Assembly (NCBI GenBank): GCA_040954595.2
Contig: CM082576.2
Location: 4,624,760-4,688,759, forward strand
Source: Balanoglossus misakiensis
Taxonomy: Eukaryota; Animalia; Hemichordata
DNA: 64,000 nt
Reading direction: 5' to 3'
Both the position numbers and the translations under genes were made by a program. Under the pieces are notes generated by a model. The model made no database searches, was not told the origin of the DNA, and was given only the letters and a program-made list of their open reading frames with translations. Positions 1 through 64,000 of the stretch are shown here, one piece after another (position 1 is the stretch's first letter; every line of letters starts with the position of its first letter).

Positions 1-1
1 A

Positions 2-2851
2 AGTCCCGGATATTCTATCTACAACTCGCCGGGATTCATGACGACGAACGAGATCGAGATGGAGGTGGACTGTGAAATTATCAAGATAGAGGAGTCGCAG
101 GTCATACCGGATCCCGTCAGACACGCCCAGACGCAGAAGATCGTCAAGCCAAAGGAGACGGACACTGTGAGCTTTGCCGGGCTCGCAGAGAAAACCAAGG
201 GCGAGGTCAAAGACGAAGCGGGCAAGGAGGCGGACAAGAGTGTGGACTTGAAATCACCGGGCAAGGCGGAGGACATTGTGATTGTCAGTGAGGAGCCCTG
301 CCCGGCCCCGCAAGTGAAATTCGAAAGGCCCAATGAAAGGACTGATAGCAGTAGTAGTTGTGGTAGTGCTCTGAGGTTAGACTCCAATTACACTCACAAC
401 GGCTCGCCAGCCAGCGACGCAGACTCAATGTGTAGCAGTAGTGACATAAGCTCAGTTACCTCACCCCCGGACATGTTCTCCTTTGAAACCAAAGATCAGA
501 AAACTCTCCCCGTCATCGAGGACGAGGGAGACGAAAACATGGACGAGAGCATGATCAAGGACTTGTTGGAAATAACCAAAGATGATTACAAAAAGGACAG
601 TAACGGAAAAGAGAAAGGGCAAGCGGGCTCTGATTACACTAATGTGCTCTTCACAGTGACGAGCCCACAGGACTTCCCTAATTCTCAGAGTCCGGAGGTC
701 AAAGCCGTGCCGATGGACAGCCCGCTCTCCACGTGCACCCAGGACACGGGGGTCAGAACCCCGGGCTCCCCGGACAGTTTTGGAGCCTTCCTCAATAGTC
801 CAGTCAGTCCCACTAGGCAATTTTTAGACTCTGAACTGAGCGACATTGTAGATAAGCTCGGTAGCGAGGACATGGAGGACCCCGCGGACCTCTTCTCGTC
901 CCTCCTCGGCAATAACAGTTCTCCGTTCACTCTCTCTTCCAATGTGCCCACGGCAAAAGTGACCACGGTCGTCTCTGGCGACAGCACGAAAGGGATCCCA
1001 CCGGGGATTCTGGAAACCACCATACACCGATTGGACACCGTACAAAAAGGCAACAGCGCAGCCGCCTCCGCCGCAGACAGTGACAGTGACGTGCTTCCAG
1101 ACGAACTGGCGGAATTCTCCATGGAGTTCTGCGACAAACTCGTGGATCAGATGGCGGAGAGTGCCATGTCGCAGTGGGGAGGGGAGAACATGGACGTGAC
1201 GGAGATGCCGGAACTACCGAGTAACATGATGACCTGGTTCAACCGGGTGATGGCGACCCCGCCGGCCAACGCCTGCCTCTTGAATTCGTCGGCGCAGAGC
1301 GGCGAGGCTGACAAACCACTCCTGCTGAACTCAAACGGACAGGTGTACGTCCCGCCCGGCGAGGCGCCAGAGGATGAGGACGACACGCCCATCCAGGAGA
1401 AGTGCCCGACTCTGTTCAAACACCTGACGGCGCAGTCAGCCATGGAACAGAACAACAAACGGCAGCAAGAGGCCCAACTGCAACAACAGCAGCCGCAGCA
1501 AGCGTGGCAAGGAATGATGCCAGCATCGTCACAACAAGTGACGCAGCAGGTGACGGAGGAAATCTCAAAGCTGGAAATCAAAGACGAGCAGAAGACACCT
1601 TTACTACGCGCACTCCTGACAGGCGACCAGGCCAACCCGTTGGCCAACGAGAGGCAACAGCCGGGCATGGGCGAAGTGGTCGGCGGCAGCCTGACGCCCA
1701 TGGAGAGCCAAATCACCGACACCATACTGGACATGGAGCGAAACACCGGGGAGGTGGGGCCGAACACCAACGTCCCCGTACTGCAGTTTGAGAACAACAA
1801 CATCGCCCAGCAGACGGACCTGCTGCTGCTGCAGGAGCAGCAGAGGCAGCGCTACCTGCTGGAACAGCAGCAGAAGGTGCAGCAGAAGCGGCTGATGGAG
1901 GAGCAGAACCTGGAGATCGAGCGCACCAAACAGAAACAGCAGAAGCAGCTGCTGCTGCAGCAACTGCTGCAGCAGAGACTGATCGAGAAACAGCTGGAGG
2001 AGGAAGAGCAGAATCTGTTGATTGAACAGCAGCAGGAACAGCTCAAAGAGCAGCAGTTGATGCACTTGAAGGAAAAGAGACAATTACTGCAGCAACAGCT
2101 GCATGAAAGGAGACGCGCTCTGCTTCAACAACAGCAACATCAAGAGCAGCATCAGCAACAACAGCAATTTATCTACCAGCAACTGCCACAACAGCAAACA
2201 CAGTATACTCCTCAACCGCCGTGCACAACTTCTCAGAACCAGCTTCCACCGCTCAAAAATAATTCAAATTCGCTTCTTCAACAGTTTCTAGAGCAGCCTT
2301 CCCAGATCATCCCACCAGGGGGCGGTGTGCAGGGAGTGGCAGAAAAGCCACTGTTCTCGCAGCCTGTAGGTGCCATGCAGCAGCAGCAACAGCAGACGGC
2401 TGTGGGCTCTGCCAACCACCACTTCTTGAAAGGCCAGAACGCAGTGCCGCAGCAGTTGAACGGCAACCACTCGTCTCAGTTTGGGAACAGTCTGCAGCAC
2501 CTGCAACAACAGCAACACCCCCAGATGTCGCAGCAGCAGAAGTGGCAGCAAGGACTGCAACAGCAGGTGAAGCAGCAAACACAGCAGGTGGCCAACCAGA
2601 TGGGCTTCAAGTCTAACCAGCAGTGCCAAGAGCAGCAGCAGCAGCAGCTGTTCCAGTACGCCAACTACGAGAAGCCATGCCAGCAACAGCAACAGTACCC
2701 ACCTCGACTATCGCACCAAGGACCCCTTGAGGCAGAGGAGCAACTTCCAGCTCACCTATCACAGCAAATAGTCGACTACAACCAGCACATTCAGGAAACT
2801 CCCGTACACTGGCAACGACAGACCCAGGCCATGTACAACGGAAACCAGTAA
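2..2851 (+). CDS. Terminal coding exon (5'-truncated) of a large Ser/Pro/acidic, polyglutamine-rich protein, probably the transactivation region of a transcription factor or coactivator; family not identifiable
   Basis: The 937-aa ORF 38..2851 stays open to the window edge (SPGYSIYNSPGF precedes the Met). GC-rich, coding-like composition changes abruptly to AT-rich UTR after the TAA. It contains many SP sites, SUMO-like psiKxE motifs (IKIE, VKDE, VKFE, IKDE), LxxLL motifs (LFSSLL, LLRALL) and a Q-rich C-terminal third. No folded domain is visible. Confidence 0.85.
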   Translation, partial: SPGYSIYNSPGFMTTNEIEMEVDCEIIKIEESQVIPDPVRHAQTQKIVKPKETDTVSFAGLAEKTKGEVKDEAGKEADKSVDLKSPGKAEDIVIVSEEPCPAPQVKFERPNERTDSSSSCGSALRLDSNYTHNGSPASDADSMCSSSDISSVTSPPDMFSFETKDQKTLPVIEDEGDENMDESMIKDLLEITKDDYKKDSNGKEKGQAGSDYTNVLFTVTSPQDFPNSQSPEVKAVPMDSPLSTCTQDTGVRTPGSPDSFGAFLNSPVSPTRQFLDSELSDIVDKLGSEDMEDPADLFSSLLGNNSSPFTLSSNVPTAKVTTVVSGDSTKGIPPGILETTIHRLDTVQKGNSAAASAADSDSDVLPDELAEFSMEFCDKLVDQMAESAMSQWGGENMDVTEMPELPSNMMTWFNRVMATPPANACLLNSSAQSGEADKPLLLNSNGQVYVPPGEAPEDEDDTPIQEKCPTLFKHLTAQSAMEQNNKRQQEAQLQQQQPQQAWQGMMPASSQQVTQQVTEEISKLEIKDEQKTPLLRALLTGDQANPLANERQQPGMGEVVGGSLTPMESQITDTILDMERNTGEVGPNTNVPVLQFENNNIAQQTDLLLLQEQQRQRYLLEQQQKVQQKRLMEEQNLEIERTKQKQQKQLLLQQLLQQRLIEKQLEEEEQNLLIEQQQEQLKEQQLMHLKEKRQLLQQQLHERRRALLQQQQHQEQHQQQQQFIYQQLPQQQTQYTPQPPCTTSQNQLPPLKNNSNSLLQQFLEQPSQIIPPGGGVQGVAEKPLFSQPVGAMQQQQQQTAVGSANHHFLKGQNAVPQQLNGNHSSQFGNSLQHLQQQQHPQMSQQQKWQQGLQQQVKQQTQQVANQMGFKSNQQCQEQQQQQLFQYANYEKPCQQQQQYPPRLSHQGPLEAEEQLPAHLSQQIVDYNQHIQETPVHWQRQTQAMYNGNQ
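1804..2700 (+). repeat. CAG/CAA-rich low-complexity polyglutamine-coding region
   Basis: Runs of CAG/CAA codons encode QQQQ tracts. These explain the antisense poly-Leu and poly-Cys ORFs. Confidence 0.85.
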
Positions 2852-5800
2852 AATAACAAGCATCCACCACACGCACACAGTATCACACACATACTTATAT
2901 ATGGTACATACCTAAACAAATTCACTCACACACACACGCAGACACGCGCACAAAACATAAACAAAACAAAAATGATAATTTGTTCCAGTGCAAATCTAGA
3001 CAATGTAAATATCAGAAAAACCCAACAAATCATTAACGTTAAATTCACAACAGAGAAATGCATTTTTATTTGCACACAAAGCATTTTTTCTGTCAGTCAC
3101 GTCAGCAAACAATTTTTCTTGTAGAAAATTTGCTTTTCAACAAACAAACAAAATCTGTGATCAGAAATGCTACCACCTAATTTTTAATAGGTGACGTGTA
3201 ACTTATGTGTAACTCAGAGATGCCAATAGTAGCTTATATACTATTCTTCTATCTGTCCATTTATGGGAACTGTCAGATGTGTTGAACAGCAATTGTACAC
3301 TGTACTTAATTTCGTAAGTTAGAACGTAGACTAGAAACTGTGGAAGCTCATGTGTTTAGAGAAAACCTGAAAACTATCAAGGAAACACATTCTTGATTCC
3401 TGTGGCCAACATTTTCTGTTGTTGTTGTTGTTTTTGTAAACTTAGGAAACTTTGAATGGAAACCTTTAAGTCACTGTAGATAATTCTTGATTTCTATGAC
3501 CGACCTCGCTTTTCTGTAGAAAAGCGAGTGAACTCTAGCTTTATAAATGTAATTGGTGCTGTTTTAGTAGATTTTCTGTCTTTCTTGCTCTGGTGTCTTT
3601 TATAGTCCTTGTAGATTTGGTGTATGTTTTCTTTATACAAAAGAGTACAAAAGAAATTGTATTGTACGTGCATTTATATAGCATCAACTTGAATCTGTAT
3701 TAATAGTGCTTTCATTCTTGACTGTTTTAAGTTTACTAGAATTTTCACAAGAAAGGAAGAGAGATTGGAATATTTTTGATCAAAAATTTTAATTTCCTAT
3801 ATTGTATTGTATTAACCCTGCGTCATTGAGTGCAATCAGTAATTTGAGAAATTTGTCAAGAGTCTTGTAAGGAGATATTTTATTTTATTATTTTTCTTTT
3901 GTTTGTTTTGTTTTATGAATGTTGTTATGTGTGCCCAGTTTATGGGTCTGTTTTGTCCTCTATTCACTTATCACCATTTTGCAGCTGTCCAAAGGATACT
4001 CTGTGTGGTGGTTGTATGTGGTATTATCGCTCTGAAAAGTGGAGGAGGTAATCCACAGTGTTCGCAATTTAATGCCATGTGTGAGAGAGAGAGAGAGAAA
4101 AAAAAGAGATAAAGAGAGCATCCTCTTATGTTGGTATACTGCCGCAGTCAGGCGATGTGTACATAGCATATGCCATCTACAGTCACGTGGATATGTGCAT
4201 AGCAAGAGCAGCGGAAATGTGGATGTGTGCGGCTGGCTAAATGCAGTGCGCAGTCTTTATGTACATGTAGGTGTGCAACGTAGAGCTGTGTACGTTGCAC
4301 ACTTGTGAGCGCATGGTGCTGCTGCTTGCTGAGTGGCACAGTGCAGTCACGTGGTGGGAACTTGTTGCAGCGCCGTTGTTTCTGCTGCAGCAAGGCGTGT
4401 AGTTGCGTGGATGCTTGGTCATGCATATGCACTATGTGTACATGCAGTTAAGCATGTAGACGCATTGGGATATTTGCTCTGTGCAATCACATGGATGTCT
4501 TTCTGCACGCAGTACGCAGTCTCATGGTATGTGCACATACTGTCACATGGAAATGACATGCATGTGCGTACTACATGCAGTCTTTTAAACGCGTGCACAC
4601 ATGCAGAAAGTCAAATAAGTGCATGTGAGTGCAGATTTTTGTATCAAGATGGGAGGATGTTTATTGGGAGCATTTTTCATGGATACCACTGTATTTATGG
4701 TGATGTGATATGTATTTCTATGTCTGTACCTATTGTATAATTATGTATACTGCCTTTCAAAATTGAAAACCGAGAGAAAAAAAAAAGTTTGCACCCCAAC
4801 ACCCCCAGTTACATGCCATCCACACTTTTAAATAATGAACCCACCCACCAATAGGAGTATACCATGAATGGCATGATAACGGGGGTGGTAGGGTGGTATA
4901 AATGTGTCGCAACTGTAGAGTATTAAAGATGTGAAAGTAATTTTGGTTTTTTGGTAGACAGGTGTGTGACAGAGAGTATATGTAAATTGGAATTTCTATT
5001 AATCCTGAAGTACATTACATAATCCTGCTTGAGAGAGAGAGATAGAGAGCGAGTGAGTGTGTGTGTGTACCCAGCATTGTAATCTAAATTAATAGTTTTT
5101 AACAAAAAAAAGGGAAAACGCTTGTAACGCCTGCCTGCCTTATTTACTGACTGTAACATTTAAATCAATGTCATGGGTTTTTAGGCATCTTCTTGTTTTG
5201 AAAAAGCAGTCCATCTTGCTGCATACATTTCAAGGTCCAGTCGTAAGATCCCACATATAGGAATTTTGGAACTCTGGTTTGCAGTCAGGACATTCATTCC
5301 ACAATGAATGCCCTGTTTTTGATTGAAAAAGATCTCTTGCATTGGAAACGCCACATCGTTTGCCAAAATGAAACTGCATGTGTGAGTGAATATTTCCAGC
5401 ATGAAGTGGACCGTGGAACAGATTTGTGAAAATGAAACAGTGCAGCAAGATTGGCGCATTTTATTTTAGCTTTTTTTAGCAGGTTTATTTATCAAAAGTA
5501 TGACAAACTGTTACGTGGTTATGATAATGAAATGTAGCTGAGTGAATCTTGGCCTTGTAAATGGAGGCATCAGACGCCATATTGCTTGGCTTTGGCATCA
5601 GAGTTTGTATCAAGTGGTGTAAATTGTCCGTGGGTTTGATCTCACCTTTTTTTCATGTGTTTTGTGGGGGAGTCCTTCCTGTTTTCTTCAAGAAAATGGA
5701 TTAAAAATGTACAAATAGCCACTGACATGTGTGAACACATAAGGCATTATACAGACATGCCCGATCATACTTTGTGTTATGATATGATCCAATATGGTTG

Positions 5801-7130
5801 GCTGATGGCTTTCATTCCACCTTGATCCAATTCAATGTTTTCTTTCTGTTGATCATGTGGGGACTATATAAGTGCCAATGATTGTGTCGAACACAAATTT
5901 TCCTCAGCCTTCTGTCTTTTCGGCTTTTTACATGAAAGTGGATTTGTCAGGCCAGAGCTTTGTAATGTGGTGTGCCTCCCCTGACAGCCTAGAAGTGGCT
6001 CTAAGTCATTTCAGTATCATCAACCGAAGAACAGAATTTTTTTTTAAATTTTGTTATCTGCAGGTGGGCGGTGTACATTGATTTTAACCAGATGCAAGTC
6101 TTCATTCATTTTTGTTTAGCCTTTTAACAATATTATGCTTATTAATTAAGTCAGAGTATTCGGTGAAAATAATGACCGTGCTAGTATCTTGGAAGTGTGC
6201 CACATATTTAGGCGCTATTTTTATCATAGTTTAATGGGGCAAAGGTCAAAGAGCAAAGGTGATACTTGTATACTAATTTGCATGCTTTGGTGATGACATT
6301 GACAAGAAGAGTACATTTATGCTAGTAGCTAGTCAATTAAAATATTTAAAAAAAACAAAAAACAAAAAAATTATAAAGCTTTAGTAGATCTGACAAGGGA
6401 TTTGTGAATGGAAAACATAAAAATTATGAGTAAAGTTTAGAGTTTGCCTGGAGGTAGTGAATACCTTCATTGTTTATCGGAAAATAAGTCTTGAACAGGA
6501 AACTATAATTGTGCACTAAGTGCTCATTTATTTATACCCATGCTTCTATTGGGGAATAGTGTTAGCGAGGAAAATTAAAAAAGATGAAAACATAAATGTT
6601 AATTTTTTTAAAGAAAAATTTAAAATGGACTCTTAAAAAATAAACGATATGATGTGTAATATCCACACAGAGTATGTCCAACTAAATTTGGACGTCAAAA
6701 TTTTTTTGTAAATTTTAGGAGAGACAGAAAACAAAAAGGAAAGGGATAGAGAGGAGCCTGTATGAAATTGTTGACCCGTGGAAATGATATTGGAGTGAAT
6801 TCTCACAGTGATGGAAGGTGCTACAAATTGAGCAGTTTTGTACCAATACAGCAGACCCATCTGTTATTGCTTGCGTGCATCGCTTTTATGCTTCATACGC
6901 CTTCCCCCTTTTGAAAGGTGGCTTTTGTAGTGTGTTTAATAGTGGTAGGCAATTATTGAAATTATTGCAGTACATAGTTTTTGTTTGCGCTCTCAGCGTA
7001 GCTGGTTTCGCATCTTTATCCAGTGCACAGCATATACTTTAAAAATTCTCTGCTAGCAAAGACAGATTTAAAAGAAAAAAGAAAGAGAGAGAGATACGGC
7101 CCCCCTCATTTTTTGTAGAAATGTCTGTGT

Positions 7131-7141
7131 AAATAAATAAA
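7131..7141 (+). terminator. Probable polyadenylation signal (overlapping AATAAA) ending the ~4.3 kb 3' UTR of gene 1
   Basis: aaataaataaa is followed by a U/GU-rich downstream tract, and lies before a (CA)n repeat and the next gene's promoter region. Confidence 0.5.
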
Positions 7142-7318
7142 TATCCTAATTTGAATATTAGATTCCTATATTTGTATTTGGTTTTATCTTTGGTGATATG
7201 TGATAGGTCATTAAAATGGTATCATATTCACAAAGAATGTTTGTGATTTTCTCTTTACCGACGGATGTGAGCGTTTAATCCACTCTGAGCCACAGGGTTT
7301 CAACCCACACATAGTTTT

Positions 7319-7340
7319 CACACACACACACACACACACA
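7319..7340. repeat. (CA)n microsatellite
   Basis: About 11 CA units read directly. Confidence 0.9.
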
Positions 7341-8451
7341 GGGTAATAATGGTACAACCACTGAACATCAAGAAGAGATGAAAATGTAAAATGAGAATAG
7401 GGTATAGCCCTTTAATATTTTGTAAATTTTGCCTAAAGGATTTTTAAAGTGGATTTATTACTCCCACATACAGACCCCTAGGTCTGTGTTGCGCCTCCCA
7501 AACTCTGTGTCAGCCCTGGTTAAAACAGAAATCTAGAATTTGGAACATCAACCATTCCCAGGAAAAGCGGTCTTGCCTGAAACGTGTGTAATCAGTTCTT
7601 GTGATCACGTGTTTCCAAGTTAGAAGTCGCACATATTGTTAAAAGCGCCCTCTATCGGGGTGATTGATTGTTCCTTCGATGGTTGGAAGTTGGAACGAAG
7701 GGCTCTCCACATCACTTTCCTGAAGTATTTATGACCGAAGGCTTTTACATGTACTAAAATACCTGAGCATTATTAAAACCACTTTTCTAACTAATACTCA
7801 AAAACGTGAAATGTAACTAAATAGTTGTTTGTGCTGTTTGTATTTGTCAATTTTCGTTCCACTTGTATGATGTCTCACAACAACTAACTATTTTAATGCA
7901 AATAATATTTGGAAAAATGCCATCTCGGGGAAATGGCTTAATGCCAAAAGGGCCCTTTGCCCCACCCCTATTATGAAACAGGTTACTCTGCAGATCTGCC
8001 CTAATCATGACCAAGGTCGGATGTACGCCCTCACATATCACTTTGATCGCTACCGGTCAAAGGTTGACACCAATTAATGCACGATCATCCGTCTAAGGAG
8101 GAAAGCATCTTTATGTACGGTATACTAAAAGGTAAGTCAGTGTGAAAAACAAAAACAGTATAGTACGCAGGCCTAACTCTTCGCATGCTCTTTACGTCAT
8201 ACTTATAAGCAACTCACTGGTACCACCCTGACCCTACCGTGTCCTACCCTAACTCTAGAGCCAGTCATTGCAGCAAGGTGCTAGGTACGTACGCCCGTAA
8301 ATGTACCAAAATATGCATGTGTTGACTATGTTGTTAACGGACTGCGGCTGTGGTTGGATTGCTTCTCCATCGGAACACAAAAAGTTGTTTCTGGTTTATA
8401 CCTTCAGTTAATTGCTGTCTGGATGCAATGCTTTGAAGAGGAACACCAAAT

Positions 8452-11400
8452 ATGGACAGCGAGATGAAGGCACGACCTTTGACCTCATCACCCATAGTAA
8501 CAGTAACGCCGGCCCGAGGGATGGTGGATGAGAGGGCAGCTGTTGTAGTAACACATCTGATGCCGAGAAAACCTATCACCCTTTATGCATATTTGATATC
8601 AGAAAAGCAAATAAAGTGGGAATCGTGGGGCCACTATGTCACAGATGATAATGGTAATGTTGAAGGTGAGTAAACATTTTCACATAGCCAAGTCTATAAC
8701 TATTTTGTAACTGTTTTGTCTTGCATGCATTCGATGCACAGCCCAGAAGGTGGTACAGTGTTCGCTTTGAGCATGGTCAAATTGCAACAAACGGGCCATA
8801 AATCTGGCAAATTTGCAGGTAACATATAGCTGATGGGATAGCTATAGTGGCAATCTAAGATCGACAGTCATGTTGTTATATTGATTGCATAGAAATATAT
8901 TCTTCTTTGACTTTCACACATATCAGTTGAGTCTCAAGAGTCACTAGGTGGAACGTACATTGGCCGGGAACCAATGGGGTTATTCTGGAGTCTGAAACCA
9001 GCACCTGGCCAAATGAAAGGGTGTCGTCTACGCAAACTCAATGTCATGAAGCCCCATGTTGTATATATACAAGTTTTCGCCGGCCACCTGAGTCAGAAGT
9101 TTGACATGACCTCACCCATTGCCATGACAACGGCAGAAAGATGGTACATTAGACCTGGTGTGAAAAGATGCCCCATAAAGGAGGGTAATGTGCGTGGGAC
9201 CTTGTTTCTACCAAATGGTGAGTTCAGTTCCTTTCATTTTAACCGTATCTGAATACTACTGTTGTATATGGGAATATTGAGGTCCATGTGCTGAAGTCTT
9301 GACCGTGCGTGTCACCCTGATTCAAAATTTTGCACTTTGCTTCTTCAACTCTTTCATCTCATTGTAGGCACCGGACCTTTCCCTCTTGTGATTGATTTGT
9401 GGGGAGGGGGAGGGGGAATCATCGAATACAAGAGCTCTCTGCTGGCTTCGCACGGTTTTGCAGCAGCAGTCCTGGCTTACACAAATCATGACGACCTGCC
9501 TGTAAATGGGGTCAGCATTGAGTACTTTGAGGTAAGTGTTTCAACATATAGCCTCTTGGTATTATTTTGAAGTCAAGACAAGGTCAGTTTGTGTGATGGC
9601 TAAATTTTAGTGCAGGCAAGTTCTTTGATTTTTTGAGAGGTAAAAATAAAATAGCGCCCTCAGTGTTAATTTTGACAAAATTGATGCCAAGTATATGTTT
9701 GCTGAGGGTGTATCATCTTTGGAAATTTTGAATGCGTGCATGATTTTCCAGCAGTTGAATGAAAGCTTTGACATATCAAATGGAAGAAATGATCATTGAA
9801 TTGTAACTGTATTGACGAATGTGACCGATCATATACATGTTGTCACTTTCCATTCACTGTTCAGGAAGCCTGTGAGTATTTCTGCAATCGTCCGGACATC
9901 GACTCGGAAAACGTCGGATTCCTTGGCACATCACAGGGCGTTTCCCACGGTTTTGAGATTGCCGCAGAAACTGATATTAGAGTAAGTAGTAAACTGTGTG
10001 ACAGGAGCTAGGTGGTGTGCGGAACATGGTGACACAAGCTTTACAATCCTTAATACCAGAACTGGTCAGGTCTTGGCTTAGTGAGGTAAAGCCCAAGGAA
10101 AGTTAATGTAAGCTGAGCTCAAGGTGCCCAGACACAGTGTTTTATTTGACAATAATTTGTTTATTATTTGTTGTGCTTTTGTTGTGTTTTAAGCTCAAGT
10201 GTGCAATACTGACAAATGGTGGATTTGTTCGTGCAGATGTGGTAACGTCGAGATTTGCGAGGGCAGTCACCGGTTTGGCTCCGCCAGGGTAAGCCACTTT
10301 CTCAGGCAATTTGAAAAGTCTCTACATTATCATTATTTTTTAGTTTTAGTGTTTTGTGTATAAAGTACAGTTTCTGGTTCCAGTCTTTATATCATAAGTG
10401 CCCTCTCTCCTTCTTTTCAACATAGCTTACACTAGTTCTGCTTTGATTTTCAGAACAGAATTTCACCTTCCGTGTGAGAAAGATGCAGACGGCAACTTTC
10501 TGACTTACGATATGATGAATTATGAAAGAATTCTTCAAGAGGAGGGCAAGGAAGCATTTGTCAAGGTTAGAGATTTTGTTGTCAATGTGATTTTTTGAAA
10601 ATGCGTAGTGCTATAATAAAATAGCAGAATGCGTGATTCTTTCGGAGTGCAAAATTTGTGACAATGCTTCTGTGGGAAGCGGGCTAAACATATCCAGGTG
10701 ACCATATGCTGTCATGTATCTTTCATTCTTTACACAGGTGGAAAATCTGACATGTCCGTGTTTATTCCTGATATCTGGCGACGATCCGTCGCATGATCCA
10801 GAGGGATATTTCCAAGAAGTGAGAGTCTTCCCATTTTTTCCCAGGGCAGTCTGTCAATGATGGCATAGTTCCATAATTCAAATATGTCACTTGGAAGCTC
10901 CTATATAACCGTGTCTGCATGGTTTTGCATTTTAATCACCAAATCTTTTTTTCTTCATAAATTGAAAATATACCAATGAGAAATTTTACTCTGTCAGAAG
11001 AAAAAAATGTGTTTATTCATACTTTTGGCAGATATACAAAAGAATGCAGAGCGTTGGAAAACAGCATTTACTAGAAGTGTGTCGCTATCCTCAGGCTGGT
11101 CACCTGTTGGAGCCACCATATGCACCGCTGTGCACACTGTCGTATCAATCCATCAAAGCAGCCAATTTAAATTTACCAGGTAAGTATGACTGCCCCCTAG
11201 CGGTGATTCTTGTCTATTACTTTGTTTTGACTTTTTATTACGTGCACATACGTCACACAAGTGAGAGAGATGTTGAAACGGACAGGGATGTTTTTGGAAG
11301 GTGATATTGTTAGTATGAAAAACTAAGAAGGCGGTGATTGAACCATGCATAGGCTGTGTTGTCAAACAACGGGCATTTCGACATGCTTTAACGCAACAAA

Positions 11401-11633
11401 TCAATCTAAAACCATGTCAAAAGCACTGTTCCTTTCCCTGGCCTTCAGAATGTCTGTACTTTTTAATAACACGAAGTTGTTTCCTCTTTGCAGTTGTCTA
11501 TCTGAAGTTTGGAGGATTACCTAAACCTCACGCTGATGCACAAGAACACTCATGGAGGACCATTCTGGATTACTTTGACAGACATTTAAGATGCCAGAAA
11601 AGCTCAGCAAAACCTGTCCCGTCAAAACTTTGA
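8452..11633 (+). CDS. Peroxisomal acyl-CoA thioesterase / acyl-CoA:amino acid N-acyltransferase (type I ACOT/BAAT family, alpha/beta hydrolase), 453 aa
   Basis: Nine GT-AG exons join in phase: 8452-8665, 8927-9217, 9368-9531, 9865-9981, 10194-10288, 10454-10565, 10738-10818, 11032-11179, 11494-11633 (1362 nt). Family motifs: [37 protein letters not shown]. Catalytic triad: nucleophile GTSQG, acid SGDD, His in [12 protein letters not shown]. The C-terminus is the PTS1 signal SKL. A probable non-coding exon donor lies at ~8131 with an acceptor at 8407. Confidence 0.93.
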
Positions 11634-12771
11634 CGATCAGCAGAACAAGGTTACTGGACTCCAGTCTTAAATGAAATGCCATGAAGTGGATATATATCAT
11701 GATTTTACATTTAGAGATAATTTTTTATATGGCATGATCCTACCGTATCATTTCTATGGTGATTGTAAATACAAGAAACAATTGTATATTTCTGTGATCA
11801 CATTCAGTAGCTTCAATCTCAAACTCGCCCCAAAATGGCCTCATTTGAGATTGCTCAGATCATGAGGCGTTGAGCAGCATTCAGTAATACAGGTTGTGTA
11901 TGAAACAGGACACCATCATCTATTACATCTTGACTCCATTTTATGTTATCTCAGATCATCGCCATCCACACCCCCCCCCAAGAAATTATTGTTCTTCCCC
12001 TTATCGCGCTGGCCCATGCTATGCGATTCAATCAAGCGCGTTGAGTACGGTTGTTTTAACCTCGTCAATCCATAATAGACCCATCATCCACGGAAGCACT
12101 TAGCTCATTTTAATAACTGCATCCAGATATTGTGGTTGGCTGGAATGTTCTATTTTTGTGTACTTGGCTGTGCGTCAAAATTTCTTTACAAATTGCGACC
12201 TGGTTCCAACGCGGTCACTCGCCTTCTATCGAATAAACGTACTTTGAAGTTCCGGTTTAGAAATTCCTCCACCCACCAATCATTGATAGAATCGACAAGC
12301 TAACTTTACAACGCCTATTATCGGCAACTCTGGGCGATTTTTATGTCAAATTTTAACGAAATGCGTATGGGATGCCGAATATTTTCAGGACATTTCCAGT
12401 TTCCTGTTAAACCTACGCGAGGCTCTGTTATTAAATCTATTATCCGGGAATTCCTCAAAGAATGTTTCTGCCATTTCAATGGAAATATACTCTACACTTT
12501 CATTGACTTTCGTTCGCTTTGAAAAATGAAGTAACATATCTGTTGGAACTCAGATATCTATGCTTACCTGACCTCTTCATGGGGATCTCATGACTAAATG
12601 TGATATAGCTGCGAATGCAAACCCGTAGTTAGCCGTTTTAAATTTGGCAACAGTCGCCGATATTTTAATCTAAAGTACTGGTGCCTGAAATTGAGATTAA
12701 CGTACGAGGTCAGAATGAAATAAAAAAAACACCAAAATTATATTGCTCATGAGTATAACATATACGGTGCC

Positions 12772-12844
12772 AGTCTAGAATCGGGCCTCTCGCTCTCCAC
12801 TACATGCAGGTAGTAGAGGAAACCAGAAGCCTAGATTCTAGACT
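12772..12844. repeat. ~73-bp imperfect palindrome (hairpin/MITE-like element)
   Basis: Arms AGTCTAGAATC / GATTCTAGACT form a perfect 11-bp inverted repeat. Inner arms also pair (ctccactac / gtagtagag). Confidence 0.6.
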
Positions 12845-15800
12845 ACGATGGTGTATGCGCCTGCTGCCCGAAGGCTGGACAGTTTAACCCGCCACTTCTA
12901 CCATTTTCTCGTGCACTGATTCATTCAAACAAACTTCCCGTATGTATCTGTTTGTTCACTAATAACTTGGGGTCGGGCTGAATACGATGTCTACAGATTT
13001 AGATGAAATGCAATAGCGCAGTACCAAAATAGCATGTGCTATAACTATATAAACCAGTTTCATATGTTTTTCCATGCTGCCGACGAACTCACACGGCGTT
13101 TGGGGCCATTTCGATAATTCAAAATGGCAGATGGAAATTTGTTATGCACGGAATGGTCGTTCTGTGGTTTGAATGACGTCACTCATCTGTGGTTGACTGC
13201 GAGGAGAAGCTTGGTTTTATATGTGGTTTAATGAACGGAATTCAAGCTCGCCGTTTGCAAATGAACAGTTCTGTCATAAAATAGTTGGACGATTATTATA
13301 ATATTTTAGGAAATTTTCACAATAGAAATATTCGGCAGGAACAATTTTGCATTTTGTCGACATATAATACTAGCTGGCGTTTTCATACACCAACCATCAA
13401 TTTATACAGTGGTAATGGAATGAAGTCCTCATATTCTGTTGATATTCCGACTGATATCTTTCAGACGTTATTGATAAGTGATAACCCACAACATGTTCGA
13501 ATTTCGATTATAATTGTGCTGTACTTTCTATAGTTAGTAGGGTTTGTGGTTTGTGGGCACGTAGACACATTCGTGGCACTGGGTGGAAGACTAGTGTCAG
13601 TTTGCAATCTGCGTCGTCAGGACAACCAGGGAGACAGCTCATGTAGCTGGGACGTTTTTTACATAAAAAACCTGGAAAAAGCCTGGTTGACTCTTTTGGG
13701 ATTGGCCCTTATCGGGGAAAAATTGAGAAGCCAACCGAGAAAAGCGAATAGTTATTTTAAGTACAAGCTAGGCCATTTTAAGAGGTGACGATTGAATAAG
13801 CCCTGTCTGAAATCAAACACAACTTGGGTTGGCTACCCGTAATCAAGATCACGTACTGCCGACACAGAGAAAACTAAGCATCGCTCGAGGAGAAACCAAT
13901 TTAGCATCGTCCATCGGCGGGCATGGCGTCACCAGTTTCCCCTTCTTGAAAAGCTACAATGTTATCTTAGGAATGAGTGATTATCGTTATCTGTATCACC
14001 TCCGAGGCTGTAACGTTATAACTTGGATTTTAATCGATGTTACTGAAAATAAACCACTGATGATAAAGGTTTTACACATTCGTTTTCAATTTTATGCCTT
14101 TTTTCGAGTTCCGCTGATCATTATTTGTGCAGTGGTCTCATTGCATTCAACGTAACAGGGAAACAGAAGCCAAAAGCATTCACAATAATGAACAAATTAA
14201 ACGACTTGCAAGCGAATCATCTGAGATAATTCCTATCGCGCATTAGAGATTTTCCTTAATTCCTTCTGTCACACGAGAGAAGTCATGGGGCTAAATGGTC
14301 TCAAAGACTTAAAGCAGTATACAAGAAATCCGTCGCCGCGTTTTGCAAAACATTTGACGATAAAAAAACGGGTTGACTGAAGAAAGAGATTGGCAGCCAT
14401 CTTGCATTTGAAATAGTGTACAAATTTGAAAATATAATATTCACACAAACATGTTATTTCCAAAATCAAATTTCGTGGATTAGTGTAATAATTCGCTTTA
14501 ACACGTTCTGATTACAAGGCATTATCCTTAAATCTCTTGGAAATCTCTTGAATTTGAATAAGAATGTCTCTTGTCATGTCTCGTTAACACACAAATATGG
14601 CCGCGCTTTGTGGCGAGTATCATGGTGCAAATTTGCCAATCGTACAATAAATCCCAATTTTTACCGTTCAAATCAAAACGATTGTAGTACATGTAGATAT
14701 ATAATTCAGTAGTTCTCGTAATATTTATTTATTTGGATAATGAAATTGTAGGGTTTCCAGTCTAAATCATGGCAAATCTGACGATAAGCGGGATGAAATA
14801 TTTTTCCAGTTCTCTTCGTGCATAGCATGACATGTTGTGCCGATGTGTGTTCATCGTTCAATAACAAACAGGGGAATCTGTCCGTTGCCTGCTCCGTCGG
14901 TTTCTTCATCGCGTTGTTGTCTCACTGTCATTTGGCTGTCGAAGTTGGCCCATGGACGTATACGAGAGTATGTCCATGACTGGGTCGGAGGGCAAGTGCA
15001 CGAAGTTGAAGGTGATCGAAATAAAAGAGGCCGAGGTGGTATATCAAACGAGATGAAGCTTATCACCATTGCACCAAACCGAATTTGTGAAAATTCATGG
15101 ACCGTTCAGCAGTAATATATACGAATTCTAGCTTGGCTGTTAACCATTTATGCAAATCGACGAAATAATCCCGAGTTGATAATATGATCCGTAATGGGAC
15201 CCTTGGGGTCGGCCTTTAATTGGTGAGCGACGGAACTTTGTGTATTCTAAGCCACCATTATCACCATGTTATCAAACAGTTCGACTGAAATAATTAGTCA
15301 GTGTGACCCGAAGCTAAGGACATCAACAGAAAATCTTGAGAAGGACTTCGGATGTTACTCCCTTCCCTGTCAATATTCCGTCGTTCAAAATAAGCAGGCA
15401 CATTCCATATTAAGACATGTCAATTATGAAAGAGATGAAAAAATTTACCGGAGGGGGGCACGACATTGCGTTTCAACATTCCGCATAAACAGATCGGCCT
15501 ATTTATACACCACAAAATCATGTTATCTCTCCCACGGTGACCTAGGCCTATATTGTTTTTCTGAGCTACTTCCACGCACGGTACATAATCAAGTATCTGG
15601 TGTTGAGGGTCAGTGACATGGACTGCCGACCATACCGGCCGGATGTGGCGTCACAGCCGACCAGCTATGATGCTTGACTGGAGGAATGCAGGGCCATCGT
15701 GTCAGGGGGGCGCCTCCACGCCTTGCTAATTTGAGAGCCGCCTGCTGATTGGCCAACCGCCCCTTTGTGGGCCAGTCAGTTGGACGTAAATGGGATGACT

Positions 15801-15968
15801 TGTCAATAAAGAAACCCTTGACGGTTCTAAAAATAACCTCTCAATTTCGTTTATGTGCAGTTTTACATTCAGACTACTGGCGGTTCTCTGCTAACCGTAC
15901 ACTCTCTTTCTCGTGTTCCTTCGTATGGCGAAATTCTGGTAGTCAAGAAAAAAAGTGACGCGTCCACA

Positions 15969-18900
15969 ATGTTGCAGTCAGTAGCGTTGGGCTTCTTCCA
16001 TCTGTACGAGCTGTTTTTGGCCTCGGCCATAACCACACAAATCATTGTGTCAGCAGCCGTCGTGGCTTTGTCGTCTGCTGTGGTGTACTACTGTCAGAAC
16101 CGTGCGTATGCAAACTATATCCCCCTCGGGTTACTGTTCGGTGGATGGAGGGCCGGAGAGCGGGTACCCGCCGACGATCAAAACAGAGGGGCGGTACGTG
16201 ATGGTGGGACATGGGCCGAGACAGGTGGTGGCGGTGATGACGGCGGTGGCGGCGGAGAGAGACTGGGGAGAGAGGAACCCGCGAGAGCCACAAGATCTGC
16301 GCTGGCCTCTTCGCTCGACCGTGACGTTACCCGCAGTCAAACCAGCCGCGAAAATCTCCCGGTGGCGAGCCAAGGCAGAGACAACAAGCAGCCGCAGCCA
16401 TCCAAACACGGACGGGTACAAGAGTCTTCGGACATTGTCAGGAAGAGAGCCGAGTTCTTTGGAGGCCGAGCAAAGGCCGAGCAAAACACTCCTGCAGGCC
16501 AACGAGAGACCTTGGCCAGAGAAGAATCTATTGTGCGGGAGGAATGCCCACAACACAAGGCGCCACTGTCAGGGATCGGCGACAGCAGAGTTGTGCAGAA
16601 GGGAACGCCAAGCGAGAGGAAAGTGTTGCAAGCACACTTGAAAGGGAAAGCGTCAGAAAGCGAAGAACAGGGATACAGCTCATATCAGTATGAGACGCCC
16701 GCCGAAGGAACCACCGCTTCAGGTGGGAACGGTGAAACCAGCAACAAGGCGCCGCCACGTCCCTCTTGCATTTCGGGCAAAAGAGAACGACCAGGAACCG
16801 CAACTATTAAGCCCAAGCCAAAGCAGCAATCTTACTTAGACGTGAATGAAAAAGTGAAAAGCCTGCATCGTACAACCGGGAGAATATCCGTCAGATCGTC
16901 GGCGACGACGCACTCCCATTTCTTCCTGCCGACGGAAAATGTCGACCCCAGTGGGAAACCTATGATGCAATTTGCATTTGGCGGCACCAAAGTCGAACAC
17001 AGACTGAAAACAGCCAAGTCCGCATCTGCTGACTCTGTCACAAAACCCGAACCCAGTCATGTCGAAAAGTTGACTGCAGGCTCAGGTCAGCTGAGGCCAT
17101 CCACGGAGACTACACAGAAAGAGACGGGATTAGGTACCACAACGGGATCTGCCTGCTCACCAGGTATTGTTCTTTTATTTCCTTTTCCCCCTTCTGTTAC
17201 ACGTCAGATAAATGCACCAGGTGCTGTACTGGTATGCAGGTAGAGCTATAAAAGTACACCAGACTGACCTTTAAACGCCAACGTCATAATAGGGGTTAAA
17301 TGAGACACAAATTCCGGACATTATGCCGCTAAGCCGTGTTCCGAATGCCGTGCGACAGAAATATCGCCTGGTGCTGTGGCACCTTTGACCAAGTTTACGG
17401 TATTATCGAAACAATGCATTTTCACATAACCTGGCAAACCCGCACGTACATCAGTGTAATATGTAAACCCCAGACAATGAGAAATACGATTGTCTCTGTT
17501 AAACGATGAAGCTGTGCAGATACCAGTTTGGTGTTAATATTTTCATCCGGGGCCGTAGATTCCCAGGTTTCGCCGTGTGCTATTATTGCATGTTCGCCTT
17601 GGGGCAGGCTGCAGTTTCCAAATGCCACATATGACGCAGATTAACATGTTGTTTGTCAGAATTAGCGAGAAGACGGTAAATGTTCAAGGCCGGTTGCTTC
17701 TCGTTGCTCCTGTCATGTACGGGCAGGCAGCGTGGGCCGCACATCCCGTTTTAAATCTTTGCATCAAATATATCGCTTTCCCAACATCAATCATGTGGAA
17801 TAGAAGGAGCCGTCTGAAGGACACGTCACAAGCAGTGGACTGTGGTCACCAAGATGGTGCCAAACTATAGACGTTACCACGGCAACCGAGACGTCCATGT
17901 TATTCTGAGCGCGGTGGCACTCGGTATTGGACATGGCGTATCTTGTGTGTTCTACGAAACTGAAGTATTTCATGAGAAGAAAACAAACACTCGAAATTTA
18001 TGTAGATCTATTGACTCGAGTCGCAAAGTTAAAATGGTGAAGTCAGAACTATTTTTGCTCATATCTCCGCAATATCGTGTTTTGTTTTGTCAGAAGTCTT
18101 ACTTTGCTGCGTCAGACTCATGATTGCAAAATCTTTGAAGACGCAACAGTTTTTGAGAATACCCGATATTTCATAAGTTGCGTTCAGCCCATCTAAATCT
18201 CGTTCTCGAATTTATTAAACGTAAATCAGGGCCTATGATAGACTGTTCTCGGTTCTAATGGAAATACCAGACCGACAGTGCGATTAGTGTACTGATGAAA
18301 TATTCCTCCGATGTCGACTGGTGCCTGTTTACTGAATGGACGGTCGTCCCGTTTTAGCAGAAGTCCGAGCGCAGGCGTCTATTTTTAGCATCAAATAGTA
18401 AATGGGCAGAAACTGGAGCCATCAGTATTTCGAAAAACCTTCAAACTGCACCAAAAACCTTGTAGCGCACTTTCCAGTTGTTTTTTATTCCCCCAGTACC
18501 GCGTCTTTCGCAGACGGTGCCCATTAAATCCACACCCCACCCCTATGACTTTCGAATTGCCGCTGAAATAAAAATGTCGTTAACTTCTGAGGGTCGTCTG
18601 AGATTTGTAAAGGTGAAATCGAAAGTTGTGGTGTCAATACGCCTTACATATACAGTGAATATAAAGATACAGTCTCAAATAAAATTTCCAAGACAAAATA
18701 AATTAAATGCGAAACCTTGTTGAAGCAAAAAAGAGAGAGAATTGCCGAACACTTTTCAAATTTGTTTTGGCATCAAGCGTTCGCAATACGCATACGCGAG
18801 GGCTGTCTTTCCAAGCGTCCAAAGATGCAGATGACCCACAAGGATTATACCCTTTTGCGGCCTCCTACGTGCGTCACAGACCGCAGTGGGATAGTGGTAC

Positions 18901-21900
18901 TACGAATACTTCTCCATATAATTTTAAATATCACGATGACATCTTCTGATGTTTTGGTATTTTCATTCTGCCTTCTCGCGTCTTGTTGATCTGCAGCGCG
19001 GGTCTCCGGTTTCGCCGCGGATCATCTTCTTTACGGACACCGCGCGATGGCAGAGTTCCCGCGGCGTTCTGACGCAAGGCGTTCGCGCCACCCCGCTCTT
19101 CGCTCCAGATTTGTTATCAAAGGCGCTGATATGTCGAACCATACCAAGTTTGGTTCAATTCCACCAGTTGACCAAAAAAAAAAAAATAGGCCGGGCGGAA
19201 TATTCCGTGGTCAGGATCAACAGTAAAAATAGTTCAATGGCTCTTGTGTCCTGAAACCACATTCCTGGTCCAGCAAAATGATGCTACATACACCTCATAC
19301 CGCCTAACATTAAGATAAATCTCTACTTAAATAGTGGGCCAGACATCTTATCAGATTCCTTCCCAGATAATTTCACATGTCACATACTTTTTTCTTATTT
19401 ACCGGCAATTGCTGATTGTACATACACGTAATTATCTTTAGTCTGTCTTCAAAGTCCGCAAATCAGGCATGCATGGTATCAGAAGTTTATACACTCTCTC
19501 CTCCAGGGCAACTGCGATTTCAAGTCCTCCATGAATGTTTTCTCAATTTTCTAAAATTTTGTGTTTGCTCTCCCGTGATTATGACCATAAAACAAACACT
19601 GAAATGAACGTCTAGCTGCTGAGTTTTCTCGAGGAGGCCGCTCCTCCACTTTCCAGATTGGACAAATATGCCTGCGCATTCGTGATCTTCGGGTCATTTG
19701 CGTAATAGCCGCGCAACTGACGTCTTCCACTGACATTATACGTGTGCCTTCAGAGTTGTTTAAGACACACGAGACGCGAAATTACACGGACTTTGAAATC
19801 CCTGATCTGTCCAAAACAACAAGTAAAATAGCCGTGCAAACAGGACGCTCATCTCATTATGGTTTAAACTAATACTATAGCCGTCGGCTAGGCTTCGAAT
19901 AAGACATCTCCCAAACAAACATTTTATTGGGTTTGTGTATCTCCGCCGCCGTTCTCATTGTTTATCGGTGTCGTTGGTACAGATAAATAGATGCGCACTA
20001 ACATTGCAGGTTTACCAGTCCAGATAATTTTGTTCAGGTAGAGAGATCAGTAGGACAGGGGTCATTTTGACGCGATGAACTGGTTGATTTAAAAGCACAC
20101 CCTCTTTATCAGTTTTTATCATAATCTAATGGATTAACTTGATGAATATTTCACGATGAAAGACAAAGACCTTACATCATATAAACATTCAATGTTTAAA
20201 AATACAAATGTGAGAACCAGGGATTGAAAGTTGCCCCTTTAAGTGAATAGCAGAGTCATTGTGTTTTTCATTAACTGGTGATTATGAAGGTTTGTAGACG
20301 CATTATGTTTGATATAAATAATTTAAACACAAATGTCACTATGTAAACGAGTCTGACGTAAAAAGTTAAAGTAAAACTGTTGATAGGTTTTGCTTGCTTT
20401 CAGTCAAAGAAAGCCTATAGGCCTTAAATTTTCAGCTTTCCAAAGGTTCTACATAAAACCGCGCGCTGCGATATTATCATTTCGCATCGGGCCGTGTAAT
20501 TTTTTAGAACTCTGTATGTCAAATTCCAGGCTGGGTGTCTTGACGTCATTTCCGACTCGTTTGACTGATACTTGGGAGACTTGATGGTTGTCCCACGGCA
20601 AGCTTGCGCCATAATTTCTATGTTACTGAGATAAGGCAGCTGGCCTCCGGTGACCCCTAATCGCAGAGTTCTCCAACAACATGTCAGCGAAGTCAGATAG
20701 GTTTCCAATAATAGAACCGGCTGAGTTATTCCGCTCTGGAGAGAGAGAGAGAAAAAAAAACGGGGTCCATGCATCAACCCAGTAAAGTTCTGAGACACTT
20801 GCAGGAATTTTAATCAAGTACCGAGTCGCAGCGCGTGTTGACTCGTGGGTCAGCCTAGCCCGAGTAAATAATTGCGCGGATAAATGCGTTGGGCCTGCTG
20901 AATGCCATTTGGATTAAAACCTGGAAATTCAACTCTACTTCTGCGCCGTAGAAACCGAATTTTCAGTCCGCGTTTTGAAGTTCTCAGACCTCTGTTATAG
21001 TGATGATGTGATCAGAACAGAACAATGTTATTTTTCTTATAGTCGATTAAACATTGCTTTTTTGGCATTAAGTGATACGACATGCTGTGAAATACAAAAA
21101 ATACAAAGTGGCGTGTATTTTGACATCTCGAATGTTTCACTGATGTTTTCGCGCGCAGCCTATGACGCTAGAAAATGTGCCCCTTTACAGCGAAACATAC
21201 GAAATTTATCAATTGTCATTAAATTATCTGCCTCTCTGGCTCGAAGCGGTTATGCTCTGACTTCGTTGCACGGTATGGAATTGCAGGTATTTTAACGGTT
21301 TAATATTACTTGGGTTATATGGCTCACCGAGGCGAGGTCTCTCCCAGGTCTCGTCTCATCCCACTGTCGTCGGACGCAGAGCGCGCTTACGTAATCGTTG
21401 CCGTGGTTACCTTCGGGAGAACGTGAAGTACCCCGGTGTCAATCTAAAACTATTCGCTGTGTTGCAAACAGGGATATTTTCTGTTTCAAGGTACTTAGGC
21501 GCGGCCTGTTTAGGATCACCACTAAGCTCCTAAGCCCCAGCTGGACTTCGGGAGATTTATGGCTTGAGAATGCGTGTCGAAGGCGCGAGTCGTCAACAGC
21601 AAGCATGACTCTGGCACAAAAACTGCATAATCAGTCAAGGTTCTAACCCCCCCCCCCCCGCCCCACCGGCCCGCCTATAATATACATGTGAAATGTTTAC
21701 AGTGTATTACTCGGCACACACCCAGCAATGTCATGGTTCTGGGGGGGGGGGAGTTTGTCGAATCATTCGACTTAGTATAAACGAGCTATTTTATCCTTAG
21801 AAATATTAACTGAAGTGGGTGACAACAAGATAATCGAACTTTCTTCATCTATAAAACTGCCAGCTAGATGAAACAAAGCGACCTTTTTGCGATTTGGTTT

Positions 21901-24900
21901 ACATTGGAATTGGTAATGTTCAGTGTGTCTTTTTATTCTCAACTATTAAATTGAGTCACCGTACTTGCATAACTATACACAAATTTGTCTGATTCACCCT
22001 AGGGCAAACCGACATCAGAAGACGGTCAAGTTCACCGGCTCCAATACCCTGGATCCAAACATTTGACGATGGCACTCGTGACAGGGAAGAGACACGAAGG
22101 CCTCAAGAAGTGTTCAAATTCACCGGAGCCTCGGAAGAGAAACAGAAAGATGACGACGAACAGATATCACTCGAGGCGGCCGGCGGCGGCACTGCCGAGG
22201 CTACGGTCACAGATACCGACGCCGAACCCGGGACATCCAACGGCGCGTGTCTCGATGTGCCGGCTCAGTTGGACGCGGTTACCGCAACGACGCTTCCGAA
22301 ACCACAGGCTACAGATACACTACTACCAGAATCAACCGAAGCGGGCGCCGATGTCAAGCCGACCGACGGCGGAGAGGAAGGGGGCGCCGATTTCGGTAGT
22401 TCCGTGGCCGGCGATCAGCATTCGGAAGAATTGATAAGGCCACCCGTCATTACGGAAAGGGCGCCCCTTTCTCAGCTGACGCTACCGTCGTTAGAAATCA
22501 CAGAAGCCGCGGACGACGAACCGCACGCCGACGAACCATCACCACCTCCGTGCCTGAACGTGGCAAGGAACAAACGCGACAGCCTCGAGGTGCCCATGAT
22601 CACAACGTCTGAACTGGTGATCCCGAAACCCGTGACAACACCACCACAACCAGCAATGACACTACCAACCAGTGAGCCGCTCGAAACACAAGTCGAACAA
22701 ACTACCACACGCGCGCAGGAGAAGTTTGTCGTACCCAAAATTCAGACTTTCGAGGCGCCGCCGTACGAGGTGCCAAGCATCACCTTTGACGACAGTTCGG
22801 ATGACGCCGGTTGCCGAAAAAGCGATCTGGGATCGATGAGCTCCCGGGAGAGCTTAGAAGTACCCTCGGTGGACATCGACACAGAGGCGTATCCGCTGAG
22901 GAGGAAACCACCAGACATAGTTATTCCGAGAGATACAACTGCCAGACACGGCAAGTTCAGTCCGACCGAGACATCACCCAGATATGACCTGGGCCAGGCC
23001 AGTCCCAACAGTCCCACTAAACGAAAATCGATGACGTTTTCTCCTCATATGTCGGAAAACGAGGAAACTGACGAAGAAGACGACCTCTTCATGGAAGAAC
23101 AGACCAAACGAGTGAAGAGGCCGCGCTTGCAGCGTGACTATGGCGTCGACATACCGGACTGGCAGATCACCAACGAGCTGTTTCCGGACGATTTCGGCGG
23201 CATCACACCGGCTGCCGACACCACCGATGACGTCAAGTCCAGGTTCCTCAATTCAACCAACGAGAGCATAATGCTGTTCTTCGAGAAGACGCGAGGCTCC
23301 AACGACAGCGCGGACAGCGAGAAAAGTGACCTGGAACGCAAAATCGAAGCTGCAACCGAAAGGGGGCGGGAAGTGTCCACGGAAGAAGAAACTGAAATTG
23401 AAAAAGATGAAGAGAAGGCGACGAAAGATGATGCTAAGTCGCGCTTCCTGGAATCGCCCCAAAACGAAGAAAAGTCCCTCTTACTGTTGACCACAGCTAT
23501 AACCACGTCAACAGACAGCGGCAGTGGCGAGGCAGTCACCTGTGGGCAGGAGACAGACGATGCCAAGTCCCGCTTCTTGCAACCGTCAGATGCCGCCAAA
23601 TCCAGTCTGCTACTCTCCAAGACCATACGAAGTTCCATCGACGGCAGCGATGAGATGGCGGCTGCCCAGGATTTAGTTGTAAGTGTCCCGTCTGTCCCCA
23701 AGGTGGAAGAGGCCCAAGGCGAGGAGTTGAACCCACAAGAGGAAGATCAGAGGGAGGAGGAGGAGGAGGAGGAGGAGACTTCGGAGGCGATGGCGAGTGC
23801 GAAGTCTCGGTTTTTAGAATCCTGTGTGGAAAGTGAGAACGAAGTCGAAGAAGAGATACAAGTGGCAGTGCCTCCGAAGAATCCAGATACAGGTCGCTGG
23901 GAAACCGGAGGTGAGTATTTCAACGGATAAGAAATTACCATACATGTTTGAATACAGAGGCCGAGAGTACAGGTGCACCCTAGTTTAGATTTGCATAATG
24001 TTTAGTTTCCATGTATAGTGTGGTTACAACACTAACCATCACATCAACCGAAACACTCCGCTCGTTCTTTCTCGAATTTCCCCGAGAGCAGGGAGTCTTA
24101 AATTTCAAATGACTTTTAATCGCTTCCTATGCTCCGACCAACAGCCGCCACTTGGGGAAAACTTCTCGAAAGCGAACTGGAAGATGACTTAGAATTTTAC
24201 GAATCCGACGAAGAACTTGAAAAGGAACCGAGCCCTCGTGATGAGTACATAGAAAAACCTGAAGACCGAGGCGTCGCCGTCGCCGACGATGATGACGACG
24301 ACGACGAAGATGACCTAGAACTGCTCGGCGCCGCTGCCCCGAAACCAAGGCGGAGAGAGACGTCAGCGTACGGAACGGCCTCAGGTAAGATATCCATCCC
24401 CCAGACGAAGAATAACAATACAGCCACGTCACAGTCATTGGTGATTCCGCATTGTCGAGAGACTTAACAATAAACACAGACTGCCAGACATAACAGGCCA
24501 AGCCAGTTACAGTTTAGAAACAGTTTTTTTGGTCGGCGGTGTAATTGATTAGCGTACGTGCTTCGGGAATTATGTTACAAAGCAGAGTACAGCGAGCTCA
24601 ATTAAAATCGCCGAAGTGTTAGCGTATACGTCATTGGCGTGGAACATGAAACATTGCCGTGGTGTGCTTGGGTACTTCCATCTTTAGCTTTACAGATCAT
24701 CAAAGCCAAAGCACGCCTTCCTCGAGAAAGGGGGGACCCAGTATACCATTTTATTAATGCCATAGCTAAAGAACACCAGTTATGAGATAATATTTCACAT
24801 GAAACTGTGCATCACGTGTTCCGGCGTAATTCAAGTGGCTACATCCGAATATTTGGAGTCTGCGGCACGTGCGCGCGGTGCTACTCAAGAAAATAATGAC

Positions 24901-27900
24901 TGGGAACAAGATGTCAGTGCGACCCACTTGTTCACGAGATGTTTATATGCGTTTATAATGGAAGAAATGAAGGACTGGACAGATGTGTAAACACCGGTAA
25001 AATGAGAATTCCATATCGCACCCTTCATAATGAAATCAAACCCCGTTTTCTGTCAATTCCCCTCAGACATCTTCAGTCCCTGGTACAATAAAGCGGTGGT
25101 CATTGACAACGGCTCCGATGTCCTGAAGATGGGTCTGGCTGGCGACTATATACCGAGTATCACCATGCCAACGCTGGTGGGCAGAAGGAGAGGTTACGAC
25201 CTTTCAGAAAGAGAGCGTCACACATACGTTGGGGATGACGCGCTTGCTAGTCAAGGGGTGTTGGGGTTCGACTTTCCAATCGAAGGTGAGTGTGCAATTC
25301 GGTTAGAAATGTGATGTTAACTCATTATTCTTCGTTGATAAGATTGTTTTGTGTTTTCCACTGTCTTTTGTCATCTCATATTGTCGTTCGTGTTGAGTAT
25401 TCGCCGAACTCCCAGCGTTTTACTTGTTCCAAAGTAGTATTTTTGTGTTGAGCACAGGCATGCAACAATTTAAATGTTTTGCAACTCGTATCATTATTGG
25501 TTAAATACATACATCTCCCTTGTGGTACCTGTTATATTGTTTTATTTGCCCCGTTTCAATAACGTTTCCAGTTCCCGTGTAATCTCCGACTTCTCGTTTC
25601 CAGTTCTGTGCTGTTAGCAAGGTTCGCATACCTTATTTTACCGAGAGAACAGATGCAAGTCTATATGCTTCTAATTTTAAACCTCGTGGTATTTTTATCC
25701 ATTTCCGTTTCCACTCAAAGGAGCAATTGCACCAAACAATTTAAGAATAACAAGGCTGTCTGAAATCGACACCCTCTCTATGGAAACCTATCCCCGAAAT
25801 AATTGTTCCAAGTTGTGAATGTGTGTCGCCAGACCCCTGGCATACGGTGGTAAAGCCGACTCTGCCAATTAAAAACACGCGTTGAAAACACTCTGCCACC
25901 CACCCCAGTTCACTCAAGCCATTAAACATGTGCAGACTGGACTTTGTCGAGCTGAGTTGACAATAAATCCTATGTGCGATACACACGTTTATGTGTAATA
26001 TTGGAATGAGAAAAGTCGAGCGCTCGGCCATTTTGAATAATGGCCGATAAATGAGTGACCGCCATTTTGTTATGACCTGTGGTATAGTTGTCATGCGTAA
26101 TCCCAGCAATCGGCCAAACCACAACGCACCCGTTATCATTCACACCGCATACTAACTCACACATTCAAGACTTTGTATTGAATCTTTTATCGTCTCTCTT
26201 TCTCCATTCACTGCTTTCGAAATTGGTAATTTGCTGTGAGTAACAATTAATCATTTTTACATATCACCTGTGACGAAGCTCTCTATTGGCTCTTGCGGGG
26301 GGAAAGAATGTTGAAATATTTCACGCCTTTTCAGTGGCGATACACGGCCGGTGTTACTATATATTCAAGAATGTCACATTGTCTTATTAGTTCCACACTC
26401 CCCCAAACAACACATTTCCGAATGGCATTATTACGGGTAATATCCAAGAAATAGGTTTGGTCCATCGCCACACAAGTACTTAACCCCAGCAGCAGGGGTG
26501 TTTTTTTTTGGCTTCTAAAATTATTTATGGGGTATCGTTTTTCATGTTTTGAGTCATTTCTGATGGACGCCAACGAAGGGACAAAAATCAGACCATATAT
26601 CACGCAAATTGTGGGTCAAGGGTCATGCTATGATATAATTACTGCTCAGAGCCAGAGGTAGATCTTGATACCGCCTGTACGTATAAGTCTATTGGATAAG
26701 GAACTTTGCCCGGTCGGATAACGTCATGTGAATTTTGAAAATATGTTAACATTTCATATTGTTCAAAGGATCTATAACGACATAAATAATCCCGGACATG
26801 CCCTGAGGTGACCCGTTATTGGCGTGCGCGACAAGGGACGTTATCTCTGACGTGATAAAACAATACTACAGTTCGTGTGACCCAGTCGACACGTAAATAT
26901 TATGTCGATCACATTATCACGCCAAACTCGAGAAAAAGTTTTAGTGATGTTGGTGCATTCTGAGCACTCTGTCGGTAATCTCTATCTGGTGATCGTCTTC
27001 TCGTACCGTCGTCTCACATGTATTTATATTCAAGATTTGTGTAATTTGGGTTTAGAAACATAGAAGCCAGATAATATCAAGATATAGATATTTTGGCTGA
27101 TTTTTCATCCCCTCTTATAGGATTCATCAGGCGACTAGCTAGTGCCTCAAACAGCAGCCTACACGATGTCGTTCATGATGAACGCATAGTGCTATTCACC
27201 TCGGCAACCGGCAGAGAAACGATCCCCGATCTCCGCTCGTTAAATCACATTTTATGCCCCCGTAATAACCCACTTTTTACGAACAGAGCAATGACCGTGG
27301 TTTATTTCTTGTAGGCGGTATCGTCGGTAATTGGAGTGACCTGGAGAGGATATGGGACCACGTATTTACGTACGCACTGGCCTTGTCGCCAGCTGACCAT
27401 CCCGTTCTGATGACAGAAATAGCCACGCCGCCGAGACACCAACGCGAGAAATATTTAGAGGTTTGTGATGTTATTTACGCGCCCTTTTCTTGTTGTGAAA
27501 GGATGTTGTCAGATATTCAAGTTTCTTGATTTTGTAGTTCAGATGGCGATGTAGGAAATGGTGTTATACATGTAAATATCAAAACGACTGACAGTACGCG
27601 AAACTTTCACAGTCGTGGCTATATCATTTAGTCTGTCTATCCAGTCCATTGCTTGAGTGATCATACCACGTTTACAATGAACGAATCCAGCTGTACTTTG
27701 TCCAAAACATTTTCAAGTTTCTAGTTTAGTCTGCATCTCTCACTGTTTGTTATGCAGGTACTGTTTGAGAGATTCCACGTACCGGCTGTGTTTCTGGTCA
27801 ACCAGGCAGTTCTGTCTCTACACGCCAGCGGGTGTACATCAGGCGTGGTTTTGAGCAGTGGCAGCGGTGTCACCGAGATCGTCCCGATCTACGAAGGATT

Positions 27901-30900
27901 TTGCATGAGCCACGCTATATCTGTGGTGAGATATATAATAGTACAGTACTTCCCTATAGCTTTGGCGGTAAAATTATTACACTTTCGTTCAGTTATGTAG
28001 GCCTGTATACATGTATAATGACAGGTCGAGGTAAAATCCACCTGGAGAATCGATTTCCTCCGGGATGGGTCAAGTTCAGTGTCACACGGTCGAATTCCAG
28101 ACACGGAAAAAAGGACCACTTGTCTGAACTCGAAAGAAAGTACATGTGACACCCGCATAAAACGAGGAGATTCCGGTGTTGACTTGTCACAAATTTGAGT
28201 AATGCGCCAGACATTGCCACTGCGGATTGGAGAATCTTTTTACCATCCTGTCCAGGTTACCCAAAACCACAACATGTACTTAAATGTGGCTGTGATTGAC
28301 AGAAGTGGAACACAGCGACCATTACACGTTTCATTACAGTGTTTGTTTCAACAATATTGGTTTGAGGTGATAATTTACTCGTTGTCGCCCTTTAAAGACC
28401 CTCACCGTCGCGACAGCTGTGAAAAAATGTCGCTGTCGTTGCGTCAAATGAGCGTTGAAAGGTCGTGAGCTGCAACTCTTTGAAATCTTTGACCTCAGAA
28501 CATTACCCTTTAACTATATTTCACATATAAAAAATATATTTTTAAAGGAATAGGCTAGGCAAGAAATTAATGTTTTCAATACCTGCATGCATGTCCCTGA
28601 ATGGATATTTGTGACGTCACTACTGTAATGGCGCCTAAGCATGATCTCGCAGAGTTTGATGCGTGATCGATTAATGAATGTTGTTATGATTTCATTTTCA
28701 GTTGGATGTTGCTGGACGCCAAGTGACAGGACAACTTGCCTCGTTGTTGCAGCACAATAAAGGATACAACTTCACCACTTCCTCCGAGTGGGAAATTCTG
28801 AGAATTATGAAAGAAAGGCTCGCTTTCGTTGCTTTAGGTAAAACGGAGATAAATATTATAGTTTTGCTTCCATCTCGATGCATGGATATGCAGCCAATAG
28901 ATACTGGTAATACAAGTTATGTTGGGTTGACAATCAGAATACTGGGCATTTTAGCATGATGAGTAACAAAACGTGTACCAAATTGTAGTTGACAAAATAC
29001 TAAAAAATACCCAACAGTTAGAGCCAATTTCCATTTCAGTAGTAAGTTAGCTCAAATTCAATTGTTGCCAAACATCATAAAATTTCATCGTCGTTTTTTC
29101 CTGTTTTTCAGATGTTGAAGAGGAGAGAAGGCGGTCTCAGATCGTTGAAGCTCACGAGTACAAACTGCCGGATGGTCAAACGATGAGCGTTAGCGACGAG
29201 TTGTTTTTGTGTACGGAATCCATGTTCCAGCCTGACGTAGCTGGAATCACGGACAGCGCCGGAGTTCATTCACTTGTCATGGATTCTTTGCAAAGGTAAA
29301 TGCAACATTTGCTGTGTACAACCAGTTGCTATGGTAATTAACCAAGTCTCGCGAGATCTCGCAATGAGGGGAAAATCATTGGACATGTACATGTATTGCG
29401 GTCTGCCTTGGCTTATCGCATGAAAGGTCAAGTGCGCGGCTGATCATCCCTCTAACCCGTGCCATACCACTCTCTCGCGAAGATATTTACGTCCGAGGCT
29501 GCCGAGTTGATGTCGCTTGGTGATGTGACATCGAGCACCGTGATTGCAAAATACCAACGCCATTGTTTCTGATTAATATTGGCATCGGTATGCATCATTG
29601 TAAATAGTTGGCGAGTAATGACCACTGCATCACCATCACTGTCATCGACTGTCAATTTAATTGTTGTTTGTTTTTGGGTTAAAATTGGAATCGTTTAGTT
29701 TGGCACGGAAGGAGCAATTCATTAATGTCGGGATATATATTGACCCCAAAATAGAAGCGCCATTAATCAATCACAACAATGGATACAGCGAAAAGAAAAT
29801 GTAAGAATAACAACTCCCACCCCGATCGCGGTTGTGGCACTGAGCTTTCTGAAGACGGAGCTCCGGGTCTTGTGTATTTGAGTAATTGTGACACGCGGAC
29901 AGCCTCAGAAGTGATGATCTATACATAGCACACATCCTAAACTCACTGTCAGCTGTCCGTGTGCTTAAAGGGGCACAGCCACTGTCTTTTGACGTGTTGT
30001 GGCTATTTTGTTTCTGGTGTGAAGTTATTTATAGTGTTGTCCTCAGGCCATAGTAATATGATCATGTGTTTGCCGTCCTCGTGGGTCCGAGATTTTATGT
30101 AAGAGCTCGTAAATCACAAAAACTTGTGAAATCTGTCTTTATTTGTAATTTATCGTGCTGTGGATCCAATTACTTTTCCACGCGGCACAATTCAACAAAA
30201 GGAATAAATCTGGCCATTCGTGGGTACCATGGATACAGAAGATCTAGCTGATCTCAGAATTGTATTACTTGGGCCACATACAAAAATACGTCACCTTTAA
30301 TTGGTCACGAGAACAATAGACATCCTCAAATATACATATACACGTGAATTGGATGATGAATGCACACGTCATTCATGAGCGCGTGCATCTGGCGACCATC
30401 GTATTTCAGTCAAAATATTGAGATGGCAGGCAAACGTAGAATTCCACCTCTATGGTCCTGTTGTAACATTCTAAATCGTCAGCTGTCAGACCTGTACGCT
30501 CCCCCTGTGCGTAGATGTAACGTGTAAATACCTCGATGACATAATCTGCGCCGTATATCAGAAGTTATGTCACCAACGTATTCACGCGTGATTCACCATG
30601 TATACCGTTAAGTAGAACCACATAACTTCTGAGAAGAGACAGAAATAGCAGCATTTAAATACTCTCAAAAAGATAGCGACGTGACTGCGTCTGTTTATGG
30701 GAGACCGTTATATTTGAGTGCGTTTGCCGTGTGCTTTCCCCGTGTAATTATGTTGTTCTTCTCACCGTAAAATGTGTGAAATAAATGTGGACAGTTTGTA
30801 TAATCAGTATATTCCAAAGGGATTTAAGTCCGGACCGCAATCAATTGATCAGCAAGTACATTGTATTTGCAAGTCAGACTGACTGGTGGCATTTTACCGC

Positions 30901-32607
30901 ACAGATCTTTTGGCAAACTTGTCCACGTGCATTGCAATTGTATCTCTGCTGACTTGGAGTGCCAGCGTAATCTCAAAGTGTCCGGTGTAACGATTTATGG
31001 AGCGGACTAAGTCTAGCATCGTGCGTACCAGTGCGAGTGTTGGGCTTATCAATATGCATTCTTTTGGAAATAGAACAGACATGTAACATGTGGTCCCTAG
31101 TTAGTCACCGAAACCTGGACCGATGACATGTTCTTGTTCACCAGTCCAAGAGTCACTCTTGCTTTATGCAGAGTATGAAGGCAACAATAATACCAAGGCT
31201 GATAAAGCAATGGTATTCCAAACCCTTGGGAATTTCAGCATTGTTTGGGTGTTCACTCACGGTTCCCGGAAAATGCAGTATAAACAGCATTCTCCGCTGC
31301 ATATCATGCATATACGAGTTCACAAAATCGTGTTTCGTGGTTCACTGCACTTTTGCCTAAAACCCGAGCGTTTGCGTTGACTGGGTGGGGTATTCATACG
31401 CGTGCTAGGTCAGACGCTTTAAAATCAGACCTGAACGCATCTGAGATACCGAAACAGACATCATTTTGATAGTTTGTCCGGGGTCGACCATTTATAGGAC
31501 TATGATTCAGTCAACTTAACTTCAAAGGTATGCCGAGGAAGCAATTTGCAGATAACTTGGTGTTTTGATGGAGACAGCGCACATACCTCCGTTTTCGGCG
31601 ACCCCGATAAAAGGTTAAGAAGGTCAATAAACGAATTAGTATGTGGATGTTTTTTGAACTAGTGGAAAAAAGTGTCTCGGCCATTCAGGACCATAGAGGT
31701 GGTAAATTGCAGCTCAGCAGTATTTCGCGTGGTTTTTGCAGTGAACAGGGGACATGTGAGAGATTAGGTTGTATTTCGTATTACGTTGGTTCAATACAAT
31801 ACAATACAATACAATACAATACAATACAATACAATACAATACAATACAATACAATACAATACAATACAATACAATACAATACAATACAATACAATACAAT
31901 ACAATACAATACAAAACAGTATGATGACAGTAAAATTATTTTCTCTGTCTCGTTTCTCATGTCATGAACGTATCAAAGACCTTGGCCGATATTTGAAAGC
32001 TCATAATTAACCCGTTAGGATCAATTGGCATACCAGAGAATACTTTACATGTAAACCGGTTCTGATCAGTAACTTTCTGGGATGTGTTGTTGTTTCTCTG
32101 CGGCTATCATGTGTGTAGTTAGCCTTGAACCTTCGCTGAACCTTGCATATGACCTTCCTTGGCTCAAGTACATACGTGAAGCATCCCACGATTCAGACTG
32201 ATTGTGATAACTACATAATAATGAGCTCTGATATCAGAAGCGCAGTACAAATATCCAATGTGAATAATAGTTGGTCAAAAACTGTCCCGTCATCACTGAT
32301 TTGTGTGTTATGTTTTCTCCTCCCCCCCTTTTTTCACAGGTGTGACCCGGAAATTCGAGCCATGTTGAAGGACATGCTTCTCTTAGCCGGAGGAAATACA
32401 AAACTGAAGGGCTTTGTGCCGCGGCTGCAGAAAGAACTGGCCGCGTTGAACTTGAACATGTTCGTCAACGCTCCCAGCGAGCGTGACCATTCGACTTGGG
32501 TTGGCGGTTCCATTCTGGCTTCACACAGCAGTTTCATGGACAGATGGGTCACAATGGAAGAGTATGCCGATCAGGGAGCCAGCATTGTACACAGAAAGTG
32601 CTTTTAA
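15969..32607 (+). CDS. Giant actin-like protein (1487 aa): N-terminal hydrophobic anchor, ~1100-aa acidic disordered extension, C-terminal divergent actin domain
   Basis: Exons 15969-17163, 22003-23910, 24145-24384, 25067-25285, 27315-27460, 27758-27925, 28702-28837, 29112-29295, 32340-32607. All have GT-AG boundaries and compatible phases, summing to 4464 nt without an internal stop. Actin motifs: [90 protein letters not shown]. The actin exons are near-certain. Joining of the first three exons is inferred from phase only. Confidence 0.8.
23226..23822 (+). repeat. Four copies of a protein-level (DD)[AV]KSRFL repeat in exon 2 of the actin-like gene
   Basis: [10 protein letters not shown] (~23226), [10 protein letters not shown] (~23427), [10 protein letters not shown] (~23556), [10 protein letters not shown] (~23793). 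Confidence 0.8.
29965..30300. mobile_element. Possible degenerate TTAA-targeting (Kolobok/piggyBac-like) MITE in an intron
   Basis: Bounded by TTAA-AGGGG...CACCT-TTAA, which gives only short inverted ends. No second full copy in the window. Confidence 0.3.
31792..31914. repeat. (CAATA)n pentanucleotide microsatellite, ~24 copies
   Basis: A perfect tandem array in the last intron of the actin-like gene. It produces the spurious IQYNT/YCIVL ORFs. Confidence 0.97.
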
Positions 32608-34387
32608 TTAATTTTTAAAATTTATTTTATTCATTTACCATCGTGTTTGACGGGTATATTCGTTGTATGAAATTCCCTAGACTACATTTTGCGAATTTCA
32701 ATCTCATGTTATGTTTGTTTCACAGAAAACTAAAGGTTTTGATAAAAAAAAAGTTCGGTAAATAGAGCGCACATCAAGACCAAGCTATGTTCATGAAATA
32801 TTAAACACATTTTACTATAATTAGGCAACATTGGGGTTGCTTTTATACGAACGAGAGACACGTATATTTTAAGTTATCTTTTTCAAACACGTGTTTTTGA
32901 CTTTGAACATAGATGGCGCACTATTGGGGATGACGTCGAACATGACGCCCATTTTGCCAAACAATTTACATGTATATCGGCCGAACTTCGCGTCTCCCAA
33001 TACAATTTTCTCGTGAATAGTGTTATAGTGTTTGTCTGTTATCAAACTAGACGTGTACAGGGTAATCTGAGTACGTTCTAGAATCAGAAGGAACTCGTTT
33101 CATTTAAATACTGCCTACCTACAGAAAAACACTAGAATTGTATATATAGAGGTGGAGTGGTATACATCTATGTGGTGGTTTTTATCTGCATTTTAAAAGT
33201 ATTTGTATATAGTGTATAAAAGCAGCAGTTTGTACATACGAATGGGGTTTCAGCTTTAAGCTAGTGTAAGAATGCCAGCTATGGCGTGTAACTTTTAATT
33301 TTTCACCAGCACAACGATTTGTATGTTAAAAATATTGTGTAAGGCGGCGTATTATTAACAATTACGTGTTCTGAAATATGCACTAAAATGACCGAGCATC
33401 AAGAGTGAAAAGTAAGATATTTACAAAACTAGAAAGAGAGAGAGAGAGGGAGCAATATTTTTCTTTTCTATCGATCTGGTATAAATAAGTTGTTTGTTTT
33501 ATTTTTTATATGCTTAATTGGCCACTTGTATTGTGAAGAATGCCCGATATGAACTTTAATCCCCACCCTCCGATTCGGTAGATACACTTTATAAATTTAA
33601 ATCCTCCACGCTGCCATTATAGATTTATGATTATTTCTACGGAGAGAATCACTCATGTTTTTTTGTACAGGGACTGTTATTTAAAGACCACAGTTAATAA
33701 ATGGCGTTACTAGAGATTCCTCCGTATTGGGTTTCTTTCTTTTAGGGACTTTGACGACATCGTTGCCATGACAAGAAATGGCGTCGACTATGACGTCACG
33801 ACTCGCACATAATTTCATCCAAAACAGTTCGTATATAGTCATGATATTTCGAGTGAGCGGTGACATTTTTATCTTTGAGATGCCCACTGCCTAAATTTAA
33901 ACCGCACACATACCAGAAAACCAGTTGGCGTTGAGATGTTTGACACTTGTTACCCCCGACTGAACATAAGTTCACTTTTAACACACATCTCATATCAGAA
34001 ACCTTTAACAGATAAAGGGGGAATCCGGTCAGACCGTTATTTTCCATTAAAGAGGGATTGAAGTGATACGTGGCCCCTTTCCAAAGAGTTATCAGACGTC
34101 CGTTAATCGACGCCAGTAATAAAGAGCCACTAAGTGTCGTGATGGGAAATGTTTATGGTCTGGTATTATTTTCTTATGAAAATTTGATTTGTTCAAACTC
34201 AAAACAGCGTGGCGCGGTTGGTTGACCTTCATCACGTTTAGTGTCTCTTGCCAACAAGGCGTGATCGGAATGACTTCTTACACCTCAAGATCGTGACGTC
34301 AATGCGTTGTGTAGATACTTGGCACCGTTTCAACCTGTGACGTTTATCGGAGCGCAGTGAAGATTGACAAAATATATACAGACGAAG

Positions 34388-35280
34388 ATGGGTAGGGGGC
34401 TTTCTGTGATTGCAAAGAGTATAGGTTGGACGATAGAATTGTGCATGATGTGTGTCCGTTATTATTTACGCAAATCTCTAAATCGAGAAAAGAGAAATAT
34501 ACATCAAAATATAGATCTTCCTATTCTTCCGGGCGAACGCTAATTATTGTATTTAACTCCCAGAAAAGAAAATCACAAATAATCACGGCACTCAAGTTGC
34601 GACTTAATATCGATAAATCAGCATTAATTTCGTTAAAATCAACAGAGAATTCCGAAGTAAGCTATGATGTTGTGATTTTTAATACCATGTATAACCATTA
34701 GGGTTTGCGTGAATACTTCGTGAAATTTGCGCAAACTTGTAGCGAAAACGACTAATCTGTTTTATGAAAGTGTTACGTAAAACGCACAGACCTTGAACAA
34801 TAGTGGTGTATGATAAGTAAGTGTCATTAACATAAATTACCATTAACCACCTGTGTCTTTGAATATTACAGGAGGTTTTTGTATTGTTTTTCTTTGGTTG
34901 ACGTGCGCAATAGAAATGTGGGGTCTGAAAAATCAGCTCTCAAGTTTGTCCGTTGTGTTGAGAGTCATCGTTGCGTTATAGTTTGTGTTCGGCTACGGTG
35001 CGGAGGTGACAAAGTGTACGTAACAATGAAGTTGTAATCCACGTGTGATGTATGCTCGAAGTTGGAGTTCAGCTCGTCCAGGTTTGCCGTGTGTGTCGGA
35101 CTGAATACAGCGCTGTTCTCGGACATGGAGAATGTATGTCGGCTTCAAGCGTGCGTGTCTACCCAAACCACTGTAAGTGAACTTACTTTATTTAATTAAT
35201 TCCTACAGGAAGGACTTCGCACAAGAACGTTGTTGTCCAATATCTGCTGCCCTTGTGCCCTCCTCTTGAAATTAAATAGC
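34388..35280 (+). pseudogene. Possible decayed secreted Cys-rich (follistatin/Kazal-like) gene
   Basis: ATG G|gt at 34388-34393 can splice to ag|GA at 34872, giving signal-peptide-like MGGFCIVFLWLTCAIE. A shifted frame reads CVRLRCGGDKVYVTMKL*STCDVCSKLEFSSSRFAVCVGLNTALFSDMENVCRLQAC, with an in-frame TAA at 35035 and a gtaagt donor at 35173. Confidence 0.25.
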
Positions 35281-35713
35281 TCAGTTCCAACAACAGTCAG
35301 GATTTGTTTTGATTGGTACCTTCCAAGGTTTCGTTCGATAGTTAAATGGAAGTTCATTCATATCATTGGCTTCCTGTTTACATCTCAGCTGAACTGGAAC
35401 TAACCTGCCGTCACGTGCGTCCATTGGCAGATCAGAATAACTTGCAAATTGCGTTGCTAGGTTAATATACTAGCGGCATGTTTGTCTGCTCAAGCTGACT
35501 TTTAGAGACGGGATCATGGTATTTACGTAAAAAACCCTCAAAATCTTACTGTCTTTGGAATAAGAATGGCTCATAATTCTGAGTCGTACACATTTAATGA
35601 CCACCCACTAAAACAGAAAAAGTCTTGTCGCGGTTCGTCTTCCGACCCCATCTTGTAATTATCATCAAAGAGAACAGATTTGTCGAAATGTACGTCGTAC
35701 CCGTTTCAACTAA

Positions 35714-36778
35714 GGGAGCATTCGTTTTTTACAGGGAGGGGGGGGGGCCGGTGGAATTTGAGTCGCCGACTAAATGTAAAAGGCAACCCCCCCTGGAAAT
35801 TACTTTTCTAAAATGTGACCCCCCCCCCCCCCAAAAAAAAAAGTTTATCCACCGGATTAAACTTATCAAACTTTGTCAGATATTGGTGTATGTTCGACAT
35901 ACCACATAATCAACCATGAAACCTAGTTCCTTGATTTCCAAGTAGTGCATTGTCTGCCTGATCTTGTTACGTGAAAGAGTTCATTTTCAGTGTCGCCGCT
36001 ATCACTTTCTGAGTCACTTTCCGCTGAATCACCTAGTTCACCTATCACTACATGTTCATCTTCTGGTTCACTGTTCTCATCCAAGTCATCCTCTTCATCC
36101 TCCTGCTCATCCTCCTCTTTGTCCCTCTCATGGTTTACTCTGAGACTTTCCAGAGTTGTTTGACACAGTTTCCGGCCAATGTGCGCTTCAACTATTTTCA
36201 GTTTGTCTTTTTTCAGCATCTTTTTCTCTGTTGTCAATTTATGTCTGTTCATGTACATGTCTACTGAACATTGTTTTTATTTTTTAAGTATTTGTATTCT
36301 GTGTTGGGAGACATTGTAAACCGAGAATTGAAGGGGGTGGGTTTGGGAGGGGGTGTCCCCCTCCCACGACGTAAGAAAATTTTATAAAATACAGAGCTGA
36401 AAGCTGCATTTTAATGAACCCAGCAAAAGCAAATTAACGTCGCCGCTCAAAGTTATCATGGGGTGGTGGCAAGTCCCCTGACCTGGTACACTAGATAAAC
36501 CAGTCAATGGTTGAAAGGTGTTGATGAATGGAGGGGGTGGGTGTGGGAGGGGGTGTCCCCCTCCCACGTAAGAAAATTTTGTAAAATAAAGGACGCGAAA
36601 CTGCATTTTTGTGGACTCAAAATAAATATTTAGCCGTCAAAGTTTTCAAGTCCCCCCTTTCAGTCCCTATAATCCCTTGATTATAAAATTTGTCCCCCCC
36701 TAAAAACTGCTTTGTAAAAGTAAACCCCCCCCCTGATTTCCACCGGCCCCCCCCTCCCTGTAAAAAACGAATGCTCCC
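35714..36778. mobile_element. Non-autonomous PIF/Harbinger-type DNA transposon (~1065 bp)
   Basis: ~43-bp terminal inverted repeats GGGAGCATTCGTTTTTTACAGGGAG(n)CCGGTGGAA at both ends, differing only in G-run length. Flanked by a TAA target-site duplication (35711-35713 and 36779-36781). A 3-bp TWA TSD with GGG-starting TIRs is characteristic of PIF/Harbinger. No transposase is present. Confidence 0.85.
36333..36582. repeat. Two direct copies of a G-rich ~50-bp unit inside the transposon
   Basis: ggggtggg(t/g)tgggagggggtgtccccctcccacg..taagaaaatttt at ~36333 and ~36534. Confidence 0.8.
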
Positions 36779-39700
36779 TAATTGCATAATCCAAAGTGCT
36801 TTCCATTTCTGGAAATGTCCGAAACCATTTCAAAAGTGATGAGGACGCTCCAATTGTCGATGCGCGAGTGTTCGATGGGCAAAATAAAATGCCAACAGTG
36901 ACAAAATGTCTTTTATTGGCAAGCGTATTCTGAAGAACAACCGCACTCTCCTTTTCCGGCAAATTCTTCGCTATCAAATGACGTCAGACGCGTTCAGGTG
37001 GCAGTTACGTTCGCATTCAAATTTCCAGATGACGGGCAACTTCAGCAACGTGGACTTACGTGGTGCAGACAAAGACTGTGCAGACGAAATGCAATGAGGC
37101 TGATAAGGCAACATACCCGATACATGTTATGTGTTTGGCGGTTCTAAAGTAAAAACATACTCGGAAAAACTTTTACTGGATGCCGAAATATTGCTTGCCC
37201 GTCATCTGGAAATGACTGCGCCATGGGACACATTGCCAGATCACGTGATTGATAGTAAAGAATTAAATACTGACGTTCCAGAAAGTTACTAACAAAAGCG
37301 TCTCTAGGAGGCGCTATGACTACACAAATGAACTGCGGATTTGCACAGGCTTGGGGCACAATGCATGCCGCTGGTATCCCGTAATTTACTGAGGCTTAGT
37401 CGAAAAAGCTGTGTACTTTGGTTGATTTTGAGTTTGGTAGTGCAGCGCCGCCAGGGAAAGTTTATTAACAAATGATTTATTATAATATTATTGAAACCAT
37501 GGATTTAGTTCAGGCATAGACCCTAGAGAAAGGGGTCATGGTTCAAACAAAAATTCGCTTGTGACAAGGCACCAGACAGGCCCTCTGACATGATTAGAAA
37601 GATAACGTCGGAACGCCCCCAAGACTGCATGGATGTTCCAATAGAGCACACCTAGTGGCCACGATCGGGAATCTTTCGTTTCTTTCTGCTTGACCCCAAC
37701 TGATAATAATAGGTTTATTTGCATACATTGTACATATTGGGGTTTCATATTTGAACAACGCAAAACTAAAATAGCTTGCAGGGTTCTTTAGAAAACGACA
37801 AGACAATGAATTCAGTATATACAAGACAAGTATATTTACATTTATTTTTCTCTCAATGTATTTCACATCAAATTGTGACATTTCTATGTGTACTATCAAA
37901 GCACGATAAACTGAAGTGATACAAGTTTAATCTGATATATTTTATGATTCACACGATAAAGTTCAACATTTCTATCATCATCTCTGAATGAACTGTGACA
38001 ATACACCTGATACACTCTTGACACTGGTACATCATCAGTTCACATACTGGTTGAGCTGACGATAAAACTGCAAATGTAATTATGACATTTAACAAAACTG
38101 ATATTTGCAACATACATTTATGGATATGATTGAAAATCACTTTTTTTTACTATTATACAAGGTATATAAAAAATTCATAGCATGTAGTATTAAATAGACT
38201 TGTATATTACGGAATCATGTCACATTCAAATAACTTCACAATGACCAAAAACGGCATACATGATGCAGATTTCAAGATGGCAGTTAGGGAGACTTAAAAA
38301 TTCACATAAAAAATCAAATTCTGAGGCAATACCTTCAATGACAAGAAGAAGTTGCACAAATTTTGATTAGGAGCCATTCTTAAGACAATGACAACATCAC
38401 ATGTAATGTCATGCATGTATTACACTGTTTCGAAAATAAACACGATAAGTGAAATACTTTAAAGTTACACGCTTAAAATTAAAGACACTCGATTATAATT
38501 AAACTATGAATGATAATTTGCATAGAGATACATATTAGTAACACAGTGATATTACTTCTAAGGACATCTGACTAAACAGGCAACTTTCATGGGAGTGATA
38601 CAATCGCAACATATATTTAGTCTGAATTCATCAATTTCACCTCAGAACAGCAGATGTACATTTCAATGAAATCTGCGCTCTACCTCATGTGTTAGAAAAA
38701 CTGTCAATAAATAACAGAGTACGAGATGACAACTCAGTGGAATTTAAATGCTGACAACCTCCTGGTTTTGAGACTTAACATGTTGAGTGAGAAGTTTAGA
38801 CAGGTAACCTTGACAACACATTACCTAGACACCAAACATATTGCAACCAAGTATGTCACATTATCAGACTTCACAATTTCTACTGAATACTGCCCTGTAA
38901 GAAACACAAATGTTACAGGAAAAAAACATGATTTCAATGAATATTCAAATTTATCACAAAACTTTGCTGTATACTTCAATATATTCTCCCCCTGTTAGCA
39001 GGGCTGAAAGTATCTCATGTCAACATTTACATCTTCTTAAATTAACTGACATGATATGTACATCATTGTGATCAGTTTCTCATAACATCTCTCAAAACAC
39101 AATTACGACAATCTTGTAGAAATTTTTCCATAACATAATTATTGTACTTTTAATATTCACACCATACAATCTATTTACATCGATAAAGCTTCCTAATTTA
39201 TGATTTCTTTTTCACTAATTTGCTTTCTTCCACCAAATAGCCTGACATAGTGATATAATCTACCAGATTTTTCTTATCTCTGAAAATACTGATATAAGGT
39301 TATATTAGCCCATAGAGAAAATGCCCATTTGTGGTTTCAACTGAGTGTAGCCATCTGACTTCGCAAACTTGGACTGTTTTGGACAAATCATTGATTCAAA
39401 AAGAAATAAATACCCACTAATAGTTGCTGATAAATAGAAGAAAAAAATAGAGGCCCTTGCTCTGATAAAAGAAAATTGTTGAGAATAAATGTCTTTCTAA
39501 ACAACTTGTGTAGAAGGTACAGAGATACATTGCTGTAAATAATAGTTCAGGTTCAGTAATACATGTACAGTGTTATTCAAGAATGGTCATTCACAGAAAT
39601 TAAACTACCATTCTGTCACATTTACATATGTATGGGTCTTCAAAGGATGAATGGATGCTCCTGGTTTATTAAATTGGTAAACTCTTCAGTCACTTAAATG

Positions 39701-40865
39701 TTGAATTTATCAGCCATTTTCAATCATTTTTCAATATTTTTTAAATAGGAGATGACTGTGACCTTTGACCCCTCTTCCTTTTAAATCCCATCACTTCAGG
39801 TCAGTCAAAACTTTCCATCTCTCAAGCTGGTCGTTCAGTTCAATTTCCACACTTTTTTAAGTACTTTAAATTGTTTCCAAGATAGAGCACGTCGCGTTCA
39901 AACGAAGGCAAGGGTGAATTTGACAGATATTTAATTTATGTGGTGCGCATGCAGGAGGGACACCATATGGTTGGCACGGAAACAAACATCATTTGTCACG
40001 TTGCAAAAATATTTCCCAATCCGGCATCTTGAGTACATTGCCCTTGAAGACTCACTAAAACAACACGGATCCACCCTGTGTACTCCAGTAACGTTTATTA
40101 TTTTTGCATTCCGTACAATGTACTTTCAACATAATATGTGACCTTGGGGCCTTACAGCTGTGTGCGATGCGATTGCCCATCGTCTCACATCCTGAAATGG
40201 ATGCTCAACACTGGCCAGCATCGGCACACTTAACGTTCTGAATCCGAATGACTAACTGCTTAACAATTTCTGGATGGGCAGACGGTCTGCTTGTTACCAA
40301 CATTCCACATATGGAAAGCTTCCCTGAAGGTCTTAGCAATTACCGGGAGAGAGAATTACCGACTGCACAGTGGCATTTTCCCCCGAGTGACCTTAATAAT
40401 AACACAAAATGCTAACCGACTGCTACGCACTTTGTTCACCCAATCTATCAACATCTTGGCAGGAAGGTGGCTGGGGTCAGAGGTCACAGCTGAGGTCAGA
40501 TGGGGGAGGTGAGAGCACTAATTACGAGAGACGACTTGAAATGTAGAGCCCTTTTCCCCTTACACAGTTTTTGAGCATGCCTACATATACAATGTATATC
40601 AAAGAGTTTATACTGAGAAACATTCACTTTTATTTTTGCATTTGCTTTCTTGATTTTTTTTAACTTAATAACAAAACATTCCAGTCACTCTTGACAGTTC
40701 TGGTGTAAAGTACAATAAACCCATACTTCTATATAGTCTTAGTTCTCATTACTCGCAATTTTGTAGAAAAACGAAAGACAACAGATGAAGTAAACATAAG
40801 AAGGTACCAGGCCACCTGACATTAAACCACCAGAACTGAAAATGAACAGGCTACAATTATTTTTT

Positions 40866-43800
40866 TTACAGGTACATGCCGTTGATAAGGTAGTCTGCTT
40901 CCTGCGTATTGTGCAAGGGCCGCCCGTAGCGCAGTTTCCTCTTGACCATTCTGAGTCGACAGGCCACCATGAGCAGCAGCAGAAGTGTGATTGCGAGGCC
41001 GACGGCCAGTGGGAGAATAGCGCTTGTCTCCGGAAGAGTCCGACCGGAATTCGTGTAAAGCTCTTCTACATCCACGTCCCCTTCCTCTTGATCAGCGGTC
41101 TGGTTTCCCGTGCCGGGTTTCTCCGGTTTCTCCGCGACTGCGTTGGATTTCTTGGTTGTGGGCGTGCTTCCAGCAGCTGCCTGTGGAGTTACTTCCTCGG
41201 ATTTATGGCCGGGTGCAGCGGTCTGTGCCTCAACCTTGGCTGGTTTTGTCGCTTCCTTCAAGGGTAGTGGAGTAGTTTCAACTTTTCCTGCAAGGAAAGG
41301 TTTCAAATGAGACTGTTACACTGTTGTACACCAACCGCAATTGCTTTGATCACAATACAGTAAAAAAATTCACATTTTCATAAAAAAACACAAATGTCAC
41401 CAAAGCTAATGTTTCCATACAGAGACAATACACTATCTTATCAAGTTGTACTAAAAGGCATCCCCACTTTTATCATCCCATTGGTAACGTTTATACCAAC
41501 ACCTGACAGGGATCACTATCTAATCTGTACATGATACAAATACCAGAACTTCAAATTGACAGATTCACTGACAATGCAATTGAATCAAAGATCCACTGTG
41601 TACCATGACCTGTCCTTATAACACACATACACACACACACACATATATACCCACCCCAACCCCACACTAAGACCGCATACTACCGGTAGTTAGCGATACT
41701 CTATCAGATGCATAAGGTGAAGGAGATAAGAGAGCCTTGAAAGCTTGCTCTAAATACCATTCAGATTATCTAATGTGTGCTATTTGTCTGACCTCATCAC
41801 CAAAAACTCAACAATTCATAAGTTTATACTTGAGAAGTAAACAAACATTCCTAGAGCACACAGCTGCCTGTTGAAATACTGATCATCCATCACTGCCAAC
41901 ACTTCTATATGTTGTTAACTTTTACATTTTAACATTTCTATTTATTTTACTTTTGAACTGATGGCCCGTTTTTATACTGATATTGTTTGTTGGGGATACT
42001 CTTAATCCGTACATATTCTGTTAAATATTGTTTTTATACGATGCATAAAAATCCTTTCATTTATGAATTGACTTTAAGACAAAATTCAAATTATATTCTC
42101 AATTTAACTACAAGGGAAGATCAAATTCGCTCTACTTCCTACAATATGTCATTCACACAACAAATGTTTATAGCACTCAACTCAATCCTTAGATAATCTA
42201 CAACAGACAATTTTTATTGAAGCGGGTGTGAAATATGTCCTGCGTTTGGGCGTGTGATGACATGACTTGCATGATTTACAACTAAAACGTGACCCGTTCC
42301 AACTCTGTTCTCATGCAGACGTGGTCAGCACCAGCAATGGAATGCTTTCATCCAAACACTGTTGGCAAATGTGGAGGCACATGTACAGAGTATTGATTTT
42401 CATGAACCCCTGCTTTCGATCTCTGAAACTAATGATCCCCACTCATGGTGGGGATTTCACAGGGTGCAATGGTCAGGGGTTGGTGTATAGCTTTGAATTT
42501 TTGAAAGATTTGTGAAGAATTTGCGGGGCACACCCATGTTGTTTTGGAGTTGCGTGATTTGGAAATGCTGGTCTCTGTCTCGAAGAGAACTTCCTCATTT
42601 CCAAATGTGGTCACCACATTAACGGTCCATTTTATAAATTGCTAAACTGTTGCATAGGGGCGTGCACACACTGTCATGATAAAACTTCAACTGTATCCCA
42701 TATGATCACTGCAAAAAACCAACCCACCTTTGGAGTGGTGTTTCCCCTTTGGTGGTTCTGTGGTTTGTGCCGCAGCCTCGGGGGAAGTTTCGGCTGGTTT
42801 GTCATAATCGTAACGACCGCCATCATCATCATCATCATCATCATCGTGGTCTTCGTTGTTGAATTCTGGGTACTCCGAGACTTCGGACTCATCGCGGCTT
42901 CCTCCACCAGTGTTGTAGTAGTACCACGGGTTGCTGTAGTCTGTCGTGTACAAAAAAAGCAACCGGGGAAGTTCCGGTTTGGTCAGCAATAAGATAGAGT
43001 ACCACACTCGCACATGAAAACTCAAACACAATCAGTACATGTGTGTGTGTTGTGGTTGTATGTCTGTGGTTAGCTGAATGCTATGTTTATGAGCAAAGCG
43101 GCACAACACCAGGCTTACACAGCACACCTGCAGATACAAAGACATGACAAGTTAACACCACATGATGTACACAAGGCACAGCTGCAGCAAACACTAGTAT
43201 GCTCGGCATTGGGGGCAGGAACAGGACGAAGCTAGGCACATGCAGTTTGTTAGTATGATGATGTTAGAATTTTAAAACGCTACCCTAAAGCAGGCATGCA
43301 CACCACACAACAAAGCATGACCCAGAATTCACGCAGTCTTGCCAAATGTCCTATCATGGTTGTTGTTGAGTCTAATCCAGTCCAGGCTAGTTCAGCCAGG
43401 CCTAGACTAGTCTAGACCAACACAATTCCATCTTGGCCAACACAGTGAATTCTGGATGCAAAGGCTACTGTTAGAAGTTAAAGACACACAGATGAGAAAC
43501 AAGAGATGTTACCATTGTTGTCTTGAGCAGACTCATAGAAATAGTGGTAAGGTTCAGGATTAGAGAATGGTGCAGGATATCTGGAAGGGTCAGCATGCTT
43601 ATTATGATATGGTGCACGTGCAGTTACTAGTTCATAGAAGTTTCTTCCACCACCTTGCGGTCGATGATCAGACTCTGCCTTGTGCTGGTTCCCCATCTCT
43701 TGCCTATTAATCCCATCCTTGTTATCGTTCCCAAAGCTAGCATCACTGTCGCCATGGCCACCATGCCCATTCTTGCCACTCTGCTTATTATTATATTGAT

Positions 43801-46257
43801 TATTGTTATTATTATCATTGTTGTTGTTAAATCTATTAGCGTTTGGGTGATGCGGTTCAGAATTACCATGGTTGTTATTTGTGTTTTTAATGTGATGTGG
43901 GCCGTCTTTGTCGCCACTGTTCCAATTTTCATAGCGTTGGTTATCAGGTTGGTCTTGGACATGGCTATTCTGTGTCTGCTTGTCTTTGTGTGGCTCATTG
44001 TTATTGTTGTGTCCGTAATGCTGCTCATAGTAATTTCTCAGATCGTCATAATCATTTGACTGGCCAGGTCCCTGGTGGGTGCCAGGTCTGGGGTTAGAGT
44101 TATGATTGCGGTTAGCGTTGTAATCGTTCTCAGAAGGCATTGTCGGCAGCTTGGAGTCTTCTTGCTTAAGTGTAGGATAGACAGATTCATCGTGCTTCAC
44201 TATCAAATGAAATATCACAGAGATGAAATAAAAGGTTAGCAGAGGCAGAAAGGGATTACCAATGTACCTTAAAATGTAGAACACCAGTGCTGTGAAAGCG
44301 TGGCAGAAGAAAAAGAAGACTGATTTGCAGGTGAGTATGATGATCATCATCTTCATGGCGCAAGTACACTCTCAATGACTGATGACCTACAGCCACACTT
44401 GATCAACTGTAGTCGTGGACACTGATCACACTCTCTCTAACTGCAGATATGATTTTATACATAAAAAAGAGAGAAAAGAATACAAGGATACAACAGAAAT
44501 GATTACAATAAAAGAGGGAAGAAATAATAAGGCGTGAAAGGAAAAAGACACCACCAGAAGAGAGAGATTGATTCCAAGATTTGCAATGTATGGGGAAAAG
44601 GGTACCAGGGTTAACACCACGCTATTAATTTGGACACCAATATTCTTACCATAGCTACAGCCTTTTTCATCGGACAAATCAAGGCAGTGGGGGATACCAT
44701 CGCATGCATTATATATCCCTATGCAATCGCCATTATCACACTGAAATTCATAACGTGCACATGACACCTCTGCCAAAAAATAAGAGAGAGAGAAAAAAAT
44801 GATAGAAAATGAAAAAACAGTTTTTGAACACTTAGGTTCTGCATAATCAAAAATGTATGCTATGTGCTTGAAAAATACCAAATTAAGCATAAAATAAGAT
44901 GGATGTATTTCAACATAAATGTGCAAAAATGTTCTTTGTATTATGATACTTTTAATATCCTTTTCACGCTGTATTCCATACAGTGTATTTCAAAAGTTAA
45001 ATAATGCAGGAATTTGTGAAAAGAATCTTGATTGTTAATGTTTTATTTTTGCACTTGCTCTGTTTTTGCGTTCTGGTACATACATGTACCTTCTACAATA
45101 CAAACAGAACAGCTGTAGCCTATGCACATTTTCATGAAGTGTACAAACATCATGTAGTACCGTACTACCAGTACATGTTTACTATCTCGTACAAAATGTA
45201 GTCCACATATATGCAGGCAGTCAGAATAGTGATATTCACAATAAACTTAACAATGAATATCTTAACCTGATGTTCATATGTATGGACAAAACAAAGGACA
45301 TCTGCTCTTTGAATCATAGGAGGCGAGCTAATTATTAATACAGTCATTCACATGACACCATAACATGTTCAAACAGAATCTTATGGGTGTGTTCTGCAAA
45401 TTGAGTCAAGTATTTAATGTTTTAGCAGATACTGACTGTGAGTAGCCAAAGTTTGAATCATTTAATTTCTGTTGCTTTCTGACAAGAAGTGAATGTTATG
45501 TTACAAAGAATCAGGGAGGTTAATACGTATCTAGTAGAATTCTATGTGATGGGGAGGATACACTTAACCACGGCAACCCCCCCCCCCCCCTCAACCCAAT
45601 GAGTTCAGGCCAAAACTCTGTGATATACACAAACTCACTTCTTTTCTCTGTAGTTGTTATCAGTGCAGTTGTAGTTATGATTTTCTTTGTGGTTACATCG
45701 GGGACCTCGGTCGGTTCGTCATCTACCAAGTCCTGCAGTTCGTCGGCTTGTGATGCAGCTTGCTTCTGCTTGGTAAAAGATTTCTCGTCGAATAACATAC
45801 TTGTGTACCCTTGGTGGTGTGCAAATAAACACCTGTTTTCTCCCTCAAACAGGCAGCGAAACAAGTAGCAGTTCTTTTTGCTGGATTCGAATACTACCAT
45901 GTCACATTGAGTGTCTTCATCTTCAGATTCGCATTGACACCAGCCCATACATTCGTCGATGTCACCCGCAGTGCTGGGCGCACTAAGGAACACAGCCCCA
46001 GCCTTCAGAGAATCTTTCGTACGGACTATCGAGTCCACGTGCGGCTGAAAATAGTCGATGCAATTAACCGTTTCCGCTTGTCGTTCTGGTTCAACCACTT
46101 TTCCTACATAACCTGGATTGGACCAACTGTGACCTGTGTCTGGCGCCGGGTTATCATGAGAAATTCCCCCTTTCTTAGGAACAACATTATGGCCGCCGCC
46201 GTGCGACTGCGTTGAGGCGTAGGTTATAACAAATGCTAAGACAACAAGATACCTCAT
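40866..46257 (-). CDS. LRP11: LRP11-like type I membrane protein (signal peptide, MANSC domain, Thr-rich linker, LDL-receptor class A repeat, Asn/His-rich and acidic stalk, [11 protein letters not shown] tail), ~686 aa
   Basis: Exons 46257-45639, 44769-44650, 44199-43513, 42940-42728, 41287-40866, all phase 1 and GT-AG, total 2061 nt. MANSC motif: [16 protein letters not shown]...C.C....CDMVVF....CYLFRC....CLFAHHQGY. LDLa: [37 protein letters not shown]: [20 protein letters not shown]. The C-terminus [11 protein letters not shown] is characteristic of LRP11/MANSC proteins. Confidence 0.88.
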
Positions 46258-46968
46258 GACGAAATCCAAGCATTCATGTCCCGAAAACTGGTTACTGTTG
46301 TATGTTTTGTTGCGATTTAAAGGGCACAGCTGACCTAGTTTTTACGCGAACAGCTGGAATTGGTAACCGTTCGATCCTCTTGTTCCACAACAACTACACC
46401 AAGTAATGGCGGCCTAGTGATGAATGCGCACGCTCAGTTGGACTACACACCGGAAGACACACGAACGTATCATGGATCGATCGATGTGGAATTTTTTTAA
46501 AAATCGTTTTTAGTGATAGGTCGATACTTATCATTAAACCGCATAATTTTAAGTGAAATTCGTACACCTTTTATTTGTGGCACTGTAGCATTTCCATGAT
46601 TCATGCATCATGTTTATTTACGCGAAAATTCTGCGGTAAATCGTCATCACACGACACACCACGAAAGCAACAATTTGCTGCAGCGGAAGGTTACATAACT
46701 TGAGCGCAAAAACTAAGTTCCAATTAAATTAAAGTTGGTCTATTAAAACAGTATTTACAAAAGCATAATTTTCAAATGCTTACTGCTGCTTACCAATATA
46801 TCTTATATTGTAAGCTGACAAGAATATAACAAGAGAAAACTTTAGAATATGAGTGGAGGGCGGCTCACCCATATTGCGGAATGATATCAATTAAGTTACA
46901 GTGTAGTTCGTATACATTTCGAGGCTCCCATATTCGTCCTATGACTGCCTTCCAAAAACTACACAGGC
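46258..46968. promoter_or_regulatory. Bidirectional promoter and 5' UTRs shared by the LRP11-like and PPP1R14 genes
   Basis: Divergent start codons lie ~710 bp apart. YY1-like AATGGCGGC (~46405), NRF1-like TGCGCACGCTCA (46425-46436) and two ACTACA motifs (~46393, ~46442) are present. Confidence 0.6.
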
Positions 46969-49900
46969 ATGGCTTCGCAAGTATCTTTTGACGACAAAAA
47001 TTCAGCGTTCACCCCTGTCAACGGGAAGAAACCTACAAGGTCAAAGAATCACCTCACGCAAAAATACGACCCGAAGAGGACGAGAAGGCGGTTAGAGGTG
47101 GAAGAGTGGATGGACGAGGAACTAAGGGATTTGTTCGAATGCGACGTGAGTAAAGCAGACAGCAGAATCTGCGCCTCGTTACAACAAACCCATAATTTGT
47201 GCGAATCCATACAAAATCGCCGTGGATGTTGTTGTGTGGGCTTCTCTTTGCGCATCGTACAAGTTATGTCTTTGCATGATGTCAAAGCTGTTCCACCACG
47301 GAATTTCTCTAAACTAACAAAAATTGTGAATGTTGTCGGAAATTTCTGTATATCGCTTGTTGCACAACAGTGTACAGTTGAATCGAAGGTCGCGGGTCGG
47401 GCTTCGTCGTGTCGGTCACAGTTCAGCATTCGGGAAACATTTTCCTGACTGGCCAGTGTGAATCAATTTAGGTATCCACCTTACAAATGTAGAACTCGCT
47501 CTAGCTGCAGTTTAAGTCGCCATTGTCCATATAGATTTGTAATATTCAAGTTAGATGTGTTGGAGGACTTGTTACTATGTCAACGACAACGTGTAAATTT
47601 GATATCGACTTGTCACGTACAGGACGCAAACTCATTGCTAAATGTATTTGTAGTACTTGGGACTGGTATGGACCAGTTCGACTTGGATATCTGTCGACTG
47701 TCGACATGTCCAAAGGAAGATCCATACCCTTCGTTCTCCAGGAGCGAACAGCCGATAGTAGCACTTGGTTCATGGTTGACAGGAACTGACTTGGTGGGGG
47801 TGTAACACAGTAACTCTTGGTAATTAGAAACAATGTCAGAGTTTGCACAGGCTGTACTGAACTGACACAGTTGACCCTTGAAGAAGGTTGACGCCTTTTG
47901 CAACACTTCTTAATCTGGTCCAGTTCTATTATAATTTGGTACAGGCAGTGAATTTTGTGTACTAAACCATTAAAACTATCATGTCAAGGTTGAAAACCTT
48001 TCACACTTGCACAATGCTTTGTTCAGGCAAGTCTCTTTCAAGTTATTATAACGGGTCCATTGTCGCCCACAAGTGAAGTGTTTTCTCGGTGGGTGTGGTT
48101 GTTTTAAAACAATTGCATCATAATAAGGGACTTTATTGGTCAAACAACAATCCAAAAATAGCATGTTTACAGTTGAGGCTTCTCTGACAGCCTGACTTGA
48201 TCCTGAAGTCTGGTGAATATCAAGTGAGGAAGTATTGACACATGTTAGCTGTAAAACTTGAAAAAATACTGGCTCTAGACTATTGAAAAAGTACTGGCTC
48301 TAGACTAGAATGGCAGATGTGTCTGGGGAGCTTCAAATACATTAATTAAAATTACTTAGAGCACAAATGGTGAAAATATTTAACTAGTTGAATTTGCAGG
48401 ACAGTTTAATCAGCTGGTGAAATTATCAGGCAATGCTTCAGCAAAATATTGGGAGTGTGGACTGTCATAGCATCTGATAAGCTATGCAGTATTAGGGAAA
48501 TTTCTCAAAAGAAACCCGGCATTTGTTGATGGAAGTGATACAGTTGAAATTAAAGCTTATCCCATGGCTATTTTGCCAGTATGTGTATTTGTACATCTTG
48601 CATATTCCAGTTGTCTGACTGCTGTTGCTTTGTGAAACACCGTTACGTCTTTCAAAATATATACGATCCAATTAACACCTGCCTCAAATTTTTTCGTAGC
48701 CTGGTGACTAGTAAAGACAGGCATTTACCTACAACAATCACATGATCATTGTCCAGAGATCCAAATGTGAACATATTAATGAAATGTAAAAAGGGATCTG
48801 TTTTCCTTGTAGTGAATACTGGGCCAATTTGATTCAAAGCATAAATGTTACTTGTGTGTCTCCCCTCATGGACAAAGTAAATTGAAATATCCAATTATTG
48901 AACTATAGAGCTGGTAGACCACTGCTGCTTCCTCTTTTCCTGCTGAACACAAGCCATAATATTTGTCACATACCAAAAATAGCCATCATGACAACAAGAG
49001 TGTGTATAGTATAGTTGGATATTTTGAATATTTTGATATCTGAGGAAGACTAAAATGACGTATATCACTACATGACTGGAGGATTATTTTTGTATTTCAG
49101 TCCTGTTTAAATATAATTGGTGCATTTTAGCTGTCCACTTAGTGTTTATTCGTATGTGACCTTTTCCCCTGCCACTCATGCAAGGTGGATAGCATTTTGT
49201 AACCAAGCATGGTGATGTCATAGATAGCTTTGGTCCATTATCAATGTTTCTCAGGGGCACCATGGGATAGACTCTCTGACATCTTTTGAGATTTACGTTT
49301 GAAAGGTAAAATATCAATCCTAATGATTGTATGATCCACACTATTGAAATGAAGCTTGGAATATGTGGAACTCTAATGACAAATTGTCTTCAACATAAAA
49401 TGGTGATTAATCTGTCCTTTGTGGGGACAAGTCTTAAATTGTTGGAGTTTTATAGACGTTTTTAATTTTTTATACAATGTGACGGTTATTAATTTTAGGC
49501 TGGGATTATTAAGGATTTTATAGCTGGATATGTTTTGTTTGAATTCACTCATGGGTAATCTGTCATGAAGTTTTCTGCATGAGTGTCAGTCTACCAGTGG
49601 TAATTGTCAGCAACATTTCAAATCCTGACCAGTCATGTTAATGGACAATGTCTCTAACATTTTAAGGTGGGTTCTCATTCTAATTACGATGAGCTTGGTT
49701 TCCCAGATACCTCATAGGGCCATTGACTATATAAAATCATTGCCAGAACTGTGACATCATTTATTCTGGGTGGAGTTGGGGTATTTACTGATTGTACCGG
49801 ACATTTTCGGCCAAGACGGAATGACAAGGAGTTTTGTAAAGGATCAAAATTGAGAAAACGTAATGAGGAAAATATTTCGCCAGTCATAAATACCTGCCAA

Positions 49901-52900
49901 CATTAAAAAAATTTGCTCCGGTCAATGTAGGTTGGAGTTAATTTACAGTAGTGACAGAAATGTACAAAGTTGTATGGTGACTAATGGATTCATGAATGAT
50001 ACAAAATTTCCAAGTTCTGTCTGTAGCTTCATAAAATTATCTATGTATAGCAACAACCAAAACATAAAATGACTAAAATGTTTGGTATGAGGCCTTGAGG
50101 GTAAGGACATGACCACTGTACACATGTTGGTACGAAGTCCAATGTTCATATGAAGATATATATTTTGAAACCCTGCAGGAATGTTCTCTAGAGTATTCCT
50201 CAAATACATGAAATTCATTTTAACTACTAAATTTTGTTGAGCCCAATATCTGATGTATTACTTTCACAACTACAATGTACATGTATATACAGGTACCTTC
50301 CCAGTTGTACAGGATTATGAAAAGCATGACTTAGCATTTACAAACATGTTGAGTTTTAAACATGTTTTCAGAAATTGGACGGACTTGCTTCTTCTGCATG
50401 TGATGTCCTGTACGTGATATTTTGACCTGTATTTTTTCCGGGCTCTGTTTCATGTTTTCATTTTCAAACTAAAGGAGGATTTTTGTAGGTACTTATTTAA
50501 TTTGAAAAGAGGTACCACTGAATTTGATGACATCCCAAGGAGTCTTTTGTGGGTGTTTTTGTCGGTTTAAAGTAGGCTATATCTTTTATTATTATTCTGC
50601 CCGTTGATGTGTAATTGTCTTTTTTGTTTTATAGTGAGAAATATTACTATATTGACTTGCTTTCCCATACAAAAATTTCCTGATTTTCTTGTATTTTATG
50701 AAAGTCTGAAAATAGAATTTAGAAGTGATGCATACATGCAAAGGATATATGACATAACACTGACAGTGATGGACAATGTTGTTGCTAATAAAAGAAATTT
50801 GCAGGGCATGAAAGAAATTTGATGGTGTTTTCATGCAAAAATATTCAAACAGATGTAGCTTGTGGGACTTGGGGGCAAACCTTGTGACATTCATTATTTA
50901 TCATGTTTATACTGAGTATGCTCCATGCAAGGTGTGTGTGAACCATATGTTACAAATGTAGAAATGAATCGATCTAGCAATGTAGTGGGACATTATGAGG
51001 CAGGGATCTGAGACAAAGGTCGTTCAAAAGAGAATGGTGTTTATCCAAAACGTTTACAGGCGCAATGTTTTTTTGACAGAATTAAGAGGGTTTTGTAACT
51101 TGCAGTTTTGTGAAGATTTTATAGAGCATCGTAAATCTTTGTGTTGTTTGTAATGTTTCAGCAATAGGACACCTCATTATTTTGGATGTCCGCGGTGGTG
51201 ACTCACAGCAGAGGCAGGTGTATCCTGGTGATTACCATATGCATGATAGTCAAAGGCAGTAATACAATCAGTAGACCTGTGTTGTATAACTGCACATAAC
51301 AGTGTTGATTTAATATCAGAACTTAAATACAGCTTCTATTCAGTTTGGTTACTTGAGTCAACTAAAAGCTTTCACGAGAAAAAATGTTTTCTTTCTGATT
51401 CATACCCAAAAGTGAAATTCAATGTAAAACTAACAAGGATAAATGAAATATTTATCTGCAAATTACTGGGTATTGGGTTAATATGTAATCTAAATATCTA
51501 CGTAGTCCTATGGTGCATCCACAATCAACATCAAGGTTGCAACTTTGAAGTTCTGCCACCTGTTATCTTTTGTACTCCCTGACAAATGCAAATATTCTTT
51601 CAAATAGGCCAGTGTACCAGTGAACTGTATGGACTCACCTTGTGGTGTTAATATTTTTGTGGGTGTTCTTATGAAGGAGTGCTATATTAGGAAGTTTCTT
51701 TATTATTTTATTATCAATATACACACACTGTGCTATTAAAGATGTATCGTTATTGATCCATTTACATGTTGCAAACATCAGTAATTTCTATTTAGTCATA
51801 TAAAATTAAAAATAATGAATAAAATGTCCAAAAAGGGAATTTACAGGAATATGCATTCTATGTCTGTTACTTGCAGGAAGATGAAGATTATGATATTGAA
51901 ATAGATCTTGATGAACTTGTGGAATTGGAAGAAGAGGAGAGATATTCAACAATTCAAAATATTGTGGAAGAAGCAGTTAAACCAACAGATGTAAGTTGAT
52001 AACAAACCATTTATGCCAACATTCGGGGCAGTCTTTGATTGTACAGCCTGGGGAAGTGTTGCATGGTGGGCTTGTTGAATTGTCTGTTTTAGGTCATTTT
52101 TTTATAATCAGACAAAATATGGGTATACCATATTAATTTAATTTAATCTGATGAGTGCTGGTAATTTCAAAGCAACTGAAAAATGTTAGTTTCAGTTTTG
52201 AATATATATATATATATATGGTTTATGTGGGCGGATGGGCTGTGGTCGATTTGCCACGTGTTTTCTACCCATCGAGGTTATGTCAAATCACATGCAGTAA
52301 ACTAACATGTCAGCATTCCATCATGTAGCATTTCACATTTATTTTGGGTTAATCAGTAAAGTGACCTCGTGTTAATGTGCCCCTAAAGGACTCCCATTAT
52401 CTTGTGAACTACATTTTCCAAACTGAACAGTGCCAATTATTGGCTCCAGCTATGAGCAGTGTATATAATTGGCATAATAATCCTCCAAGCAATTATTTTG
52501 AAATGATGCATAAAAGCATTATCTTGTGGAACCAGATTTGTCAACAAAACAACAGCAAACATGCTTTGGGAAGTTTCCAGAACATTGAACAATTATTCAA
52601 GCCCACCTATAAGGCAGTGTTTGTTTTACAGACCGAAATCCATTGACCTCCATATATCAGAATTACCTGCATCGTAGATGTGATTGCCTCAATTTGCCTG
52701 CCAAATGGTTTTCTGCTTGCCATGAGTAAAGCAATTTAAACACAGTGAAAATACAAGCTGTGGACTTTGACACACTTGTCTCTTGTGTTTTTGCATCAAA
52801 TGACTGGGTTAACAATATCTTTGGTTATTTGAAATTTTGGAAAAATGGTAAATTACCAAACTAATTCAATTTATAATGTGGTACTTTCTTCAACAGTTAC

Positions 52901-53067
52901 TCATTCCCCAGAAATGATGAAAAAAACGTGTACTCTTTTATAAAGTTTTTATTTTTTCTTTAATTTCAGTTTTTGTATAGGAAGTATATGCTTAGTGCCT
53001 TTTTTTCGTTCTGTTCCTCTTCCAGGAATTTATCAGAGCATTGCTGGAAAAGATCAAGAAACTGTAA
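46969..53067 (+). CDS. PPP1R14: Protein phosphatase 1 regulatory inhibitor subunit 14 (CPI-17/PHI-1/KEPI family), 110 aa
   Basis: Exons 46969-47145, 51877-51990, 53026-53067 (all phase 0, 333 nt). HLTQKYDPKRTRRRLEVEEWMDEELRDLFEC matches CPI-17 RVTVKYDRRELQRRLDVEKWID, including the phospho-Thr. It continues EIDLDELVEL and KPTDEFIRALLEKIKKL*. Confidence 0.9.
48258..48307. repeat. Short tandem duplication (2 x ~24 bp), intronic
   Basis: ttgaaaaa(a/g)tactggctctagacta occurs twice. Confidence 0.8.
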
Positions 53068-53638
53068 CTAGGATCTTCATCAGATATACAATAAAGAAAT
53101 GACGGTGTTATGGACTGTAACTAGCAGCTGCATCAGGTCTTCTGATAAATTTTCACCTTGCCTTAGAACAAGCTGAATGCTGTTATTTACATCTGTGTTA
53201 ACACAGTGTGAAATGGCAGAAATAGAATTAACCTGAAGAAGTTTTCATCGGAAAGTGGAAGAGGATTCTTTTACATGTTACTAGATATGATGATTTTCAT
53301 GTGCTTTTCCCCCTATATGCAAAGGTTTTTGGGTCTTTCCATGGGTGATTGACATAAATTATGCAGAAATAGAGCTTCCTATCTGTTACTGTGAGGAACG
53401 AAAAAAATGTATGTATTAATGTAGAGTAATAGTGTTTGCAATATAAAGAGTTCTAAAGTGATTGTTTGAAAAACAAGTGTTGTGTACATACATGTATATA
53501 TATATATTTCCAGTTGAGCCCAATAATTGAAATTGACTCAAATCTTTCCAGAACTGACCTGATAATTAAACCCACATATATATTTTACCCACAGCCGTCA
53601 AACACAATTGGGCTGTGACAGTCTCAGTAAAATTGTCA

Positions 53639-53710
53639 GTATGTCTGCTGTCGTGTCAATAAATTTGTAAAACCGTTGGTATTTTTGCTGCCGGTGTCAA
53701 TAAATTTGTA
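53639..53710 (+). repeat. Tandem duplication (2 x ~41 bp), each copy containing AATAAA, in the PPP1R14 3' UTR
   Basis: gtat.t.tgctg.c(g)gtgtcaataaatttgta occurs twice. Confidence 0.7.
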
Positions 53711-54037
53711 TTGAGTTAAAAAAAAATATGTCTGCTTTCTAGAACTCCATCAGTGAAAAAATTAGCGTTGAATTTTTCATTGGCAACCCGAATCATAGCA
53801 GAGTATTATACAGCAAAGTATCTGTCAACTAGATGCACCATATTAAAAAAACAGAAGTTGTATTAGATACCGAAACTGCAGTAGATGTGTACTTACATGT
53901 AGGTTTTGGCAGCACAACAAATTATCCTTCTGAACTGACTCAAGAAACAGGAGTATTTTGTTTTTATTGATCATGTCAGTGTACCGGTAAACCAGATTTG
54001 TGTCAACTTTGTTGTGTGATGCAACATTAAAAAAGTC

Positions 54038-54124
54038 AACAAAAATAAGAGGGGGGTGACTAAAAACTTGCAGATAGGTAAACAAAAAATAAGAGGGGGG
54101 ACTTAAACACTTGCAGATGGTTAA
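54038..54124. repeat. Tandem duplication (2 x ~43 bp)
   Basis: aacaaaaataagagggggg..act.aa.acttgcagat.gt occurs twice. Confidence 0.8.
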
Positions 54125-57100
54125 CTGCGCAGGTTCATCATGCTGAGGCGTAGAGTCAGTTATCTGTAGAACTTATTTATTTACATTATTTGGTAGTTGT
54201 CACTTCAGTCATTATCATAAAAGAAACACCTGAGTGCTTCAATTCCTGTTTTGTTGTTAAACTTGGTATGGCCAAGGGAAAGACTTTTCTGAATTCCTGA
54301 TTCCATGTTAGATGTTCGGGAAAAATCCTGTGGATTTTGAAAGCATCAGCATTCCCGTCCATTTACCTTGCGTTATAAAACCTCAGTACTCTCTTGAGAA
54401 GCAAATCTTATTTTGCTTGTGAAATGAGTAAACATTTCCAAGTAAACACTAAACAGTTAGCGAAAATGTATTCTTTGCACAGAGCAAAGTTTTAAAGAGA
54501 ATTTTTCCCTTGGGTCTGTATCATACAGCAAGTCAGGGAAAACAAATCCATTGGCAGACTGAACCTGCCAGGTAGCTATCATGCCACGTGGTCGTCAGGT
54601 TATATTTTTTCTGTGTAGTCCTGTGTTCGCCTAGTCAGTGTGCCGTTTGAGCAATTTTATGCCTTTAGAAACCGCCTCTGGTGATGAGGTCATAGTTTTT
54701 ACTGACTTCAGATACATGTATCAGACTCTCACCAGAGTGTTAATGTAATCAATGCCGAGTGCATTTTATCTTGTGAAGGTTTCTGTGACTTCCCCCCCGC
54801 AATTAATTACGAGTAACAGTGCTGATTTTTTATAGCATCTTTGAGAAACTGTATCATGCGAGACTTGTGACATTTCTAAGAAGTACAACGAGCTACCACA
54901 ACATTATGAGATTGTGGTTGGGTTTGGCAACGGTTCTAGAAAATGTAACTTCAGACAGAATAGAATGATCTAAATAGTTAGCGGACATCGTAAGCATCTT
55001 TTTATCAATATATGACGTGAATTGCTGTATCCTAAAATGAACAGGGTACTTGTCACTTCCAGAAAACTATATACACAAGGACAAAAAAAAACATGAATAA
55101 AAATGAACTTTTCAATTATTCAGGGATCTCTTTTATGTCCTTTTTACTTTTTTCTTTGCATGTGATTTTTTGAAGCCAAAGTAATAGAGACTGGAGAATT
55201 AGCTTTAACTGAGTCGAAGCGCCTAGCTTCTCTTTGTAGTAAGTTTTGTCTCTTTGTAAAGCAAAGTACTGGTTGCCCCTTTTCATTGCCTTATTTCATA
55301 TGCATTGTAAAAATCGTTAAGCTTATATACATCTTGGCTCTCAGTTCTGAGGAGGATCTGTTGGAACAATGTCTTAAAAATGCAATTTGGCTCAAAATGT
55401 GGGATGTGTGTTTTCCTGTGGTGTGGGGAAGGGTGGGGGGGGGGGGGGAGGGGGTTCTGAAAGGGTTAATCAAATTGCAAACGGATTTGCACATTTGTTG
55501 GACCATCCACATTCTGTCTTGGTTAATGGACAGTTACAATGCTGAAGGTACATCTTGGTATTACAAAGAGGTTCCTTCAATATTCGGTATGCAGATATGT
55601 AATACCGATTTCTACAGCCAGCAGTGTAATCATAATCAGCATTTTTGGGTGCTGTTTTCCCTTCCTGTAGGTAACTGATTTTTAAGGACAAAAGAAAAGT
55701 ACTGTTAAAGACCAGAAGAAAGATTTTAATTGACTATAAGTACATTATGTACATTCTTATATTAAGTTCTGTATTTCAAATTTTGCATGGCAAGAGATGT
55801 TAAACCTTGTTGATTTTTATTTCGAGTTTTTAAAATACAAAATATTACAGATAGTGCCTTGTCGAAGATCTGTAGGTTTTATAGAAAAGTACAATTTGAA
55901 TCATTCGTAGCCCCCGTACAGTATGTTTTTTGAAGTTTTGAAAGTACCTCATATCTTGTATGTAAATATAATATATATTACACAAAAGCCCACGAATGTG
56001 TAAAATAAAAAAAATATCAAAAATTCTGTATATGGATTGTTGTTTTTCTTCATCGCATGTTTTGTAGTAGTATACTGGAAACAGATTTCAAACTTACAGG
56101 GTCTTGCTGTGAGTGATTCTGGTGTACTACAAGCAGATCTTTGTGCGTGTTTGTGGGAAAGTCAAAGTGGATTCGCGGGATGTTACTATTTCCGCAGCAA
56201 ACCTTGCTGTGCCAAGGGGAAAGAAATCTGAAGTTTAAATATACTTTGTGCGCAGGCTGCAGTGAGGAGAGCAGGACACAATGCAAGCAAAAACAGTGAA
56301 AGTAAACAGGACTGTTCAAAGAAAGCCTTCCTGTCCCTTAGCAACCAGGTAACTTGGTGGGTAATAGTGTTCAATAGTGGCACTGCTGAACAATGAAGGG
56401 TAGTATGTGGACTTGAAGGGCATTTGAAGACCATCATGTTGAGTATCCACATGGTGAAGGTCATGGCAATGTGTACTATCACTGGGTTTATTTTTCACAA
56501 ATGAAAGCTTGCCTTAGGTGTGGTGATTCTTTGAGATGGAATATCCCACATTACACTGCTCCCAACTGACTGACAAAACAAGGAATAAAAGCAGCCAGCT
56601 TGATCACCCTGAAGCATTAAAGGTACACAGTCCCCTATGCAAATTTCAACCACTGTTTGTTACCATGGAAAAATTAAAATATCCCCAATCACACTTTCAG
56701 TGGGTGGTATGTGCAGAACTAGCTTGGTCATTCGAACACAAGGCCCTTTTGACCATACATATAGGAATATGAAATTTATCGATGACCGTATATAAAACTT
56801 TTTCGTTTTAAATAGAACCTCCTATTAAAGCTGCAAAGGACTGGCACTTAAATTGTCATGTTGTTTCTGACAAAATGTCGAAACAAGAGAAGGTCTGCTA
56901 TATAAGGCATTCATGTTTGATGTAGAAAATCAACAAAAGTTGAGAATTCCTGTACTTGTGTCAAGTGGCATTCTGTCAGAAAGTGACATAAATTCTTGTC
57001 TGGTATTGCCAGCTACAGACCACTTAAAATGTGGCAGTAATTATGCAAATTCAATAAATTTTGACCAACAATGGCGTTGTAAATTCCCTGGCTTAGAAAG

Positions 57101-60100
57101 ACCACGTAATAATTTATGTCAAGACTTCGCTGTGATGAAAGATATGGATCAAGGCTTAATGTTTGCTAGGCAATATGCAAACAGTGTTCATAAATCTTTG
57201 CAGGAAATTTTATATGAGTGAAAAGTACACAACCAGCCACCATGATGTATATATTTCTCAATTCTAATGGAATTTTAGCACCTGTTTCAGAGAAAATTCA
57301 TTGCGCGATGTGTTCATGGTATTAACTGTTCCTAGATACGTCAATGCAAAATGATGTCATCAAAATATGTTGCACTAATGAATTATCTGTCATATACCTG
57401 TAGACATTCCAACCATTGTAATGAAAGTGTAAAAATCCACAGTGATTTAGCTTCATGACTTTTGAGGTCATGACCCATGACCCTAGTTTGTTGTGGGTGC
57501 CACTGGTATTTGAAGTGGCTGCTTGTGGACATGGTCTGTCAGCTGCTGCTGGCACCCTATTATGAGGTCATGGCTTCCACTTTGGTTTGAAAATCCTGAT
57601 CTTATTGGCTGCTCTATTGGTTGAAAAATCATGCATCTTGCAATTATTCCCAGAAATCTGAAAAAATGACGTGGAACTAGGTCACTCTGCAATACTGATG
57701 TAAATGTCCTGAATTTGATAGAAATAATTGAATTACTTTTCTTACCATGTTACTAGGTAATGGCAAATTAATGATCAAATTGTACATCCAGGTAATTGCT
57801 TTCACTCGGGTAATCAAATTCTGTTCTGTATTTCAAATCTGATTGAAACTGTACAATTATTAAAGTGATATTTCAATCAACATATCCATTATTGATAAAC
57901 AACTTCAAGGATCTCCTCTCTTTGATTTAAATAGCAAATTAAGTTTGAATTTCAGATTTTTCACTTTAATAAAGGCTACAGTATAAACATGTACAGAAAA
58001 CAGAATCAAAATTCTAATAAATTTTTTTACCGGTAATACATTTCAGATACTTGTTTGGGACAATCACATGTATTGGTCATAGCTCATCAGACATTTGAAA
58101 GTTTTAAATTACAAATTTGGGGATTGGTCTGACATGCTCTGTCAACTGGTTTATTACAGAAACATTATTACACAATGAGGTGTATTTTTGTCAAGACACA
58201 CATGTAGAAATCTATCTTCTCCCCTAAAATGAATGCGTCAGTGGCAATTCTTGCCCCTGAGAGTCATTCATACTTGCACCCACCCAGACAGGTTTGGAAT
58301 TTGGCCAACTATTATCTGACAGGTTGACTGTAGTCACAATGAGTAGTAAACAACCTGTCTCTGAACACATATTCTTTTAAACAGCACTTTAACGGGAAAG
58401 AAAATCAAATAGCTAGATCACTGAGTGAGCAGTTAATGCATCACAGTTTGTGCTGTTAGTTTAACTCGGTGGCTTCCAAAGAATTCAGCATTGGGGGGGG
58501 GGGGGGGGGGGGGTTACCCACTGATACAGGTGGGGTCGATCATATTGAACTGCAGGTACAATGTATGTGGCGTACGTCATTCAAGAAAACTACAAATTAA
58601 GAACAGTGTGGTAATTAATCACAATCAACTGACAATTATCAATGTAACATATGTGAAAGGCCTAACAGACGTTGTTTAATTAAACTGCACGTTAATTACA
58701 GCAATAATGTAAAATTAAAAATTTCTGGTGACATATAACAGAAAAACAGATGATAAGACAATGGATTTTCTTGGTCATGGTGACGCAAATTCCTCACTTT
58801 TCTCCACCCCTATTAACTATGTTTTTCCTGTATCCCACCTATGCATGATGCAAACCCACTGACCAGGAAAAAGTACGTACAGGACTGAGAACTAAAGAGA
58901 ATTTGCTGCTGAGTATACTTTGGGGTCAAATGAAAGGATCACCTTGATTGTAGATCGTGGTTTACGTGAGATGGATCACATAAACGATGTAGAAGAATGA
59001 TTAATATTGTTGACAGGCAGAAGGTCGATACATGGCTATCATTAATTGAGCTCTGAATTTTCCGTATGTGTTTGGTTCAAACACCTGTGATTATCTCATA
59101 CATATAGAGGTGTACGTACGTCGATATACACTGACCTTCAGGCACTGAGACTTTATATACCAAACTTTGATTTCACTGCAGGATATTAATTTGTGAACAG
59201 GCTGACCTTGCAAAACTGTAAGTTTAATTTTAATTACCACAGATAAGTAAAATTAGGGCATACATTTAGGTGAATTTGAGCCATCATGGACATGAGAGTT
59301 ATCTCAGCATATCAGTTTATCGAACTGTAATTAGTCTTACTGGCACAAAGCATATCAGGAAGTCACTCCCTAACGACAATTAATTGACAAATGTTTATAT
59401 TTCAAATGTGTGGAACCCAGGTTTGTTCACGCAGTAATTAATTGAAATCACGGTCACTTTACTTTAATGATTCACATTTTTATGAAACGTCTTGGTAATA
59501 CGAATATACCAGTCTCATTAATTTCAGGTTAAATAACAACAAGAAAATTGCTGGACTTAATAGTGCAGGCGCCATGCACACAGATACATGCACAAATATA
59601 TGTTATCAGATCCTAACCAATGTTTGAATCAAACCATCACAGAGAATCAGATATCCCTCCTTGATGGCCGGCAAGCAATTTGCAAGAAGTCATTGTAATT
59701 GCATGAAGCCTGTGTGTATATGTATGCACATGAGTGTTAATTCAAACACTTATCAGGATGCCACCAAATTATGATTTAAATCCAAAATTGTTTTCTTAAG
59801 AGAAAATCAAATCACTGTGATTTGAAAATCAGATGCGACCACTTCTAGCATTTATTAATAATTGCCAATGAGCAAAACTGCAATGATCCAGACAATCTAA
59901 ACAGTACATGTTCTAAAGTGTATCAATTGTAATCACTGCTGAAATTTAGTGTACGTTAAAATTTGCATAGTCATGGCAACTGTCGTCAAGAATTACGAAT
60001 AGAAATTTTCATCAAATATGGATTAGTCCTATCCAACAGACTGATTTAATAAGACCATTCGATTGTAGTCGATGAAATCCCCACTCAGGGATTTTATTCT

Positions 60101-61840
60101 CAACATTTTAACTGCTTCCAGTACCACATGCAGGTAGCACAATAATATAAACTGAGAATCTAGTAAAAATGAAACTGACTTTTTTTGCACGTCAAAATCT
60201 GAACCCACCAGCTGAATTCTTCAGTGTTAATTGTTTCAAAATTTTGTCAGCAAAGGACTTGATTTAATCAAGCTGAAAATGCCATGTTGAAAGATTTTTT
60301 TAACAGAACCATAAAATAATATATCCGCACGGTCTGAAAACTAGGAATCAGTGTGAATATTATTATGCTAATTATTCACGTGACATCATTTCCTTTAATC
60401 CCCATTTTTTCTGTTTTACACAGGAAATAGCTTTCAAGCTTTTCAATGATGACATATGCAACGTGAACGAAATGGTCTTGGGCATATCCAGTGATTCCTC
60501 TCCCTTGTAGTAATAACTGCTCACTTCAGCTCAGTTTTCAAGGCAATAAGAAAAAATTAAGGGTAAAATTTCCACAAATGCAGAAATGAGTCTGGCTCAG
60601 ATTAACTGGTGAACAGCAAATGGATGAAATAAAAACACACCCTTATTTGCTTTGAGTTATAAAACTAATCACATTTTCTGCATTTCTTTTAGAGTATTTG
60701 TACTCCTAGGTTTTAGTTTACCATTTGTTTGTCTGTTCGTTTTTGTGCGTGCAAAACATCAATATTAAAAGCCCTTGAATTTAATTACACCTCAATTTAT
60801 GCAAACAAAACAGAAAAACAATCATTTTCCAAATATTCACACAGAAAGACATATGTCCATGAATTACAACATACAGCATGATACTTGAATTGCTTTTATG
60901 GGTTTATATCACCTGACAGGTGTTTGAGGTCACGACCTCTTGTATCCATACATTTAAATATATATTCCTCTTATAATTCACATATTTTGCACAAAACATA
61001 ATATGATTGCTTGAATGTAAGTGATTTCCTTTATTTTTAATTCTTACCAGTGAAAATTGCCAATCTTTGTCTCTATACGGTATATTCCAACACTCAGATC
61101 TCAATACCCGATTCTCTTATGATACTCTTGAAAAACTGAGGAAATTAACAATTTGATCAGTGTTTGGTGTAGAACCCGAAAAAATAATCTCTGAGTAGCA
61201 AACCAGGAGTCTGTGAGAGAGTCTGAAAATAACCTGCAATGGTTCTGATACAGACCATTTTTACAGTCAAGTTTTAAATTTTTAATGAAAATAACTTGAA
61301 TGCCATCTGTTCCTGGTTTATTTTTGTCTTCTGTATTTTAAGTCTTGATTTTCAACGATTCCAGGTCGCTTGATTGAAATTTAATCTTTAACAAAAGAAA
61401 GCAGTCTTTGTTATGTGAACTGAAAGAGTGAATCTTAGCAGAAACAGTCGCTCAACCACAGCCATGGTTCAACGACTGCAACATCTGTGCAGATCCAAAA
61501 CTCACAACTCAATAGAAGATGGTCCCCTCATGTCCCTCAGCAAAGTCTTATTGTCTCAGGCTCAAGGTTAATTCCCCCAGGTGAGCCAGGGGTAGCCAGG
61601 ATAGCTGTTCTTAAAAATGAACAGGCAGCATATTTAATTAACTCACAGAATTTTGTTTCATCTTGGTTTTTTTTTGCAATTTTCTCAGCTATAGCCTGCC
61701 CTCTACAAATGAACTGACAAACACTTCAGGGCGGACAAGCAATAATGATAAACTACGAGTTTGACCTTTATCATGCAGCAATCATTACAATCTCAGATGC
61801 AATAAAGAATAATACGATGACAGCTAGCTGACATCATGCT

Positions 61841-64000
61841 CTATATCAAAATCATTATGTCTTCAAGAGGCTTCCTCTTCAAATCAGGAACAAGACAGTC
61901 GTCTGCCGGATAGCCGACTGGAAGCAGCAGCAGAAGTTTCTCGCTGGACGGTCTTTGCACCAACTGACGAATAGTGGGCCCTGCATTCAACGGTGTCGAT
62001 GTAACGGTACACAAACCAGCGTTCTGTTATTTTGAAAAAAATCATCCATAAATGATGTTAATTTGGGAGAACAGTTATCAGTTTGTGCTTTTAGGGACCC
62101 ATACACACATGAATTTCCAGCTGTGATGTATGGAGAGCGGCATAATGAATAATTCAGGAGAGTTACAATAATCTGACAATGTGACATTTATTTTGATCAT
62201 CAATTTTTTAAATGATAGATTAACAGGTGTCAGAATATTTGATCTTTTATCTATTTTGCACTTTTGTATTTTTCGCAAAAAATGTTGCTAAGCAACCACT
62301 CAATGGTTTATGGGTAACAGTTTGTTTGCCAAGCTTTCATGAATAGCTGTTCTCATATCTATATTCAGTGGTTATTAATTCTTCCAGGGCAAATTGTGCT
62401 TTATATGACATCAAACAGGCTGGGTAATAATAAATCATAGAAATAAAAATCAGGATTTATTGAAATGAGAGCTAGGTCTAGTTATACCATAACCAACTTC
62501 AGATGCCTAGACTGTCAGGAACAAGGATATTATGGTGAGATAATGTACGTCATTCACAAGCACTTATTTCTTTTTTCATCCCAGAGCCTTTTTGTCTATC
62601 TGATACAAAGTTAGTCTAATAAGAACCGAGACACCTAAAACAATAACTAACTTGATCTCTTCAGGATCACACATGTTTTACCTGTAATGCTGTCAAGAGT
62701 ATACCGCAAGCAATGGACGCACTGATCCTGCTGTAGTAGTGGGGCTGCTTCTTGCCGTCTTTGGTCAGCCCGTGCACCTGCTCGAACGCCAGGATCAAAT
62801 ACGGCGCCTTCTCCAGATATGGCTTCTCCCAGTTGACCCTCAAAGGCGCCAGGTCGTTCACCCACTTGTCACCCATTCGCTGTCGGTAGTTGATCTCCTC
62901 CTCCGCCTCCACGATGGATCTGATTTCACATTTCAAGTCTGGGTCTTCTATCACCACGAACGTCCATGGTTGCATGTGGGCACCGCTGGGCGAAGTTCCT
63001 GAAAACAACCAGGCATAAATGACACAGCACATTTGTCACTTTAAACTACAGCCCAAAAAACAATGTTATGTAAACTGTTCACAGTCAGCTAAAGAAAAAT
63101 ATTACCATCATGAACAAAAAATTGTTACTTAATTATTCCATATGTCTAATTTCTTGGCATAAATGCTTAAAACTTTAATAGACAATGATTTAAGAAAAAA
63201 AACCATGCTAACACTGGGGGCATAAAACTGTTAATAATTAAGATGCATACACCTATTCCAATCTCGAAGTAAACTTTTATTTTAGAAGAGATTTTGTTAA
63301 AGTGGCAGTTTAGCTGTGTGTATCAATGACCTTTCAGAGGCAATGTATTCACACCGTCGACCCAGGCCAGCCAGGGAAAACTAAAATAGACAAATGAAGA
63401 ACCTATCTCTGACCACTGGTGGCGCTCTTCAACAATGAGCGTCCCTTTCCAGGTCTGAGATGAGTATTATTTCAATATACTATTATTTGCAACAGTTATC
63501 TCATTATTCTGAATAGTTTTTCACTGCAGAACGTGGGTGCGTACATACTTTTGGCGGGTCTGTATAATGATACGGTCCGTAGTCCTACTCGTGGAGGCCC
63601 TACTTGTACTAGATACTTGTACTATATACTGTCGTAGCCCAGGGTAACACTCAGAAAATGTGGGTCATGTCCTGGGGTCATGCATGTCACAATCAGTCGC
63701 GGGGTGCATGTGGGCTCCAAGTCTGCACAATACGCGCATAACGACCGGGGTGGAAAAATCAAGGATGAACAGTTTCACCTGATCTCTCAAGTATTACAAA
63801 ATTTACAATACTAACGTTGCAATCTGGCAGCACACCCGCTACATTGCTGCTAATGCTATAGACAATACCCACCTGCCGACTTAATGACATTTTGAATAGT
63901 CTCAAGAGGCACGGGCTTTTCACTGAAATGCCTCACGGTCCTTCGACGATTTATAGCACGGTAAAATTCAGCACTTCTTGTGATGGTTTCCTCTGGAGAA
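61841..64000 (-). CDS. IYD: Iodotyrosine deiodinase (FMN-dependent nitroreductase fold), 5'-truncated by the window end
   Basis: Exons >64000-63873, 62998-62682 and 62023-61841 join in phase: [30 protein letters not shown]|[61 protein letters not shown]|[48 protein letters not shown]. Confidence 0.95.

What the first reader, a model, noticed from the sequence alone, without database searches (positions are those of the whole stretch)
15969..32607. Giant, apparently membrane-anchored actin fusion protein (anchor, 1100-aa scaffold, actin fold)
Seen: three large exons with no recognisable folded domain (1195, 1908 and 240 nt) splice through canonical phase-1 junctions into six actin exons, giving one 1487-aa ORF. 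The first actin exon begins at a good acceptor (cctcag|AC, 25067), with no in-frame Met before DNGS, so the actin domain needs upstream exons. Residues 15-42 ([28 protein letters not shown], 16011-16094) form an uncharged hydrophobic stretch. Established: conventional actins and Arps are ~375-450-aa soluble proteins, and long N-terminal fusions are rare (primate POTE-actin, Dictyostelium filactin). I know of none with a signal anchor. Inference: an organelle- or membrane-tethered actin fold on a long acidic leash, which could act as a nucleation seed, filament cap or signalling scaffold.
Basis: partly seen in the sequence, partly recalled or inferred. Interest (0 to 1): 0.92.

Follow-up and report, generated by a model that had tools for sequence, protein, structure and literature searches.

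The report
Ancient membrane-anchored actin-like scaffold protein
Acorn worms, sea stars and sea urchins share an uncharacterised giant gene model that joins a predicted membrane anchor, a ~1,100-residue tether predicted to be disordered and a divergent actin fold, which likely no longer forms filaments and likely serves as a membrane-fixed docking platform for phosphatases.

Summary
Nine GT-AG exons give one 1487-aa frame. A Saccoglossus RefSeq model (1404 aa) aligns end to end at 44% and runs across all three upstream junctions. Five echinoderm species have full-length models with the same layout; the brittle-star model (780 aa) lacks the front end. The 28-residue uncharged N-terminal segment is better conserved (66%) than the actin domain (54%) and has more positive charge behind it than in front. 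The actin domains form one clade (100/100). They are 36-49% identical to muscle actin, with D154 and H161 replaced in 6 of 6 and no conserved D-loop, so a nucleation seed is unlikely. The linker keeps fixed motif islands: a PP1 RVxF-type site (Met variant in this window; SILK upstream in echinoderms), enriched calcineurin-type LxVP repeats, an FFAT-like motif (strong here, absent in Diadema) and an unexplained AKSRF repeat. Best reading: a membrane-anchored, non-polymerising Arp acting as a phosphatase scaffold, possibly at ER contact sites. No RNA, localisation or binding data; range outside Ambulacraria untested.

The parts
15969..17163 (+). Exon 1 (aa 1-398): start codon, membrane-anchor segment, low-complexity linker
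   Evidence: 134/398 identical to Saccoglossus
16011..16094 (+). Predicted membrane anchor, aa 15-42, preceded by a conserved Glu and ending in a conserved Cys; N-flank charge -1, C-flank +2 here and +1 to +5 in orthologues
   Evidence: aa 14-42: 13 of 29 columns invariant in 5 sequences; an echinoderm-only HMM finds it at E 5.7e-11 among 126 proteins
22003..23910 (+). Exon 2 (aa 399-1034): acidic linker, predicted disordered, carrying most motif islands
   Evidence: AF2 pLDDT <50 for the matching Saccoglossus region from residue 657 on
22248..22865 (+). Four Lx[VI]P (calcineurin-type) motifs at aa 482, 593, 603, 683; the last is a composite LxVP/PxIxI form
   Evidence: 4 observed vs 0.46 expected, 1 in 1000 shuffles; binding untested
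23019..23042 (+). PP1 RVxF-type site, aa 738-745 (Met at the V position here, Val in Saccoglossus and three echinoderms; SILK upstream in echinoderms only)
23115..23156 (+). Conserved basic KRPR motif, aa 770-783, role unknown
   Evidence: 5 of 14 columns invariant
23229..23825 (+). Four [AV]KSRFL repeats (aa 808-1006), the first three followed by a hydrophobic stretch and a Ser/Thr-acidic tail; partner unknown
   Evidence: last repeat: 8 of 10 columns invariant
24145..24384 (+). Exon 3 (aa 1035-1114): Trp-led helix-like segment and acidic tract
24192..24212 (+). FFAT-like motif core, aa 1051-1057, after an acidic flank
   Evidence: 1.0 suboptimal element on the table of PMC3261905 S2; 0 of 300 shuffles as good
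25067..25285 (+). Exon 4: actin residues ~1-73 (phosphate loop 1, divergent D-loop)
27315..27460 (+). Exon 5: actin ~73-121
27758..27925 (+). Exon 6: actin ~122-177 (Q137 kept; D154 and H161 replaced)
28702..28837 (+). Exon 7: actin ~178-222
   Evidence: no Pfam hit on its own
29112..29295 (+). Exon 8: actin ~222-284 (altered H-plug)
32340..32607 (+). Exon 9: actin ~284-375, actin-type C-terminus and stop; ATTAAA at 32800

Best explanation
This is one gene model, conserved between acorn worms and echinoderms, whose protein is predicted to be fixed in a membrane by its N-terminus and likely holds a non-polymerising, ATPase-poor actin fold in the cytosol on a ~1,070-residue tether that likely recruits PP1 and calcineurin. 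SHOWN: the open frame, the orthologous architecture, the clade, the residue changes and the motif positions. INFERRED, step by step. (1) aa 15-42 insert as a reverse signal anchor or hairpin with the C-terminal side cytosolic (positive-inside bias); their unusual conservation, with a Glu, a Gln and small residues, points to a specific membrane partner or self-association. (2) The actin fold probably still binds nucleotide (D11, K18, Q137, K213, E214 kept) but hydrolyses poorly and does not join filaments, so it would work as a monomeric binding platform, as G-actin does in the PP1-PPP1R15 holophosphatase but here supplied in cis. (3) The RVxF (plus SILK in echinoderms) and LxVP repeats would dock PP1 and calcineurin, with nearby basic-X-Ser sites as possible switches. 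(4) In acorn worms and perhaps Patiria the FFAT-like motif would bind ER VAP and place the scaffold at an ER-organelle or ER-plasma-membrane contact.
For: Architecture: 8 of 9 orthologous records (6 of 7 species) are full length and start with the anchor. Echinoderm-only HMMs recover the window's anchor (E 5.7e-11) and linker (E 2.5e-16); no non-family protein among the 126 searched scores below E 1.5. Anchor: KD 1.99-2.27, N-flank -1, C-flank +1 to +5 in 5 of 5; mean identity 0.66 vs 0.54 for the actin domain and 0.20 for the linker. Actin fold: AF2 pLDDT ~90; best structural match actin, Z 45.2, rmsd 1.8, 341 aligned, 48% identity. D154 becomes S/T and H161 becomes E in 6 of 6; H73 and R177 are lost in 6 of 6. 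PMC9646518 (passages) assigns activation of the attacking water to D154/H161 and the Pi back door to R177/H73. The D-loop is unconserved in sequence and length and the H-plug is altered; both are filament contacts per PMC12713339 (passages). Lx[VI]P: 4, 3, 2, 3, 4 copies vs 0.35-0.46 expected in the 5 full-length proteins tested (p 0.001, 0.004, 0.052, 0.007, 0.003). The RVxF-type site sits at one aligned position in 5 of 5, with SILK about 15 residues upstream in 3 of 3 echinoderms. FFAT score 1.0 here (0/300 shuffles), 2.0 in Saccoglossus (1/300), 2.5 in Patiria (6/300).
Against: No transcript, localisation or binding data. The window's own RVxF has Met for Val and fails the strict pattern; RVxF counts alone are at chance level (1 vs about 0.67 expected), and the two hemichordates lack SILK. 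PxIxIT is not enriched (window 3 vs 0.94, p 0.068; others p>0.2). Most LxVP copies have Ser at -1, not the hydrophobic residue of the strict definition in PMC5156906. The FFAT-like motif is weak or absent in A. amurensis (3.0; 39/300), A. rubens (4.0; 197/300), Amphiura (2.5; 31/300) and both Diadema proteins scored (best 4.0; 210 and 213/300), so it is not a family-wide feature. The best-conserved linker element, the AKSRF repeat, is not explained. The distance from RVxF to the next Arg motif (27 residues or more) exceeds the 20 of PPP1R15A. The Amphiura model lacks the anchor, LxVP and RVxF region. Q137 is kept and a Glu at 161 could itself act as a base, so loss of ATPase is not certain.
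Confidence: 0.45

Rival explanations
1. Structural tether for a specialised actin structure, for example in sperm: the anchor holds a membrane while the AKSRF repeats and/or the Arp domain grip an actin bundle, and the phosphatase motifs only regulate the protein itself.
For: Non-canonical Arps of flies and mammals are mostly testis-enriched, and the N-terminal extension of Arp53D targets it to germline actin structures (PMC8291977, passages). The repeats are the most conserved linker element and loosely recall the F-actin motif VxxLxxxFE (PMC13364712, passages). Actin-based acrosomal processes in echinoderm sperm are recalled knowledge, from no call.
Against: As read from the sequences, the repeats keep only the Phe of VxxLxxxFE. 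No expression data point to testis. The multi-exon structure differs from Arp53D, which arose by retroduplication.
Confidence: 0.22
2. Membrane-tethered filament cap or nucleation seed: the actin fold joins a filament end, as Arp11 or Arp2/3 do.
For: Intact actin fold with actin as the closest solved fold; the actin-type C-terminus is kept unchanged in 3 of 6. A cap needs only one intact face.
Against: The D-loop is unconserved even within the family, the H-plug is altered, and residues ~321-323 are deleted. The barbed-end cleft is changed (Y143 to H in 5 of 6, L349 to H in 6 of 6, M355 to R in 6 of 6) and positions 287-291 are not conserved. Family members are only 40-77% identical to each other, unlike a subunit that must fit an invariant filament.
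Confidence: 0.13
3. The hydrophobic N-terminus is not a membrane span but a cleaved signal, a surface-bound hairpin (ER or lipid droplet) or a protein-binding helix; the rest is a cytosolic scaffold.
For: The segment is rich in Ala/Ser/Thr/Val and holds a Gln; residues 1-42 are long enough for a hairpin; no dedicated predictor could be run.
Against: There is no basic N-region and the positive charge lies behind the segment. The low hydrophobic moment of aa 21-38 in the two hemichordates (0.06-0.07) argues against an amphipathic helix. Signal peptides are rarely this conserved (recalled).
Confidence: 0.12
4. The fusion is a gene-model artefact, or the main products are separate shorter isoforms.
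For: All support comes from predicted models. The Amphiura model is 780 aa and starts mid-linker. Intron 3 has an in-frame stop at 24465 followed by AATAAA at 24469, which could give an actin-less form, though one AATAAA in 682 nt is about what chance gives. One search shows that many long actin 'fusions' in databases look like chimeric models.
Against: The same order and junction continuity recur in 6 species from two phyla. Exon 4 has no in-frame Met before phosphate loop 1, and no ATG-to-strong-donor mini-exon was found in intron 3 (narrow pattern).
Confidence: 0.08

Closest known systems
Non-canonical lineage-specific Arps (Drosophila Arp53D; mammalian testis Arps such as ACTL7A, name recalled)
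   Same: Divergent actin derivative kept within one lineage, fast-evolving, with an unstructured N-terminal extension (PMC8291977, passages).
   Different: The extension is ~1,120 aa against 40 in Arp53D, begins with a predicted membrane anchor and carries conserved motif islands; the gene has five introns inside the actin domain.
Dictyostelium filactin and primate POTE-actin
   Same: Long N-terminal fusion to a C-terminal actin domain.
   Different: Those carry folded filamin or ankyrin repeats (PF00630, PF00023) and an actin closer to conventional actin (PMC2441452, passages). They fall outside this clade and do not match the anchor or linker HMMs.
PPP1R15A/B (GADD34/CReP) with PP1 and G-actin
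   Same: Works-like only: N-terminal membrane attachment, long acidic region, RVxF site, and an actin monomer as part of the working unit (PMC10743859, passages).
   Different: No homology seen (Pfam finds only Actin and, once, MreB). The actin is encoded in cis and is divergent; the motif spacing differs; PPP1R15 attaches by an amphipathic helix.
FFAT-bearing organelle tethers and AKAP scaffolds (PTPIP51/RMDN3, AKAP220, AKAP5)
   Same: Works-like only: membrane-bound or disordered scaffolds with FFAT or phosphatase-docking motifs (PMC8306308 and PMC3261905, passages; AKAP5 from an abstract).
   Different: An actin fold in any of them is unknown to me (recalled); no PKA-anchoring helix was tested; the FFAT-like motif is not family-wide.

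Membership tests
Actin superfamily (PF00022) | Actin/Hsp70 ATPase fold with actin-family sequence | tested here: met
   Pfam E 1e-87 to 2e-106 in 5 of 5 orthologues; AF2 and VIA Z 45.2 to actin
Conventional actin | Very high identity to other actins | tested here: not met
   36-49% to skeletal actin
Conventional actin | Hydrolysis residues Q137, D154, H161; H73/R177 back door | tested here: not met
   Only Q137 kept, 6 of 6
Conventional actin | Conserved D-loop and H-plug filament contacts | tested here: not met
Canonical Arp3, Arp4, Arp5, Arp6, Arp8, Arp11 | Closer to that Arp than to actin | tested here: not met
   Structural identity 48% to actin vs 30% to the Arp2/3-complex chain A, 24% to yeast Arp4, 20% to human Arp8 and 23-31% to the remodeller and dynactin chains listed; no tree with these references was built
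Canonical Arp1, Arp2 | Orthology to Arp1 or Arp2 | tested here: inconclusive
   The best 60 of 160 PDB sequence hits are all conventional actins, but Arp1 and Arp2 were not scored separately and were not reliably in the tree
Non-canonical lineage-specific Arps | Divergent, lineage-restricted clade with N-terminal extension | tested here: inconclusive
   Clade 100/100 among 37 rows and extension met; restriction to Ambulacraria not shown because the deep profile search could not be run
Non-canonical lineage-specific Arps | Testis-enriched expression | not testable with these tools
   No expression data obtained
POTE-actin | Ankyrin repeats plus beta-actin-like domain | tested here: not met
Filactin | Filamin repeats plus conventional-type actin | tested here: not met
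PP1-interacting proteins | RVxF motif in a disordered region | tested here: inconclusive
   Strict match at the aligned site in 4 of 5 full-length proteins, Met variant in the window; count not above chance
PP1-interacting proteins | Auxiliary SILK motif | tested here: inconclusive
   3 of 3 full-length echinoderms (p 0.03-0.04 each), 0 of 2 hemichordates
PPP1R15 family | Sequence homology and RVxF-PhiPhi-R-W string with its spacing | tested here: not met
   No Pfam hit other than Actin/MreB; spacing longer than in PPP1R15A
Calcineurin-docking proteins | LxVP motifs in disorder | tested here: inconclusive
   Loose pattern enriched (my pattern is a subset of the one in bioRxiv 632547); strict pattern with a hydrophobic -1 residue mostly not met; the PSSM supplement was not available
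FFAT-motif VAP ligands | 2 or fewer suboptimal elements | tested here: met
   Window 1.0, Saccoglossus 2.0; the table columns were read from a PDF layout and may be off by 0.5
FFAT-motif VAP ligands | Conserved among orthologues | tested here: inconclusive
   2 of 8 proteins at 2.0 or better, 2 at 2.5, 4 at 3 or worse
Short linear F-actin motif (SFM) | VxxLxxxFE | tested here: not met
   The repeats keep the Phe only (compared by eye, no PSSM)
N-terminal signal-anchored membrane proteins | Hydrophobic span with positive-inside bias | tested here: met
   Simple scales only, 5 of 5
N-terminal signal-anchored membrane proteins | Uncleaved, membrane-integrated in cells | not testable with these tools
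   No SignalP, DeepTMHMM or experiment available

The most novel reading that the evidence does not exclude
An integral-membrane member of the actin family, over 500 million years old, in which a catalytically crippled actin has been hard-wired to a PP1/calcineurin docking string and a VAP-binding motif: a self-contained, organelle-anchored holophosphatase subunit that carries its own actin cofactor and works at ER contact sites.
Probability: 0.2. Interest if true: 0.9.

Novelty: new variant of a known kind. Interest (0 to 1): 0.7.

Why it matters
Actins and Arps are known as soluble proteins that reach membranes through adaptors (established knowledge). A family with its own conserved anchor, kept since the hemichordate-echinoderm split (over 500 Myr, recalled), would add a new use of the actin fold. 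It gives a natural test of what a monomeric, non-polymerising actin does for a phosphatase, a question raised by the G-actin-dependent PPP1R15 enzymes. Patiria miniata and sea urchins are tractable embryo models, so expression, localisation and knockdown are directly feasible.

Tried and rejected
RNA evidence: no RNA holder listed for 22003-25400; this is no evidence either way. No whole genome is held for the window, so paralogues and synteny were not checked. The deep profile search of cluster representatives could not be run, so the range beyond the 7 species is open. One search covered only proteins of 772-2457 aa and the best 7979 candidates (120 of 200 hits listed); one search had 18 candidates and 2 hits. 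Complex prediction of a conventional fish actin with Saccoglossus aa 845-940 (two AKSRF repeats): verdict 'no answer', score 0.00, alignments not used. The first AF2 run with 15 rows failed (pLDDT 37); the second (35 rows) folded the actin domain and left the linker unplaced, which says nothing on docking. ESM Atlas: the N-terminal 70 aa gave only a 0.75 hit to an unnamed 248-aa cluster, and aa 730-1000 gave no usable hit. PDB sequence search with the linker motif region: 0 hits at E 10. Considered and dropped: a capping-protein (CPI) motif near aa 297-310 (partial, from memory, absent in echinoderms); WH2, RPEL and Xin likeness of the repeats (by eye, from memory, not matched). The patterns SL.[VI]P and K.R[FY][LF] were drawn from these sequences, so their shuffle values are circular and are not used as support. 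Literature: LOC100374707 in 0 papers; searches listed no title or abstract on this family. The library lacks most subscription journals, so this is not proof of absence. bioRxiv supplements (calcineurin PSSMs of 632547) were not available and could change the LxVP reading. Earlier scan findings: none by sequence, words or relatives.
Full report
Observation. I rebuilt the gene from the raw sequence. Nine exons with AG/GT borders give 4464 nt and 1487 aa with a single stop, and the first three junctions are phase 1. Pfam sees no family in exons 1-3 and Actin in 5 of 6 downstream exons. Read into their introns, exons 1, 2 and 3 stop after 26, 6 and 27 codons. Residues 15-42 are uncharged and are the most hydrophobic window of the protein (2.05 against 1.32 elsewhere).

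One gene or several. A search with exon 2 alone among longer proteins gave 1 hit among 7976 candidates: Saccoglossus kowalevskii XP_002741556.1, 1404 aa. It aligns with the spliced product from first to last residue at 44% and runs through all three upstream junctions. A search with its actin domain among proteins of 772-2457 aa (120 of 200 hits listed) gave Amphiura (780 aa), Asterias amurensis (1340) and Diadema antillarum (1560) as the best single-domain hits. Cluster look-up added A. rubens, D. setosum and two more D. antillarum records, and an N-terminal search added Patiria miniata (1425). Eight of these 9 records, from 6 of 7 species, start with the same hydrophobic segment; the Amphiura model starts mid-linker. 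HMMs built from three echinoderms alone find the window's anchor and linker (E 5.7e-11 and 2.5e-16) and no non-family protein below E 1.5 among 126 stored proteins. The window's nearest relative is Saccoglossus (77% in the domain; 100/99), so the source is likely an acorn worm. All of this rests on predicted models; no transcript was seen.

The anchor. Across the window and 4 orthologues, aa 14-42 have mean identity 0.66 with 13 of 29 columns invariant, above the actin domain (0.54) and the linker (0.20). In 5 of 5 the uncharged run is 28 residues, the N-flank charge is -1 and the next 25 residues carry +1 to +5. By the positive-inside rule (established knowledge) this predicts an uncleaved anchor with the bulk of the protein in the cytosol; a hairpin is not excluded. 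Such conservation suggests a specific partner in the membrane (inference).

The actin domain. AlphaFold2 on the Saccoglossus C-terminal 748 residues with 35 rows folds the domain at pLDDT about 90 and leaves the linker below 50; a 15-row run failed. The nearest solved fold is actin (Z 45.2, rmsd 1.8, 341 aligned, 48%), and the listed Arps are 18-31% identical. The best 60 of 160 PDB sequence hits are conventional actins. Six family domains form one branch, 100/100, in a 37-row tree picked from 68 dereplicated domains; the tree lacks Arp2-Arp11 references. Against skeletal actin (36-49%), D11, K18, Q137, K213 and E214 are kept in 6 of 6. D154 becomes Ser/Thr, H161 Glu and G15 Asp/Glu, and H73 and R177 are lost, in 6 of 6. 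PMC9646518 (passages) places D154 and H161 in water activation and R177/H73 in the phosphate exit. The D-loop differs in every species, the H-plug has an insertion, three residues near 321-323 are missing, and the barbed-end cleft has gained His143 (5 of 6), His349 and Arg355 (6 of 6). I infer a monomeric, probably nucleotide-bound, ATPase-poor domain with a new binding specificity. One intron falls at actin codon 121/122, a position I recall from deuterostome actin genes; I found no paper to confirm it.

The linker. It is poorly conserved except for islands in fixed order. The calcineurin-type Lx[VI]P pattern, taken from the literature (bioRxiv 632547, passages, uses L.[ILV]P), occurs 4, 3, 2, 3 and 4 times against 0.35-0.46 expected in block shuffles. 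The window, Saccoglossus and Diadema each have one copy in the composite LxVP-x-hydrophobic-x-hydrophobic form described there (read from the output). Against this, PxIxIT alone is not enriched, and most copies have Ser at -1, outside the strict definition (PMC5156906, passages). An RVxF-type site lies at one aligned position in 5 of 5, strict in 4 and with Met in the window; SILK (definition in PMC9813921, passages) precedes it in 3 of 3 echinoderms and 0 of 2 hemichordates. RVxF counts alone are at chance. Exon 3 holds an FFAT-like motif scoring 1.0 on the table of PMC3261905 (passages; supplements S2 and S5), a level reached by 15 of 3052 human candidates in that table; 0 of 300 shuffles match it. 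Saccoglossus scores 2.0, Patiria and Amphiura 2.5, Asterias 3 and 4, Diadema 4, so it is a partial feature. The AKSRF repeat (4 copies here, 2-3 strict matches elsewhere) is the most conserved island and stays unexplained; it keeps only the Phe of the F-actin motif VxxLxxxFE (PMC13364712, passages).

Mechanism. The most economical reading is a membrane-anchored phosphatase scaffold ending in a non-polymerising Arp (0.45). It works like PPP1R15, which is membrane-attached, acidic, RVxF-bearing and needs G-actin (PMC10743859, passages; PMC12185105, passages), and like FFAT tethers such as PTPIP51 (PMC8306308, passages), but it is a member of neither. Rivals: a structural tether for a specialised actin assembly, perhaps in sperm, by analogy with non-canonical Arps (PMC8291977, passages; 0.22); a cap or seed (0.13); a non-spanning N-terminus (0.12); artefact or split isoforms (0.08). 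For the last, the short Amphiura model and a stop plus AATAAA early in intron 3 are the only hints. I put the one-gene architecture itself at about 0.9.

Novelty. RefSeq names every member 'uncharacterized'. The locus tag occurs in 0 papers, and four topic searches listed nothing on the family (listings and abstract starts only). Filactin (PMC2441452, passages) and POTE-actin differ in clade and in their N-terminal domains. A deuterostome muscle-gene survey (PMC5888912, passages) did not mention it in the passages shown. I rate it a new variant of a known kind: a lineage-specific Arp with an architecture I could not find described. It may not be the only anchored actin: three unnamed proteins with a shared unknown domain and an 80-86% conventional actin turned up, two with a hydrophobic N-terminal segment. 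Its range outside Ambulacraria is untested. Interest 0.70.

Noticed in passing
P0100, P0064, P0057 (from; unnamed Logan and JGI records on ~2.5-kb contigs): A second, unrelated actin-fusion family: 772-811 aa, a shared ~240-aa Cys-containing domain with no Pfam hit (29-44% identity, E 1e-23 to 1e-55) fused to a near-conventional actin (80-86% to skeletal actin). P0100 (KD 2.29) and P0064 (1.61) begin with a hydrophobic segment; P0057 does not start with Met. Worth its own study.
   Followed up: partly
window 46945-47448 (+): Exon of a PPP1R14/CPI-17-type PP1 inhibitor (PF05361, E 5.8e-5), 14 kb downstream of a gene with a PP1-docking-type site; probably coincidence, synteny not checked.
   Followed up: no
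window 40866-46341 (-): Gene with MANEC and LDL-receptor A domains, an Asn/His-rich exon and a C-terminal membrane segment; LRP11-like by recall.
   Followed up: no
window 2-2851 (+): One uninterrupted 949-codon frame, open at the window start, acidic and then Gln-rich; not identified.
   Followed up: no
window 8911-9252 (+) and 62667-63035 (-): Acyl-CoA thioesterase/BAAT exon and a nitroreductase-family exon (iodotyrosine deiodinase-like by recall).
   Followed up: no
P0042 and P0125, linker just after the last AKSRF repeat: Sea-star orthologues carry [SG]RFxV motifs, which from memory resemble the SPAK/OSR1 kinase docking motif; absent in the window.
   Followed up: no
window 24465-24474 (+): In-frame stop followed at once by AATAAA in intron 3; could allow an anchored isoform without the actin domain.
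   Followed up: partly
window 31794-31913: Perfect (AATAC)n microsatellite of about 24 units in the last intron.
   Followed up: no
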